Of a stretch of 64,000 nt of DNA, positions 1 through 64,000 are shown piece by piece. The notes beneath the pieces were generated by a model. That model made no database searches. It was not told the origin of the DNA and was given only the letters and a program-made list of their open reading frames with translations. Both the position numbers and the translations under genes were made by a program. Each line of letters opens with the position of its first letter. Within the stretch, counting starts at the first letter, position 1. The DNA comes from Gammaproteobacteria bacterium (lineage in GTDB: Bacteria > Pseudomonadota > Gammaproteobacteria > Steroidobacterales > Rariloculaceae): contig JAJEGN010000005.1 in assembly GCA_022819855.1 (NCBI GenBank), positions 347,061-411,060 of the forward strand, read 5' to 3'.

Positions 1-1
1 C

Positions 2-223
2 GATGTCCACCCGGCACCGGAAGCGGCTCAACAGGTCGATCGTCTGGGGGCGGGCGGTGCCGAGATCGAGGATCACCCAGCGACGATTCTCGGCGAGTGC
101 ATCCATCACCGAGCGAAACAACGGCACGGTGACCGCCTGCACTGACTCAAGGTCCGCGGACACGGCGTCGGCGCGCGGCGGAGTGCTGCGTCGCGGCGTG
201 CGCTTGAACGGGCTCGGTGTCAG
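2..223 (-). CDS. Partial CDS running off the window edge; hypothetical, possibly methyltransferase-like
   Basis: Manual translation gives an open minus-strand frame (...VMDALAENRRWVILDLGTARPQTIDLLSRFRCRVDI) with an ILDLG motif resembling SAM-binding motif I. Start codon not resolved. Confidence 0.4.
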   Translation of the reverse strand, partial: MTPSPFKRTPRRSTPPRADAVSADLESVQAVTVPLFRSVMDALAENRRWVILDLGTARPQTIDLLSRFRCRVDI

Positions 224-264
224 TGTGTCAACTCTGTGTTCGGATTCTTGTCGCGAGAGGAGTG

Positions 265-816
265 CTACGCGGTGCCGGTTTCCTTGGCGGAGGACTTGAC
301 GTTGGCGAGCGTGGCGGGCGCGGTGCGCTCCGACGCTCCGGCGTCACTCTTGACCGTCTTGACGTCACGCTTGACGAGAGCACGTTCGATGCTCTTGGGA
401 TCCATGTCGATCGAGCCCCTGAAATGCGCGCCTTCCTCGAGACTGACGCGCGCCGCGAGCACGTTCCCCGTGATCTTCGCGGTGGCTCGAATCGCGACGC
501 TTTCGGAGCTTACGAGGTCGCCGCTGACTTCGCCCTCGATCGTCATGGACTTCGTGTACGCGTCGGCCTTGATGCGACCTTCCTTGCCGATCGTCAAGCA
601 ATGATTGGGCAGCCTGATCGTGCCGCTGACATAGCCTTCGACTCGCAGATCCTCGTCGCCGGACAGCGTGCCGTCGATCTTGATCGAGCGGCCGATCACC
701 GCAGTGCCGCCGCGCCCCGACCGGGCCGGGCCAGCCGACACGCTTGCAGGGTCGGCGCCGGACGGACTCTTGGTCTGGGCCGGCCGGCCGCGCGAAGCGT
801 CTTTCTTGTCAAACAT
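265..816 (-). CDS. Bactofilin (polymer-forming cytoskeletal protein, CcmA/BacA family)
   Basis: Beta-helix repeats VIGRSIKIDGTLSGDEDLRVEG...IGKEGRIKAD...IEGEVSGDL...LEEGAHFRGSIDM with disordered termini; GGGAG Shine-Dalgarno (SD) upstream. Confidence 0.92.
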   Translation of the reverse strand: MFDKKDASRGRPAQTKSPSGADPASVSAGPARSGRGGTAVIGRSIKIDGTLSGDEDLRVEGYVSGTIRLPNHCLTIGKEGRIKADAYTKSMTIEGEVSGDLVSSESVAIRATAKITGNVLAARVSLEEGAHFRGSIDMDPKSIERALVKRDVKTVKSDAGASERTAPATLANVKSSAKETGTA

Positions 817-960
817 CTGAGAACTCCCTATTCCTTAATTTCATTAAGGAGTTAGCACAATCGTCGCCCTACTATACCGAAGAAAGTTTGCCCTGTGGTG
901 CGCGGCTCTGCCCGTTACGGCACAATGACTCCTTGAGTACACAGGCCAGGGGGAATCGAA

Positions 961-1983
961 ATGTGGCGTTCGGCAACCTTGCTCGTCCTGCCCGGTCTGG
1001 CAGGCATCGCATACGCTCATCATAGCCAGGTCGGCATCTTCGACTCCAATGCCACGATCGAGGTGACCGGAGTCGTCAAGTCGGTGTCGTGGCGCAATCC
1101 GCACGGCCGGATTCTGCTCGACGTGACCGACGAGGACGGCAATGTCGTGGAGTGGGATGCGGAGACCGCGTCGATCAGCATCCTGCGCAATCGTGGAGTC
1201 GAAACGCCTTCGATCGCCGTAGGCGACACGGTCACCCTCGCGGGGGCGTCATCGGTACGCAACCGGCCGGAAATCCTTACGCGCAGCATTCTGCTGCCGA
1301 CGGACTACGAGTTTACCTTCGGCAGCAGCGAGGCCCATTTCCCGGCGGGCCAGGCCGGCCGGATCGTCGGACGCGCGGTCATCGAGGGGAATGTCGAAGA
1401 GGCGCTCGCCAGTGCGGACGGGATCTTCCGCGTCTGGTCGACGGACATGGGCGACCCGGAGCAGTTCCCGATGTTCAAGGGCGGCTATCCGCTCAGCGAG
1501 ACCGGCCAGGCCGGCTGGGACGAATGGGACCCGCACGACAACATCCTGCTCAGGTGCGGGACCAAGGGCCAGCCGCTCATCATGATCACGCCGCTACCGA
1601 TCGAGTTCGTGCGCGACGGCGACGTGATCGTCATGAACATCGAGGAATTCGACTCGATCCGTCGCATCCACATGTCGCCCGACGCCATGCCGCCCGCCGA
1701 GCACACGCTCATGGGATTCTCGCGCGGGCGCTGGGACGGCGCGACGCTCGTCGTCGAGACCGATCACATTGCGGCCGGCTACTTCGATTACCACGGCGTG
1801 CCGCAGAGCGACCGGATCCGCACGGTCGAACGCTTCACACCCAGCGAGGATTACGACCGGCTGGACTACAGCCTGACGACGACGGATCCGGTGAACTTCA
1901 CCGAGACCTTCACGCTGACGCGGCACTTCGTCTGGAAGCCGGAAAACACCGTGCACCCGTACGAGTGTCTGGAGCGGTATTAG
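961..1983 (+). CDS. Secreted DUF6152-domain protein with C-terminal beta domain
   Basis: Signal peptide ending AYA|HHS, WRNPH motif, C-terminal GFSRGRWDGATLVVET motif; GGGGA SD. Confidence 0.75.
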   Translation: MWRSATLLVLPGLAGIAYAHHSQVGIFDSNATIEVTGVVKSVSWRNPHGRILLDVTDEDGNVVEWDAETASISILRNRGVETPSIAVGDTVTLAGASSVRNRPEILTRSILLPTDYEFTFGSSEAHFPAGQAGRIVGRAVIEGNVEEALASADGIFRVWSTDMGDPEQFPMFKGGYPLSETGQAGWDEWDPHDNILLRCGTKGQPLIMITPLPIEFVRDGDVIVMNIEEFDSIRRIHMSPDAMPPAEHTLMGFSRGRWDGATLVVETDHIAAGYFDYHGVPQSDRIRTVERFTPSEDYDRLDYSLTTTDPVNFTETFTLTRHFVWKPENTVHPYECLERY

Positions 1984-2049
1984 TCCGGGCGAAGTCTTCC
2001 TGAACGAACTGCCGAGTCGGTCCACCCGGTCGACCAGCGACTGAGAATG

Positions 2050-2080
2050 CGGGCGGAGGGCCGCAGCGCGGCCCCGCCCG
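2050..2080. terminator. GC-rich hairpin between convergent genes
   Basis: CGGGCGG/CCGCCCG plus GGCCGC/GCGGCC stems; no clear U-tract. Confidence 0.4.
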
Positions 2081-2092
2081 ACGATCGACGTT

Positions 2093-2593
2093 TCAGTTGG
2101 GCCCGAGACCGAAGCCGGACGGGCGCCGTCCCGACATTTCCGCCTGGCGGATGATCTCGTCGCGCCAGCGCTGCTCGCGCTGCAGTTCGTCGAGCTGCTC
2201 GTCCCGGCGTTCCTCGCGCGCGGCCGCGGCCGCGACCTGCTCTTCCCGCGTGTAGCAGACGGTTCGGGTCATGCGCGACCCCGGGCGCTCCACGGACTCG
2301 CAGACCCGGCCGCTGTCGGCTTCCTGCGCGGTTACGGTTCTGAGTTGCGCGATCGTCGCATCGCTCTCGTTCGCAGCGTCGTCGTCTGGCGTGTCAGCGG
2401 CGGTCGGGGCCTGTTCCCGAGGCGCCGGCACCGGAGCGGCTTCCGCGCCGTCTTGCTGTTGGATCGGTGTCGCGGTATCGCCGCCCAGGAAGGAAGCTGC
2501 CGACGAAGCCGGAAGCGTCTGAACGGCGCCTGGAGGTTGAGAGGCACAGGCTGAGAGCAACAGGGTCACAGTCGCCAAGAGTATGAGTCTCAC
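2093..2593 (-). CDS. Hypothetical lipoprotein
   Basis: GTG start at 2593 with GGAGG SD; lipobox LLSA|C; C-x8-GSR-x5-C motif (VCESVERPGSRMTRTVC). Confidence 0.65.
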   Translation of the reverse strand: MRLILLATVTLLLSACASQPPGAVQTLPASSAASFLGGDTATPIQQQDGAEAAPVPAPREQAPTAADTPDDDAANESDATIAQLRTVTAQEADSGRVCESVERPGSRMTRTVCYTREEQVAAAAAREERRDEQLDELQREQRWRDEIIRQAEMSGRRPSGFGLGPN

Positions 2594-2719
2594 GACGAGC
2601 CTCCATATCCTGTCTTTTCGATCAAGGCTACCACAGCCCGACCGCATCTGTTCACGGCTTGGCGCCCGGGACGCCGAGAACCGAACCAGGCGTGGATCGC
2701 CGGACACGGGCCCGATCAC

Positions 2720-2749
2720 TTGACACGGCCGTGCGGCGAATCCTAGTGT
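2720..2749 (+). promoter_or_regulatory. Sigma70-like promoter candidate
   Basis: TTGACA (2720-2725), 18-nt spacer, TAGTGT (2744-2749), upstream of the 2864 gene. Confidence 0.45.
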
Positions 2750-2863
2750 CCTGAACCGCGGACAATATCAAGGTCGGTACGCGTTGCCAGAGTGAATTCA
2801 TGCACGTTGCGGCGCGCTCGTTGCGGCCGTGGACGCGACCCTGGTCATGACGGAGTGACAGCG

Positions 2864-4096
2864 ATGAAACTTACTACCGAGTCGGCAACTGCTACTGGCA
2901 AGGACGGACGAAAACCTGCGTGCGCCGCTGACACCGGCCGCGTCGATTCCCGGCGCCGCCGCCGTAGTCTGGCGTACGCCGGGACGGCCGCAGTCGCAGC
3001 GTTGGCAGCTTCCGCGACGGCGCTCGCCCATCACGGCTTCGGCCGCTTCGATCGTTCCCAGGAAATGGAGTTCACCGGGACCATCACCGACATCGATTTC
3101 GTCAACCCCCACGCGTACCTGCACTTCGATGCCGACCAACCCGACGGCGGCGCCATCGCGATGCGCTGCGAAATGCGGGCGGCGACCCTGCTCAGGCGTT
3201 CGGGCTGGAGCGCGGAGATGTTCACGATCGGCGCCCAAGCCACCGTCTACGGGTTCGGACACCGCGACGATCCGGCTTCGTGCTATCTCGAGGACATCAC
3301 GATCGGCGATGCGCCGGGTTTCAACCGCAACGATCAGTTCGAGCACAGCTCGTCCGGCGACCGGTCCGGTCGGCCGGTGCGCCTGCCCTCGGGCGAACTC
3401 AACATCTCCGGCGACTGGGCGCAGGAACAGTACGTCATTGCAATACCGCCCGACGGCAGCGGCGGCGGGCTCGTCCCGAAGAGCATGATCGAGGCCATCG
3501 AGTCGGGCGAACTCACCATGGCCGACGTGCCGTCGTCGGGATGGGGGCCGCGGCCGGTCACGCTGACCGCACGCGGACAGGCGGAGGCGGATGCGTTCGT
3601 GATGTGGTCGACCGAGGACAACCCGCGCCTTCGTTGCGAGCCGACCAGCATCCTCTTCGACTGGCTATTCGACGGCGCCGTCAATCGCATCACGCAGGAG
3701 GACGATCGGATCGTCGTCAACTACGGGCTCTACAGTTTCGAGCGCGTCATCCACATGAACATGGACGAGCATCCCGCCGACATCGAGCCGAGCTACGCCG
3801 GCCATTCGATAGGCCGCTGGGACGGCGATGTGCTCGTCGTCGACACGATCGGATTCGAACCCGGCGTCGTCGCGCCGCCCGTGCGCCACAGCGACCAGCT
3901 CCACGTCGTCGAACGCTACTCGCTCGATACCGACACGATGGAACTCAGGCGCGACTACGTGGCCGAGGACCCGGTCTATTTCGCCGAGCAGTACGTCGGC
4001 TCCGACATCGTGCTCCCGTCCGACGTACCGTACGTTGCCCACCCCTGCGACGAACTCGCTTATGAGTTCATCCCCGAGGAAGAGCGGGGCGATTGA
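2864..4096 (+). CDS. Secreted DUF6152-domain protein with C-terminal beta domain
   Basis: ALA|HHG after a hydrophobic stretch, FVNPH motif, GHSIGRWDGDVLVVDT motif. ATG 2864 preferred (GGAG SD). Confidence 0.75.
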   Translation: MKLTTESATATGKDGRKPACAADTGRVDSRRRRRSLAYAGTAAVAALAASATALAHHGFGRFDRSQEMEFTGTITDIDFVNPHAYLHFDADQPDGGAIAMRCEMRAATLLRRSGWSAEMFTIGAQATVYGFGHRDDPASCYLEDITIGDAPGFNRNDQFEHSSSGDRSGRPVRLPSGELNISGDWAQEQYVIAIPPDGSGGGLVPKSMIEAIESGELTMADVPSSGWGPRPVTLTARGQAEADAFVMWSTEDNPRLRCEPTSILFDWLFDGAVNRITQEDDRIVVNYGLYSFERVIHMNMDEHPADIEPSYAGHSIGRWDGDVLVVDTIGFEPGVVAPPVRHSDQLHVVERYSLDTDTMELRRDYVAEDPVYFAEQYVGSDIVLPSDVPYVAHPCDELAYEFIPEEERGD

Positions 4097-4182
4097 GTCC
4101 CGACGTGCGCGGCTCAGCAGGGCCGTGCCTGCCGGAACATGCGAGAATCGATGATTCCGGAACGCCCCGGCGGTCAATCGGC

Positions 4183-4965
4183 ATGAACGTCTTTCGAAAG
4201 GCGACAGTGAGAGTCGTGCTGGCAGCGGTCGTTGCCTGCATCGCTTCCGGCTGCGCGTCCATACCGAAGACCGCGGGTCCGGAGGACAACGACCCCATGG
4301 AGCGCATGAACCGCGCGATTTTCTCGTTCAATCAGAAAGCGGACCGGGCCATCGTCCGGCCGGTGGCGACCGGATACCGTCGCGTGACCCCGGATCCCGT
4401 CGAGCGGCGAGTCAGCAATTTCTTCGAAAACCTGACGGGCCCCGTCGTCGTCGCGAGCGACCTGTTGCAGGGCAAGTTCAAGCAGGCCGGCGCCGATACG
4501 GGCCGCTTCCTGATCAATTCCACCGTGGGCCTGCTCGGCATGTTCGACGTTGCCGGTCACATGGGCCTCGAAGCGCACGAGGAGGACCTGGGCCAGGTGC
4601 TCGGCAAATGGGGCATCGGGCGCGGGCCGTACATCATGCTGCCCGTCCTCGGACCCTATTCGCTGCGCGATGCTGCAGGACGCGTGCTGGCGCTGCCGAT
4701 CGAGCCGCTGCGGGAATACGACAACGACACCGGCGCGCGCAATTCGCTCGTGGTGCTCTACGGTATCGACACCCGCGTCGGCCTGCTTGCGGCAGACGAT
4801 GAACTCGATGCCGCGTTCGACCCCTACATCTTCCTGCGCGACGCCTATTACCAGCGCCGGGACTACCTTCTCCATGACGGCGAACCGCCGTCACTCGACG
4901 AAGAGTTCGGTATCGAGTTCTCGGAAGAGGATTTTCTCGGCGTGCCGCAGGAACCTGCCCGGTAG
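4183..4965 (+). CDS. mlaA: MlaA/VacJ outer-membrane lipoprotein
   Basis: Lipobox ASG|C; DPMERMNRAIFSFN, RFLINSTVGLLGMFDVA, EDLGQVLGKWG, GPYIMLPVLGP, DPYIFLRDAYYQRR. Confidence 0.95.
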   Translation: MNVFRKATVRVVLAAVVACIASGCASIPKTAGPEDNDPMERMNRAIFSFNQKADRAIVRPVATGYRRVTPDPVERRVSNFFENLTGPVVVASDLLQGKFKQAGADTGRFLINSTVGLLGMFDVAGHMGLEAHEEDLGQVLGKWGIGRGPYIMLPVLGPYSLRDAAGRVLALPIEPLREYDNDTGARNSLVVLYGIDTRVGLLAADDELDAAFDPYIFLRDAYYQRRDYLLHDGEPPSLDEEFGIEFSEEDFLGVPQEPAR

Positions 4966-4993
4966 GGATTCACGGCTGCCAATTCGTTCGCTT

Positions 4994-5022
4994 TCGCGAC
5001 TTCCTACGGCGCAGGCTCCCGG
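4994..5022 (-). repeat. REP-like repeat copy overlapping the mlaB 3' end
   Basis: Reverse complement matches 30334-30362 at 28 of 29 positions. Confidence 0.7.
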
Positions 5023-5345
5023 CTGCTCTCGGAATCGCCGCCTAACAGCGCCTCGACTTCGCTGATCCGGGCAACCGCGGCAATCTGCGCGGGGATGTTC
5101 CGGTAGTCGATGCGCCGGCCGGCACTCTGCGCCCAGCTCAGCCATTCGAGCAGCAGCGCGAGCCCGGCGCTGTCGGCCTGCCGGACGCCGGACAGGTCGA
5201 CGTCGATGTGCTCGTGATCGGCGAACAGGCGCCTGCTCTCGACAAGCATCGAGGTCACCGATTCGAACGTCAGGTCGGCGTTGAGCGCGAACCGGCCGTC
5301 GCCGAGATCCTCAAGTGCGCTGTTGCGGTGATCGTTGCGGCCCAT
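5004..5345 (-). CDS. mlaB: MlaB STAS-domain protein
   Basis: VDLSGVRQADSAGLALLLEW STAS motif; position in the mla operon. Confidence 0.92.
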   Translation of the reverse strand: MGRNDHRNSALEDLGDGRFALNADLTFESVTSMLVESRRLFADHEHIDVDLSGVRQADSAGLALLLEWLSWAQSAGRRIDYRNIPAQIAAVARISEVEALLGGDSESSREPAP

Positions 5346-5362
5346 GACATCCGCGTTCGGGT

Positions 5363-5980
5363 TCAGGCGCCGTCGTCGTCGGCGCCGTAGGCCTCGAGCC
5401 TCGATATGACGCTGTCCAGTCCGTTGGTCTGGATTTCGGAGCCGAGCTGGCTGCGCAGATTGCGCACGTAGGACACGCCTTCTATGACGATGTCGTAGAC
5501 CTTCCAGCCGCCGCTGCCCAGGCGCAGCTCGTAGTTGACCGGCACGTTGGAGCCGCCATCGAGCCTGACGAGCGTGCGGACCGTGGCCCTGTCGCCGTCG
5601 GGTTCGCCGCGCATGGGCAGGACTTCAAGGCGGTCGGAATCGAACTGCAGCAGTCCGTGACCGTAGCGTGTGACGATGTAGTTATACAGTGCCGTCGTGA
5701 AGCGTGCCCTTTGTTCCGGGGACGCGGTGCGTGAGTGCCGACCGAGCACGAGAAACGACGCGTAGGCCGTGTCGAAGCGCGGCAGAAATACCTGCTCCAC
5801 GATCGCGTTGAGTTCGGCCGGGTTGGCTTCGAGGTACTCCCGGCGCCCGTCCATCGACTGCAGAATCGCTTCGGCCGCACCGCGGACAATGGCCTCGGGG
5901 GTCTCCGGCGGAGCGTCCTGCTGCGCGTAGCCGGCGGTGCCGAAGGCGGCCAGGGCGACCAGCGCCAGCCGGGAGGGCAT
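5363..5980 (-). CDS. mlaC: MlaC periplasmic phospholipid-binding protein
   Basis: WKVYDIVIEGVSYVRNLRSQ motif; signal peptide from ATG 5980. Confidence 0.93.
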   Translation of the reverse strand: MPSRLALVALAAFGTAGYAQQDAPPETPEAIVRGAAEAILQSMDGRREYLEANPAELNAIVEQVFLPRFDTAYASFLVLGRHSRTASPEQRARFTTALYNYIVTRYGHGLLQFDSDRLEVLPMRGEPDGDRATVRTLVRLDGGSNVPVNYELRLGSGGWKVYDIVIEGVSYVRNLRSQLGSEIQTNGLDSVISRLEAYGADDDGA

Positions 5981-6107
5981 GTACCCGAACACTGTCGCCA
6001 AGCCGCTGGCAGCGCCCTGAACAACCCGGACCGCTGTTATCGTCAGTTCCACAAGCGGATGATTCGTTGAAGTTCGATTTTCGGGAACACGGTTGCCCGG
6101 AGTTTCC

Positions 6108-6569
6108 CTACTGCTCGCCGACGCTCAACAGAAACCTCCCGACGAGGTCTTCGAGCACGATGGCCGACTGCGTGAATTCGATTTCGCTGCCGTCCCTTAG
6201 CGGCTCAAGGGAGCCACCGGGGTTGAGGCCCACGTACTGACCGCCGAGGAGGCCCGAAGTGAGGATGCTCGCGTCGGAGTCCTCCGGGATGTCGGTGTAC
6301 CGAGGGTCGATTCGCAAGCTCACGACGGCCCTGAACCGTTCGGGATCGAAGGCGATGGCGTCAACGCGCCCGATGGTGACCCCGGCCATCGTGACGGGCG
6401 CCCTGACGGCGAGCCCGCCGACGTTGTCGAACCGCGCGGTGACGATGTAGCCGTCGTCGTTGAGATAGCTCCCGAGGTTGCTGGTCTGGGTGGTCAGGAA
6501 CAGCAGGGCAAGGATGCCCAGAAGAACGAACAGGCCCGTTCCAAGTTCAACCGTTCTCTTGTTCCGCAT
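6108..6569 (-). CDS. mlaD: MlaD MCE-domain protein
   Basis: ARFDNVGGLAVRAPVTMAGVTIGRV, ASILTSGLLGGQYV. Confidence 0.95.
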   Translation of the reverse strand: MRNKRTVELGTGLFVLLGILALLFLTTQTSNLGSYLNDDGYIVTARFDNVGGLAVRAPVTMAGVTIGRVDAIAFDPERFRAVVSLRIDPRYTDIPEDSDASILTSGLLGGQYVGLNPGGSLEPLRDGSEIEFTQSAIVLEDLVGRFLLSVGEQ

Positions 6570-6581
6570 CGGCAAGCCCCG

Positions 6582-7322
6582 TCAGATCAGTGCCGCTGTA
6601 ATCAGGTAGTCCAGTACCAATATGCTAACCGCGGTCGATACGACCGTGCGCGTCGTCGCCGCACCGACGCCCTCCGCGGTTGGCGTACACGTGTAGCCTT
6701 CGAACACCGCGAGCAGGCTTGCCGCAATGCCGAAGACCACGCTCTTGAAGATGCCCTCCGCCACGTCGCTGAGGTCGACGGTCGTGAGCAACTGCGACCA
6801 GAATACACCGGAATCGACGCCCATGACGCTGACGCCGATGGCATAGGTCCCGGTGATTCCGACCGCGTTGAAGATCGCCACCAGCAGGGGCATCGCGATG
6901 ACGCCGCCGAGAAACCTGGGCAGCACGACGCGCTCGATCGGGTCCACGGCCATCATCTCCATCGCGGAGAGTTGGTCGGTGGCGCGCATCAGGCCGATTT
7001 CCGACGTCATGGCCGTGCCCGCACGGCCTGCGAAGAGCAGCGCCGTAACCACCGGGCCGAGCTCCTTGAAAAGCGACAGCGCCGATAGGGTGCCGAGCGA
7101 ATCCTCTGCGCTGAAACGCGACAGCGAGTCGTAGCCCTGCAGTCCCAGCACCATGCCGACGAAGAAGCCGCAGATCATGATCAGGATCAGCGACACCGTA
7201 CCGGCATTATGGATTTGCGCGACGACGAGGCGGGGCCGACTCAGCGCGGCCCGGGGCAGCGCGGCGAGAATCTGCCCGAAGAAGATCGTCACGGCGCCGA
7301 GTTTCTGTATGGACTCGCGCAT
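6582..7322 (-). CDS. mlaE: MlaE permease
   Basis: KELGPVVTALLFAGRAGTAMTSEIGLMRATDQLSAMEMMAVDP. Confidence 0.96.
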   Translation of the reverse strand: MRESIQKLGAVTIFFGQILAALPRAALSRPRLVVAQIHNAGTVSLILIMICGFFVGMVLGLQGYDSLSRFSAEDSLGTLSALSLFKELGPVVTALLFAGRAGTAMTSEIGLMRATDQLSAMEMMAVDPIERVVLPRFLGGVIAMPLLVAIFNAVGITGTYAIGVSVMGVDSGVFWSQLLTTVDLSDVAEGIFKSVVFGIAASLLAVFEGYTCTPTAEGVGAATTRTVVSTAVSILVLDYLITAALI

Positions 7323-7438
7323 CACCGGTGTCCGTGCCGCAGTGGCAGCCGGAACTTCAATCGGGGCAGGTACACGGATTGTCCGTGGCGAAGGACCCGG
7401 GCGCGTGGCCGATGCAAAGCGATTGCCGGCATCCGCTG

Positions 7439-8257
7439 TCAGGACTCCCGCCGGGACAACAAGTGCTCCGAGTAGTCCGACGCCGGGTAGTGAAACGGCA
7501 CGGGACCGTCGGCCAGGCCGTGCATGAACTGTTGTACGAAACCTGAATCGTGCGTGCGAAGCTGCTCCGGCGTACCTGAGGCGACGACCTTGCCGTCGGC
7601 AAGGATGAAGCTCCGATCCGCGACGGCCGCCGTTTGCGCCACGTCGTGCGAGACCACGATGCTCGTGATGCCCAGGGCGTCGTTCATGTTCCTGATGAGC
7701 CTCAGGACGACGCCCAGCGCGATCGGATCCAGGCCCGCGAAGGGTTCATCGTAAATCAGCAGCTTCGGATCCATGACGATCGCTCTCGCGAGCGCGACGC
7801 GGCGAGCCATGCCGCCCGAAAGTTCGCTCGGCATCATTCGTGCCGCGCCTCTGAGCCCGACCGCGTGCAGCTTCGTCAGCACGACCTGGCGAATCATGCG
7901 ATCCGGGAGATTCGTGTGCTCGCGAAGCGGAAACGCGACGTTCTCGAATACGTCGTAGTCGGTCAGCAGGGCGCCTTGCTGGAACAGCATGCCGATCCCG
8001 CGCCTGAGCTCGTACAGCTCGCGCCGGGAAAGCTCGTTGACGATGCGGCCGTCGACCCGGATGACGCCGCGTTCCGGTTCGAGCTGGCCCGTGATGAGCC
8101 TCAGCAGCGTCGTCTTGCCGGTCCCGCTCGGACCCATGATCGCGGTGACCTCGCCGCGCCGGATCCCGAAGCTGAGATCGTCAAGGATCGGCCGGGCGCC
8201 CCGGCTGAAGCCGAGTCCCTCGATCTCGACGATGTAATCCGCCGCCGCGCCGGGCAT
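7439..8257 (-). CDS. mlaF: MlaF ABC ATPase
   Basis: Walker A GPSGTGKT, signature LSGGM, Walker B LLIYDEP, GMLFQQGALL. Confidence 0.96.
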   Translation of the reverse strand: MPGAAADYIVEIEGLGFSRGARPILDDLSFGIRRGEVTAIMGPSGTGKTTLLRLITGQLEPERGVIRVDGRIVNELSRRELYELRRGIGMLFQQGALLTDYDVFENVAFPLREHTNLPDRMIRQVVLTKLHAVGLRGAARMMPSELSGGMARRVALARAIVMDPKLLIYDEPFAGLDPIALGVVLRLIRNMNDALGITSIVVSHDVAQTAAVADRSFILADGKVVASGTPEQLRTHDSGFVQQFMHGLADGPVPFHYPASDYSEHLLSRRES

Positions 8258-8268
8258 CGCTCAGCGCG

Positions 8269-9501
8269 TCACTCGACCGGCTCTATGCGCATGATCGTGC
8301 CGTCGGCGTTCGCCCCGCCGAAGCTGAGTTCGGTGGCGAGGTAGATGAGTTCGTCGGGACCCTGGGCGATGTCGCGGACCCTGAGCCTGAGCGGCGCGAG
8401 CATGGGGTCGCGGCGCTCGTCCTGACTCCGGTTCCCGAACGATATGCGCAGCAGCACGCGGGTCGTCAGTGCGCCGACGAAGGCGCTGTTGGTCCACTCC
8501 GGGAACCGCTCGCCCGTGTAGAACATGATGCTCGACGGACTGACCGCCGGTACCCAGTGCATGCGCGGCATTTCCATGCCTGGCCGGTACCAGGGCTCGT
8601 CGGAGACGAGCGTGCCGGTGTAGTTGCGTCCGGTCGAGACGAGGGGCCAGCCGTAGTTGCGGCCCGGCCGAAGGATGTTGATTTCGTCTCCGCCCAGCGG
8701 TCCGATCTCGACCTGCCAGAGTTCTCCCGTTTCCGGGTGAAATGCGAGGTCGTAGCCGTTGCGGTGGCCATAGGTGTAGATCTCGGGCAAGGCGTCGTCC
8801 CTGCCGACGAAGGGGTTGTCGTCGGGGACGCTGCCGTCGTCGCGAATGCGCAGCGTCTTGCCGACGTGATTGCCCAGGTCCTGAGCCTTGATGCGCAGAC
8901 TTGGGTCGTCTTCGGGAATGCAGCACAGCCGATCGCGGTCGCCCACGGTGATGTAGAGCGTGCCATCCGGCGCGAACCTGATCCGGCCGCCGAGGTTTCC
9001 GCCCGCTTCCCAGGCGTCGGCGACGAATACCTCTTCGACGTCGACGAGCGTTTCGCCGTCGAGACGGCCGCGCGACACGGCGAGCGTCGTGCCGAGCTCG
9101 CCCCATTTGACGTGCGACAGATAAACGAGACCGTTCTCGGCGAAACCGGGGTGAACCGCCAGCGCGTGCAGCCGCGTATTGTTGGAGCCGCCCCGAGCGT
9201 CCTCGGGAGCCAGCGGCGCTTCCCAGACCGGGTCCGGGAGCAGTTCGCCGCCGCGAATCATGCGCAGCCTGCCGGCGTGCTCGTTGACGAGCAGCGTGTC
9301 GCTGTCGGGCAGGAAACCGATGCTCCACGGATGAACCAGCCCGTCGACGATGGGCACGAGGCGATAGGACACGCCGCGGGTCTCGAATTCGACGGGCTCT
9401 GTCGGATTGGCGCCGGGCGCAGGCGGTTGCGCCTGAACACCGGCGATGGCCAGCAGCATCGGGGCAACAAATACGGTCGCGAATCTTGTCGGAGGAGTCA
9501 T
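8269..9501 (-). CDS. PQQ-dependent sugar dehydrogenase (soluble GSDH/YliI family)
   Basis: GGRIRFAPDGTLYITVGDR, GKTLRIRDDGSVPDDNPF, IYTYGHRN, GGDEINILRPGRNYGWP; signal peptide. Confidence 0.92.
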   Translation of the reverse strand: MTPPTRFATVFVAPMLLAIAGVQAQPPAPGANPTEPVEFETRGVSYRLVPIVDGLVHPWSIGFLPDSDTLLVNEHAGRLRMIRGGELLPDPVWEAPLAPEDARGGSNNTRLHALAVHPGFAENGLVYLSHVKWGELGTTLAVSRGRLDGETLVDVEEVFVADAWEAGGNLGGRIRFAPDGTLYITVGDRDRLCCIPEDDPSLRIKAQDLGNHVGKTLRIRDDGSVPDDNPFVGRDDALPEIYTYGHRNGYDLAFHPETGELWQVEIGPLGGDEINILRPGRNYGWPLVSTGRNYTGTLVSDEPWYRPGMEMPRMHWVPAVSPSSIMFYTGERFPEWTNSAFVGALTTRVLLRISFGNRSQDERRDPMLAPLRLRVRDIAQGPDELIYLATELSFGGANADGTIMRIEPVE

Positions 9502-9625
9502 ATCGGCAGGCCTCGCGGATTGGCTGACAATCGGACCGCGAATCGTATCACGGGACACAGGCCGTGAAGGTTTGAATCAGGCGCGGTCTAGCGGCATCGC
9601 GAACGTGCCCGGACGGCCGGCTTGC

Positions 9626-9681
9626 CCGTAACGAAACTGCAATCCGTTCGTCACATCGGCTCAACATTTCTTTCCTATTCT
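9626..9681 (+). promoter_or_regulatory. Pho-box-like 11-bp periodic repeats plus -10-like hexamer
   Basis: CCGTAAC-gaaa-CTGCAAT-ccgt-TCGTCAC-atcg-GCTCAAC, then 10 nt, then TATTCT. The first three heptamers each match the Pho consensus CTGTCA(T/C) at 5 of 7. Confidence 0.45.
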
Positions 9682-9798
9682 GCCGCCATGTCAGCGGTGA
9701 CCGGCACAGACGCCAAGCGGTTCGCCCACGCTTCAGCCGTGCTGCCGCGAACGACAGGTTTTTCTTACCTGCCTCGCGAAATCTCTGGAGGAACTTGG

Positions 9799-11370
9799 AT
9801 GATCCACAAGCACGTTTCGTGTGTAGCGGCGTTTGGTGCAGCCACCTTGCTTATCTCAGCCTGTGAGAGCGGCGACGTCAACCTGCAGCCGACGAACGTC
9901 GACAACAGCGTCGACAACAGCATGACGTCGACATCCACTGGCGACAGTTCGAACCCGTGTGCCTCCTACGCGAATGGCGACGAGACCCGGCAGGGCTCGT
10001 TCGACGGCACGAATTGCACCTACGGCCCGAGCTTCGTGAGCTTCTCGAACCCGCTGACGATGGACCTCGAGATACCTTTCATCACCGGCGTGCATATCTT
10101 CCAGGACACGCTTGCCGTCGGTGAGGGTGTGAGTTCCGGTGCGGCGCCGGCCGGGGGCGCCGGCCCGACGCTCACGATCGCGGCGGGCAACACGCTGGCT
10201 TTTCTCGATTCATCCGATTATTTGCTGATCAACCGCGGCTCGCGGATCATGGCCGACGGTTCGCCGACGGCGCCGATCACGTTCACCGGTTACACCGATG
10301 CCATCTCCGGCACAGCGGGCGCCGAGGACGTGCAGCTTTGGGGCGGCGTCGTCATCAACGGCAACGGAATCACGAACAACTGCTCCGACCAGCAGCGCAC
10401 GGACAATACCTGTCATGTCGAGTCGGAAGGCCAGCCGTCCTATTACGGCGGTAACGACAACACCGAGAGTTCCGGGGTGTTGCGCTACGTGGTGGTGAAG
10501 CACACGGGCTACGAAGTCGCGCCGGGCGACGAACTCAACGGCATCTCCTTCAACGCCGTGGGATCGGGCACCACGGTGAGCCACATCCAAACCTACAGCA
10601 CGTTCGATGACGGCATCGAATTCTTCGGCGGCGCCGTGAACGTCGATCACTTCATCGGGCTTTATGTCCGCGACGACTCGATCGACTTCTCCGACGGTTA
10701 TGTCGGAACGGTCGATACCGCGCTGGTGATCCACGCGCAGACCGACGGCAACCGCTGCGTCGAGGGCGACAACATCGGCAGCGGCCGCGCCAGCGAAGGC
10801 GTTGCGCTCGATACCACACCGCAAACGAATCCGACGATCAGGAACATGACCTGCATCCTGTCGAACAGCGACGCCGGTACGCACGATCCCTCCGAAGGCG
10901 TCGTCCTGCGCCGCGGGCCGCAGGCGCAGTTCGTCGACAGCATCATCTTCGGGGGCTACGCGGACGATGTCGGCGAAGACAACGAGTGTTTCGAGATCGA
11001 CGACGGCGTGACCCGCGACTTCGCGCAGAACGGCAACACGACCATGGTCAACACGATCATCGCCTGTGAAGATCCCACGAAGGACAGCCTCGGCAACGGC
11101 GACGATATCTCGGCCTGGGTGCTTGACGAGAGCACGAACGGCGCAAGCTACAGCTTCAACACCGGCAACGTGATCATCGACGATCCGATGAACGCCAATG
11201 TCTCGATTCTCGACTCCTTTTACACGGCATCGTCGCTGACGGACGCCTCGGGCGCCGCGATCGACCTGAGCGGTATCGGCGCTGTGACAAGTGGCGACGA
11301 CTGGACCCGCAACTGGTCCTACGGACTGCACTCGGCGAACCAGGGGCAGGCGCTGTGGTTTGTCCAGTAG
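9799..11370 (+). CDS. Acidic lipoprotein with predicted beta-helix repeats, partner of the downstream TonB receptor
   Basis: GGAGGA SD; lipobox LISA|C; WGGVVINGNG, SGVLRYVVVKHTG, DELNGISFNAVGSGT, DDGIEFFGG, DDSIDF motifs. Confidence 0.8.
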   Translation: MIHKHVSCVAAFGAATLLISACESGDVNLQPTNVDNSVDNSMTSTSTGDSSNPCASYANGDETRQGSFDGTNCTYGPSFVSFSNPLTMDLEIPFITGVHIFQDTLAVGEGVSSGAAPAGGAGPTLTIAAGNTLAFLDSSDYLLINRGSRIMADGSPTAPITFTGYTDAISGTAGAEDVQLWGGVVINGNGITNNCSDQQRTDNTCHVESEGQPSYYGGNDNTESSGVLRYVVVKHTGYEVAPGDELNGISFNAVGSGTTVSHIQTYSTFDDGIEFFGGAVNVDHFIGLYVRDDSIDFSDGYVGTVDTALVIHAQTDGNRCVEGDNIGSGRASEGVALDTTPQTNPTIRNMTCILSNSDAGTHDPSEGVVLRRGPQAQFVDSIIFGGYADDVGEDNECFEIDDGVTRDFAQNGNTTMVNTIIACEDPTKDSLGNGDDISAWVLDESTNGASYSFNTGNVIIDDPMNANVSILDSFYTASSLTDASGAAIDLSGIGAVTSGDDWTRNWSYGLHSANQGQALWFVQ

Positions 11371-11400
11371 GGATCCGGCCGCACAGATGAGGATCCGTAT

Positions 11401-14166
11401 ATGAAACGCATCAGCCGATACCGGTCGGGAAGCAGCCTGCCCGCGCTCGGCCTGGTCGCGCTCGGCGTGCCCCCGGCTGCCGATGCGCAACAGGCGGAAC
11501 AGGACGCGGCGCAGCCGGCCGCCGCGCCGCCGCCCGAGGCCATCGAAGAGGTCGTCGTTGTTGGCCGGCTCAAATCCAGCGCTTTCGATGTCGTCTCCGA
11601 ACGCATCGAACAGGAGGTCGTCACGGATTTCCTCGGCGCGGATGAAATCGCCCGCACGGGCGACTCGACCGTCTCATTGGCCTTGCGCCGCATGCCCGGC
11701 CTGAGCCTGGTCAACGACCAGTTCGTCTACGTACGCGGGCTCGGCGAACGCTACTCCAGCGTGTTGCTCAACGGCGCGCAGGTCCCGTCGCCGGACCTGA
11801 CCCGCAGCGTGCTGCCGCTGGATATCTTTCCGACCGAGATCATCGACGCGCTCGCGGTACAGAAAGGCTATTCCGCCGACATGCCCGCGGCCTTCGGCGG
11901 CGGCAACGTCAACATCGTCACCCTGGGTATTCCGGACAATCCGGTTGCCACGTTCAAGATCCAGTCGGGCTGGAATTTCGACAGCGACGGCGACGGGCTC
12001 TCCTACGCCGGCGGCGGCGACGACAACTTCGGCACGGACGACGGTACTCGCGCACTGCCCGCCGCGATCGACGCGGCGATTCAGCACTATGCCGGAGACA
12101 TCAGCGCAACCGGAATCTTCCAGGGGCTGAGCCGCGACAGCGGTCCGCACGAGTTCTCGGAGGCGCTGGCCATCAACCGGCAACTCGCCACGTCGCTCTA
12201 TCGGGACATCGACCTCGGGGACAAGTCGCTGAATCCCGATGCCGGCATTGAGGCCTCGCTCGGCAATAGCTGGTATTTCGGCGACACGGAGCTTTGGCAG
12301 TTCGGCGCGCTTGGGCAGTTTTCGTACGACAACACCTGGCGCAACCGCGAACGAACGAATCGGTCCGTGCTCAACCCGGACGAGGAGTTCGCCGAGACGC
12401 TGCGCACCGTCAACCAGATCTCGGCGACCGGCGTGCTCAATATGGGCCTGTCGTTCTCCGAGGACCACGAGATCTCGACGAGTTCGTTCTTTATCCGCAA
12501 TACCGAAGATGAAGGGTCGGTGACCACGGGACACGACTTCAACTTCATTCGCGCCGATGGGCGCCGATTTCGCAATTACCGTATCCGCTTCGAAGAGCGT
12601 ACGCTGAACTCCAATCAGATTCGGGGTAGCCACACCATCGGGCCGGATACGACCGACCTGCTGCCATTCCTCGATATCGGCATCCTGGAGGATCTGACTT
12701 ACGACTGGTACTACTCCGATTCGACCGCCGAGACCGATATCCCGAGCGAGATTCTGGTTTCGGCTCAGGACGCGCTCGATCTGGTGAACGGTGCGCTGCT
12801 CTCGACCGAGGTTCGCCGTTCGGGATCGTCGGCCGACTACCGCTACACCGGGTTGCAGGACCAGGTCGAAAGCTACGGCTGGGATCTGGGCAAGACGTTC
12901 TCGAGCGCCAGTATGGACGTTGAGCTCAGTGGCGGCTGGGATTACACGCGCAAGGCGCGAGACTATCTGCAGACCCAGTTGTCGCTCGGCACGACGGCTC
13001 TCGCCGCTCTGCCCGCGCTTCAGGGCACGCCCGGTCAGGTCTTCAGCGACGGCAACATTCTCGATCCGGCGAACGGCTTCCAGATGAACATCGGCGGTAT
13101 CGGCACGGAGAGCTATCTTGCCGCGCAGACCGTCGAGGGCGCGTACCTGAAGGCCGATTTCATGCTGGCGGAGACCTGGCGCATCGTCGCCGGAGCCCGC
13201 TGGGAGCAGTTCGTGCAGACTTCGCTGCCGATCGACCAGCACCAGTTCAATGTGAATGTCGGTCAGCTTGCGGTACCCGCCGACGATCTGGCCTCGCTGG
13301 TGTTCATGGAGGACGAGGTTTATCCGTCGCTTTCGGCGACCTGGATCGCCGACGGATTCCGGGCCGAAACCTTCCAGCTCCGCTTCGGCGTCAGCCAGAC
13401 GGTCGGCCGGCCCGACCTTCGGGAAATCTCCGAATCGACCTACATCGACCCGCTCACCGAAGCCCGGATACGCGGCGCTGCGGGCCTTAAGACTTCGGCG
13501 ATCGACAATTTCGACTTGCGTGCCGAGTGGTTCTTCTCGAGCGGCGACAACTTCACGGTTTCGCTGTTCTACAAGGACATCGCCGATCCGATCGAGACGG
13601 TCCAGGGCGCGGGTACCGACGACAACATTTCGCTGACCTTCGTCAACGCCCAGGGTGCGAAGATCACGGGCGTCGAGCTGGAGTGGCTCAAGGACCTCGC
13701 CTTCCTCGGCGAACGCTGGGGCGAGTGGGTCGAGCCGTTTTTCGTTTCCGGCAACGTGACGTTGAGCGATTCCGAGCTGGTAGTCGGCGACGTCGGGCTC
13801 AACCTCACGAACAATGAACGGCCGATGTCCCAGCATTCGGAGTACTCGGCGAACCTCCAGATCGGCTTCGACTCGTTCGATGCCCGGCATAGCTGGTCGC
13901 TGGTCTATAACACGTTCGGCGAGCGGCTTTTCTTTGCCGGCCGCGACGGCGCGTCTGACGCCTGGGAGCGACCGTTCGATTCGCTCGATTTCGTCTATTC
14001 CTGGTACCCGACCGATCGGTTGACGTTGAAGTTCCGGTTCCAGAACATCCTGGACGAGGCGATCGAAATTCAGCAATTGACTCAGGACGGCGTGTCCGTG
14101 ACGACCCTCGAGCAGAGCGTCAGCACGACGGCGAAGATCGATCTGAGGTGGGACTTCGGGGGATAG
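11401..14166 (+). CDS. TonB-dependent receptor
   Basis: TonB box IEEVVVVG, plug ALRRMPGLS...YVRGLGERYS, C-terminal aromatic strand (LRWDF); 921 aa. Confidence 0.95.
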   Translation: MKRISRYRSGSSLPALGLVALGVPPAADAQQAEQDAAQPAAAPPPEAIEEVVVVGRLKSSAFDVVSERIEQEVVTDFLGADEIARTGDSTVSLALRRMPGLSLVNDQFVYVRGLGERYSSVLLNGAQVPSPDLTRSVLPLDIFPTEIIDALAVQKGYSADMPAAFGGGNVNIVTLGIPDNPVATFKIQSGWNFDSDGDGLSYAGGGDDNFGTDDGTRALPAAIDAAIQHYAGDISATGIFQGLSRDSGPHEFSEALAINRQLATSLYRDIDLGDKSLNPDAGIEASLGNSWYFGDTELWQFGALGQFSYDNTWRNRERTNRSVLNPDEEFAETLRTVNQISATGVLNMGLSFSEDHEISTSSFFIRNTEDEGSVTTGHDFNFIRADGRRFRNYRIRFEERTLNSNQIRGSHTIGPDTTDLLPFLDIGILEDLTYDWYYSDSTAETDIPSEILVSAQDALDLVNGALLSTEVRRSGSSADYRYTGLQDQVESYGWDLGKTFSSASMDVELSGGWDYTRKARDYLQTQLSLGTTALAALPALQGTPGQVFSDGNILDPANGFQMNIGGIGTESYLAAQTVEGAYLKADFMLAETWRIVAGARWEQFVQTSLPIDQHQFNVNVGQLAVPADDLASLVFMEDEVYPSLSATWIADGFRAETFQLRFGVSQTVGRPDLREISESTYIDPLTEARIRGAAGLKTSAIDNFDLRAEWFFSSGDNFTVSLFYKDIADPIETVQGAGTDDNISLTFVNAQGAKITGVELEWLKDLAFLGERWGEWVEPFFVSGNVTLSDSELVVGDVGLNLTNNERPMSQHSEYSANLQIGFDSFDARHSWSLVYNTFGERLFFAGRDGASDAWERPFDSLDFVYSWYPTDRLTLKFRFQNILDEAIEIQQLTQDGVSVTTLEQSVSTTAKIDLRWDFGG

Positions 14167-14172
14167 CCGGGG

Positions 14173-15684
14173 TCAGGCGCCGAAAAGCGCAATGCCGAAA
14201 ATCCGCTGCAGTATCAGGACCAGGCACATGCCGGTGAAGACCACCAGGCTGATCCAGCCGAACCAGGTCGCGAATGTCGATGGGTAGAACATGCGGTCCT
14301 GCTTCGGGATCACCTTGAAGCAGTAATAGAGGTTCAGGAAGAAGATCACCGGAGCGACGAAGTAGGCGAGCGCCGACGCGATGAGCACGAGGTAGACCGG
14401 CCGCGGCACGCCGCCGATGATCAGGACCGACGAGATCAGGGAGAACATCATCGCGGCGCGATAGAGGTTGTACTCGGAGTACCAGCGCCGGCGGTGTTCG
14501 GAGCCCAGTTCGTCTTTCGCGGTTCCCGGCAGCGACGCGGTGCTCCGGAAAAGATTCCGGCAGCAGGCGCCGACGAGGCGCGCCCGGCCGTCGAAATAGT
14601 TGAACGCCGTCGAATACGTGGCGGCCAGCGCGCCCGCGAGGAAGACGATCATCATCTGCGGGCCCACGCTGTCGGTGAAGATGCGCGCGATCTCGCCCAT
14701 GACCGCGTTGCCCTCGACGTCGCTCGGATAGAGCCAGACCGCCGCGAGCATCAGGAAGATCGTGGCGAGCAGAAAGGAAAGCACGTGCCCGACGCCGAAA
14801 TCCAGCAGCCCGATGCGGAACCAGCGCCGGCAGTACTCCCGCACATGGCCCGGAAGCCGTGCCGTATCCACGGCGAGGTCGTGGCCGCCTTCGGCAAAGG
14901 GATCGAAGGGCTTCGCCAGGCCCTGGTTTTCGAGCGCCTGGCGGATCCGCCCCATGCCCACCTTCTTGGCCTTGCCCCATTCGGACGCCTGCAGCGACAC
15001 GTCGATACCGGTCGGCAGCAGTCCGAGAAACGAAGCGATGATCAGCCACGAGCCCTCGGGCGCGTCGAGTTCGAAGAAGTGCACGAATTCGCTCGCAGGC
15101 GCCGGCTGCACGAAATACACCACGATGATCGATACGACCAGCACCCCGGCAGCGACCTTCGTGGCAATCTCGACGGCCGCGAACTTGCCGCGCAGGATGA
15201 TCGTGACGGCCAGCACGGCGAGGATCAGGGCATAGAGCGCAAGTTCCCGATCGTTGTTGAGCCCCGGAATGTCGACGCCGAGATATTGGTTGAAGAAGTA
15301 AAGCACCACGGCGGCCGCGGCGATGAGCCTCCCAGCCTGGCCGACCGCGGCCTGGATCACCGTCGTGATCAGCACGTACCAGACGGGCAGTTTCTTCCAG
15401 GCCGTCGCGTACGCGTCGATGATGCTGCGTCCGGTCGCGTGCGTGAACCTGAACGCCATCTCGAAGCCGTAGTACTTGAAGATGTAGGCGATCGGGATGC
15501 ACCACAGTAGCGCGTATTCGAACCGCCCGCCGGCCGCGGGCGCGGTAACGAGATGACTGGTGCCGATGCCGGTCATCATGAGGATCATGCCCGGACCGAA
15601 TTTCCGGAGCACGCTGCCCGGCGCCATCGACGGCAGTTCGAGCGACTCGAGTTCGTTTCGGGCGGGCTCGTTCGTTGCTGTCAT
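14173..15684 (-). CDS. NRAMP/MntH-like (Nramp-related) divalent cation or APC-fold transporter
   Basis: FGPGMILMMTGIGTSHLVTAPAAGGRFEYALLW N-terminal motif; many TM helices. The true start is ATG 15684, not the long ORF-track extension. Confidence 0.75.
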   Translation of the reverse strand: MTATNEPARNELESLELPSMAPGSVLRKFGPGMILMMTGIGTSHLVTAPAAGGRFEYALLWCIPIAYIFKYYGFEMAFRFTHATGRSIIDAYATAWKKLPVWYVLITTVIQAAVGQAGRLIAAAAVVLYFFNQYLGVDIPGLNNDRELALYALILAVLAVTIILRGKFAAVEIATKVAAGVLVVSIIVVYFVQPAPASEFVHFFELDAPEGSWLIIASFLGLLPTGIDVSLQASEWGKAKKVGMGRIRQALENQGLAKPFDPFAEGGHDLAVDTARLPGHVREYCRRWFRIGLLDFGVGHVLSFLLATIFLMLAAVWLYPSDVEGNAVMGEIARIFTDSVGPQMMIVFLAGALAATYSTAFNYFDGRARLVGACCRNLFRSTASLPGTAKDELGSEHRRRWYSEYNLYRAAMMFSLISSVLIIGGVPRPVYLVLIASALAYFVAPVIFFLNLYYCFKVIPKQDRMFYPSTFATWFGWISLVVFTGMCLVLILQRIFGIALFGA

Positions 15685-16496
15685 GTGTTCACCCGGAGCC
15701 CGTTTCCCGTCGCGTCGGAACCGTCCGGTCCCGGTTCGCCGCCGACCGGCAGGAAAATGAAATTGTAGACATAGTCTGCGGAGGTTGCAGGACGACGATG
15801 CCGCAGGTCTGCGTCGAACGCTTCGATGGGAACGAGCGAGCCCGCATCGACGAAGTGCGCGGAGTAACCCAGGGCGACGATCTCGCCGATGGAGCGTTCG
15901 ATGGCTTGCCCGGTATGGCGTTCCTCCAACTCGATCTGCAGCACCGGCTGGCAACGCTCGATGGTTGACCGTGCGCCGCGAAGGACCTGCGCTTCGGCGC
16001 CCTCGACATCGATCTTGATGAAACCCACGTCCCCGAGGCCGCAGGAATCCAGGGTGCGCGCGCTGACCCGCACGGCGCCGTGCTTCGCTTCGGCCTTCCG
16101 TGGATTCAAGGACCCGCCTGAACCGGAGAACCTGCGCCCGCGCTGCGGGAGGTAGAGATCCACCTCGCCGTCGAGGTCGGACAGGGCGAGCTGATGGGGC
16201 GTGACGTTGTCGGGCAGGGCCCGCTCGAGCCAGCGAAAGACTTTCGGGTTGGGCTCGAACGCATGCACGTGGGACGCAAGCTCCGCCAATACCCGTGCAT
16301 ATACCCCCTTGTTGGCCCCGACATCCACGGCCGTTCGGCCGGCGGGAACGATGTCCGCCAGGACGCGCAGTTCCGCTTCTCCACGCTTCAGGTTCTTGTC
16401 GACCAGATAGCGGGAGTACAACGGCGCCGGGACGAGCCGGAACTTCAGCCACTCGCCGGCCGAAAACCTGGGCGAAAATCGAGATTCGTCGTTCAT
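15681..16496 (-). CDS. FkbM-family SAM methyltransferase
   Basis: AVDVGANKG, VHAFEPNP, FIKIDVEGAE. Start may be 16496 or 16511. Confidence 0.9.
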   Translation of the reverse strand: MNDESRFSPRFSAGEWLKFRLVPAPLYSRYLVDKNLKRGEAELRVLADIVPAGRTAVDVGANKGVYARVLAELASHVHAFEPNPKVFRWLERALPDNVTPHQLALSDLDGEVDLYLPQRGRRFSGSGGSLNPRKAEAKHGAVRVSARTLDSCGLGDVGFIKIDVEGAEAQVLRGARSTIERCQPVLQIELEERHTGQAIERSIGEIVALGYSAHFVDAGSLVPIEAFDADLRHRRPATSADYVYNFIFLPVGGEPGPDGSDATGNGLRVNT

Positions 16497-16631
16497 GGAC
16501 CGGTAGCCCATGGCGGAACTCCGCGTCGCACGGGGCAATCGCAGCGGGGCTCTTCCCACCGGTTGCCGACGCCGCGCCGCACGATCACCGCGGACCGCGA
16601 CCGCGACCGCGGGTGCGGGTCCGTCGATGGA

Positions 16632-17900
16632 TCACTCCACGACGGCTTGCATCACGGCATCTTCGAATTCGGGGCGCATGCCGCGAACCGGCGTCTGGAT
16701 CATGAGCACGCCGACGAGGTTTTCCTCGGGATCGACCCAGAAATGCGTGCCATAGGCGCCGCTCCAGCCGAAGCTTCCCTTTGTCAGGTACGTGTCGCGG
16801 GCCACGGGGTCGGTGACGACGCGTACGCTGAGTCCGTAGCCCTCGCCGGAGGGTCGGCCGGGCAGGCTGTCGGGGATATACGCCGAGCCCATGAGTTCCA
16901 CCGACCTCGGGCTCAGGATCCGCACGCCGTCGAGTTCGCCGCCGTTGGCGAGCATCATCGCGAAGCGCCCGTAGTCGCCGGCCGTCGTCATGAGACCGCC
17001 GGCGCCGGAAGAGTAGTTTGGACCCGACATGCTGTCGGGATTCTCGCGAGGCACGAGACCGTCGTCGGTTCGCGAGTATGAGTTCACCAGACGCTCTCGC
17101 TGCGCCGGACTCGGCCAGAAGGTCGCGTCCTCGATGCCGAGCGGCCCGAACACGCGTTCCTCGAGAAATTCCTCGAAGCGTTGGCCGGAGACGACCTCGA
17201 CGATGCGGCTCAGGACGTCGAACCCGGCCAGCGCGCTGTATGCCCAGCGAGCGCCCGGTTGAAACTCGAGCGGAGCGGCGCCGAGTTCGTCGACCCAGGC
17301 GAGCCCGACATCGTGTCGCGTGCTCGACATGTCCCGGCCGACGCTGTTGCCCATGGGGCCGCTCATGACGCCGGAGGTATGCGTCAGCAGGTCGCGCACG
17401 GTAATCGCCCGGTCCGTCGGGACGGTATAGAACTCGGGCGGCGGGCCGCCGAAGCCGCCAAATCCGCCGCCGGGCGCCGCGCCGCCGCTGCGCATGCCGA
17501 CCTCGGCGCCCTCGAACGATGGCAGAAAGCGCGACACGGGATCGCGCAGGCGAACCTGGCCTTCCTCGACGAGAATCATGATCGCGACGCCCGCGACGGG
17601 CTTCGACATCGACGCGATCCGGAAAATCGTGTCGGTGCGCATCGGCGTCTCCGACTCGACGTCCATGACCCCCTGCGCTTCCAGATGGGCGACCTGGCCA
17701 TTGCGCCCCACGAGCGTCACGGCGCCGGTGATGTCGCCCTGCTCGATGTAGCGGTCGACCAGTTCATTGACCCGCTGCAGCCGCTCCGACGACAGGCCGA
17801 CGCTCTCCGGCTGAACGACCTGAGCGGTGGCGACGAACGCAAGACCGACCAGCGCGACAGCGGTGACGCAGCGCAAGAACCAGGATTTCGATGTATTCAT
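16632..17900 (-). CDS. Serine hydrolase (beta-lactamase class C/EstB-like)
   Basis: FRIASMSKP (SxxK), DLLTHTSG, FQPGARWAYS, FGWSGAYGTHFWVDP; signal peptide. Confidence 0.92.
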   Translation of the reverse strand: MNTSKSWFLRCVTAVALVGLAFVATAQVVQPESVGLSSERLQRVNELVDRYIEQGDITGAVTLVGRNGQVAHLEAQGVMDVESETPMRTDTIFRIASMSKPVAGVAIMILVEEGQVRLRDPVSRFLPSFEGAEVGMRSGGAAPGGGFGGFGGPPPEFYTVPTDRAITVRDLLTHTSGVMSGPMGNSVGRDMSSTRHDVGLAWVDELGAAPLEFQPGARWAYSALAGFDVLSRIVEVVSGQRFEEFLEERVFGPLGIEDATFWPSPAQRERLVNSYSRTDDGLVPRENPDSMSGPNYSSGAGGLMTTAGDYGRFAMMLANGGELDGVRILSPRSVELMGSAYIPDSLPGRPSGEGYGLSVRVVTDPVARDTYLTKGSFGWSGAYGTHFWVDPEENLVGVLMIQTPVRGMRPEFEDAVMQAVVE

Positions 17901-18252
17901 GTTCTTTCCCCGGTGTATCCCCAACTCGCCCGAATCGTACAATGGTACCGGGCCATTGACCAACGACGACGGCACGCCGCAAGTATCGATGGCGCACCAG
18001 CCAGAGACCGGCATGATACCGTGCGTCTTTTCGCGCCCGGCGGCGCTTCAAATCGTTCTGCGGGGCAAGCTTCCGCGCCGTCTTGGCCAAGGACGACGGT
18101 AGCCACGCGCGGCAGGCCGCGGGGCGCGGCAACCCAGCTTGGCGTGCAGGTCGCTGACGGCAGAGTGGGGCGACGGTCCGCGACTGTGGAACCGTGCGGA
18201 GTTACGGCTGCGCGCGCAGCGAAACATCAGGCAACGATGCAAGGATTCAGGC

Positions 18253-19047
18253 TTGAAGAGCGGTAATTGGCAGGATCTGGCAACGACGGACTTCGGAGCC
18301 GTCGATGCCGAAACGACCATTGCCCTGTTTCCCGTTTCGGCCATCGAGCAGCACGGGCCGCATCTGCCGCTCTCGACGGACGCCGAGATTGCTGACGGCA
18401 TCGTTCGGGCGGCGCTCGATGGTCTGCCGAGTCCGCCGACGGTGCTCGTGCTGCCCGGCTTCGTCGTCGGCGACAGCGTCGAACACACCAGTTTCCCGGG
18501 CACGCTGAGCATCGACGCATCAACGCTCGCAGCGGCCTGGTTCGACATCGGCCGCAGCGTCACGCGCGCCGGAATCCGCAAGCTCGTGATCTTCAACAGC
18601 CACGGCGGCCAGAAGGCGCTCGTCGATCTCGCGGCCATGCGGCTGCGCGCGGAACTCGCGATGCTCGTCGTTCGCGCCAGTTACTTTTCGTTCGGCATGC
18701 CGGAAGGGCTCTTCGACGAACGCGAGATTCTGCACGGCGTGCACGGCGGCGAGATCGAGACCTCGCTCATGCTGCACTTGCGTCCGGACCTCGTTCGCCG
18801 CGATGCCCTGGACAGGTTCAGCGGCTTGCCCGAAGCGCTCGCCGACCGCAACGTCGTGCTCGGCGCCGAGAAGCCCGCCGGATTCGCCTGGATGAGCGAG
18901 GACCTGCACCCGGAGGGCGTCTGCGGCGACGCCGCGAGCGCCGATGCCGAGCGCGGGGGCCGCTATCTGGATTACCTTGGCGAACGGCTTCGCACCCTGC
19001 TCGTCGAACTTGCCGAGACGCCGCTCGGGATCATCGACAAGGGCTGA
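18253..19047 (+). CDS. Creatininase-family amidohydrolase (possible formamidopyrimidine deformylase)
   Basis: AIEQHGPHLPLSTD, SVEH, FNSHGG, HGGEIETS; TTG start at 18253. Confidence 0.9.
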   Translation: MKSGNWQDLATTDFGAVDAETTIALFPVSAIEQHGPHLPLSTDAEIADGIVRAALDGLPSPPTVLVLPGFVVGDSVEHTSFPGTLSIDASTLAAAWFDIGRSVTRAGIRKLVIFNSHGGQKALVDLAAMRLRAELAMLVVRASYFSFGMPEGLFDEREILHGVHGGEIETSLMLHLRPDLVRRDALDRFSGLPEALADRNVVLGAEKPAGFAWMSEDLHPEGVCGDAASADAERGGRYLDYLGERLRTLLVELAETPLGIIDKG

Positions 19048-19197
19048 GCGCCGCGGACAGCCGCAATCGTGCGCGCTGGCGGCCCTCGCCTTGGCCACGG
19101 CGCGAACCGCTCGCGCGGCCGCCCAAGGCCCGCCGAGTGGTAACATTGCGCCCCCACGACGATGAGGAGCGGGAGACCGGTGGCCCGCCGCGACGCA

Positions 19198-20811
19198 ATG
19201 AGCCGAATCGCTCTTTACGACACGACGCTCCGCGACGGGTGCCAGTCCGAGGATGTCGCATTCACCCTCGAGGACAAGCTGCGCATCGCCGAGGAACTCG
19301 ACGCCAGCGGAATCAGCTACATCGAAGGCGGCTGGCCGGGCTCGAACCCGCGCGACCAGGAGTTTTTCCCGGCCGTAAGGGAACTCAATCTCCGTCATGC
19401 GAAGGTGGCGGCTTTCGGTTCGACGCGCAGGGCCGGCACGGCGGTCGAGGACGACCTCAACCTCCGCCAGTTGCTGAAGGCCAAAACGCCCGTCGTCACG
19501 ATCGTCGGCAAGACCTGGGACCTGCACGTGCGCGACGACCTGCGCATCTCCCGGGATGAGAACCTCGACATCATCGGCGAGTCGATCGCCTACCTGAAAC
19601 GGCGCGTCGACGAAGTGTTCTTCGATGCCGAACACTTTTTCGACGGCTACAAGGCCGATGCCGAATACACGCTCAAGTGCCTGAAGGCGGCCGCGGACGC
19701 CGGAGCCGATGTGCTGGTGCTCTGCGACACGCGCGGCGGCAGCATGCCGCACGAGATTCGCGAGGCCGTGCGCGCGGCCGCGGCGCTCGGCGCCACCGCG
19801 CTCGGCATCCATTGCCACAACGACTGTGAACTGGCCGTCGCAAACTCGCTCGCCGCCGTCGAGGCCGGCGCGACGCAGGTGCAAGGCACGATCAACGGTT
19901 TCGGCGAACGCTGCGGCAACGCGAATCTCTGCTCGGTGATCCCGAACCTGCAGCTCAAGCTCGGTCGCGAGTGCGTCAGTCCCGAGCAGTTGAAGCTGTT
20001 GCCGCATGTCTCAGGCGTCGTCTACGAACTTGCCAACATCGAGCCCTTCAAGCGTCAGGCCTACGTCGGCGCGAGCGCCTTCGCGCACAAGGGCGGTCTG
20101 CATGTGGCCGCCGTGCAGAAGAACAGCGAGACCTACGAACACATCGACCCGCAAGTCATCGGCAACACGCAACGCGTGCTCGTCTCGGACCTGTCCGGGC
20201 GCAGCAACGTCATCTACAAGGCCAGGCAGTTCGGGTTCGACATCGATCCCGCCAACCCGGCCGTCAAGACCGTGCTCGACAAGGTCAAGCAACTGGAGAA
20301 TGCCGGCTACCAGTACGAAGGCGCCGATGCCTCGTTCGAGCTGCTGATCCAGGAAGCGCTCGGCGGCGCGCGCGTGCACCATTTCCGCCTGATCAGCTTC
20401 CGGGTCAGCGACGAGAAGCTCAGGGACGGCGAGCCGGCCCTGTCGGAGGCGACCGTCCGGATCGAAGGGCCCGACGGCAGGATCGAGCACACGGTCGCGC
20501 AGGGCAACGGCCCGCTCAATTCGCTCGACCGCGCGCTGCGCAAGGCCCTGACGCCGTTTTACCCCGAACTCAACGAACTGGAGTTGCTCGACTACAAGGT
20601 CAGGGTGCTCGGCGGCAGCGCGGGCACGCAGGCGACCGTCCGCGTGCTCATCGAGTCGGGCGACTCCCGCAGCAAGTGGGGCACGGTCGGCGTCTCGACG
20701 AACGTTCTCGAGGCCAGTTGGCAGGCGCTCGTTGACAGCATCGAGTACAAGCTCTACAAGGACAGGAAGGAACAACGCGACGCAGGCGAACGGGTGTCCG
20801 CGGACGGTTAG
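19198..20811 (+). CDS. cimA: Citramalate synthase (LeuA/CimA family)
   Basis: [72 protein letters not shown]. Confidence 0.9.
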
Positions 20812-20882
20812 CCGCCTGCCGCACGGGACCATCCCTGGTGTTAGGATTCAACAGGCGCAAGCTCAATACGGGAAGATCAACG

Positions 20883-21275
20883 ATGAAAACATGGGCAACG
20901 GGATTGGTCGCACTCGGCGCGTTCGTGCTGCTCGGTACCGAACTGCAGGCACATCATGCCGTGGCAAGCGTGTACGACCTCAATACGGAAGTGGTCCTGG
21001 AGGGCCGGCTCACGAAACTGAACTACCGGAATCCGCACGCAAACCTTCTGCTCGAGGTGCCGAACGAGGATGGCAGCACGACGGAGTGGACGCTGACCAC
21101 GGCGTCGACTCAAGTGCTGGGCCGGGCGGGGGTCACGAGGGACTCGATGCAACCGGGGGAGATTTTCAGGATCACCATACTACCGGCGCGAAACGGCAAC
21201 CCCGCAGGTTTCATCCGTACGCTCGAACTCGGCGACCGCGCGGTCGAACTGTTCTTCCGCGACCGCCCGAACTAG
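20883..21275 (+). CDS. Stand-alone DUF6152 protein
   Basis: Signal peptide LQA|HHA, YRNPH, PARNG motif; 130 aa. Confidence 0.8.
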   Translation: MKTWATGLVALGAFVLLGTELQAHHAVASVYDLNTEVVLEGRLTKLNYRNPHANLLLEVPNEDGSTTEWTLTTASTQVLGRAGVTRDSMQPGEIFRITILPARNGNPAGFIRTLELGDRAVELFFRDRPN

Positions 21276-21351
21276 CAGTCCGGGAACAATTCAGCGCCGC
21301 GGCGCAGGGCTTCTGCCACGCGCCGCGGGCGCTTACATCAGGGGGATCTCG

Positions 21352-22281
21352 ATGTCGTTGCGACGCTCAATCATCACATCTGCGCTCGCCATCGCCGTTG
21401 CGACGAGCTTCGCGCTGCCGGCCGCCGCGCAGTTCTTCGGCCAGCCGCCGCCGTACACGCCCGAGCCCGGCGCCAGGGACCTCAAGGCGACCCTCTTCAA
21501 TTGGGCCTGGCACATGGGGATGCTCAGGGGCCAGGCGGAGCCCGAACTCGTTGCCACGCTCGAGTACCAGGCCGAGGGCACCGTACAGATCGACGGGCAG
21601 GCCTGCGCGCTGACCGGCTATCGCATCAGCGCCAACTACCGGATTCCGGGCTACCGCACGCAGATCGACTGCACGCTGCCGGACGGCCAGTCGCACTCCA
21701 ACATAGAAACGATCAGCGGGACCTATTCCTGGGACGAGGACATTCCCGGCGCCGAACTCGTCCCGGGCGAGGGCGCCGCCACCCCGCGGCCTGCCGCGCT
21801 CGAGGAGCGGCTGATCCGCCTGTGGGCGAGTCCCCACGGCGCGCCCAAGGCCGCCATCGCGGCCGCGGCGGGCGTGCCGGCATCGCAGTCGTTCGCCTGG
21901 AACCCGGCGGAGTTGCTCGACGAGCGAGCCGCCGCGGGCGTGGAACCGATGACGACGCTCGAGTGGCAGGGCGACCGGGCCGTGCTCACGTTTCCGCTTC
22001 CCGGCATCGCCGGAGCCACGGCGACCGCCACGCTTGACGAGACCTTCCTGCCGGAAAGCGTCGTCGTGACACACGCAGATAACACGACGGAGTTCCTCTA
22101 CGGGGATTTCCAGGATTTCAACAACCCGCTGCACCGTATCGAAGCCCTGTACGCCGGCACGATCGTCGAGCGCCAGAACGGCGAGGTCGTGCGCGAACTG
22201 CAGACGACGCTGACCGAGGTGGGCCAGGTGTACGTGGTCGTGCCCGTTCCGGACAGCGTCCGGGCGGCGGCCGGGAACTGA
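21352..22281 (+). CDS. Secreted hypothetical protein
   Basis: Signal peptide (AAA|QFF); GGGGA SD; no family recognised. Confidence 0.7.
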   Translation: MSLRRSIITSALAIAVATSFALPAAAQFFGQPPPYTPEPGARDLKATLFNWAWHMGMLRGQAEPELVATLEYQAEGTVQIDGQACALTGYRISANYRIPGYRTQIDCTLPDGQSHSNIETISGTYSWDEDIPGAELVPGEGAATPRPAALEERLIRLWASPHGAPKAAIAAAAGVPASQSFAWNPAELLDERAAAGVEPMTTLEWQGDRAVLTFPLPGIAGATATATLDETFLPESVVVTHADNTTEFLYGDFQDFNNPLHRIEALYAGTIVERQNGEVVRELQTTLTEVGQVYVVVPVPDSVRAAAGN

Positions 22282-22414
22282 CGGAGTTCGGACCACGACG
22301 AAAATCGGGCGAATCGGAACGCTGTGTCCGGCGACGCCTGTCACGAACTGACGGAGTTCGGATCATGAAGACTACGAAACGAATCGGGACACAGAGTCCG
22401 GCAACGGCTGCGAT
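22275..22414 (+). repeat. Degenerate 70-bp tandem duplication
   Basis: An exact 18-mer GAACTGACGGAGTTCGGA occurs at 22275 and 22345, and the remaining 52 nt align without gaps. Confidence 0.8.
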
Positions 22415-23315
22415 GGGCTCTGGACCGGAATTCTCTACGGCATCGCGCCGGAGGCCTGGAGCAGCGGTCCCGGTGATCGCGGCGATGTTCCTCTGTGTCG
22501 TCGCGACTTCGGCGCAGGCGCAGTTCGGCGGCGGCGGACCCGACCCGGACGCGGCCCTCGCGGAGACGCCAAGGCTCGCCAACGGCAAGCCCGACCTGTC
22601 GGGTTCCTGGCGAGGTGTCGGCGGCGGCCCCCAACGCGTCGCGGGCGGCATGTTCCGGCGCTGCAGCCCGTTCCAGGACAACTGCATGGAGTGGACGAAT
22701 CAGAGCGCCGATTTCGTGTTCATGGCCTCGTCGCGGCTCGACATGAATCAACCGCTGTACAAGCCCGAGCACTGGGACCGGGTTCAGGAACTGGATCAGT
22801 GGACGAATCTCTACGATCCGGTCATGACCTGCCTGCCTCTCGGACTGCCGCGCCACGGACCGCCCGCGCGCATATTCCACACCGACAGCGACATCACGAT
22901 GCTGTACCGGGGCGGCCTCGACGGCGGCGGGGGCTACGCCGAGTTTCGCATGATCGGGTTCGACAGGACCGAGCACGAGCCCGAAGACATCTACGCCTAC
23001 AGGTACTACGGCGTTCCGGTCGCAAGCTGGGACGGCGACACGCTCGTGCTGGAATCGATCGGGTTCACCGACGAGACCTGGTTCGGGCGCGGCGGCTTCT
23101 TCCATTCCGACCAGATGCGGCTCATCGAGCGGTTCACGAGGACAGGCAACGAGCTGCTCTACGAAGTGACCGTGGACGACCCGGAGGTGCTCGTGGAGCC
23201 CTGGGTCATGCATCCGCGGATTCTGCAGACAACGAACAACCCGACGATCATCGCCGAGCGCGGTTCGTGCACGGAGACCGAGCTGGATCAGGTCACGACG
23301 CAGATCAGGCACTAG
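22365..23315 (+). CDS. Secreted protein homologous to the C-terminal domain of the 961 and 2864 proteins
   Basis: TPRLANGKPDLSGSW, DPVMTCLPLG, GVPVASWDGDTLVLES, LIERFTR. Confidence 0.72.
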   Translation: MKTTKRIGTQSPATAAMGSGPEFSTASRRRPGAAVPVIAAMFLCVVATSAQAQFGGGGPDPDAALAETPRLANGKPDLSGSWRGVGGGPQRVAGGMFRRCSPFQDNCMEWTNQSADFVFMASSRLDMNQPLYKPEHWDRVQELDQWTNLYDPVMTCLPLGLPRHGPPARIFHTDSDITMLYRGGLDGGGGYAEFRMIGFDRTEHEPEDIYAYRYYGVPVASWDGDTLVLESIGFTDETWFGRGGFFHSDQMRLIERFTRTGNELLYEVTVDDPEVLVEPWVMHPRILQTTNNPTIIAERGSCTETELDQVTTQIRH

Positions 23316-23431
23316 CCCGCGACCGAACCGCGCGCCGTACCGAGGGCGGTGCGGCCGTGCGATCAAGTCGGGCGAGAATACCGGCGGCCTGTGCTCATTG
23401 ATCCAGCGGAACTCGCTGGAGGAGTTGAGCC

Positions 23432-24427
23432 TTGTCCAAGCAGTCGCCAGCCGAGCCAGGAAACGCGACACGGCAGGGAATCGTGCAGGCCGACGCCGTC
23501 TGGCGCGCGTTGCTCGAGGCCGCTCGGCAGACACGGGGGGAAGACGGTCCCGCTCCACGCGCGACGCCGGAAAAGCGTGCCGCGACGGCGGACCGTGGGC
23601 CGCTCGGCGACGCCGACGAAGGGTTGCTCGTCAGGGACTCGGGCGGCCGTTGGGTGCGTGGACCCGAGGTTCCCGCCGAGACGGCAGCTCTGCTCGATCT
23701 TTATCTGCCCGTGTGCAACGCTCGGGAAGGATCGCCGCTGACCGTCGGCCATCTCGGCCAAAGCCTCGACGGCTACATCGCCACCGACTCGGGCGATTCG
23801 ACCTACGTGACGGGTCCGGCCAACATACTGCACCTGCACCGGATGCGGGCGCTGTCCGACGCCATCGTCGTCGGTGCGGGCACGATCGCCTGCGACGATC
23901 CGCAGCTCACGACGCGGCTGGCCGAAGGGCCGAACCCGCTTCGAGTCGTGCTCGATCCCTCGCGTCGGCTCCATTCACGCCACGGTGTCTTTTCCGACGG
24001 CGCGGCGGAGACGATCGTGGTCTGCGACGAGCGCCGGACAGCCAGGGGAAAGGAATCGCACGGTCTCGCCGAGGTCGTCGGCGTGCCGGCCGACGACGGC
24101 CGGCTGGACCTTGAAGCCGCGCTCGGGCGGCTCGCCGAGCGCGGTCTGGCCGCGGTGTTCGTCGAGGGCGGCGGCGCGACGGTATCGCGGTTTCTCGAGG
24201 CCGGCCTGCTCGACCGCCTGCAGATCGCGATCGCCCCACTCGTCACCGGGTCCGGAACGGCCGGGCTCCGCGTGCCGGGGCGCGACCGGATCGCCGAATG
24301 CCTGAGGCCGCCGCATCGGGTATTCTCGATGGGTGAAGACGTACTCTTCGACTGTGACTTGCATGCCGGCGGCTCGCCGGTGCGCGGCGACGGACGCGAG
24401 CAGACGCGGCTCAGGCGCATCATCTGA
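23432..24427 (+). CDS. RibD C-terminal-type reductase with N-terminal extension
   Basis: GQSLDGYIAT, LRALSDAIVVGAGT-like (MRALSDAIVVGAGTI), DDPQLTTR, PLRVVLD, VFVEGGG; no deaminase domain. Confidence 0.88.
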   Translation: MSKQSPAEPGNATRQGIVQADAVWRALLEAARQTRGEDGPAPRATPEKRAATADRGPLGDADEGLLVRDSGGRWVRGPEVPAETAALLDLYLPVCNAREGSPLTVGHLGQSLDGYIATDSGDSTYVTGPANILHLHRMRALSDAIVVGAGTIACDDPQLTTRLAEGPNPLRVVLDPSRRLHSRHGVFSDGAAETIVVCDERRTARGKESHGLAEVVGVPADDGRLDLEAALGRLAERGLAAVFVEGGGATVSRFLEAGLLDRLQIAIAPLVTGSGTAGLRVPGRDRIAECLRPPHRVFSMGEDVLFDCDLHAGGSPVRGDGREQTRLRRII

Positions 24428-24437
24428 ACGGCTCCCA

Positions 24438-25844
24438 ATGATCTCGTACGAAGCAGGCCGAAAGCTGACTACCGTGATTGGCGCGGTTCTTCTCACCGTA
24501 GTCTTTGCGCCGAACAGTACGTTTTCGCAACCGGGCGTCATGACCGCGGCCGACAGGCAGCGGCAGCTCGTCGAAACGATTCAGGAGGAAGAATCCGGGA
24601 ATGGGCCGATGGCGGAGGGGCTGATCGGTCCATTGACGGCCCTGGCGATGCTGTTTCACGAGGAGGGCGATCAACTTCAGGCGGCGGCGACCATCGAGCG
24701 CGTACTGCACCTGATGCGTGTCAACTACGGCCTCCATACCCTGGAGCAGGCACCCCTGATCCAACAACTGATCGAGCAGGAAGAAGCGTGGGGGCGTGCA
24801 GCGGTCGCGTGGGAACTCGAGCAGGAGCTCCTGACTCTGGCAAGACGGCATCCCGACGACCTGCGAACGGTCCCCATTTTTCGGGAAGCGGCCGGGAGAC
24901 GAAGTGATTGGCTCGATCGATATCTGGGCGGCGAGTCACCACCGCAGATCGAGCTTGGTTGTTACTACGACTGGCCGGGAATCAGACCTGGAGGGGTCGC
25001 TGGCCCGGGGCAGGAGATGTTCAGGTGTAATTCCGGGAGCCGTGGCGATGTTCAGATCGCCCTCACCGCGGATGCACAGAAGCATTTTGCCGAAGCTGTT
25101 GCCGTCCTGCTCCGCAACGACGCGACTCAGGGAGAAGCTCTGCGCGAGCTGGACATGGAACTCGTCCGGAGCGCGCATCGCAACTCCGGGGACCCCTTTC
25201 TTCGCCGAGTCGGCGTCATGTTCGAGCCGTGGCGAAGTTGGGCCGTTGCGTTGCTCGGAATCGCCAACTGGGATCCCGCGGATACCGACAGACATGAGCG
25301 GTTGGCGCAGAACGCCACGGGGACGCAGATCAAGTACCCGACGCAATATGGCGTCGGCAGATCAGCCCTGCAGCGCATTTACGCTCGGGAAGTCGCGACC
25401 GGCTCATGGCAAACCCAAGGCGACGCGCTGCTTCAGATCGCCGACTGGGACCTGATACACGAACGTTACGCGATCGCGCTTTCGGAGTACGAGCTGTTGT
25501 ACGAAAAGCTGACAGAACTGGGCGCCGCGAAATCCTCGATCGACGGGATCTTCTCGCCCGCGACGCCGGCTGTACTTCCCTCGTTCATGCCCAACGCGCT
25601 GATATCGCATGAAACGGAGGAATCCGGTGGATATGTCGATGTGGCCTTCGAGATCACCCGGTTCGGAACGAGCAGGAGAATCGAGATCCTGGATTCGTCA
25701 CCCGGCGTCAGCGAACAGGCTCAGGACCGGCTAGTCGATCTGATCCGGAGCAGTCAGTTTCGCCCGAGAACCACGGACGGCCGGTTTCGACGCAGCACCC
25801 GCGTCGTCACGCGTTACTATCCGGCTGACGTGAACTGGCCATGA
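24438..25844 (+). CDS. Secreted/periplasmic helical protein with C-terminal TonB-C-like domain
   Basis: N-terminal signal; TPR-like helices; C-terminal GYVDVAFEITRFG...RIEIL...QFRPR. Confidence 0.6.
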   Translation: MISYEAGRKLTTVIGAVLLTVVFAPNSTFSQPGVMTAADRQRQLVETIQEEESGNGPMAEGLIGPLTALAMLFHEEGDQLQAAATIERVLHLMRVNYGLHTLEQAPLIQQLIEQEEAWGRAAVAWELEQELLTLARRHPDDLRTVPIFREAAGRRSDWLDRYLGGESPPQIELGCYYDWPGIRPGGVAGPGQEMFRCNSGSRGDVQIALTADAQKHFAEAVAVLLRNDATQGEALRELDMELVRSAHRNSGDPFLRRVGVMFEPWRSWAVALLGIANWDPADTDRHERLAQNATGTQIKYPTQYGVGRSALQRIYAREVATGSWQTQGDALLQIADWDLIHERYAIALSEYELLYEKLTELGAAKSSIDGIFSPATPAVLPSFMPNALISHETEESGGYVDVAFEITRFGTSRRIEILDSSPGVSEQAQDRLVDLIRSSQFRPRTTDGRFRRSTRVVTRYYPADVNWP

Positions 25845-25925
25845 CTGCGATACGCGTCCAGGGATCGGCCGCACCTCGAATCAACAAAACCCTGAGATCG
25901 GGACCGTAAAGCCGGTGCGTTCCGC

Positions 25926-26798
25926 TCAGAGGGCAGCCGGCCAGGCCAGCAGATCCTCGTGGCCGACGAGGAACTCGGTGCCTGGGTTATCCAGCGCTCG
26001 GCTGCGTCTGTTGTGCCACAGCTCGAGCGCGCCGTGGTCGGCTCCCTCCAGCGTTGCGGCGGCCCTTGACCAGCCGTCGAGCAGCATTGCCCGGAGCTCT
26101 TGGTCGTCCGAACCAAGACGCCAGTCGCTTGGTTCGCGAACGACCTGGTAGCCGCACTCGGCCAAGGTTTTCGCTGCGGTGTCCGGCGCGGTGGGGCCGA
26201 GTGCCGGCCCGAAGCCCTTGTCGGTGCGCTGGTGGCGGTTGACAAGCATGCGGACCTGCGCGTCGCCTGCATCCGCGGGTTGAATGTGCATCCGGCCGTC
26301 ATAGGTCAGCGCGAACAGGACGGTGGCCGTTGAGTCGCGGCAGCGAGCGGCGACGCGGCGCAACCATGACTCGGACACGAGATCGAGCAAGGCCGAGCCT
26401 GTGACGAGCGCCGATTCGGGCCAGGCGAGTTCCGCAAGATCCGCGGCGAGGTTCATCGTGACGAGGCGCACGCGGCTTTCGAAGGACTTTCCGGCCAGGG
26501 CGAAGCCGTTCTCCGTCTCGGAGTATGCAGCGCCCAGGCTCTCGGCCCAGGCTCGGGTCAGGTTGCCGGCGGCGGCGAGCAGCCGGGGATCGTCGTCGAC
26601 GAGCTGCCAGTGCTGGAGGCCGCCGAGCCGCGGGGCGAGATAGCGAAAGTTCGCGCCCGTGCCGGCGCCGAGATCGACGGCCGCCAGCGCCTCGTGAGGA
26701 ACGAGCCGTTCGCGCAGCGAATCCACGAGCGAGGCGGCCCGCGACCTGGCATCGACGGGCTCCCGTGCAGCCAACCATTTCGGCGTGAAGCTGCTCAT
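25926..26798 (-). CDS. Class I SAM-dependent methyltransferase
   Basis: VDLGAGTGAN motif I, LVTGSALLDLVS. Confidence 0.85.
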   Translation of the reverse strand: MSSFTPKWLAAREPVDARSRAASLVDSLRERLVPHEALAAVDLGAGTGANFRYLAPRLGGLQHWQLVDDDPRLLAAAGNLTRAWAESLGAAYSETENGFALAGKSFESRVRLVTMNLAADLAELAWPESALVTGSALLDLVSESWLRRVAARCRDSTATVLFALTYDGRMHIQPADAGDAQVRMLVNRHQRTDKGFGPALGPTAPDTAAKTLAECGYQVVREPSDWRLGSDDQELRAMLLDGWSRAAATLEGADHGALELWHNRRSRALDNPGTEFLVGHEDLLAWPAAL

Positions 26799-26883
26799 GT
26801 TCGAGTGAGCCTCACGAAAGCGGTAGCCCTTGACCGCACGTCAACCGGTTCCCTTGCGGTCGGCGTATTGGGCGCGAAGCCGC

Positions 26884-27936
26884 TCACGTCGCGCTAACTC
26901 TCGCGAGCGCTGCGGCGAATCGCTCGACCGTGCGGTCCCAACCCGGCAGGGCTGTGCGTGCCGCCAGTGCGGCTTCCGTCAGCCCGGCGAGCGTGCCGGG
27001 CTCGTCCATGACGCTCGCGAGCGCCCGCACCAGCACCGCGCTGTCGTTCGGCGGAACGAGGATGCCCGCTCCGGGCGTGACTGTGTCGGGTATCGCACCC
27101 GCCTCGGTCGCGATGATCGGGATGCCGCGGGCCAGGGCTTCGGTCAGGACCATGCCGTAGCCCTCGAGCGCGGATGCGAGCACGAACAGGTCGCAGTTCG
27201 CGTATTGCTCCCCGAGATCGCCGGGGGCGAGTTCGCCGGCCAGGACAATCCGCTCGCCGAGGCCAAGCCGCTCGATCTGCACACGGAGCTTCGCGGTCAG
27301 CGCCGGATTCCTGGTCAGGCTGCCGACGCACACGAGCCGCCAGTCCCTGTCGGCCAACTGCCCAAGCGCGTCAAAGAGGACCGCGTGGCCCTTGCGGGCC
27401 GTCAGCGACCCGACGCATAGCAGGCGCAGCGTCTCGCTGCTCGACGGGCGCCGCGGCGGTGCGCGGTCGACCCCGGGTTCCACGACGGTGATCCGGTCCG
27501 CGCCGACGCCGTAGTCGGCCAGGGCGCACCGCGTCCACCGGCTCGTGACGATGACGTGATGCACGGCCGCGAGCGACTCCGTTTCCGCACGTTTCAGGGC
27601 GGTGGCTGCCGATTCGTCGAGGCCGGTTTCGAGCGCGAGCGGGTGGTGCACGAGTGCGCACAGGCTCAGACGCCGTGCCGCCGCGCGCAGGATCGAGGCA
27701 CTGCCGCCGAGCGCCAGGCCGTCGATGACGACGAGCCGGCCGCTCGGGATCGCCGCGAGCACGTGGCCGGCCTCGCGCAAGGCGCTCCGGGTCGGCGTCG
27801 GAAAGCTCGTGTCGAGCGGATGGACGGTCGTCGTCCAGCCCCGTGTTTTTAGTCCCTCGACGACGCGGCGGTCATAGATGTAGCCGCCGGTCAGCGTCTC
27901 GATATCGCCCGGGACGATGAAGTCGACGGAGGTCAC
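26884..27936 (-). CDS. Glycosyltransferase family 4 (GT-B)
   Basis: TGGYIYDRRV, LCVGSLTARKG, LEGYGMVLTEALARGIP; GTG start at 27936. Confidence 0.92.
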   Translation of the reverse strand: MTSVDFIVPGDIETLTGGYIYDRRVVEGLKTRGWTTTVHPLDTSFPTPTRSALREAGHVLAAIPSGRLVVIDGLALGGSASILRAAARRLSLCALVHHPLALETGLDESAATALKRAETESLAAVHHVIVTSRWTRCALADYGVGADRITVVEPGVDRAPPRRPSSSETLRLLCVGSLTARKGHAVLFDALGQLADRDWRLVCVGSLTRNPALTAKLRVQIERLGLGERIVLAGELAPGDLGEQYANCDLFVLASALEGYGMVLTEALARGIPIIATEAGAIPDTVTPGAGILVPPNDSAVLVRALASVMDEPGTLAGLTEAALAARTALPGWDRTVERFAAALARVSAT

Positions 27937-27953
27937 GCGATCGCGGTCGGCCG

Positions 27954-28358
27954 CTAGACCTGAATCGCGCTTTCGTAGGCAGCCCACGCAACGTGCGATT
28001 CGTGCAGCGTCACCCGCATCGAAGCGATCTGCCCGGCGTTCTCCCCGAGCGCGCCGCTTGCGATGCGGTCGCGGAACCTCGCGAAGATCACGGCAGCGAG
28101 GAACTCCGTCGTCGTGTTTTGGCCTTCGAACGCTTCCTCGTCGTCGAGATTGCGAAAATTGAGTTCGGCGAGAATCTCCTTGAGGGTCTCGCTCGCGAGC
28201 CCGATATCAACGACGATGCCGTCCGGGTCGAGTTCGGGGCGCCGGAACTCGACATCGACCACGTAGGTCGCGCCGTGAAGTTTCTGCGCCGGGCCGAACA
28301 CCTTGCCTTCGAAGCTGTGGGCGATCATGAAGTGATCGCGGACCGAGACGCTGTACAT
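27954..28358 (-). CDS. QueD/PTPS-family T-fold protein (COG0720, PTPS-IV-like variant)
   Basis: AHSF...[29 protein letters not shown]. Confidence 0.88.
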
Positions 28359-28367
28359 GGCGCTACC

Positions 28368-29351
28368 TCACCCGTAGACGATGCGATGGCAGAGCGCGCC
28401 GCCGGGTTTCGCGGACAAGCGCTCCAGTACCCGGGGCAGATCGTCGAAGCTGTCCTCGCCCGTGATCAACGCGTCGAGCGTCGGATCGTCCAGCAGCTCG
28501 AAGACCAGATCCATCTGCCGCTTGCCGGACCAGCGGCCGCGTTGCGCGGGCGCGATCGCTCCGACCTGCGACGACTTGAGCGTCAGCCGCCGGCTGTGGA
28601 AACGTTCGCCGAGCATGAGGGTGGCGGGGCGATCGCCGTACCAACTCAATTCGACGATCGTTGCCTCGAAGCCCGCAATGTCGAGCGCCGTCGAGAGACC
28701 TTTCGGATTACCGCTCGCGTGGACGACGAGATCCGCACCCGGTTGCGCGTTCGCCGGAGATCGAAACTCCACCCCGAGACTCGCGGCGACCGTCGCCCTG
28801 GCCGGATCGGTGTCGACGAGTTGGACGCGGCAGCCGCAGATGTGTGCGGCGAGCCAGGCGACGAGGCAGCCGACCGTCCCTGCGCCGATCACGCAGATTC
28901 GGTCGCCGATCCTGGGCGTCGCGTCCCAGAGTCCGTTGACGGCTGTTTGCAGGTTGGCTGCAAGAACGGCGCGCCCCGGAGGCAGTCCCTCGGGCAGTAC
29001 GTGAACTGCGTCGGCCGGCACAACATAACGCGTCTGATGAGGGTAGAGACAGAACACGCTACGCCCGACGAGCGCTTCGGGACCCTCGGCCACGGTTCCG
29101 ACGTTCGCGTAGCCGTACTTGACCGGTGCGGGAAAATCGCCCTCCTGGAATGGCGCGCGCATGCGGGCGTATTCTCCGCGGGGCACACGGCCGTTGAAAA
29201 CCAATGCCTCGGTACCGCGGCTGATTCCGCTGTGGAGCGTGTCGACGGTGACATCGCCGGGCTTCGGGTCGGGGAGGACCTCCCCGCGAATCTCGCCTTT
29301 TCCTGGCGCCGTGACCCAGAACGCACGCGCGTCGTCGCAGGTCTTGGGCAT
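28368..29351 (-). CDS. MDR-family (Zn-binding) dehydrogenase-like protein
   Basis: SGISRGTE, PVKYGY, FCLYPHQ, VIGAGTVG Rossmann motif, ELSWYG. Confidence 0.88.
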   Translation of the reverse strand: MPKTCDDARAFWVTAPGKGEIRGEVLPDPKPGDVTVDTLHSGISRGTEALVFNGRVPRGEYARMRAPFQEGDFPAPVKYGYANVGTVAEGPEALVGRSVFCLYPHQTRYVVPADAVHVLPEGLPPGRAVLAANLQTAVNGLWDATPRIGDRICVIGAGTVGCLVAWLAAHICGCRVQLVDTDPARATVAASLGVEFRSPANAQPGADLVVHASGNPKGLSTALDIAGFEATIVELSWYGDRPATLMLGERFHSRRLTLKSSQVGAIAPAQRGRWSGKRQMDLVFELLDDPTLDALITGEDSFDDLPRVLERLSAKPGGALCHRIVYG

Positions 29352-29452
29352 ACGGAATCATCGGCTGGCGGCGGTTGCGGCCATACTTGCAGGACGATGT
29401 TTGACATGCAAGCCTGCCGGGATGCGTAGCGGTCATCAGCCGTCTTCCGCGC

Positions 29453-29530
29453 GGCGGTCTTCTGCCCCATCAGGCCTTGCGAGGCGGTCTTCCGCCCAAT
29501 CAGGCCTTGCGAGGCGGTCTTCCGCCCCAT
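29453..29530 (+). repeat. 30-bp tandem repeat (2.6 copies) in a divergent intergenic region
   Basis: GGCGGTCTTC(T/C)GCCC(C/A)ATCAGGCCTTGCGA at 29453 and 29483, partial copy at 29513. Confidence 0.9.
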
Positions 29531-29562
29531 GTGGCGCGGTTCCGAATGCGAGCTGACAGGCC

Positions 29563-30306
29563 ATGAACGCATGGACGAGAGCGCTCGGCCGCGCAACCCT
29601 GGCCGCGCCCTCGGCGAGTGTCGTGCTCCAGTTCGCCATTCTCGCCGCTGTCTCGATTCTCGCCGGAGCGCGTCTTGAACTCGGGGCCGGCTATCCCGTC
29701 AAGGCACTTGTCGGATTCGCGTTCATTGGCGCGATCGTGATCGTGCAGGCACGCAGGCGCCTGGCCGCAGCGGTCTTCGGAGCGGCCAATCAGATCACTC
29801 TCGGCCGTGCGGCCCTGACGGCACTTCTAATCGGTTTGTTCGGGGAACCCGCAGCGCCCGTTCTTGCCTGGACCGCGCTGGCTGTCGCGATCGCCGTATC
29901 GATTCTCGACGGCGTGGACGGGACGGTCGCCCGCCGACGCGGCGAGGAGTCGGAGTTTGGAGCGCGGTTCGACATGGAGATCGACGCCCTGCTGATCCTG
30001 GTCCTCGCCGTGCTGGCTTTGCAATTCGGCAAGGCCGGTACGTGGGTCCTCGCCGCCGGACTGCTGCGGTACGCATTTGTCGCCGCGGGCGTCGTCGTGC
30101 CGTGGCTCGCTGCGCCGCTGCCGCCGCGCCGGCGACGGCAAGTCGTGTGCGTCGTTCAGATCGTGTCGCTCATCGTCTGTCTCGCACCGGTCATCCCGAC
30201 ACCGTGGAGCGCCATCGCTGCGGCGCTCGGCATCGGCGCACTGACCTGGTCGTTTGCGGTCGATGTGCTGTGGCTGGGTCACAATCGCCGCAGGAGCACG
30301 CAGTGA
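29563..30306 (+). CDS. CDP-alcohol phosphatidyltransferase family protein
   Basis: ANQITLGR, LDGVDGTVARRRGEESEFGARFDMEID (DGxxAR...GxxxD) motif; TM helices. Confidence 0.92.
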   Translation: MNAWTRALGRATLAAPSASVVLQFAILAAVSILAGARLELGAGYPVKALVGFAFIGAIVIVQARRRLAAAVFGAANQITLGRAALTALLIGLFGEPAAPVLAWTALAVAIAVSILDGVDGTVARRRGEESEFGARFDMEIDALLILVLAVLALQFGKAGTWVLAAGLLRYAFVAAGVVVPWLAAPLPPRRRRQVVCVVQIVSLIVCLAPVIPTPWSAIAAALGIGALTWSFAVDVLWLGHNRRRSTQ

Positions 30307-30336
30307 AAGTCCTTACGCCTGGTATCTGTCCGACCG

Positions 30337-30382
30337 GGAGCCTGCGCCGCAGGAAGTCGCGATTTCCCGCGGCGCAGGCTCC
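30337..30382. repeat. 46-bp near-perfect palindrome (REP-like element or terminator)
   Basis: GGAGCCTGCGCCGC / GCGGCGCAGGCTCC perfect 14-bp arms with further internal pairing; related copies at about 5 kb and 36 kb. Confidence 0.8.
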
Positions 30383-30424
30383 TGGGGCAGGATGCCTGTC
30401 GAAGCGTTTGCCGGAGAGCGATCC

Positions 30425-31900
30425 ATGCAAGTTCTGACAGTTCTCGTCTACACGTTCGTCATGATGGTCGGGATCGGCGTGCTCGCGGCCGTGATCCTCT
30501 TCGTCGTCGACATATCCCAGACCCACGACGCGATCCGCCGCAACTTTCCGGTCCTGGGCCGCTTCCGCGGCGTCTTCGAGCACTTGGGCGAGTTCTTCAG
30601 ACAGTATTTCTTCGCGCTCGACCGCGACGAGCTGCCGTTCAACCGCGCCGAGCGCAACTGGGTCTACCGCGCGTCGAAGCAGGGCACCAACACGATCGCT
30701 TTCGGGTCGACGCGCGAACTGCGCCCCGTCGGGACGGTGCTCTACGTCAACAGTGCATGGCCGCTGCTCGAGCAGGATGTCGCCGAGCCTGCAGCGGTGA
30801 CATTCGGACAGGACTGTGAGCAGCCCTATACGACAAACGCGCTCATCAATATTTCCGCGATGAGCTACGGGTCGATCTCGCGGCCGGCCGTTCGGGCGCT
30901 GTCCCGCGGCGCGAAGAGCGCCGGCATCTGGCTCAACACCGGCGAAGGAGGCCTGGCGCCGCATCACCTCGAAGGCGGCTGCGACATCGTGTTCCAGATC
31001 GGTACGGCGAACTACGGGGTTCGCGATACGGAGGGCCGCCTGTCAGACGAGAAACTCGCGGAAGTCGCCGCCCACGAGCAGGTCAGGATGTTCGAACTCA
31101 AGCTCAGTCAGGGCGCCAAGCCCGGCAAGGGCGGCATCCTCCCGGCCGTCAAGGTCACGAATGAAATCGCATCGATCCGCGGCATTCCCGTCCACCAGGC
31201 TTCGATCAGCCCGAACCGGCATCCGGACATCGACAGCGCGGCCGACCTGCTCGACGTCATCGGCCGGATACGCGACGTCACCGGCAAACCCGTCGGCTTC
31301 AAGGCCGTAATCGGAGATTTCGCCTGGCTCGATGAACTCTGCGAGGAGATCCACAAACGCGGTGTCGCGAGCGCTCCGGACTTCATTACCGTCGACGGCG
31401 GCGACGGCGGCAGCGGCGCCGCCCCGATGCCCCTCATGGACAATGTCGGCATGGTCGTTCGCGAAAGCCTGCCGCTGCTCGTCGACCAGCTCATCTCGAG
31501 GGGGCTCCGCGAGCGGATCAGGGTGATCACGAGCGGCAAGCTCATCGTCCCGTCGGAGGCGGCCTGGGCCTACTGCGCCGGCGCCGATTTCGTCACTTCG
31601 GCGCGCGGCTTCATGTTCGCGCTCGGCTGCATTCAGGCCATGCAGTGCAACAGAAACACCTGCCCCACGGGCGTCGCGACCCACAACCGCAGACTGCAAC
31701 GCGGCCTCGATCCCGCCGACAAGTCAGAACGCGTAGCGCGCTACGCCCGGACGATCTCCAGGGAGATCGCCATGATCGCCCACTCCTGCGGAGTCAGCGA
31801 GCCCCGCCAACTCGAACGCCGCCACTGCCGCATCGTCACCGAAACGGGCCGCTCCGTCCCCCTGGACGAAATCTGCCCGCCAGCGGTGGCCCCAGGCTAG
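30425..31900 (+). CDS. FMN-binding glutamate synthase family protein (single domain)
   Basis: [55 protein letters not shown] (3Fe-4S). Confidence 0.92.
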
Positions 31901-33471
31901 CTCGCGTGATGACTCAGGTCGTCGGGATTGAGCAGATCCGGCACGGTCCAGCCGTCGAGGTCGTATTCGGCCAGGCACTGATCGGCGAAGCCCATCATGC
32001 GTTCGGCCTCGCCGGACGCCATCGAACCGAAGAGCGCATAACGCCGGATCTCCTCGGTCGAGCCGCTGTAGTTGATCTCGTAGAGCTCATGCCGGCCACC
32101 GAACTCCGTACCGACCGCATCCCAGAGCAGCTTCATGAGCTTGACGCGCGCTTCTGCGTCGTAGCCGTTGGAGCCGCGCAGGTAGCGGTCGATGTACGTG
32201 CGAATCTCCGGGTTCCTGAAGTCCTTGGCGTGCGAATTCAGGTAGATGAGCCCTGAGGCGCAGGCCTGCTCGATGATGTACTTGATCTTCGGATAGGCGA
32301 TCGGCGCGAGCACCTGGTAGGCGCTGGCAGACCCCGGGTTCGGCAGCACGTAGTCGTCAACCCAGGGCACGGGGTTGCGGACCATGGCCTCGCTCAGCGA
32401 CCAGAACATGTTGCGCCAGGCGATGACCTCGCCGACATGTGCCTGAACGCCGCGGAAGTCCTTCGTTCCGGCCGCCTCGACGGCCTTGAGCAGGCAGCCG
32501 GCGATGAAGTCGAGCTTCACTGAGAGGCGCGTGCAGCCGTGCAGCATGGCGCGCGGAAGGAAGCCCGTCCGCGGGAAGAAGTTGTTGGCGCCGTCGACAT
32601 CGGCGTAGATGAAGACGTTTTCCCAGGGGATCAGCACGTCGTCGAGCACGAAGATCGTGTCGTTCTCGTCGACGCGGCTCGACAGCGGGTAGTCGAACGG
32701 GCTGCCCATGACCGTGGCCATCATTTCGTAGGACGGACGGCACAGGAACTTCACGCCCGGGGAGTTCGAGGGAACCATGAACACGCAGGCGAAGGACTTG
32801 TCCTGCACGGGGATCAGGCCGTGATGCGCGACGAAGGTGTAGTTCGTCAGCGCCGAACCCGTCGCGACGACCTTGGCGCCGGAGACGATGATGCCGGCGT
32901 CGGTTTCCTTCCTGACGTGGACGCAGACGTCCTTGATCTCGTTCGGCGGCCGGTTGCGGTCGATCGGCGGATGGATGATCGCGTGGTTGACGAAGGCGAC
33001 GCGTTCCTGGCAGTAGCGGTACCAGCGCTGTGCATTTTCCGGATGCGTGTAGAACGCGGAGTTCGCGCCGAGCGTGGCGAGAAACGCGGCCTTGTAGTCC
33101 GGCGAACGGCCGAGCCAGCCGTAGGTCAGCCGCTGCCAGTTCGCGATGGCGTCACGTCCGGCGATGGCCTCCTCTACGGACTTCGGCGCCTTGAAGTAAG
33201 CGTGGGTCTTGCCGCCGTTGCCCGTGTCGGTGTCGACGAGGTACTTGTCCTGTTGCTCCGGATCGTGCAGGGCATCGTAGTGTCGGGCGAGCATCCGGGC
33301 GGAGTTGCGGAACGCCGGGTGCGTCGTGATCCTGTCGACCTTCTCGCCGTAGATGTAGATCTCGCGGCCGTCGTCGATCGATTCGAGATACTCCGCTCCC
33401 GTCATCGGGCTCGAGTTTTCGACGCTGGCCGTCGCTTCGGCGCTTGCCGAGGACACCTGTGGTGTTGCCAT
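31897..33471 (-). CDS. Two-component flavin-dependent aromatic monooxygenase, oxygenase subunit (HpaB/phenol hydroxylase type)
   Basis: [66 protein letters not shown]. Confidence 0.92.
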
Positions 33472-33714
33472 TCGATTCTCCCAGGCTGATTTGCTGCTCA
33501 GTCCACGGGCCGGCAGGATGCGGCCACGCGCTTGTTGTTGGGCAGAAGGATAGGCGAATGTGGGCGCGCGTGCATCAATCGGCTCGCGAGACAATGCTTT
33601 ATGATGCGCCCCGGAGATACCTGCGATCGATACGCTGAGCCGGCACGGCAGAGCTACAGGCTCGGCGGATCGAATAGCCGGACATCCAACTCATGACGAA
33701 CAAGAGGCAGTGAA

Positions 33715-35277
33715 ATGAGTTCAAACACCAGTGCCGGAAACGGCGCAGCGAACGACGTCCATGTCAGAACCGGGGCTGACTACCTCAAGGCGCTCGACGA
33801 TGGCCGCCGGGTTTTCGTCAACGGTCAGCAGATCGAGAACGTCGCAACGCACCCGCTGACGCGGGACTACGCTAACACCGTCGCTTCCTGGTACGACGCG
33901 CATCACGATCCGGAGTACCGGGACATCATGACGTTCGTGGACGAGGACGGCGTGCGCCGCGCGAAGACATGGCTTCTGCACACCAGCAAGGAAGGACTCG
34001 ACTCCAGGCGCATATACCACGACACCGTTTGCAGGATGTTCGGCCGCTCGTTCTTCGGGCGAATGCCGGACGTCAACAACGCCATTTTTCTGACTTACAT
34101 CGATGACCCTGCGCCGTGGGAAGAAAACACGCGCGGCTACGATGCGACCGGGTTTGCAGACAACATTCGCAACTTCTGGGCGAAGATGGTCGACGAGGAC
34201 ATCAACCTGGCGCCGGCGGTGATCGATCCCCCGGTCGATCGTTCACGACCCGAGGCGGAGGCGGAATCGCCCAACTGCCGCGTCGTCGAATACCGCGACG
34301 ACGGCATCGTGATCGATGGCGTCAAGGCGGTGGCCACCGGGACCATATTCGCCGACTGGCTCATGGTGGGCGTGTTCTGGCGTCCCGGCATGCCGGACGA
34401 CCAGGTCATGTATCTCGTGATGCCGGTGAACACGAAGGGCGTCACGCTGCTGTCACGCGAGTGCCTGTCGCGCCCGGACGTGTCCGAGGAAGAGCACCCG
34501 CTGATCGGTCAGGGCGACGAGCTCGACAACTCGATCGTCTTCGACAAGGTATTCGTGCCGCGCAAGTACATCTTTCACCTGGGTAATCCGGACCATGCGA
34601 TGTACTATCCGCAGCGTCTGTTCGATTGGCTGCACTGGATCGATCTGATCCGGTTCGGGGTCAAGACGGAGCTGATGGCGGGCCTGGCCCTGCTGGTCGG
34701 CGACGGTTCCGGGCTGCTCAAGATTCCCGCCACCGCAAGCCGCATTGCGGACGTCATCCGCTTCCGCGAGACCATTCGCGCCTTCCGTGTCGCCGCGGAG
34801 GCCACCGGGTTCATGTCGCCCGGTGGCATGTACAAGCCCAACAACATTCAGCTCGATTTCGGGCGCGCGTTCTACCAGGAGCATTCGAAGGACATCATCA
34901 ACGAGCTGCTCGACCTCAGCGGCCGCAGCGCGATCATCCAGCCGGCGGCCAGCGACTTCGGCGAGTTCGGCGATCTGCTCGACACGATGTTGCGCGGCGC
35001 CTGGGACGACGGCAAGCAACGCCTCAAGGTGTTTCGTGTCATCCGCGACATGTTTCTCAGTGACTGGGGCGACCGCGGCCGGATGTTCGACCAGTTCAAC
35101 GGAACGCCGCTCAACACGATCCGCATTCTGACCATGCACCGTACGGAGTTTCACCCCAACGGGCCGATGACCGCGTTCGCCCGCGAAGTCTGCGGTATTC
35201 CCCTGGTCGAAGGGCAGGGCACGGTGAAAGAACACGTGGCCGCATACGTCAAGGCGCAGGACGTCAAGACTGACTGA
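33715..35277 (+). CDS. Two-component flavin-dependent monooxygenase, TftD/TcpA/HadA-like (halophenol/nitrophenol) clade
   Basis: RTGADYLKALDDGR, NVATHPLTRDYA, TFVDEDGVRR, GVKAVATG, QGDELD, YPQRLFDW, FNGTP; these motifs match TftD as I recall it. Confidence 0.85.
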   Translation: MSSNTSAGNGAANDVHVRTGADYLKALDDGRRVFVNGQQIENVATHPLTRDYANTVASWYDAHHDPEYRDIMTFVDEDGVRRAKTWLLHTSKEGLDSRRIYHDTVCRMFGRSFFGRMPDVNNAIFLTYIDDPAPWEENTRGYDATGFADNIRNFWAKMVDEDINLAPAVIDPPVDRSRPEAEAESPNCRVVEYRDDGIVIDGVKAVATGTIFADWLMVGVFWRPGMPDDQVMYLVMPVNTKGVTLLSRECLSRPDVSEEEHPLIGQGDELDNSIVFDKVFVPRKYIFHLGNPDHAMYYPQRLFDWLHWIDLIRFGVKTELMAGLALLVGDGSGLLKIPATASRIADVIRFRETIRAFRVAAEATGFMSPGGMYKPNNIQLDFGRAFYQEHSKDIINELLDLSGRSAIIQPAASDFGEFGDLLDTMLRGAWDDGKQRLKVFRVIRDMFLSDWGDRGRMFDQFNGTPLNTIRILTMHRTEFHPNGPMTAFAREVCGIPLVEGQGTVKEHVAAYVKAQDVKTD

Positions 35278-35407
35278 GGCCGGAGTGCGGGAATCGCCGA
35301 CCGGGGAATCGTGTTGTTGATTGCCTCGCTGGTAAGCGGTAGCTTGTTTCGCATTGATTTCGGTGCGGCCATCGCCTGGCGTGGATGGCCGATGAGGGCG
35401 GGCAGCG

Positions 35408-36034
35408 ATGCGTAGCAGAACGGTTGCGAAACGGCGGCTCCCGGTGACGACTCTGGTCGCGGCGCTTGCCGTAGCGGCCCCGGTACCCGGTTTGGCGCAA
35501 GGCGGCGACGCGTCCGCCGAACACGAAGCCCACCATCACGAGCCCGCGCCTGCGTTGCCGTCGAGCGACGTGCTCGGCGACATCCTCATCGATTTCTCGC
35601 TCGTCGATGGCGACGGCCGCGTCATGAGTGACGAGGACTTTCGCGGCCGCTACATGCTGATGGGCTACGGATTCACGCGCTGCACCGATGTCTGCCCGCT
35701 CATGGCTGCAAACATGGCCATGGCGCTGCGCGCGACGGAGCAGGACGCGGTGGGGATCTTCGTCAGCGTCGATACGGAACGCGACGATCCGCAGCGAACT
35801 CACGCTTATGCGTCGGCGTTCAGCGAGCGCATGATCGGTCTCGGCGGGACTCATGAGCAGGTCGCTGCCGCCGCCCGCAATTTCAAGGTCAGCTTCGCCG
35901 TGACGAAGACCCAGTCGGGCTATACCGTGCAGCATTCGAGCCATCTGTTCCTCGTCGATCCCGACGGCGAGCTGCTCGACGTATTCGCGCTCAACGCGAA
36001 CCCGAACCTCATCGCAGAAGCGATGAGCCGCTAG
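35408..36034 (+). CDS. SCO1/SenC copper-binding protein
   Basis: GFTRCTDVCP (CxxxC), SVDTERD, VQHSSHLFLVDPDG. Confidence 0.93.
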   Translation: MRSRTVAKRRLPVTTLVAALAVAAPVPGLAQGGDASAEHEAHHHEPAPALPSSDVLGDILIDFSLVDGDGRVMSDEDFRGRYMLMGYGFTRCTDVCPLMAANMAMALRATEQDAVGIFVSVDTERDDPQRTHAYASAFSERMIGLGGTHEQVAAAARNFKVSFAVTKTQSGYTVQHSSHLFLVDPDGELLDVFALNANPNLIAEAMSR

Positions 36035-36072
36035 TCGGCCGCGCAGGAACTCCGCAACGCATGCAGCCGTAA

Positions 36073-36086
36073 TTCCTGCGGCGCAG
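36073..36086. repeat. Arm of the same REP-like family
   Basis: TTCCTGCGGCGCAG is the exact reverse complement of 30342-30355; GCAGGAA partner arm at about 36043. Confidence 0.55.
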
Positions 36087-36216
36087 ACAGCCGTGCTGCG
36101 CGGTCGTGCAGACCTTCGGCGGCCGCCGCACGCGTGTTACTATCCGCCGACTCGGGGCCGGTCCGATTCCGGGCGCCCGACGAACGAACAAGACTTCCAA
36201 AACGGAGGGGGTTTCC

Positions 36217-37224
36217 ATGAGCATCAGGTACATTCTCTTGACCGTGGCGGGAGCGTTTCTGCTCACGGCGTGCGGATCGGAAATGGCAGAAGCGCCGGCC
36301 CCCGAAGCCCCGCCCGCTGCGGAGGAAGCCGCTCCGGCCGCCGAGCCCGCCGCGGAACCCGCCGGCGACGGCGGACTGCCGGCCAGAATCGTCGCCGAGC
36401 GCGGCGGCTTCATCCCCGAGGGCGTCGAATACGACCAGGCCAACGACCGCCTGCTCACCGGTTCGATCGCCGAGGGCACGATCTTCGAGATTCACGCCGA
36501 CGGCAGCATGACGGCGGCCGTCAGCGACCCGGAACTCGGCGCGACGATCGGCATCGAGGCCGATGAACCGCGCGACCGACTGCTCGTCGCCAATTCCGGC
36601 GGCTTCGGCGAGGCGCCGGGCCGGGCAATGCTCGGCGTCTTCAGCCTGACGACCGGCGAGCGCATCGCGATGGTGGATCTCATGGCGACGCTCGGCGAAC
36701 TGCCGGAGGGCGCAAGCGTTTTCGCGAACGACGTCACCGTGGCCGATGACGGCACGGTCTTCGCGACCGACACCCGCATGAACGTCGTCTACCAGGTGGA
36801 CGGCGACTACAACGCCTCGGTCATGCACGCCTTCGAGGGGATCGAAGGCATGGCGCTCAACGGACTCGTCCATCATCCGGACGGCTATCTGCTCGTTGCG
36901 GACCTCGGCAACGGCGGCATCTACAGGATCCCGGTCGACGATCCCGCGGCCGCGAGCGAAGTGTCGCTGCCCGAGCCCATGACCGGCGCCGACGGTCTCG
37001 TCTGGGATTCCGCCGGGAATCTCGTCGTCGTCTCGAACAGCAGCGGGATGATCACGGCGCTGACGAGCGATGACGGCTGGGCTTCGGCCACCATCGCTGC
37101 CGTCGGGCTCTATGAAGGCCAGGCGACGACGGGCGCCGCCGTCGGCGACGACATCTACATCGTGCATCCGTTCTTCCAGGATCCGGAAGCGCTGCCGATC
37201 ATCGAACGCGTCACGTTCCAGTAA
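36217..37224 (+). CDS. SMP-30/gluconolactonase-like beta-propeller lipoprotein
   Basis: Lipobox LTA|C, Ala/Pro/Glu linker, FIPEGV, FANDV, ALNGL, GADGL propeller motifs. Confidence 0.8.
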   Translation: MSIRYILLTVAGAFLLTACGSEMAEAPAPEAPPAAEEAAPAAEPAAEPAGDGGLPARIVAERGGFIPEGVEYDQANDRLLTGSIAEGTIFEIHADGSMTAAVSDPELGATIGIEADEPRDRLLVANSGGFGEAPGRAMLGVFSLTTGERIAMVDLMATLGELPEGASVFANDVTVADDGTVFATDTRMNVVYQVDGDYNASVMHAFEGIEGMALNGLVHHPDGYLLVADLGNGGIYRIPVDDPAAASEVSLPEPMTGADGLVWDSAGNLVVVSNSSGMITALTSDDGWASATIAAVGLYEGQATTGAAVGDDIYIVHPFFQDPEALPIIERVTFQ

Positions 37225-37257
37225 CGGCGGCTTACCGTAAGGCGCAGGCGCGCACTC

Positions 37258-37312
37258 GCATCGTCTCCCCCTTCCCCCGAGCAAGCTCGCCGGGGTCGGG
37301 GGGACAAGATGC
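37258..37312. terminator. Long imperfect hairpin between genes
   Basis: GCATC...TCCCCC / GGGGGA...GATGC arms. Confidence 0.35.
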
Positions 37313-37445
37313 GCTCAATCGCTTCCGAGCGGGACGACGCGCCCGCCCGCGTCGTGGTCCGGCTCGCCTGCCGAAGCACTCGTTCGGCACAACCGGTCAC
37401 GGGTGCGGGCTGCTAGAATCGCCCGTTCCTCCTGCGAAGAAGCCC

Positions 37446-38420
37446 ATGTCCCTGCAACAGAAATTCCTGCGGCTCGAAGCCCACCTGAAGGACCTCGTCG
37501 TGGGTCAGGAGACGCTGCTGACGCGCATGCTGACGGCCCTGCTTTGCGACGGGCATCTGCTCGTCGAAGGCGCGCCCGGCCTCGCCAAGACGCGGGCGAT
37601 CAAGGTGCTTAGCCATGGCGTGGAGGGCGACTTCCACAGGCTGCAGTTCACGCCGGATCTCCTGCCGGCCGATCTCACGGGCACCGAAATCTATCGCCCC
37701 GAGACGGGTTCCTTCGTTTTTCGCCAGGGGCCGCTGTTTCACAATCTCGTGCTCGCCGACGAAGTGAACCGCGCCCCGGCGAAGGTCCAGTCCGCACTGC
37801 TCGAGGCCATGGGCGAACGGCAGATCACGGTGGGGTCGGTGACCTATCCGCTGCCGGAACTCTTCATGGTCATGGCGACGCAGAACCCGATCGAGCAGGA
37901 GGGGACCTACCCGCTGCCCGAGGCCCAACTCGACCGCTTCCTGCTGCATATCATGGTGGACTACCCCGACGCCGACGGCGAGCGTGCGATACTCGATCTG
38001 AATCGCGGCGAGCAGCGCAGGTCGGCGCCCGACGAGGAGCTGTTCAGGGCGGCCGAGCCCTTGTCGCAGGCCGAGGTCATGGCCGCGCGTCTCGAGGTGC
38101 TCGACGTGCATCTCGCCGAGCCGCTCGAGGAGTATCTCGTGCAGATCGTGCTCGCAACGCGCAACGCCGGGCGCTACGGCGACGACCTCGACGGCGTGCT
38201 GCAGTTCGGCGCGAGTCCGCGTGCGACAATCGCACTGGATCGCTGCTCGCGGGCGACGGCGTGGCTCGCCGGGCGCGACTATGTGACTCCCGAGGACATC
38301 CAGGTCATGGCGCACGACATCCTCCGCCACCGGATCCTGATCAGCTTCGAGGCCGAAGCCGCGGGACTTCTGCCGGACGAGTTCGTCGACACGCTGCTCG
38401 AGCGGATCGGGGTGCCGTGA
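37446..38420 (+). CDS. moxR: MoxR-family AAA+ ATPase
   Basis: GAPGLAKT, QFTPDLLPADLTG, LADEVNRAPAKVQSALLEAM, ATQNPIEQEGTYPLPEAQLDRF. Confidence 0.96.
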   Translation: MSLQQKFLRLEAHLKDLVVGQETLLTRMLTALLCDGHLLVEGAPGLAKTRAIKVLSHGVEGDFHRLQFTPDLLPADLTGTEIYRPETGSFVFRQGPLFHNLVLADEVNRAPAKVQSALLEAMGERQITVGSVTYPLPELFMVMATQNPIEQEGTYPLPEAQLDRFLLHIMVDYPDADGERAILDLNRGEQRRSAPDEELFRAAEPLSQAEVMAARLEVLDVHLAEPLEEYLVQIVLATRNAGRYGDDLDGVLQFGASPRATIALDRCSRATAWLAGRDYVTPEDIQVMAHDILRHRILISFEAEAAGLLPDEFVDTLLERIGVP

Positions 38421-39352
38421 TGCTTGCCGCGGCGGTGACAGCCGAACGCTCGCCGGTGCGCGTCGAGCTTCAGGACCTGATCCGGGCAAAACCCGCCGGC
38501 GAATCGATCGGGCTCATGACGCCGCGGGTGCGCGCCTTCGTATCGGGCGGGCACCTGTCGCCGTTCAGGGGGCGCGGCGTGGAATACGACGAGTCGCGGC
38601 CCTACCAGGCGGGCGACGACCTGCGCACGATGGACTGGCGCGTCACGGCGCGCACGGGCAAGCCGTTCACGAAGGTCTTCCGCGAGGAACGCAACCGCCC
38701 CGTGATCGTCTGGCTGGATCTGCGCCGGTCGATGCACTTCGCCACGCGCGGCGCCTACAAGTCGGTGCTCGCCGCCGATGCCGCGGCCCTGATTGCGTGG
38801 AGTGCAGTCGGTAACGGCGATCAGCTCGGCGGTCTCGTGTTTTCCGAATACGAGCACCACGAGCTTCGTCCACGGCTCGGGCATCGAGCTGCGCTGCGGC
38901 TGCTGCAACTGATCGCCGGGAATCCCTGCTGGCGGCCGGCGGGCGCCGATGCGGCGGGCGAGAGCGACATGGAGCATTCGCTGCTCCGCCTGACCAGGGT
39001 TGCACGGCCCGGCAGCATGATGTTCCTGCTCAGCGACTTTCGGGGCTTCGGCGCCGATGACGAAAAGCACGTCAGGCAGCTTGCGAGCCACGGCGACCTG
39101 TACCTCATTCACGTCTTCGATCCCGTGGAAGCCGAACTGCCGCCGCCCGGCCGGTATCGGATACGCAAGGACCGGCGCGCGTTCGCGATCGAGACTTCCG
39201 ATCCGGGGGGGCGTGCCCGCTATCGAGACCGGTTCGCCGCACGCGTGGCGCGCCTGCAGGCACTGTCGCGCCTGCCGGGCGTCAACGTGCTGGATTGTGC
39301 GACGACCGACAAGCCGTTCGACGTACTGACGAAACGGTTCGCGACGAAATGA
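38420..39352 (+). CDS. DUF58 protein (MoxR-associated)
   Basis: GRGVEYDESRPYQAGDDLRTMDWRVTAR, REERNR; ATG overlaps the moxR stop. Confidence 0.92.
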   Translation: MLAAAVTAERSPVRVELQDLIRAKPAGESIGLMTPRVRAFVSGGHLSPFRGRGVEYDESRPYQAGDDLRTMDWRVTARTGKPFTKVFREERNRPVIVWLDLRRSMHFATRGAYKSVLAADAAALIAWSAVGNGDQLGGLVFSEYEHHELRPRLGHRAALRLLQLIAGNPCWRPAGADAAGESDMEHSLLRLTRVARPGSMMFLLSDFRGFGADDEKHVRQLASHGDLYLIHVFDPVEAELPPPGRYRIRKDRRAFAIETSDPGGRARYRDRFAARVARLQALSRLPGVNVLDCATTDKPFDVLTKRFATK

Positions 39353-39359
39353 AGGCGCC

Positions 39360-39845
39360 ATGAACCCGATCGACTTCAGCCAGATTCCACTCCGGGACAT
39401 CCACCTGCCGGGACCCGTGAGCTGGTGGCCGCCGGCCGTCGGCTGGTGGATCTTGGCCCTGCTCGTGATCGCCGGCTGCGTCGTCGCCTGGGTTCATTAC
39501 CGCCGCCACGCGCGCGAGCGCGCCGCGCTCAGGACGTTGCGGTCCGCGCTCAAGGCGCTTGACGACGGCGGGGAGCCGGCGCGTTGCCTGCAGCAGGTTT
39601 CACTGGTCATGAGACGCTTCGCGATGTCGATCGCGGACGCCGCGACGCCGGTCGCCGGGCTTACGGGAGAGCGCTGGCTCGCGTTTCTCGACAGCCGCTG
39701 GGATCGCGACGCGTTCAGCTCCGGCGCCGGCCGGGCGCTGGCCGTCGCGCCCTACCTGCCCGCCGAGCGGGTCATGTACGCCGACGTGCAGGAGCTTGGC
39801 AGCCTGTGCGTGCAGTGGATATCCACCCAGCGGCCGGGGGACTGA
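39360..39845 (+). CDS. DUF4381 membrane protein
   Basis: LRDIHLPGPVSWWPPAVGWW. Confidence 0.88.
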   Translation: MNPIDFSQIPLRDIHLPGPVSWWPPAVGWWILALLVIAGCVVAWVHYRRHARERAALRTLRSALKALDDGGEPARCLQQVSLVMRRFAMSIADAATPVAGLTGERWLAFLDSRWDRDAFSSGAGRALAVAPYLPAERVMYADVQELGSLCVQWISTQRPGD

Positions 39846-39848
39846 GCC

Positions 39849-40925
39849 GTGTGGACCCTCGCCTGGTGGTGGATGCTCTTTGCCTTGCCGGCCCCTTGGC
39901 TCGTCCGGCGCCTGCTTGCGCCGCAGCCGCTCGACAACGACGCGGCGCTCAGGGTGCCCGCGGCGAGCCAGTTCGCGGACCTCACGGGCGGCGCCGGCGT
40001 CAGCCCGCGCCGGCGGTGGCGCCACGCGGCGCTCTGGCTGATCTGGGCCGCGGCGGTGGTCGCGGCGGCGCGTCCGCAGTTCGTCGGGGAACCGGTCGCA
40101 TTGCCGGTCAGCGGCCGGGACCTGCTGCTGGCCGTGGATCTGTCCGGCAGCATGGAGGAGCAGGACTTTCAGCTTGAAGGGCAGTGGGTCGACCGCCTGA
40201 CCGCCACGAAGTCCGTGGCCGACGACTTCATTGCGAACCGCGTCGGCGACCGGCTCGGGCTGATCCTGTTCGGCCGCGAGGCGTATCTCCAGACGCCGCT
40301 GACGTTCGACCGGGCCACGATCCGCACGCTGCTCGACGAGTCCGTCATCGGCCTCGCAGGCAAGGAGACGGCGATCGGCGACGCGATCGGCCTCGGGATC
40401 CGGACGCTCGACGACGCCGGCGTCGAAGAGGGCCGGCGCGTGCTGGTTCTGCTGACCGACGGCGCGAATACGGCGGGTTCCGTCGAACCGCTCAAGGCCG
40501 CCGAGCTCGCGGCCCAGCGCGGCGTCATCATCTACACGATCGGCATCGGCGCCGATGCGCTCACCGTCCGCTCGCTGTTCGGTCTGCGCCAGATCAACCC
40601 GTCCGCCGACCTCGACGAGCAGACGCTCAACGCCATCGCCGAGCTGACCGGCGGGCGCTACTTCCGCGCTCGCGATACCGCGGAACTGGAGGATATTTAC
40701 GGTCTCCTCGATGAACTGGAGCCCGCCGAGACCGACGAGGAAGGCTTTCGCCCGGTGCGCGAGCTCTTCCACTGGCCGCTCGGCCTCGCTCTCGCGATCG
40801 CGGCGCTCGCCGTGGTCCTGGGCTCGCTCTCCGCGCGGCAGCGCCTCACGCTCCCGCCGGTGCGGGACGGGAGCAGCAACAGGGCCTCATCCATGGGCGT
40901 TCAGGAGGAGGCATTCAGGCCTTGA
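39849..40925 (+). CDS. VWA-domain protein (BatA-like)
   Basis: MIDAS DLSGSM, GLILFG...TPLTFD, TAIGDAIG, LLTDGAN. Confidence 0.92.
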   Translation: MWTLAWWWMLFALPAPWLVRRLLAPQPLDNDAALRVPAASQFADLTGGAGVSPRRRWRHAALWLIWAAAVVAAARPQFVGEPVALPVSGRDLLLAVDLSGSMEEQDFQLEGQWVDRLTATKSVADDFIANRVGDRLGLILFGREAYLQTPLTFDRATIRTLLDESVIGLAGKETAIGDAIGLGIRTLDDAGVEEGRRVLVLLTDGANTAGSVEPLKAAELAAQRGVIIYTIGIGADALTVRSLFGLRQINPSADLDEQTLNAIAELTGGRYFRARDTAELEDIYGLLDELEPAETDEEGFRPVRELFHWPLGLALAIAALAVVLGSLSARQRLTLPPVRDGSSNRASSMGVQEEAFRP

Positions 40926-40955
40926 ACGTTCAACCTCTGAACAGCATGTGCGCTC

Positions 40956-42797
40956 ATGGCTGAGTTCCACTTTCTCAGGCCCTGGTGGCTCCTTGCCTTG
41001 CCGTTCGGCGTCTGGCTGATCTGGCGGCTGTTCTGGGCCGAGCCTGGCCGGAAGAGCGGTTGGCGCGCCGTCGTCGACCAGGCGCTGCAGCCTTACGTGC
41101 TCGGCCGGGTCGAGGCGCTCGCCAATCGCCGCTGGCCGATGCTCGCCGCGCTCGCGGCGTGGCTTGCGACGATCCTCGCGCTCGCGGGGCCGACCTGGGA
41201 GCGCATGCCGGTACCCGCCTTTCGTTCGGACGAGGCGCTGGTCGTCGTGTTCGACCTGTCGAGATCCATGGACGCGGCCGATGTCGAGCCGAGCCGGCTG
41301 GACCGTGCAAAGGTCAAGCTGTTGTCGCTGCTCGAGCGGCGCGCAAGCGGTCAGACGGCGCTCATCGTCTTTTCGGCGCACGCGTTCACGGTGACGCCCC
41401 TGACGGCCGACACCGACACCATCGCCTCGCTCGTGGGCGCGCTGTCCAGCGACATCATGCCGAGCCGGGGCAGCCTCGCGGAGGCCGGTCTTGAGCGCGC
41501 GGGCATGCTCCTCAGGCAGACGGGCCTGACCGCCGGCGAGATCCTGCTCGTGACCGATGCCGAGGTTTCACTTCGCGCCCGGGATCTCGTGCGGGACTTC
41601 AGGCAGGAGCGCTACATCACGCATGTGCTGGCCGTCGGGACGGAGGAAGGCGCGCCGATCCGCGAGCCCGACGGCGGTTTCGTCACCGATGCCTCGGGCC
41701 GGGTGGTCATTCCGGGCGTCGACGTCGCGGCGCTGCGGAGTCTCGCGTCGGCCGGCGGCGGGCGGTTCGCGAGGCTTACGGCGAGCGACCGCGACCTCGA
41801 GCTGCTCTTTCCGGACAGTGTCGCGGCGGGTTCACTCAGCGGGGCCGATGATGACGAGCAGGAGTACGAAGCCGACGTCTGGCGCGATCAGGGCGTCTGG
41901 CTCACGGTGGCGGCGCTGCCGTTTCTCGCCCTGATGTTCCGGCGCGGCTGGATCTGTGCGCTGCTCATCTGGCTCGCCGCGCCGGTTCCGCGCGCCGACG
42001 CCTTCGAGTGGCGGGATCTCTGGGTGCGGGCGGACCGGCAGGGATACGAGGCGATGCAGGCCGACGATGCCGAAAGCGCGCTCGCCCTGTTCAGGGACCC
42101 GGCCTGGCTCGGCGCCGCTCAATATCGAGTCGGCGACTTTTCCGGCAGCGTCGCGACGCTGAGCGACCTCGATACCTCCGAGGCGAACTACAACCGCGGC
42201 AACGCCTTGGCACGGGCAGGCGACCTTCAGGCCGCGATCGAGGCCTACGACCGCACGCTGGTCCTCGATCCGGAGCACGAGGATGCGCGCTACAACCGTG
42301 AACTCGTGGCGGAACTCCTCGAACAGCAGAACGAGGCCCAGAGCCGGCAGAGCGAGGAAGGGGAGCAGCAGAGCGACCCGAACGAAGAAGGGCAGAGTGA
42401 CCGGACGGACGACGCCTCCGAATCCGGCGAGCCCACCGACAGCGAGGACGGCAGCGCGGACCGGCAGCAACAGTCCCAGGCCGACTCGTCGAACAGCCGC
42501 GACAGCGAGCAACGCGAGCCGTCGGACGATCCCGGCGAGAGCGGCCAGGATTCATCCGAACCGCTCGACGCGGATGCCGGCGACGAGCAGTCGCCCGACT
42601 TCGACCCCGACTCCCTGCCGGGGCCGGAAGAAATCGAGCAGTGGGCGTCCGAACAGGCCGCCGACCAGTGGCTCAGGCGCATACCGCAGGACCCGGGCGG
42701 ACTGCTGAGGCGCAAGTTCCTGTACCAGTATCAGCGGCTCGGCGTGGACCAGGACGGCAACTTCGTCTGGCCGGGCGACGAGTCCGCGCCGTGGTAG
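40956..42797 (+). CDS. VWA + TPR protein (BatB/BatC-like)
   Basis: DLSRSM, TPR ANYNRGNALARAG, acidic Q/E/D/S linker, QWLRRIPQDPGGLLRRKF. Confidence 0.9.
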   Translation: MAEFHFLRPWWLLALPFGVWLIWRLFWAEPGRKSGWRAVVDQALQPYVLGRVEALANRRWPMLAALAAWLATILALAGPTWERMPVPAFRSDEALVVVFDLSRSMDAADVEPSRLDRAKVKLLSLLERRASGQTALIVFSAHAFTVTPLTADTDTIASLVGALSSDIMPSRGSLAEAGLERAGMLLRQTGLTAGEILLVTDAEVSLRARDLVRDFRQERYITHVLAVGTEEGAPIREPDGGFVTDASGRVVIPGVDVAALRSLASAGGGRFARLTASDRDLELLFPDSVAAGSLSGADDDEQEYEADVWRDQGVWLTVAALPFLALMFRRGWICALLIWLAAPVPRADAFEWRDLWVRADRQGYEAMQADDAESALALFRDPAWLGAAQYRVGDFSGSVATLSDLDTSEANYNRGNALARAGDLQAAIEAYDRTLVLDPEHEDARYNRELVAELLEQQNEAQSRQSEEGEQQSDPNEEGQSDRTDDASESGEPTDSEDGSADRQQQSQADSSNSRDSEQREPSDDPGESGQDSSEPLDADAGDEQSPDFDPDSLPGPEEIEQWASEQAADQWLRRIPQDPGGLLRRKFLYQYQRLGVDQDGNFVWPGDESAPW

Positions 42798-42985
42798 CCA
42801 CGACTGTCCGAGGTTTCACCAGCGGCATTGCTTCGCTGCCGAGGTTTGTGTTCCGAGCATTCGCCAGGCCCGCTACGGCTATGCTGCTGCGATGCCTGGT
42901 GCGATCCGTTGACGCGGCAAGCGTCTTCGCGGTGGCCGCCATGTCGACCGCTGTGGGGAGAGAGCGATCGGGCGTGGGCGCCGCG

Positions 42986-44650
42986 ATGCCGGGCCGTACG
43001 CTCCGCCGAGCGCTACTGTCCGGTGTGCTTGCCCCGGTCATGCTCGCCGCACTCGCCCAGGACCCACTGGTGCAGGCAAGCGTCGACCGCGCGACCGTGC
43101 GGGAGAACGAGTCCTTTACCTACTCGATCGTCGCCGAAGGCAGCGTCCGCGACGATCCCGACACGAGCGCCATCGAACAACAGTTCGATGTCCTGAGCCG
43201 CTCCAGCCGTACGCGCATCGAGATCGTCAACGGTCAGCGGCGGCAGGTCGTCGAATGGGACCTCGAGCTGTTTCCAACGGGGGCGGGCAGTTTCGTACTG
43301 CCGCCGAGTTACGTTGCGGGCGCGGCCTCAAACGCGGTCGAGGTCGAGATTCTGCCGGCTCCGGAATCCGACGGGGAGCTGCCCGACGTCTTCATCGAGG
43401 TCGACGCCGAACCGTCGACGCCGTACGTGCAGGCGCAGGTCCTTTACACGCTCAGGTTGTTCGTCGGCGTCAACACGGGCCGCGCGACACTGACCGCGCC
43501 CAGGGTCAGCGGCGGCGAGGCGATCGTCGAGCGTCTCGGCGAGGATCGCCAGTACCAGACGACGCGCGCCGGCAGGAGCTTCTCGGTCCGGGAACGGCGC
43601 TATGCGATCTTTCCGCAGCAGACGGGCGCTCTCACCGTGGGTCCGGCGACCTTCGAAGCCATGGTCGTGCCGACGCGCGGTTTCTCGAGAGTCCAGCGCC
43701 TGCGCTCGGACTCGCTCGAACTCGACGTCAGGCCCGCCGTCGCTCCGCCGCCGGAGTATTCGGACGCCGTCTGGCTGCCGGCGCGCGCCCTGACCCTCTC
43801 TCAGGACTGGGTCGACGAGCAGGGCCGGTTCTCCCTCGGCGTGCCGCGCACGCGAATGTTGACCGTCGAGGCCGATGGCGTGCTCGAAACGCAACTTCCC
43901 GAACTGGTGCTCGCGACCGCGCCCGGTATCAGGCAGTACCCGGATCAGCCCGATCTCGACCGGCGGACCTCCGAGCGGGGGCTGCAGGGTCGGCGCGTCG
44001 AGCGCTACGCCGTCATCGCCCAGAATACGGGCGAGATCGAGATTCCGGGGCAGGAACTGGCGTGGTGGAATGTCGATGAGGCGCGCTGGGACGTCGCCCG
44101 CATCGAACCGAGCGTCGTTACCGTGCTGCCGGGCATCGAACCCGTATTCGACGATCCCGCTCCGGATGTTCCGGCAACGGTCGAGGGCGCACCGCCTGCG
44201 CCGCCTGCAACAAACTACTGGCGGCTGGTAAGCGGCATGCTCGCGACTGCGTGGCTCGCGACGCTCGTGCTGTGGCTCAGAAGCCGGTCGGCCGACCCGG
44301 CGGCAGGCGTGCAGCCCGCGCGCTCCCCGCGCCGCGCGAAAAACCGGCAACTGCTGCGCAAGCTGCGGGCAGCCTGCGAGGAGAACGACGCCGCGGCGGC
44401 GCACGGCCTCCTGCTGCAATGGGCCGAGCTGAGGTTTCCCGAGTCTCCACCGCAGAGCCTCGGCGTGCTGGCCGACCGGCTGCCGCCCGCGGTTGCCGCC
44501 GAAATCGCCGTGCTCGAAGCGAGCGTCTACGGCGCCGGCGCCGAGCAGTGGGACGGCAAGGGTCTGGCCGCTGCTCTCAAGCGGGTGGATGCGGTCGCCA
44601 GGGCAAACCCGAAGGACAAGGCCGACCCCTTGCTGCCGCTTTATCGTTGA
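42986..44650 (+). CDS. BatD-family protein
   Basis: VQASVDR, PYVQAQVLYTLRL, ERRYAIFPQQTG, WLPARALTL. Start uncertain (GTG 42791 also possible). Confidence 0.85.
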   Translation: MPGRTLRRALLSGVLAPVMLAALAQDPLVQASVDRATVRENESFTYSIVAEGSVRDDPDTSAIEQQFDVLSRSSRTRIEIVNGQRRQVVEWDLELFPTGAGSFVLPPSYVAGAASNAVEVEILPAPESDGELPDVFIEVDAEPSTPYVQAQVLYTLRLFVGVNTGRATLTAPRVSGGEAIVERLGEDRQYQTTRAGRSFSVRERRYAIFPQQTGALTVGPATFEAMVVPTRGFSRVQRLRSDSLELDVRPAVAPPPEYSDAVWLPARALTLSQDWVDEQGRFSLGVPRTRMLTVEADGVLETQLPELVLATAPGIRQYPDQPDLDRRTSERGLQGRRVERYAVIAQNTGEIEIPGQELAWWNVDEARWDVARIEPSVVTVLPGIEPVFDDPAPDVPATVEGAPPAPPATNYWRLVSGMLATAWLATLVLWLRSRSADPAAGVQPARSPRRAKNRQLLRKLRAACEENDAAAAHGLLLQWAELRFPESPPQSLGVLADRLPPAVAAEIAVLEASVYGAGAEQWDGKGLAAALKRVDAVARANPKDKADPLLPLYR

Positions 44651-44713
44651 TCCGGACGGTGTCCGGGCCGTGCTCGCGTCAGGGAGCCGGCCTGGCAGCC
44701 CGTTCGGCAGGCC

Positions 44714-45133
44714 TTACCAGATGCCCGTGTTCCCCATGGAATGCCAGGGCTCGGCGGGCGCCAGCGCCGCGCCCTTCTGCAGCAGCTCGATCGATATGTT
44801 GTCGGGCGAGCGAATGAACGCCATCTTCCCGTCCCGGGGCGGCCGGTTGATCGTGACACCGGCATCCATGAGCCGCCGGCAGGTCGAGTAGATGTCATCG
44901 ACCTCGTAGGCCACGTGCCCGAAGTTGCGGCCCTCGCCATACGGTTCCGGATCCCAGTTGTAGGTCAGTTCGAGCGCGCAGTCCTCCTGCCCTTCGGCAG
45001 CGACGAACACGAGCGTGAACCGCCCAGCTTCGTGGTCATGCCGGTCCACTTCCCTGAGCCCGAGCTTGTTGCAGTAGAAGTCGAGCGACTCCTCGAGGTC
45101 CGTGACCCGAACCATGGTGTGCAGATAGCGCAC
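44714..45133 (-). CDS. gloA: Lactoylglutathione lyase (glyoxalase I, VOC fold)
   Basis: [36 protein letters not shown]. Confidence 0.9.
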
Positions 45134-45205
45134 GATCTGTCCTCACTTCACGATCGATGGTCCGAGAGGATACTCCGTTGTCGGCCGCCGCTGAAGGAGC
45201 GGGCG

Positions 45206-46651
45206 CTATTCGCGCTGCGGCTCGATCCGGACGTCGATCCGCCGGTTGCGGGCGCGGCCCTCGGCCGTTTCGTTGTTGGCGATCGGCTGCGTTTCGCCGT
45301 AGCCGACCGCGCTGATGCGAAACGCCGGTATGCCGAGTTCGCTGGAAAGATACTCGCTGACCGCCTCCGCCCGTCGCCGCGACAGGCTCAGGTTCGACAC
45401 GGCGCCGCCGTAGGAATCGGTGTGGCCCTCGACGACGATCTGCGAGCGCGGGAAGACGGACGCTGCCCTGGAGATCTTCTCGAGCAGGGCGCGAAACTCG
45501 GCCTGAACCCCGGATTCGCCGCTCGCGAAGTTCAGCGCGAGCAGCCGGATCACGACATCGTCGTCTTCGCGGAGCACTCGCGCTTCGTCGCGCGTGAACA
45601 TGGCGGTGACGGTGTCGAACTGCTCCCTGATCCGCGCTTCGGCTTCGAGCTGCTGCACGAGCACGACGCGTTCCTGCGACACGCCGCCGAGACGCTCGTC
45701 GAGGTCGCGTATTTCCTCTTCGAGGTCTGCGACCCGAACGCGCATCGCTTCGAGGTCGAGTTCCGACTGACGCGAACGCTCTCGCAGTTCGTCGATGAAG
45801 CCGACGAGTTCCGCCACGATGGGTTCGACGCCGGCATCGAAGCGCGCCACGAGGTCCGCCGCCGCGGCGATGCGCTCGAGCGGTTCCTCGTAACTCAGGA
45901 TCAGGTCTTCCTCCGAGATGGCCCCGCCGCGGATTGCGGTGATCTGCTCGGCTATGGCGATCGCGTGACGCGCCTGGTCGTTCGCTTGCCGGGCGAGGCT
46001 GCGGGGCAGATCGGTGTCGTAACGGTTTCCGTCGAGTTCCCGTTCGGCCTGTTCGAGCAGCGAGCGGGCGCGTTCGAAGGTGATCGGCGCGTAGCGCGGC
46101 ACGTTGGCCTGCCGCGCCTGCGCGAGCAGTGCGCGGGTCTGGCTCAGATTCTGCGCCTTGATCGCCGTGAGTTCGGCGTCGCGGTAGAGGATCTCGGCTT
46201 CTTGGGCGCGCTCGCGCGTGCCCGGCATGTCGCCGGCTTCAAGCCGCCGGGCGGCGTCGTCGAACGCGTCCTCGGCCTCGCTCCAGAGTTCCAGGGCGAA
46301 CGTCTCGGCGTTCGCGTCGGTCGCGTCGTCGCGGGTCTCGATCAGGGCGGCCAGGGTGGTGCTCGCGAGTTCGGCGGCCTCAGCGGCCTCGGAGAAGCGC
46401 TCCGCCGCCGTGGCGAGCGAGTTGCGGATACGGTCGAGGCTTCTGCCGCGCTCGAGATCGGCTTCGGCGTCGCGGTAGGCGTCGAGACCGCGGTCGAAGC
46501 TCCCCGGCGCCAGGAGTTCCGCGTTGGCCGCCCGGGCGCCCTCCAACGCGAGATCGGCTTGCTCGAACAGGGCGTCGCGCACCTCCTGGGCGGCGGCGCT
46601 CGCAAGCACGCCGAAGCAGATGGCGAGTGGCAGCCAGATCTGTTTGGGCAT
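45206..46651 (-). CDS. OmpA-family protein with long helical N-terminus
   Basis: C-terminal VEGHTDSYG...NLSLSRRRAEAV...GYGETQPIANN...NRRID; signal peptide. Confidence 0.88.
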   Translation of the reverse strand: MPKQIWLPLAICFGVLASAAAQEVRDALFEQADLALEGARAANAELLAPGSFDRGLDAYRDAEADLERGRSLDRIRNSLATAAERFSEAAEAAELASTTLAALIETRDDATDANAETFALELWSEAEDAFDDAARRLEAGDMPGTRERAQEAEILYRDAELTAIKAQNLSQTRALLAQARQANVPRYAPITFERARSLLEQAERELDGNRYDTDLPRSLARQANDQARHAIAIAEQITAIRGGAISEEDLILSYEEPLERIAAAADLVARFDAGVEPIVAELVGFIDELRERSRQSELDLEAMRVRVADLEEEIRDLDERLGGVSQERVVLVQQLEAEARIREQFDTVTAMFTRDEARVLREDDDVVIRLLALNFASGESGVQAEFRALLEKISRAASVFPRSQIVVEGHTDSYGGAVSNLSLSRRRAEAVSEYLSSELGIPAFRISAVGYGETQPIANNETAEGRARNRRIDVRIEPQRE

Positions 46652-46714
46652 TGGCTCGCTCCCGACAAACCGTGAGATACTTCGCGACCCCGTAGTCGAA
46701 TCATATCAGTCCAG

Positions 46715-47701
46715 GTGAGTGAGTTTCGCGGCGTTCCCGTAACCGTTTCGGGCGCCAAGTACCGCACAGCGCAAGGTTTCTCCGCGATCAGGAACGGCGT
46801 GAAGCGCCGCGCGGTGGCGGACGATGCGGCGCCGTTGCCAAAGCCGCCGTGGCTCAAGGCGCGGCTGCCGGGCGGCGAGAAATACGCGACGGTGCGGCGC
46901 ACCGTCCGCTCGCATCGCCTCGCCACGGTCTGCGAGGAGTCGATGTGCCCGAATATCGGCGAGTGCTGGGCGAACGGCACGGCGACGCTCATGCTCATGG
47001 GTGCGGTGTGCACGCGGGCGTGCCGCTTCTGCGCCGTCGACACCGGCAACCCCGGAGGCTGGCTCGACGCGGATGAACCGGCCAACTGCGCACGCTCGGT
47101 CGAACTCATGGGCTTGCAGTACGTCGTCCTGACGTCGGTGGATCGCGACGACCTTCCCGACGGCGGGGCCGGGCACTACGCGGCATGTGTCCGCGCCGTA
47201 AAGCAATTGTGTCCGGAGACGGCCGTTGAGGCATTGACGCCGGACTTTGCCGGCCGGTTCGCGGATGTCGAGACCGTGATCGACTCCGGCGTCGACGTGT
47301 TCGCGCAGAATCTCGAGACGGTCGAGCGGCTGACACGCCGCGTCAGGGACCCGCGCGCCGGGTATTCGCAGACGCTGTCGGTGCTCGAGCACGCGAAGCG
47401 CTACCGTCCCGGGATCCTGACCAAGACGAGCCTGATGCTCGGTCTCGGCGAGACCGACCGCGAGATCGTCGAGGCGATGGACGATCTCCGCGAAGCCCGC
47501 GTCGACATCCTGACTTTCGGTCAGTACCTGCAGCCGACCCGCAATCACCTGCCCGTCGAGCGCTACGTTCATCCGTCGGAATTCGCCCGCTACCGGCAAT
47601 GGGGACTCGAGCGGGGCTTCATGGAGGTCGTGGCGGGGCCCTTCGTCCGCTCCAGTTACCGCGCCGAGCGCGTCTTTCAGAAGAACAACGTGGGCCTTTG
47701 A
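46715..47701 (+). CDS. lipA: Lipoyl synthase
   Basis: [34 protein letters not shown]. Confidence 0.97.
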
Positions 47702-47704
47702 TCG

Positions 47705-48685
47705 ATGGCGGAGTTCCTTGCCGAATTCGGCCTGTTCCTGCTGCAGCTCGTGACCATCGTGGTGCTCGTGGCGATCGCGGTCGTCTTCGTCACCACGTCG
47801 GCGCGGCGTTCCGGGCACCCGGACGGCATCACGGTCAAGCACCTCAACAGGCAGTTCGAGGACGCGGCAAACGTGGTCAAGCGCGCCGTGCTCGGCAAGG
47901 ACGCATTCAAGAAGGAACACAAGGCCGCGCGGAAGGCCCGCAAGAAGCAAAAGCGCAGCAAGGACAAGGAGGAGCGCAAACGCATCTTCGTGCTCGACTT
48001 CAAGGGCGATCTGCGCGCCTCGGCGACGGCGTCGCTGCGCGAGGAGATTTCAGCCGTGCTCGCCGTCGCGAAGGACGGCGACCAGGTCCTGCTGCGGCTT
48101 GAGAATGCCGGAGGCGCCGTTCACGAGCACGGGCTCGCCGCTTCGCAATTGTTGCGGATCAAGCAGCGCGGACTGCCGCTGCTGATCGCGGTCGACAAGG
48201 TCGCGGCGAGCGGCGGCTACCTCATGGCCTGCGTGGCCGACCGCCTCATGTCGGCGCCCTTCGCAATCATCGGCTCGATCGGCGTGCTCGCCCAGTTGCC
48301 GAACTTTCGCCGGCTGCTCGAGGACAAGGGCATCGATTTCGAGCAGATCACGGCCGGCAAGTACAAGCGGACGCTGACGCTCTTCGGCGAGAACACGGAC
48401 GAAGGACGCGAAAAGCTCAAGGAAGAGATCGAGGACGTGCACGAACTGTTCAAGAACCAGATTGCCGAACATCGCTCGCAGGTCGAACTCGACCGCGTCG
48501 CCACGGGCGAGCACTGGTACGGGACGCGGGCTCTGGAGCTCAAGCTCGTCGACGAGATCCGCACGAGCGACGACTTCCTCGCCGAAGCCGCCGGGGAGAA
48601 CGAGCTCTACCAGGTCACGTTCAAGCGCCGCCGGACGTTTCCCGAACGGCTGCGAGCCGGCGCGGAGACCCTGCTCAGGGGCTGA
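47705..48685 (+). CDS. sohB: SohB peptidase (S49)
   Basis: N-terminal TM, VDKVAASGGY, IIGSIGV, TAGKYKRTLT, ATGEHW. Confidence 0.95.
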   Translation: MAEFLAEFGLFLLQLVTIVVLVAIAVVFVTTSARRSGHPDGITVKHLNRQFEDAANVVKRAVLGKDAFKKEHKAARKARKKQKRSKDKEERKRIFVLDFKGDLRASATASLREEISAVLAVAKDGDQVLLRLENAGGAVHEHGLAASQLLRIKQRGLPLLIAVDKVAASGGYLMACVADRLMSAPFAIIGSIGVLAQLPNFRRLLEDKGIDFEQITAGKYKRTLTLFGENTDEGREKLKEEIEDVHELFKNQIAEHRSQVELDRVATGEHWYGTRALELKLVDEIRTSDDFLAEAAGENELYQVTFKRRRTFPERLRAGAETLLRG

Positions 48686-48728
48686 GTTCCATCTGACGCC
48701 GATCTCCCCTTGACGTTGTCGGCAGGCG

Positions 48729-51700
48729 TCAGCCGTCAGGTGTACCGAAGCCACCGCCTCCGGGGGTCTCGATGAGGATGCTGTCGCCCGGGTCGAGTTC
48801 GAACTCGGCTGCGGCCGCGAGCGGCTCGACGCGTCCAGACGCGCGTACGACGGCGTTCCTGCCGGGGGCGCCGTCGCCCCCGCCCGCAAGGCCGAAGGGC
48901 GCGACCCGGCGGCGGTTCGACAGGATTGCGCCGCGCATCGCGCGCAGCGACTCGATCTCGCGGATGACGCCGTCCCCGCCGCGATGCTGGCCATTCCCGC
49001 CGGAACCGCTGCGAATCTCGAAGCGCCGTACGCGCACCGGGAAACGCCACTCGAGGACTTCGGGATCCGTGAGCCGCGAGTTGGTCATGTGGGTGTGGAC
49101 CGCGCTCGCGCCGTCGAAGCCCGGGCCGGCGCCCGCGCCGCCGCAGATGGTCTCGTAGTACTGGTAGCGGTCGTCGCCGAAGGTGAGGTTGTTCATCGTG
49201 CCCTGAGCGGCGGCCGCGACGCCGAGCGCGCCAAGCAGCGCGTCGGTGATGCACTGCGACGTCTCGACGTTTCCTGCGACGACCGCGGCCGGGTGGCGCG
49301 GATTGACGAGGCTCCTCTCCGGCAGGCGGATCGTCAGCGGTTTGAGGCAGCCCTCGTTGAGCGGGATTGCTTCGGCGACCAGCGTCCTGAATACATAGAG
49401 CACCGCCGCGCGTGCGACGGAGGCGGGTGCGTTGAAATTCCCGGGGCTCGCGGCGCTCGTGTCGGTGAAGTCGATGACCGCTTCGCGTTTGTCCCGGTCG
49501 ATCGTTACCGTGACGACGATCCGTTCGCCGGAGTCGAGTTCGAGCGACCGGCGCCCGTCGCGAAGCGCCGCAATGGCGTCGCGCACGCAGGATTCGGCGT
49601 TGTGCTTGATGTGCGTCATGTAGGCGTGCACGACATCGACGCCGAAGCGCTCGACCATCCTCGCAAGCTCGGCGATGCCCCTGGTGTTCGCGGCGATCTG
49701 GGCCTTGAGGTCGGCGACGTTGCGGTCGGGATTGCGCGCGGGCCACGCGGTGTCCGCAAACTCGGCCCTGACTGTCGATTCGTCGAACCGCCCGTCGCGG
49801 ACGATGCGCACGTTGTCGAGGACGACGCCTTCCTCCTCGATCGAACGGCTCGTCGCCGGCATCGAGCCCGGCGTGATGCCGCCGACGTCGGCGTGATGGG
49901 CGCGGTTCGCGACGACGAATCTCAGTGCCGTGCCGTCCTCATCGAAGACCGGGGTGACGACGGTGATGTCGGGCAAATGCGTGCCGCCGTTGTAGGGCGC
50001 GTTGAGCATCCAGGCATCGCCCGGCCGCATGTCGGCCGAGTTGGCTTCGAGTACGGTGCGCACGCTGTCGCCCATCGAGCCGAGATGCACCGGCAGATGC
50101 GGCGCGTTGGCGATGAGTTCGCCCGCGCCGTCGAATACGGCGCAGGAGAAATCGACGCGCTCCTTGATGTTGACCGAGTGGGCCGTGTTCTGCAGCACGA
50201 CGCCCATCTGCTCGGCGATATGCATGAACAGGTTGTTGAAGACTTCGAGCATGATGGGATCGCATTCCCGGCCGATGCGCTCGCGCAGTTCGCGCGGCGT
50301 TGCGCGGCCGAGCACGAGGTAGCCGCGCGAGTCGACCTCGGCGCGCCAGTCGGGCTCGACCACGGTCGTGGCGTTGGCCTCGACGATGATCGCCGGGCCC
50401 GCGATCGTCGCGCCGGCGCCGAGCGCGGCGCGTTCGTAGACCGGAACTTCCGTCCAGGCGTCGGCCATCCAGACCCGCGCCCGGGCGACGGGCTGGGTCG
50501 CGGCGGGTCTCGCGGAAAGTTCCACTTCTGGCCGTTCGGGTGCCGCGGCGGTCACGGCGGGCCTTGCGGAAAGTTCCGCTTCGGGCGGCCTGGGCGTCAC
50601 GCCGACGGCTTCGACTTCAATGGATTCGACGACGACCGTCTCCTCGTCGATCATGAAACCGAAGTGCCGCTCGTGGGAGCGCCTGAAAACGGCGAGCGTC
50701 TCGTCGACCGGCGTGCCGGGTTGCCAGGCGACCGGCAGCGTGGTGTCCGAACCCTGAATCTTGAGGAACAGCCGGGATTCGAGATCGATCCGCTCGGTCG
50801 GAACGCGCTGTGCAGCGATTTCCGCCTTTGCGTCCTCGCCAAGCGTCGTCCAGAGCTCCGTGACCTGGCTGAGGCAGTCCGCGTCAAATACGGTTTCGAC
50901 AGCGCGCTGCCTGACCGTGCGCAGATCAGCGACCCCCATTCCGTAGGCTGAAAGCACTCCGGCGAGCGGATGGATCAGCACGGTGTCGATGCCGAGTGCA
51001 TCGGCGACCTGACAGGCGTGCTGGCCAGCCGCTCCGCCGAAACAGGACAGCGCGAAGCCCGTCACGTCGTGACCGCGCTGTATGGAAATCTGCTTGATCG
51101 CGTTCGACATGCGTTCCACGGCGATGCGGAGGAAGCCGGCCGCGAGCGCTTCCGGCGTGATGCGTTCGTCAACCTCGCCAGCAACGCTACTCTTGCTGTT
51201 CGCGCCGCCCGCGCCTGCAACGCCGCGCTTGCCACTCGGGACGCGCTCGCCGGCGATGCGCTCGGCAAGCGCTGCGAATTCCCTGGCCGGGCGCGCGGCG
51301 TCGATGGCCTGGTCGGCATTCGGGCCGAATGTGGCCGGGAAGAACTGAGGCTGAATGCGGCCGAGAAACACGTTCGCGTCCGTTACGGTCAACGGACCGC
51401 CATTGCGGTAACAGGCGGGGCCCGGGAACGCGCCGGCGGACTCGGGACCCACCTGCGGCCTCCCGGAAGCGAACTTGAGGATCGAACCGCCGCCCGCCGC
51501 GACCGTGTGGATACGCATCATGGGCGCCGCGATGCGCACGCCGGCGATGACCGCCGCCGCCGTCCGCTCGAAGCGCTCGTCGTAGAGCGACACGTCGGTC
51601 GAGGTCCCGCCCATGTCGAAGCCGATGACGCGCGTGTACCCGGCTGCAGCCGCGGAGCTGGCCATGCCGACGACGCCTCCGGCGGGCCCTGAGAGCACGC

Positions 51701-52472
51701 AGTCCTTGCCCCGGAACTGCCGGGACTCGATCAATCCGCCGTGACTCTGCATGAATAGCAGCGCCGCGTCGCTGCGATGCTGTGCGAGGCCGGTGGCGAG
51801 CGTGTCGACGTAGCGCCTGAGCACCGGTGTGAGGTAGGCGTCGACGAGCGTGGTGTCGCCGCGCGGCACGATCTTCATGAGCGGGCTGATTCGATGCGAT
51901 ACCGAGATCTGGCCGAAGCCGACGCTTGCCGCGATCCCGGCAACGCGTTCTTCGTGTACCGGATGTGCGTAGCCGTGCAACAGCACGATCGCGACGCTGT
52001 CGAATCCCGCTTCGCGTGCGGCCACGAGATCCGCCGTCACGCGGTCCTCGTCAAGCGGCGTAACGACCTCACCGTCGGCCGCGAGGCGCTCCTGCGCCTC
52101 GATGACCCGCGTGTAGAGCATCTCCGGCAAGCGGATGTCGAGCGCGAAGATTTCCGGCCGCTGCTGCGTGCCGATCCGGATCGCGTCGCGCAGACCCGCG
52201 GTGGTGACGAGAACCGTCGGCTCGCCGCGCCGCTCGAGGAGCGCGTTCGTCCCCACCGTCGTGCCCATCCGGATCGCGCACGGGGCATCCCGCGCGGTGG
52301 CAGACGCCTGGTCGAGGAAGTGCTCGATGCCGGCGAGCGCCGCGTCGCGGTAGCGGGCCGGGTTGTCGGACAGCAGCTTGAGGGAATCGAGCGTACCGTC
52401 AGGCGCAATCGCGACGATGTCGGTGAAGGTCCCGCCGCGATCGATCAGAAACTGCCAGGCTGCTTGCCGCAT
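48729..52472 (-). CDS. 5-oxoprolinase (fused hydantoinase A/B, ATP-hydrolysing)
   Basis: [66 protein letters not shown]. Confidence 0.95.
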
Positions 52473-52527
52473 CGTCAGGCGTTGTCGCCGGGCGCCGAAA
52501 ACCATGACAAGCGCCAGGAAACTTGCG

Positions 52528-52557
52528 TTGACGGGCTGCTCGTCGCCGCTATAGGCT
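52528..52557 (+). promoter_or_regulatory. Sigma70-like promoter candidate for the small ORF
   Basis: TTGACG (52528-52533) followed by TATAGG (16-nt spacer) or TAGGCT (18-nt spacer); ATG at 52565. Confidence 0.5.
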
Positions 52558-52564
52558 CTCCGAC

Positions 52565-52741
52565 ATGAACAACGGACGGCTTGATCGAGCCCTGCTTTTG
52601 GCGATACTCGTCGCGCTCGGCGGTTTGTATTGGCAGGTGTTCAGCATGAACGCCCGACTGGCTCGCGTCGAAACGCATCTTCAATACGTCGTCGTGCCGC
52701 AGCTTGCCGAGCCGTCCCCCGAAACCTCTCCAAACGGTTGA
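52565..52741 (+). CDS. Small single-pass membrane protein (58 aa), absent from the ORF track
   Basis: MNNGRLDRALLLAILVALGGLYWQVFSMNARLARVETHLQYVVVPQLAEPSPETSPNG; TM helix followed by a heptad-like segment. Confidence 0.6.
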   Translation: MNNGRLDRALLLAILVALGGLYWQVFSMNARLARVETHLQYVVVPQLAEPSPETSPNG

Positions 52742-52907
52742 ATCCGAGCAACGTTGGTCGCTCAAGGCGTCGCACGACGCCAGGCGGGTGAATCCGGCCT
52801 GCCGCCAGGCATCCTCTGAACAACTGCGTTGCGTGAATCCTGGCGCTATATCGATCAATGATTTGTCGAGCCGAAGGTAACGCGGAGCCAATTGTCTCGG
52901 ACCGTTC

Positions 52908-54965
52908 CTAGTCGTCGGCCTGCGGCTTGTAGTCCTTCTCGAGCGCCTTCTGCACGATCGGCGGAACCGTCTCGTAGTGATCGAATTCCATCGTGAAACT
53001 GCCCTCGCCGCCGGTCAGGGACTTGAGCGTCGCCTGGTAGTCGCCGAGTTCGGCGAGCGGCACGTTGGCCTGGATCTTCGCCTGGTTGCCGGCGAGCGAG
53101 TCGCTGCCCGCGATGCGGCCGCGGATTCCGGAGAGATGCCCGGTGATGTCGCCGACGTAGTGGTTCGGCGTCGTGACCTCGACCCGGGCGATCGGCTCGA
53201 GAACGATCGGGTTCGCCTTGCCGATCGCGTCGATGAACGCTTTCTTGCCGGCGGCCACGAACGCGACTTCCTTGGAATCGACCGAGTGATGCTTGCCGTC
53301 GTAGACGGTCACGCGCACGTCCTGCAGAGGATTGCCGCTGATCGCGCCTTCGTTCAATACCTGTTTGACGCCCTTCTCGACAGCCGGGATGAACTGCCCG
53401 GGAATGGTGCCGCCGACCACCTTGTTGACGAATTCGAAGCCCGTACCGCGTTCCATGGGCTCGATCCTCAGATACACCTCGCCGAACTGGCCCGCACCGC
53501 CCGTCTGCTTCTTGTGCCGGTGGTGTCCCTCGGCCTTGCGCGTGACCGTCTCGCGGTAGGCGATCTTTGGCGGCCGCGTCGAGACTTCGACGCCGAACTC
53601 GTCCTTCATGCGTTCGAGCAGCAATCTCAGGTGGTACTCGCCCATGCCGCGCAACACGGTCTCGTTGGCCTGGGCGTTGAATTCGAGCCGCAGGCTCGGA
53701 TCCTCCGCCGTGAGCTTGTGCAGCGCGTCGGAGAGCTTCTTCTCCTGGCCGCGCTGACTGAGTTCGAGCGCAACGCCATGCATCGGCGCCGGTATGCTCG
53801 CGGACCGCATCCTGAGCTGGTCTTCGTCGTGGCTCGCGTGCAGCACATCGTCGAACTGGATGTCCTCGATTTTCGAAACGGCGCAGATGTCGCCGGGGCC
53901 CGCATTTGAAACCTCCTCGAGGTTCTTGCCCTGCACGCGGTACAGATGCGCGAGCTTGATGGCCTTGCGGCGCTCGCCGACGTAGATCTGGTCGCCGGAC
54001 TTCAGTTGCCCCTGATGGACGCGAAACGCCGCAAGCCGGCCGACGTAGGGGTCCACGTTGACCTTGAAGACGTGGCCGACGAAGTGGCCGTTCTGCGCGC
54101 CGGGATCGACCGTGAACGAGCCGTCGGCGTCGTCGCCGAGCGAGAATTCGGCGGGGTTGGCCTCGAAGGGATTCGGCATGAGTTGCGAGAAGACGCGCAG
54201 CAACTGGCGGAGTCCCGCTCCGGTTTCGGCAGACACGAAGCACACGGGAATGAGGTGTCCCCGCCGCAGGGCGCGCGCGAACGGCGCGTGAAGCTGTTCG
54301 AGGCTGATCTCCTCGCCCTCGAGGTACTTCTCCATGAGGTCGTCATCGAGTTCGACGATCTGGTCGACGATCTCGGTGTGCGTCGCCTCGACGGAGGAAA
54401 AGTCGGGCGTCTCGTCCGCCGGTTCGAAGAAGCAGTCGGCCACGGCCTGGCCCTGGCGCGCCGGCAGATTGAGTGGCAGGCACTCGCGCCCGAAGGTATC
54501 GCGGATCCGGGCGAGCACCGATTCGAGATCTGCCTCAGGCGAATCGATCCGGTTGACGATGATGAGCCGGCAGAGCTTTCGGGCGGCGGCCGCGTCCATG
54601 ACGCGCTGCGTGACGAGTTCGATGCCGCTTTGCGCGTTGACGACGACCGCGACGGTCTCCACGGCCGGCAGTATGGCAAGCGTCCTGCCGAGAAAGTCCG
54701 GGTAGCCCGGCGTGTCGAGAACGTTGACGGATACTCCGTCGTGCTCGAGATGGCAGAGGCTCACGTCGAGCGAGTGCTGGAGCCGCTTTTCCTGGTCGGT
54801 GAAGTCGCAGACGGTCGTGCCCCTGTTGACGCTCCCGGCACTTCGGATCGACCCGGCCGCAAGCAGCAGGGCTTCGATCAGGGTGGTCTTTCCCGAACCC
54901 GCGTGACCGACGACAGCGATGTTGCGGACGCCTTCCGCGTCATGGACCTGTTGCGCTTGACTCAC
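52908..54965 (-). CDS. Elongation factor G paralogue (EF-G2-like)
   Basis: GHAGSGKT, DTPG, NRID, PKIAYRET, KKQTGGAGQFG, HSVDS; divergent switch I; stand-alone locus. Confidence 0.88.
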   Translation of the reverse strand: MSQAQQVHDAEGVRNIAVVGHAGSGKTTLIEALLLAAGSIRSAGSVNRGTTVCDFTDQEKRLQHSLDVSLCHLEHDGVSVNVLDTPGYPDFLGRTLAILPAVETVAVVVNAQSGIELVTQRVMDAAAARKLCRLIIVNRIDSPEADLESVLARIRDTFGRECLPLNLPARQGQAVADCFFEPADETPDFSSVEATHTEIVDQIVELDDDLMEKYLEGEEISLEQLHAPFARALRRGHLIPVCFVSAETGAGLRQLLRVFSQLMPNPFEANPAEFSLGDDADGSFTVDPGAQNGHFVGHVFKVNVDPYVGRLAAFRVHQGQLKSGDQIYVGERRKAIKLAHLYRVQGKNLEEVSNAGPGDICAVSKIEDIQFDDVLHASHDEDQLRMRSASIPAPMHGVALELSQRGQEKKLSDALHKLTAEDPSLRLEFNAQANETVLRGMGEYHLRLLLERMKDEFGVEVSTRPPKIAYRETVTRKAEGHHRHKKQTGGAGQFGEVYLRIEPMERGTGFEFVNKVVGGTIPGQFIPAVEKGVKQVLNEGAISGNPLQDVRVTVYDGKHHSVDSKEVAFVAAGKKAFIDAIGKANPIVLEPIARVEVTTPNHYVGDITGHLSGIRGRIAGSDSLAGNQAKIQANVPLAELGDYQATLKSLTGGEGSFTMEFDHYETVPPIVQKALEKDYKPQADD

Positions 54966-55046
54966 TGAATACCCTTCTGATTGTTGGCCTGGCGACGTGT
55001 TGCGCGGGGCGCATATCGTAGCAACTCGCCGCAAACGCACAAGTCC

Positions 55047-55988
55047 CTAACGCTCGCCGAGCAGTTGTCCGAGGCCGCGGAAAGCCGGCACGGGCTCGGT
55101 GATGACGCGGGTCGGGACTGACGTCATGTATTCGCGGTAGCGGCCCTTCGCTTCGAAGCGCTCGCGAAAGCCCGATGCGGCGACGAGATCGATCAGCCGG
55201 GGGACGATGCCTCCGGCGATGTAGACGCCGCCCCGCGCGCCGAGGGTCAGGGTGAGGTCGGCCGCGACCGTACCCAGAAAGGCGAGGAACATGCCGAGCG
55301 TGTCCGCGGCGAGCGGGTCGCCCTGCCGCGCGAGCTTCGTCACTTCAGCCGCCGCGACCAGCGGCACGGTCCGCCCCGCAAGCTCGCCGAGCGTCGCATG
55401 CAGCCTCGCGAGACCGGGCCCCGATAGCACGCGCTCGGCCGAGCAGTGGCCGAGCGTGTTCCTGATGTGTTCGATCGCCGCGGCCTCGGCCGGCGTCGCC
55501 GCCGCCAGCGTGACATGACCGCCCTCTCCGGGCACGGCCGTCCAGCCGTCGGCTGAAGGAATCAGGCTCGCAACGCCGAGCCCGGAGCCGGGCCCGAGAA
55601 CGACGAGCGGGGCGCCCGCGACAGGATCTCCGCCGCCGACCTGCGTGTAGTCGGAAGCCCTGAGCGTGGGCAGCCCCCGGGCGACCGCGGCGAAGTCGTT
55701 GACGATGTGCAGTTCGCGAAGTTCGAGCGATTCCCGAAGCCCCGTCCGCGAGAATCGCCAGCCCAGATTGAGCATCTCGAAATCGTCGCCGATCTCCGGC
55801 GCCGCGACGGCGAGTGCGGCGCGGCGCGGCCGGCCGAGCCTGCGGCACTCGTCGAGATACGCGCCGAGCACGTCCTCGATGCCGGCAAATTCGCCGTTCG
55901 AGAAGTCTTGCTGAGCGAGCGTCGTGGCGTCGTCATCGAGGAGCGCGCAGCGCGTGTAGGTCGCGCCGATGTCGGCTATGAGGTCCAT
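55047..55988 (-). CDS. glk: Glucokinase
   Basis: LIADIGAT, NDFAA, GPGSGLG, GEGGH, SAERVLSGPG, GGVYIAGGI. Confidence 0.93.
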   Translation of the reverse strand: MDLIADIGATYTRCALLDDDATTLAQQDFSNGEFAGIEDVLGAYLDECRRLGRPRRAALAVAAPEIGDDFEMLNLGWRFSRTGLRESLELRELHIVNDFAAVARGLPTLRASDYTQVGGGDPVAGAPLVVLGPGSGLGVASLIPSADGWTAVPGEGGHVTLAAATPAEAAAIEHIRNTLGHCSAERVLSGPGLARLHATLGELAGRTVPLVAAAEVTKLARQGDPLAADTLGMFLAFLGTVAADLTLTLGARGGVYIAGGIVPRLIDLVAASGFRERFEAKGRYREYMTSVPTRVITEPVPAFRGLGQLLGER

Positions 55989-56117
55989 GGATCCAATGGT
56001 AACTGGCGCGGATTGGGGCGGGGCATGGGCGACGGCACGCGGATTGGGAAATGGTGCAGTCCGGACCGGGCGGGCCGGCCCAGCGATGGTTTCAGTGGTT
56101 CGCGCCGGTGCCGGCTC

Positions 56118-56333
56118 TCAGGCGTTCAGATCCGGGATTCGCGCACTCTCGAGCTGCGTGATCATGTCCTTGAGCATGAGCTTGCGCTTCTTGAGCCGTC
56201 GAAGCATGACCTGATCCACATGGGGATCCTCTACGAGCCGGGTGATTACCTGATCCAGATCCTTGTGCTCTATCCGTAACGCCTTGAGCCGTTCCACGTT
56301 CCTGAATGTCCGTGTTTCGATCTTTTGATCCAC
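56118..56333 (-). CDS. DUF465/YdcH family small coiled-coil protein
   Basis: LRIEHKDLDQVI...RRLKKRKLMLKD. Confidence 0.88.
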   Translation of the reverse strand: MDQKIETRTFRNVERLKALRIEHKDLDQVITRLVEDPHVDQVMLRRLKKRKLMLKDMITQLESARIPDLNA

Positions 56334-57142
56334 TATTCGTCTTGGATGAATGCCAGCCAGTCGCGTCGATCGTCGCCAAACGCCAGGAAGTGCGGGTTGA
56401 GCAGGTGCTCCCTGGAATTGTATCTCAGCGGCTGACCCTCAAGGTCAATCATACTCCCTCCGGCCTCGTGCAGGATAGCCTGCGCGGCGGCGGTATCCCA
56501 TTCCGAGGTGGGTCCGAGTCTGGGGTAGATATCGGCGGTCCCGTCGGCGACGAGGCAGGTCTTTAGCGAGCTGCCCATGGGCTTGAGAACGTACGGTTCC
56601 AGGCTCGCCAGATACGCCGCGAGCGCCGGGCCGGGATGGCTCCGGCTGCCGAGGACGCGCAGCGGGACGGGCGCTTCGCGGCTCACGGCGATGGCCTCGA
56701 GAGGACCGCCCCCGTCCGAGCGGAAAGCGCCCTGGCCGGCGACGGCGCAGTACTCCACCCCGATCGCAGGCGCCAGGACCATGCCCAGCACCGCTTCGTG
56801 CCCGTCGATGAGCGCGATGTTGACCGTGAATTCGTCATTGCGCTTGATGAATTCCCGCGTACCGTCGAGCGGATCGACGAGCCAGAAGCGCTTCCAGCTT
56901 CTGCGTCCGGACAGTTCCGCCTCGGGCGACTCCTCGGAGAGTATCGGCAGCGCCGGATCGAGTTCCGTCAGGCCGCGCTTGATGAGCTCGTGCGACTTGC
57001 GGTCGGCCTCGGTGAGCGGCGAGCGATCGTCCTTGAGCTCGACCGAGAATCCCTCGCGGTAGATCTCCAGAATCGCATCGCCGGCGCTGCGGGCGATGGC
57101 CCGGACCTCCGCGCAGAGCCCCGCGTCGATCGCGAGAGTCAT
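56333..57142 (-). CDS. cysQ: 3'(2'),5'-bisphosphate nucleotidase
   Basis: SPLTEAD, LSEE, WLVDPLDGTREF, EFTVNIALI, GSSLK, TSEWDTAA. Confidence 0.95.
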   Translation of the reverse strand: MTLAIDAGLCAEVRAIARSAGDAILEIYREGFSVELKDDRSPLTEADRKSHELIKRGLTELDPALPILSEESPEAELSGRRSWKRFWLVDPLDGTREFIKRNDEFTVNIALIDGHEAVLGMVLAPAIGVEYCAVAGQGAFRSDGGGPLEAIAVSREAPVPLRVLGSRSHPGPALAAYLASLEPYVLKPMGSSLKTCLVADGTADIYPRLGPTSEWDTAAAQAILHEAGGSMIDLEGQPLRYNSREHLLNPHFLAFGDDRRDWLAFIQDE

Positions 57143-57181
57143 CGGTCGGCCACGGGCATCCCCGCCCGACGCAAGCTGCGG

Positions 57182-58489
57182 TTAGCGGCGCGGTCCACCG
57201 GATGTGGATCGTTTCCGGCCGTGGCGCCGGCGCGGCGGTCCCCGGCGCCGGCGTTTCGAACCCGCAGCGCTCGTGTTGAGCGACGCCGCGACCGCGGCGA
57301 CCTTCTCCCGATCGATGTCCACCACCGGGATCTTGTGGCCGATGTAGGCCTCGATCTCGGGGAGCGATATCGCGTAGTCCTCGCAACCGAAGCTGATCGC
57401 GTCGCCCGTGGCGCCGGCGCGGGCCGTGCGGCCGATCCGGTGCACGTAGTCCTCGACATCCTGGGGCAGGTCGTAGTTGAAGACGTGGCTGACGTCGGGG
57501 ATGTGCAGCCCGCGCGAGGCCACGTCGGTCCCGATCAGCACGGGCAGCCTGCCGCTCTCGAAGTCGCGCATCATCCCGAGCCGCTTCTTCTGCGGGACGT
57601 CGCCGGAGATCGCCCTGGCGTCGATGCCGTTGCATTGGAGCCGTTCCTGAAGCCGCTCGGCGGCGCGTTTCGTGTTGACGAACACCATCGTGCGGCTGAC
57701 GTCCATCTCCGCGAGCAACATCATGAGCAGCGGAATCTTCTCGTCGTTGGCCGGAAAGTAGATGCATTGCCGGACGCGGTCGACCGTCATCTTTTCCGGT
57801 TCGATGCGGACGAGCTCCGGGTCGTTCATGTGTTCGTAGGCAAGTTCGAGGACGCGATGGGTCAGGGTCGCCGAGAACAGGAAGTTCAGCCGCCGGTCGC
57901 GCTCGGGCAGACGGCGCAGGATGTAGCGGATGTCGCGGATGAAGCCGAGATCGAACATGCGGTCGGCTTCATCGAGCACGATGACCTGCACGCGCCGCAG
58001 GCCGTACACGCGCTGTTTGAAATAGTCGATGAGCCGGCCCGGTGTGCCGATCAGGATGTCGACGCCGTCGACGAGCTGCTGCCGCTGTTTCTCGTAGTCG
58101 ATCCCGCCGAACACGAGGCCGAACCGGTAGGACAGGTGCTTGCCGAGCGCCGTCGCATCCTTGTGAATCTGCACGGCGAGTTCGCGCGTTGGCGCGACGA
58201 TCAGCGCACGGGGTCCGGGTTCACGCGCCTTGAGGGGGGCGTTCCCGCCGAGGTGTTCGAAGAGCGCGATGAGGTAGGCCGCCGTCTTGCCCGTGCCGGT
58301 CTGCGCCTGCCCGGCGACATCCTTTCCCTCCAGCGCAAGCGGCAGCGCCTGACTCTGGATCGGCGTACAGTGCGTGAAGCCAAGCTCGGAAATGCCCTGC
58401 CGCAGCGAATCGGACAGGGGCAACTCGGCGAAACTCAGCAACGTATCGTGCCGATCGGACGAGGTGTGCGAATCTGAGCCGGACTCCAA
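57182..58489 (-). CDS. rhlB: DEAD-box RNA helicase RhlB
   Basis: CTPIQ, GQAQTGTGKT, LDEADRMFDLGF, FSAT, YVHRIGRTARAG, ACEDY-like (GCEDY). Start uncertain (TTG 58489). Confidence 0.88.
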   Translation of the reverse strand: MESGSDSHTSSDRHDTLLSFAELPLSDSLRQGISELGFTHCTPIQSQALPLALEGKDVAGQAQTGTGKTAAYLIALFEHLGGNAPLKAREPGPRALIVAPTRELAVQIHKDATALGKHLSYRFGLVFGGIDYEKQRQQLVDGVDILIGTPGRLIDYFKQRVYGLRRVQVIVLDEADRMFDLGFIRDIRYILRRLPERDRRLNFLFSATLTHRVLELAYEHMNDPELVRIEPEKMTVDRVRQCIYFPANDEKIPLLMMLLAEMDVSRTMVFVNTKRAAERLQERLQCNGIDARAISGDVPQKKRLGMMRDFESGRLPVLIGTDVASRGLHIPDVSHVFNYDLPQDVEDYVHRIGRTARAGATGDAISFGCEDYAISLPEIEAYIGHKIPVVDIDREKVAAVAASLNTSAAGSKRRRRGPPRRRHGRKRSTSGGPRR

Positions 58490-58751
58490 GGATTGTTTTC
58501 CAATCAGAAGACGAATTTGAAGGATAAAAGGCAGGAACCTGCCGCAGGCAAAACCGGCAAGCATGTGATATATATGCGCATGTTGCGGCAAGCGCCGGAC
58601 GCGCGCAAGCTCCGGCCGCTGCGGCTGAAGCCGTTGAACGGGCCTTGAGGCCTTGCGGTGAAACAGGGCTGGTCCCGTTCGCTTGCTGCACCAGCATTTC
58701 CCGGGGGCGGACACCAGTGTTCACGAATCAGGCACGAAAAGGGGCGTTCGT

Positions 58752-59669
58752 ATGCAGTTGATACTCCTGTCCAACGTGCGGGGTCCGGTCGGCCAACTGT
58801 GCCTGACGTCGCGCCGTGTCTGGCTCGGGCTTTCGGCCATCGCCCTCGTCGTCGGCGCCGGCACGTTTTATGCCGGCTACCGCGTGGCCGCCGCGACGAA
58901 CCCCGCCGAGAGCGTGGTAACCCTGCGCACGGACCTGGCCCAACAGGAGTCGCAGCTCCAGGCGACGCGCCGCACGCTGCAGCAGAATGTCGACGCGCTT
59001 GCGCTGCGCCTGGGACTCATGAACGCCCAGGTGGTCCGTCTGGAGGCCCTGGGATCGCGTCTGACGAGCATCGCCGGGTTCGACGACGGCGAGTTCGATT
59101 TCTCCGCGCCGCCCTCTCTGGGCGGTCCCGAGCAGCCCCTGGAGGTCAGCGACCGGGTTCAACTCGCGGAAGTCATCTCCACGCTCGACGCGCTCGACCA
59201 GCAACTTGCCGACCGCAGCCAGCAGCTCGACGTGCTCGAGGACGTTCTGCTGAACCGCAGGGTTCAGGACGAAGTCCTGCCGGAGGGACGGCCCGTAATC
59301 GGCGGGTACATTTCTTCCGGATTCGGCAACCGAACCGATCCTTTCACGGGTCGTCTCGCGTTTCACCAGGGCGTGGATTTCGCCGGGCGCCCGGGCGCCG
59401 ACGTGAGCGCCGTCGGTTCGGGTGTCGTCGTCTGGTCCGGGCCGCGCTACGGCTACGGCGAGCTCGTCGAAATCAACCACGGCAACGGTTACGTGACCCG
59501 CTACGCGCACCTCGCCGACAACCTCGTTGCGGCCGGCGACACGGTGGAACGCGGCCAGCTCATCGCCCGCGTGGGCCGCACCGGCCGCGCCACCGGCCAC
59601 AACCTCCACTTCGAGGTCCTTCTGAACGGTCGGCCCGTCAATCCGCTGCCCTACGTCAGAAAGCAGTAA
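58752..59669 (+). CDS. M23-family metallopeptidase with coiled coil
   Basis: HQGVD, RYAHL, TGHNLHFEV; typical position upstream of secA. Confidence 0.92.
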   Translation: MQLILLSNVRGPVGQLCLTSRRVWLGLSAIALVVGAGTFYAGYRVAAATNPAESVVTLRTDLAQQESQLQATRRTLQQNVDALALRLGLMNAQVVRLEALGSRLTSIAGFDDGEFDFSAPPSLGGPEQPLEVSDRVQLAEVISTLDALDQQLADRSQQLDVLEDVLLNRRVQDEVLPEGRPVIGGYISSGFGNRTDPFTGRLAFHQGVDFAGRPGADVSAVGSGVVVWSGPRYGYGELVEINHGNGYVTRYAHLADNLVAAGDTVERGQLIARVGRTGRATGHNLHFEVLLNGRPVNPLPYVRKQ

Positions 59670-59756
59670 GGACCCAAAGGGACCCGGCACTTTAATTTCC
59701 GGTCCGCCGCCCAGACATTAGAATAGGTCCGGTTGACCCGGCCCTCGGGGTGTTCA

Positions 59757-62759
<3,003 letters not shown>

Positions 62760-62769
62760 GGAACCCGGA

Positions 62770-63201
62770 ATCGATCCGATTCACGTTGTAGTGGGGCTAA
62801 TCGGCGACGGGCACGGCCGCCTGCTGATCGGCCAACGTCATGCGGGCACGCACATGGGCGGCGCCTGGGAGTTTCCGGGCGGCAAGTGCGCGCCGGGCGA
62901 ATCCGCCCGCGATGCGCTGTGCCGCGAACTCGACGAGGAGCTCGGGATCGCCGTCGAGCATGTTGAACCGCTGCTCGACTACGTGCACGAGTACCCGGAT
63001 CGCCGCGTGAGGCTCGACGTCTGGCTCGTGCATCGCTATCGCGGCGAGCCGCAGGCCCGCGAGGGCCAGCGCCTGCGCTGGGTGCCCGTCGGCGAACTCG
63101 GTGAATCAGGCCTGCTGAGCGCGGACCAGCCGATCCTCGATGCGCTGCAGAACAGGAAGCCCGTTCAGGCGACGCCTCAGCACAGGGCGAGCAGGAACTG
63201 A
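62770..63201 (+). CDS. mutT: MutT/Nudix 8-oxo-dGTP diphosphatase
   Basis: WEFPGGK...ALCRELDEELG Nudix box, EYPDRRVRL. First canonical start is GTG 62791, but homology extends upstream. Confidence 0.85.
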   Translation: MDPIHVVVGLIGDGHGRLLIGQRHAGTHMGGAWEFPGGKCAPGESARDALCRELDEELGIAVEHVEPLLDYVHEYPDRRVRLDVWLVHRYRGEPQAREGQRLRWVPVGELGESGLLSADQPILDALQNRKPVQATPQHRASRN

Positions 63202-63980
63202 AGTTCCCCGGAAACCTGCAGCGGCCGGTTGTCGACGCCCGTCCACTCGACGAAACGGATGGTGAACTGGTGCTTGCCGGCACTGAATTCCGGATAGACG
63301 CCGTTGCCGGCCGGCAGCATGACGCGGATCAGGTTGTAGTGCGTCTTGCGATCGAGCTTGTGGATGTAGTGGCCGTCGTTCGCGATGCGCTGCACCGGAT
63401 CGGCAGTCTCGCGAAGCAGTATGAGCACCTCGTTGACCGCATCGCAGAGCGGCTTCAGATGATTGGCCCACTGCAGGAGCTGCTCGGCGCGTTCGGCGTA
63501 GGGAAGATTCAGCCAGTAGCCGTACTCGGGCAGGTCGAAACCGCAGGTTCCCCCGGGAATCCAGCTACGGTGTTTTATCGCGCCCAGAAACTCGTTGTCC
63601 TTCAGCGGACCGATGAGATGCGGGCCATAGGAGGCAAGCTCGCTTGAGAGCTCGCCGATACCCTTGATGATCGAGTCGAGGCGTTCGGTGTCGACCCCCG
63701 GAGTCTCCCGAAACCCGCTCAGCATCTTGTCGAGGCGATCGAGTTCCTTGAGCGCCTCGGCCCGCACGTCGCCGTGCGCGAGGATCGACAGGATGCCGAG
63801 CAGGCTGTTGACCGCTTCGCGCGAACCGAGATCGGTTTCGCTCTTCGTATGAAACAGCGCCTGCCGGTACAGCAGCTCTATGCGCAGGAAGGTTCGTATC
63901 CTTTCGGACAGCGGCTGCTCGAACTTTACGAATTCCGCGTTCGGAGCCTGTTCCGGAAGTTCCTGCACAGTGCTTGCCAT
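63177..63980 (-). CDS. zapD: Cell-division protein ZapD
   Basis: FEQPLSERIRTFLRIE, IPGGTCGFDLP, YPEFSAGKHQFTIRF; conserved secA-mutT-zapD order. Confidence 0.92.
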   Translation of the reverse strand: MASTVQELPEQAPNAEFVKFEQPLSERIRTFLRIELLYRQALFHTKSETDLGSREAVNSLLGILSILAHGDVRAEALKELDRLDKMLSGFRETPGVDTERLDSIIKGIGELSSELASYGPHLIGPLKDNEFLGAIKHRSWIPGGTCGFDLPEYGYWLNLPYAERAEQLLQWANHLKPLCDAVNEVLILLRETADPVQRIANDGHYIHKLDRKTHYNLIRVMLPAGNGVYPEFSAGKHQFTIRFVEWTGVDNRPLQVSGELQFLLALC

Positions 63981-64000
63981 CGGACTATTCTGCGTGACGT

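Follow-up and report, generated by a model that had tools for sequence, protein, structure and literature searches.

Which pathway is served by a small group of genes, lying in a 64,000-nucleotide stretch of gammaproteobacterial DNA (the window), that brings together a QueD-like protein, a dehydrogenase, a glycosyltransferase, a methyltransferase, a RibD-type reductase, and a CDP-alcohol phosphotransferase? A sequence-only reading had suggested that these genes build a GTP-derived heterocycle that would be reduced, glycosylated, methylated, and perhaps linked to a lipid, and the residue- and fold-level evidence described here fits that suggestion. The locus is a real, intact copy of a cluster carried by hundreds of bacterial species, and a trimmed one, its own GTP cyclohydrolase having been lost. 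Clusters of this type are already known from the literature, and the locus is a further member of that orphan kind. The best explanation as a whole, to which we give middling confidence, is a functional, trimmed SCO6650-type cluster running the GTP-to-lipid flow proposed below.

Organization of the Locus

All six genes were found and were intact according to Pfam, NCBIfam, and gene calls made independently for near-identical contigs (Table 1). The minus-strand operon (29351-25926) contains the genes for a zinc-less MDR dehydrogenase, the QueD-like protein (PTPS-IV), a GT4 glycosyltransferase, and a SAM-dependent methyltransferase, in the order previously read from the sequence, with intergenic gaps of 9, 17, and 85 nt. 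The CDP-alcohol phosphotransferase (CDP-OH) gene is divergent from the operon, as had been described, and the deaminase-less RibD_C reductase gene is convergent on it. The divergent arrangement is kept in most loci, with the CDP-OH gene at -1.5 to -2.0 kb on the opposite strand. The promoters of the operon and of the CDP-OH gene presumably both lie in the region between them, in which no Rfam element was found. All of the cluster genes are under purifying selection, with dN/dS values of 0.10-0.33 against the sister species.

The reductase was also present 1.5 kb further on, where it had been placed, but this spacing consists of a 468-aa gene that had gone unnamed. The 468-aa gene has no match in 80 related loci and is absent from the sister-species locus L092, so it represents an insertion rather than a cluster member. 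It has two paralogues, on contigs C4 and C2, with about 35% identity, and its one Pfam or NCBIfam match, to TonB_C, is below threshold.

Table 1. Features of the locus, with positions in the window.
Feature	Position	Strand	Size	Basis or remark
Creatininase-family amidohydrolase	18253..19047	+	264 aa	PF02633 at 5.5e-66, full length
Loss site of cluster RibA-like GTP cyclohydrolase II gene	23316..23431	.		Synteny with L092
Deaminase-less RibD_C pyrimidine reductase paralogue	23432..24427	+	331 aa	PF01872 at 2.9e-38
Inserted gene	24438..25844	+	468 aa	Fills 1.5 kb between methyltransferase and RibD_C
Class I SAM-dependent methyltransferase, last operon gene	25926..26798	-	290 aa	Motif I, AF2/Foldseek, orthologue fusions
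GT4 retaining glycosyltransferase	26884..27936	-	350 aa	PF00534 at 2.5e-30
PTPS-IV T-fold protein	27954..28358	-	134 aa	PF01242 at 1.7e-26; SCO6650 orthologue
Zinc-less MDR dehydrogenase, first operon gene	28368..29351	-	327 aa	BchC-like or polyol-dehydrogenase-like
Divergent intergenic region	29352..29562	.	211 nt	Between operon and CDP-OH transferase gene
Dedicated CDP-alcohol phosphotransferase, polytopic membrane protein	29563..30306	+	247 aa	PF01066 at 1.7e-16
Glu_synthase-type FMN oxidoreductase, membrane-anchored	30425..31900	+		PF01645 at 2.3e-80; N-terminal hydrophobic segment predicted

Conservation Across Phyla

Co-occurrence was counted in 53 loci from four phyla that have full ±10 kb flanks around PTPS-IV. 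Within 10 kb of PTPS-IV, the dehydrogenase and the GT4 were each found in 52 of the 53 loci (98%), the methyltransferase in 51 (96%), RibD_C in 46 (87%), and the CDP-OH transferase in 41 (77%). A RibA-like GTP cyclohydrolase II (GCH II, PF00925) was found in 17 loci (32%) and a creatininase-family gene in 11 (21%), and both are accessory to the cluster. The recurring arrangement is a CDP-OH gene pointing away from a dehydrogenase-PTPS-IV-GT4-methyltransferase series, with a RibD_C gene facing the end of that series, and matching order and orientation were observed in loci of Pseudomonadota, Acidobacteriota, Actinomycetota, and Myxococcota. Such an association far exceeds what chance would give. 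Cultured carriers of the cluster include Variovorax paradoxus, Vreelandella aquamarina, Methylosinus trichosporium OB3b, and Streptomyces coelicolor (SCO6650-6655). The proposal that these genes belong together therefore survived comparison with other genomes, the partners in the six-gene set being present at 77-98%.

PTPS-IV and the RibD_C Reductase

The window PTPS-IV matches Streptomyces coelicolor SCO6650 (3D7J) at 1.5e-50 with about 63% identity, and carries at residues 21-25 the motif FGPAQ, the signature of PTPS-IV (PMC5445326), so the earlier family assignment was right. Its identity across phyla is 63-81%. In a profile alignment to rat PTPS (1B66), Cys42 is replaced by Ala24, His50 by Ala30, and Asp88-His89 by Asn67-Phe68, while the TTE motif is retained. 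Of the PTPS/QueD active-site residues, the catalytic Cys, the Asp-His pair, and one zinc His are thus missing, and the protein may be non-catalytic.

The RibD_C paralogue is nearest in solved structure to archaeal reductases of 2,5-diamino-6-ribosylamino-4(3H)-pyrimidinone 5'-phosphate (DAROPP), namely 6P8C (1.3e-25) and 2AZN. It retains the catalytic residues T151, D155, E245, and G247, whose roles are known from PMC3631187, and shares this Thr, Asp, Glu, and Gly with the DAROPP reductases MjaRED (2AZN), 6P8C, and ScRIB7. At the specificity site, a Lys selects the deaminated substrate AROPP, and DAROPP reductases have Thr or Asn (PMC3631187). The window enzyme has His107 at this position, whereas the housekeeping RibD has Lys at the position of EcRibD-K152. 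Among 55 readable cluster orthologues, Gln was found in 28, His in 23, and Ser in 3, and Lys never. The cluster enzymes therefore resemble the DAROPP reductases in lacking the bacterial Lys, but differ from them in the His or Gln found in its place, and the window protein differs also in an N-terminal extension of about 100 aa. Together with the residue losses in PTPS-IV, the missing Lys favors a 2-amino pyrimidine or pterin as the predicted pathway intermediate.

Dehydrogenase, Glycosyltransferase, and Methyltransferase

The MDR dehydrogenase has a weak ADH_zinc_N match, a best NCBIfam match to BchC (7e-15), a GAGTVG Rossmann motif, and a median identity of 61% across phyla. Foldseek placed its AF2 model (pLDDT 92.8) closest to threonine, butanediol, sorbitol, xylitol, L-idonate, and galactitol-1-P dehydrogenases (TM 0.73-0.79), so the predicted fold falls among polyol and secondary-alcohol dehydrogenases, one of which acts on a polyol phosphate. 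The zinc-ligand sites (Cys, His-Glu) of these structural neighbors are occupied by SRGTE and KYGY, and the chemistry may therefore differ.

The GT4 has its EX7E motif at 258-266. Among solved structures it is best matched by MshA (7QSG, 4.4e-15), a sucrose-phosphate synthase-like protein, and PimB', and it is thus closest to enzymes whose sugar acceptor is inositol phosphate or phosphatidylinositol mannoside.

No Pfam match was obtained for the methyltransferase. The assignment made from the sequence was nevertheless borne out by motif I (VDLGAGTG, residues 41-48) and by an AF2 model (pLDDT 96.2) that Foldseek matched to methyltransferases with a probability of 1.00, including 3MGG (2.7e-12) and phosphoethanolamine and FPP methyltransferases. 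In addition, orthologues fused to GT4 carry Methyltransf_25, as in Vreelandella.

Loss of the Cluster Cyclohydrolase

The window shares the neighborhood logic of SCO6650 (3D7J), in which a third of the loci, as well as the sister species, have a PF00925 GCH II. In contrast, the cluster GCH II is wholly lost from this genome, 4.4 kb of unrelated genes have displaced the creatininase gene, and the methyltransferase and RibD_C are separated by the inserted 468-aa gene. At the loss site, locus L092 has a 333-aa PF00925 gene (L092 13694-14695); blastn synteny skips from 23316 to 23417 of the window, and the L092 counterpart measures 1.45 kb. This is a clean 1.45-kb deletion exactly where the sister species keeps its cyclohydrolase. 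No remnant was detected by tblastn in the window or the genome. The sequence-only reading had seen no GTP cyclohydrolase in the window; this holds, and a search for a second ribA or cyclohydrolase gene extends it to the whole 97.7%-complete genome, in which only the housekeeping ribBA and folE were found. In the proteobacterial cluster cyclohydrolases, the Tyr at the position of E. coli RibA Y105 is retained. Loss of this Tyr marks the formamide-producing variant, and the cluster enzymes may not release a formylated product.

The window also contains a creatininase-family gene that had not been listed before. It is a syntenic remnant of the canonical cluster, and probably its formamide (AFRPP) hydrolase. 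Citramalate synthase and a DUF6152 gene set part it from the core. In 19 of 80 loci a homologue (median identity 57%) occurs at a distance of 3.3-8.9 kb from PTPS-IV, and the window gene has the matching syntenic position in the sister species (L092 and L093), with a dN/dS of 0.11 against L092. It falls under all NCBIfam cut-offs, ArfB reaching only 21.7 bits. Creatininase-family AFRPP formamidases are established enzymes (PMC9478397). The strong conservation of this gene although the cyclohydrolase is gone suggests that it either acts outside the pathway or has a substrate other than AFRPP. An accompanying creatininase-family gene is also what the window RibD_C has in common with the archaeal and fungal riboflavin branch with its ArfB/BrbF formamidases (PMC9478397). 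However, the window RibD_C is unlinked to any deaminase or lumazine/riboflavin synthase gene, and the genome has a normal bacterial RibD as well.

Proposed Pathway and Product

The product is probably, by analogy, a sugar-bearing, methylated, possibly lipid-linked compound from a GTP-derived riboflavin-type precursor; analogy underlies all of the substrate assignments that follow. Housekeeping RibBA would open GTP to DAROPP, which in other genomes would be supplied by the cluster RibA-like enzyme, with or without the creatininase-type formamidase. GCH II is counted as the GTP link of the cluster because of its presence in the 17 loci and at the L092 deletion site. The RibD_C paralogue would then turn the ribosyl into a ribityl group without prior deamination, and the 2-amino-4-oxo ring would thus be kept; this step is proposed because the Lys is missing, the catalytic residues are intact, and the nearest structures are of archaeal type. 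The dehydrogenase may oxidize a secondary hydroxyl of the side chain, and PTPS-IV, without the metal and Cys chemistry of PTPS/QueD but with its pterin/pyrimidine-binding TTE region, may bind or rearrange the product, perhaps with closure to a neopterin-like dihydropterin. The MshA/PimB-like GT4 would put a sugar on a polyol or polyol-phosphate hydroxyl, and the methyltransferase would then methylate the product. Finally, the CDP-OH transferase would link the product by a phosphodiester, most likely with CDP-diacylglycerol (CDP-DAG) as donor; the outcome would be a membrane lipid whose head group is a GTP-derived glycoside.

This reduce-then-oxidize sequence would reach a 2'-keto intermediate that closes to a dihydropterin, like that of the GTP cyclohydrolase I/PTPS route, and a T-fold protein occurs in both. 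The proposed pathway differs in starting from a GCH II-type product, in using a RibD_C reductase and an MDR dehydrogenase, and in a T-fold protein without the PTPS/QueD catalytic residues, while the folE of this genome is unlinked to the cluster and lies elsewhere, on contig C4.

The CDP-OH transferase has the full signature (D116-x2-DG-x2-AR-x8-G-x3-D-x3-D141) and roughly six to eight hydrophobic segments, and scores too low for assignment to any named NCBIfam subfamily. Because the cluster has no conserved cytidylyltransferase, ordinary CDP-DAG is the simplest donor. In other genomes the gene is followed by an LtaS/OpgB-like sulfatase-family membrane protein (33/80 loci), YceI (20/80), or FkbM methyltransferases (19/80), neighbors that fit lipid-linked head-group chemistry. 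No flippase-like, LtaS-like, or FkbM gene was found in this genome, so the lack of a flippase-like gene previously noted for the window holds genome-wide. Pairing a full-signature CDP-OH transferase with a GT4 related to MshA and PimB' follows the logic of PI-phosphate synthase, MshA, and PimA/PimB. In contrast to those systems, no inositol-phosphate synthase or inositol genes are found here, the polyol would be a ribityl or pterin side chain, and the transferase belongs to no named subfamily by the NCBIfam cut-offs.

Alternative Explanations

Somewhat unlikely, in our view, is a soluble product without any lipid: a pterin or aminopyrimidine glycoside serving as cofactor, pigment, or signal, or a phosphodiester-linked solute, made by a CDP-OH transferase that uses a soluble CDP-alcohol or acceptor in the manner of di-myo-inositol-phosphate (DIPP) synthase. 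Pterin glycosides with methylated sugars are known from cyanobacteria. Among solved structures, the CDP-OH protein is closest to DIPP synthase (4MND), a weak match (E 1e-3) to an enzyme whose substrate is a soluble CDP-alcohol, and to choline/ethanolamine phosphotransferases, not PssA. A flippase or LtaS-like partner is missing here, and no CDP-OH gene adjoins PTPS-IV in 12 of the 53 full loci, so a complete soluble product may come from the four-gene core. However, the cluster conserves no enzyme able to make a soluble CDP-alcohol, the NCBIfam models of archaetidylinositol-phosphate synthase and PgsA, which use CDP-lipid donors, score at least as high as DIPP synthase, and the recurrent neighbors elsewhere are membrane or periplasmic lipid-handling proteins (sulfatase family, YceI, MdoH). 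In another reading the lipid is only a carrier, from which the phospho-head group is handed to an envelope glycan, such as periplasmic glucans or LPS, to give a decorated envelope polymer, as in the transfer of phosphoglycerol or phosphoethanolamine by OpgB/EptA. The polytopic sulfatase-family protein lies directly downstream of CDP-OH in loci that include Actinomycetota and Acidobacteriota, and mdoH or mdoG adjoin the cluster in 4 of 80 loci and on the Methylosinus trichosporium plasmid pOB3b1. We regard this variant as distinctly improbable: the partner matches the Pfam sulfatase family weakly (7e-7), and this genome has no homologue of that partner, MdoH, or MdoG, so the variant, if real, is not operating here.

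It is very improbable that the genes serve ordinary metabolism, with PTPS-IV as QueD, RibD_C and the creatininase as a BrbF-type riboflavin branch, and the CDP-OH protein as a phospholipid synthase, or that they make F420. PGAP labels PTPS-IV as '6-carboxytetrahydropterin synthase', and the genome has QueC and QueE (C9:55064-56412) but no canonical QueD, PTPS-IV being its only PF01242 member. BrbF-type formamidases do function in riboflavin synthesis (PMC9478397), and PTPS-IV has been tied to F420 synthesis with reference to unpublished work (PMC5041015). However, PTPS-IV lacks the residues for QueD chemistry, and it does not track the queuosine genes, since six genomes of the same family (G006, G007, G009, G013, G014, and G016) have QueC without any PF01242 protein. 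A complete ribD, with the AROPP-selecting Lys, and ribBA are present on contig C8, the CDP-OH transferase is a third paralogue beside two others elsewhere in the genome, and CofD is absent from the genome, with which the F420 remark does not fit. None of the cluster genes is the housekeeping copy, and their tight cross-phylum linkage with a GT4 and a methyltransferase serves none of these pathways. The earlier view that this is not ordinary metabolism thus held up, and the lipid-linked product remains the preferred reading.

The FMN oxidoreductase gene directly downstream of the CDP-OH gene has the same position in L092 and L093. Two further loci, L033 and L073, have it with 67% identity, and the remaining 78 lack it; it is possibly a lineage-specific accessory gene.

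Gene Content and Conservation of the Cluster

The window occupies positions 347061-411060 of contig C5 in the genome of an uncultured organism (65% G+C, a 3.73-Mb assembly, 97.7% complete), whose closest named relative is Candidatus Rariloculus. One gene set emerged from the ORF listing, from Pfam and NCBIfam, and from gene calls made independently on near-identical contigs, and the arrangement proposed in the sequence-only reading, a minus-strand operon with a divergent CDP-alcohol phosphotransferase (CDP-OH) gene and a RibD_C gene further on, proved correct. The operon has four genes, with intergenic gaps of 9, 17, and 85 nt. All genes named in that reading were recovered, and its list has to be extended by a creatininase-family gene and a gene for a 468-aa protein.

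Genes of the cluster and its neighborhood, with positions in the window
Gene	Position	Strand	Remark
Creatininase-family gene	18253-19047		addition to the earlier list
Deaminase-less RibD_C reductase	23432-24427	+	convergent
468-aa gene	24438-25844	+	occupies the 1.5-kb interval separating RibD_C from the operon
290-aa protein, methyltransferase	25926-26798	-	
GT4 glycosyltransferase	26884-27936	-	
PTPS-family protein (PTPS-IV)	27954-28358	-	
MDR dehydrogenase	28368-29351	-	
CDP-alcohol phosphotransferase	29563-30306	+	divergent, 211-nt spacer
Glu_synthase-type FMN protein	30425-31900	+	directly 3' of the CDP-OH gene
Second HpaB-type monooxygenase	33715-35277	+	one of a back-to-back pair

A profile search with PTPS-IV gave at least 591 species representatives, of which the best 80 loci were taken with 10-kb flanks, and the window proteins were searched against them. 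Full flanks were available for 53 loci; the dehydrogenase and GT4 genes were each present in 52 of them, the methyltransferase gene in 51, the RibD_C gene in 46, and the CDP-OH gene in 41, which bears out the idea that these genes belong together. A RibA-like GTP cyclohydrolase II (GCH II) gene was found in 17 of the 53 and a creatininase-family gene in 11. Gene order and orientation were nearly fixed, with the CDP-OH gene divergent from the dehydrogenase-PTPS-GT4-methyltransferase operon, a convergent RibD_C gene at the far end, and then a GCH II gene in the direction of the operon and a creatininase gene in the opposite one. The loci are distributed over Alpha-, Beta-, and Gammaproteobacteria, Acidobacteriota, Actinomycetota, and Myxococcota, and their core proteins are 60-70% identical across phyla. 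In an even sample of 401 Pseudomonadota genomes, PTPS-IV was present in 22, as a single copy each time. A riboswitch or RNA leader was also sought, and Rfam lent it no support: nothing in the window matched at gathering score, and 17500-31000 held only one chance-level match.

The neighborhood of PTPS-IV with GCH II or FolE2 has been recognized previously, with no product given (PMC5445326, PMC5041015), and our literature search, including the S. coelicolor genes SCO6650-6655, found no report of a product of the PTPS-IV cluster. The cluster type is therefore already known, and this copy is another example of an orphan kind. What is new here is the clean loss of the cyclohydrolase, the analysis of the specificity residue in the reductase, and the assignment of the dehydrogenase and methyltransferase to folds.

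Loss of the Dedicated Cyclohydrolase

The locus of the sister species L092 is collinear with the window, and the PTPS proteins of the two are 82% identical. A 333-aa GCH II gene lies between the RibD_C gene and its neighbor in L092; in the window this interval is down to about 100 nt (23316-23417) and keeps no trace of the GCH II gene. As had been noted from the sequence, the window contains no GTP cyclohydrolase, including no PF00925 gene. The search for a second ribA or GTP cyclohydrolase gene that had been suggested found only one PF00925 gene in the whole genome, ribBA, located beside ribD on contig C8, together with one copy of folE and none of folE2. Since the only PF00925 gene is ribBA and no remnant remains beside the RibD_C gene, the dedicated cyclohydrolase of the cluster has been lost, and its retention at the syntenic site in L092 indicates that the loss was secondary. 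In the comparison with L092, the cluster genes showed dN/dS values of 0.10-0.33 (0.11 for the creatininase gene), in agreement with purifying selection throughout. With the cyclohydrolase cleanly deleted and all other genes under purifying selection, the pathway need not own a GTP-opening enzyme, and the cyclohydrolase-less copy is a natural experiment on this step.

The creatininase-family protein matches PF02633 over its full length, and its synteny with cluster creatininases holds. Against ArfB, an AFRPP formamidase whose cut-off is 180, it scored 21.7 bits, and the genome keeps no partner cyclohydrolase for it. In the loci that have a cluster GCH II, such as L092 (13694-14695) and L090 (14240-15343), the enzyme begins with a domain of about 150 aa whose alignment with the RibB half of the RibBA of the window's genome is weak (25% identity). 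Judged from this alignment, the cluster GCH II looks like a degenerate RibBA rather than a plain RibA. Residue Y105 of E. coli RibA is presumably a marker that separates formamide-type from canonical GCH II. In an alignment with E. coli RibA, the corresponding Tyr was kept in the proteobacterial cluster enzymes even where a creatininase gene is present, and three actinomycete loci had His at this position.

Substrate Preference of the RibD_C Reductase

The RibD_C paralogue matches PF01872 (2.9e-38) and contains the GxGT...D and EGG motifs for NADPH binding and catalysis as GAGTIACD (148-155) and EGGG (245-248). The catalytic Thr, Asp, Glu, and Gly, equivalent to T79, D83, E180, and G182 of ScRIB7, are intact. 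In bacterial RibD, a Lys (K152 in EcRibD, K151 in BsRibG) makes contact with the 2-oxo group of AROPP, the deaminated substrate; the reductases of fungi and archaea, which act on the 2-amino substrate DAROPP, have Thr or Asn at this position, and the T35K substitution in yeast RIB7 moved the preference toward AROPP (PMC3631187). The window paralogue has His107 here, and the housekeeping RibD of the same genome has Lys. Among the readable cluster-linked orthologues, Gln was found in 28, His in 23, Ser in 3, and Lys in none. The closest solved structures to the paralogue are archaeal DAROPP reductases. Taken together, the missing Lys, the intact catalytic residues, and the archaeal-type nearest structures support a branch that would retain the 2-amino-4-oxo ring, the moiety that T-fold proteins are built to bind. 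The never-Lys result also gives a concrete prediction for in-vitro work, namely that DAROPP is preferred over AROPP.

PTPS-IV and Ordinary Cofactor Pathways

Instead of a CxxxHGH, CxxxxxHGH, or ExxHGH motif, the PTPS protein has FGPAQ (residues 21-25) and then LHGA. FGPAQ is the defining signature of PTPS-IV, a subfamily of COG0720 (PMC5445326). The protein matched SCO6650 of S. coelicolor (PDB 3D7J) over residues 1-131 with a phmmer E value of 1.5e-50, and with 3.3e-70 in the profile search, and is an orthologue of SCO6650; PTPS-IV identity is 63-81% from the gammaproteobacterium of the window through to Streptomyces. In a profile alignment with rat PTPS (1B66), Cys42 is replaced by Ala24, His50 by Ala30, and Asp88-His89 by Asn67-Phe68. 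The canonical catalytic Cys and Asp-His pair of PTPS and QueD and the zinc ligand His50 are thus missing, and the TTE segment is kept.

These replacements bear on whether the cluster merely serves ordinary metabolism. The genome has QueC and QueE on contig C9 (55064-56412), adjoining the tol-pal genes and outside the window, and no canonical QueD (COG0720 with CxxxHGH) was detectable in it, which leaves a place that PTPS-IV might fill. In the same taxonomic family, QueC is present in 17 of 19 genomes and a PF01242 protein in only 11, and six genomes have QueC with no PF01242 protein at all. Because the catalytic residues are absent and these six QueC genomes lack any PTPS-family gene, PTPS-IV is not the answer to the missing QueD and was rejected as its substitute. 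For riboflavin, a complete RibD and RibBA are encoded elsewhere in the genome, and for phospholipid synthesis there are two other CDP-OH transferases. With these housekeeping copies elsewhere and a PTPS-IV that lacks the catalytic residues of PTPS and QueD, the cluster stands apart from ordinary riboflavin, queuosine, and phospholipid synthesis, as had been supposed. A link of PTPS-IV to F420 has been mentioned as unpublished (PMC5041015). It cannot apply here, since CofD (TIGR01819) had no match in the 97.7%-complete genome, and the F420 link was rejected for this genome.

The lack of a canonical QueD in this genome and the six QueC genomes without PF01242 suggest that the lineage either has no 6-carboxytetrahydropterin synthase or uses a non-orthologous one. 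In RefSeq/PGAP, PTPS-IV bears the label "6-carboxytetrahydropterin synthase" with the GO term for queuosine biosynthesis (L099, 9001-9405; plasmid matches H1-H21). By its residues, this labeling is a systematic over-annotation of a family without those of QueD catalysis.

Dehydrogenase, Transferases, and Proposed Pathway

The AF2 model of the dehydrogenase (pLDDT 92.8) has an MDR fold, with TM scores of 0.73-0.79 to threonine, butanediol, sorbitol, xylitol, idonate, and galactitol-1-phosphate dehydrogenases. The zinc-ligand sites (Cys of GxCGxD; His-Glu of GHE) are occupied by SRGTE and KYGY, which are family-invariant, as placed by motif inspection on a 75-sequence alignment. The GT4 protein matches PF00534 (2.5e-30), has its EX7E motif as EGYGMVLTE at 258-266, and is closest among solved structures to MshA, a sucrose-phosphate-synthase-like enzyme, and PimB'. 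The 290-aa protein had no Pfam match and only noise in a sequence search against the PDB. Its motif I (D/E-x-G-x-G-x-G) is VDLGAGTG at 41-48, its AF2 model (pLDDT 96) gave a Foldseek probability of 1.00 to many methyltransferases, and orthologues are fused to GT4 and bear Methyltransf_25. These findings identify it as a class I SAM methyltransferase. The CDP-OH protein matches PF01066 (1.7e-16), with the complete D-x2-DG-x2-AR-x8-G-x3-D-x3-D signature at residues 116-141 and several predicted hydrophobic segments that make it a polytopic membrane protein. It falls below the NCBIfam equivalog cut-offs of the PgsA, PssA, PIP, AIP, DIPP synthase, and ClsA subfamilies; AIP synthase gave the best score, 30.3 bits where 180 are required, and PgsA gave 27.3 where 109 are required. 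Solved relatives match it weakly.

Our results indicate that the cluster probably encodes a dedicated pathway to an as yet unknown GTP-derived, glycosylated, and methylated metabolite. In the flow that we propose, DAROPP would come from RibBA in this genome and elsewhere from the cluster GCH II, with or without an ArfB/BrbF-type formamidase (PMC9478397). The RibD_C paralogue would reduce DAROPP to the ribityl compound, the polyol-dehydrogenase-like MDR enzyme would oxidize a side-chain hydroxyl, and PTPS-IV would bind or rearrange the oxidized product; oxidation at C2' would let the 5-amino group close a ring to a neopterin-like dihydropterin. GT4 would then glycosylate the product and the methyltransferase methylate it, and the CDP-OH transferase would make a phosphodiester, with CDP-diacylglycerol as the simplest donor, since no cytidylyltransferase is conserved in the cluster. 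Taken as a whole, lipid link included, this flow has about an even chance of being right; among the alternatives, a soluble end product weighs most.

De novo ORF clustering revealed a recurrent partner downstream of the CDP-OH gene, a polytopic sulfatase-family protein of LtaS/OpgB-like architecture (33 of 80 loci), and further recurrent neighbors of that gene, YceI (20/80) and an FkbM-type methyltransferase (19/80); examples of accessory genes lie in L044 (6611-8245), L034 (7538-8245), and L050 (4746-5495). None of these three partners is present in the window's genome. In addition, mdoH or mdoG adjoins the cluster in L066, L056, L069, L082, and L099 (Methylosinus trichosporium OB3b plasmid pOB3b1), representing four lineages, and there are hints that the head group may pass to periplasmic glucans in some species. 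A bolder reading of the proposed flow, which we hold only tentatively and consider rather unlikely, is an undescribed class of bacterial membrane phospholipid with a GTP-derived head group, either a 2-amino-4-oxo ribitylaminopyrimidine or a neopterin-like pterin. The pterin would be closed by the reductase and the dehydrogenase in a "redox Amadori" route that does without GTP cyclohydrolase I. The head group would carry a sugar and O- or N-methylation, and some lineages would transfer it to periplasmic glucans or to other polymers of the envelope. In that case the genome would show the pathway running on the housekeeping RibBA pool alone.

Among orphan pathways that border on cofactor chemistry, the PTPS-IV cluster is one of the more widespread, and with its product identified, six to ten protein families would gain a function together. 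Such an identification could also bring to light a lipid head group or pterin-type metabolite that is new, and perhaps another way from GTP to the pterin ring.

Neighboring Genes and Variant Loci

Between the creatininase and RibD_C genes lie a citramalate synthase gene (TIGR00977, 761 bits) and a DUF6152 gene set. These, the 468-aa gene, and the HpaB genes were rejected as cluster members, being absent from all 80 loci, and the citramalate synthase and DUF6152 set are on this ground lineage-specific passengers. The 468-aa gene is also absent from L092. Its product belongs to no family beyond a sub-threshold TonB_C-like C-terminus, is inserted in this species only, and shares about 35% identity with two paralogues encoded on C4 and C2.

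In some near-identical strains (L004-L006), an insert of 180 bp separates PTPS-IV from GT4 (locus 10409-10588). In L004, a patatin gene takes the place of the CDP-OH gene; upstream of the dehydrogenase gene the sequence matches contig C20, joined through a 48-bp overlap, and identity in the dehydrogenase-PTPS part is only 93%. These features suggest a chimeric assembly, a recent recombination, or a repeat-mediated rearrangement, and L004 was for this reason left out as evidence. The second HpaB-type monooxygenase gene of the window is absent from L092, suggesting a recent gain or loss. The membrane-anchored Glu_synthase-type FMN protein is encoded next to the CDP-OH gene likewise in the sister species L092 and L093, and at the same place in L033 and L073 with 67% identity. 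Either an accessory redox role or mere co-transfer could account for this position.
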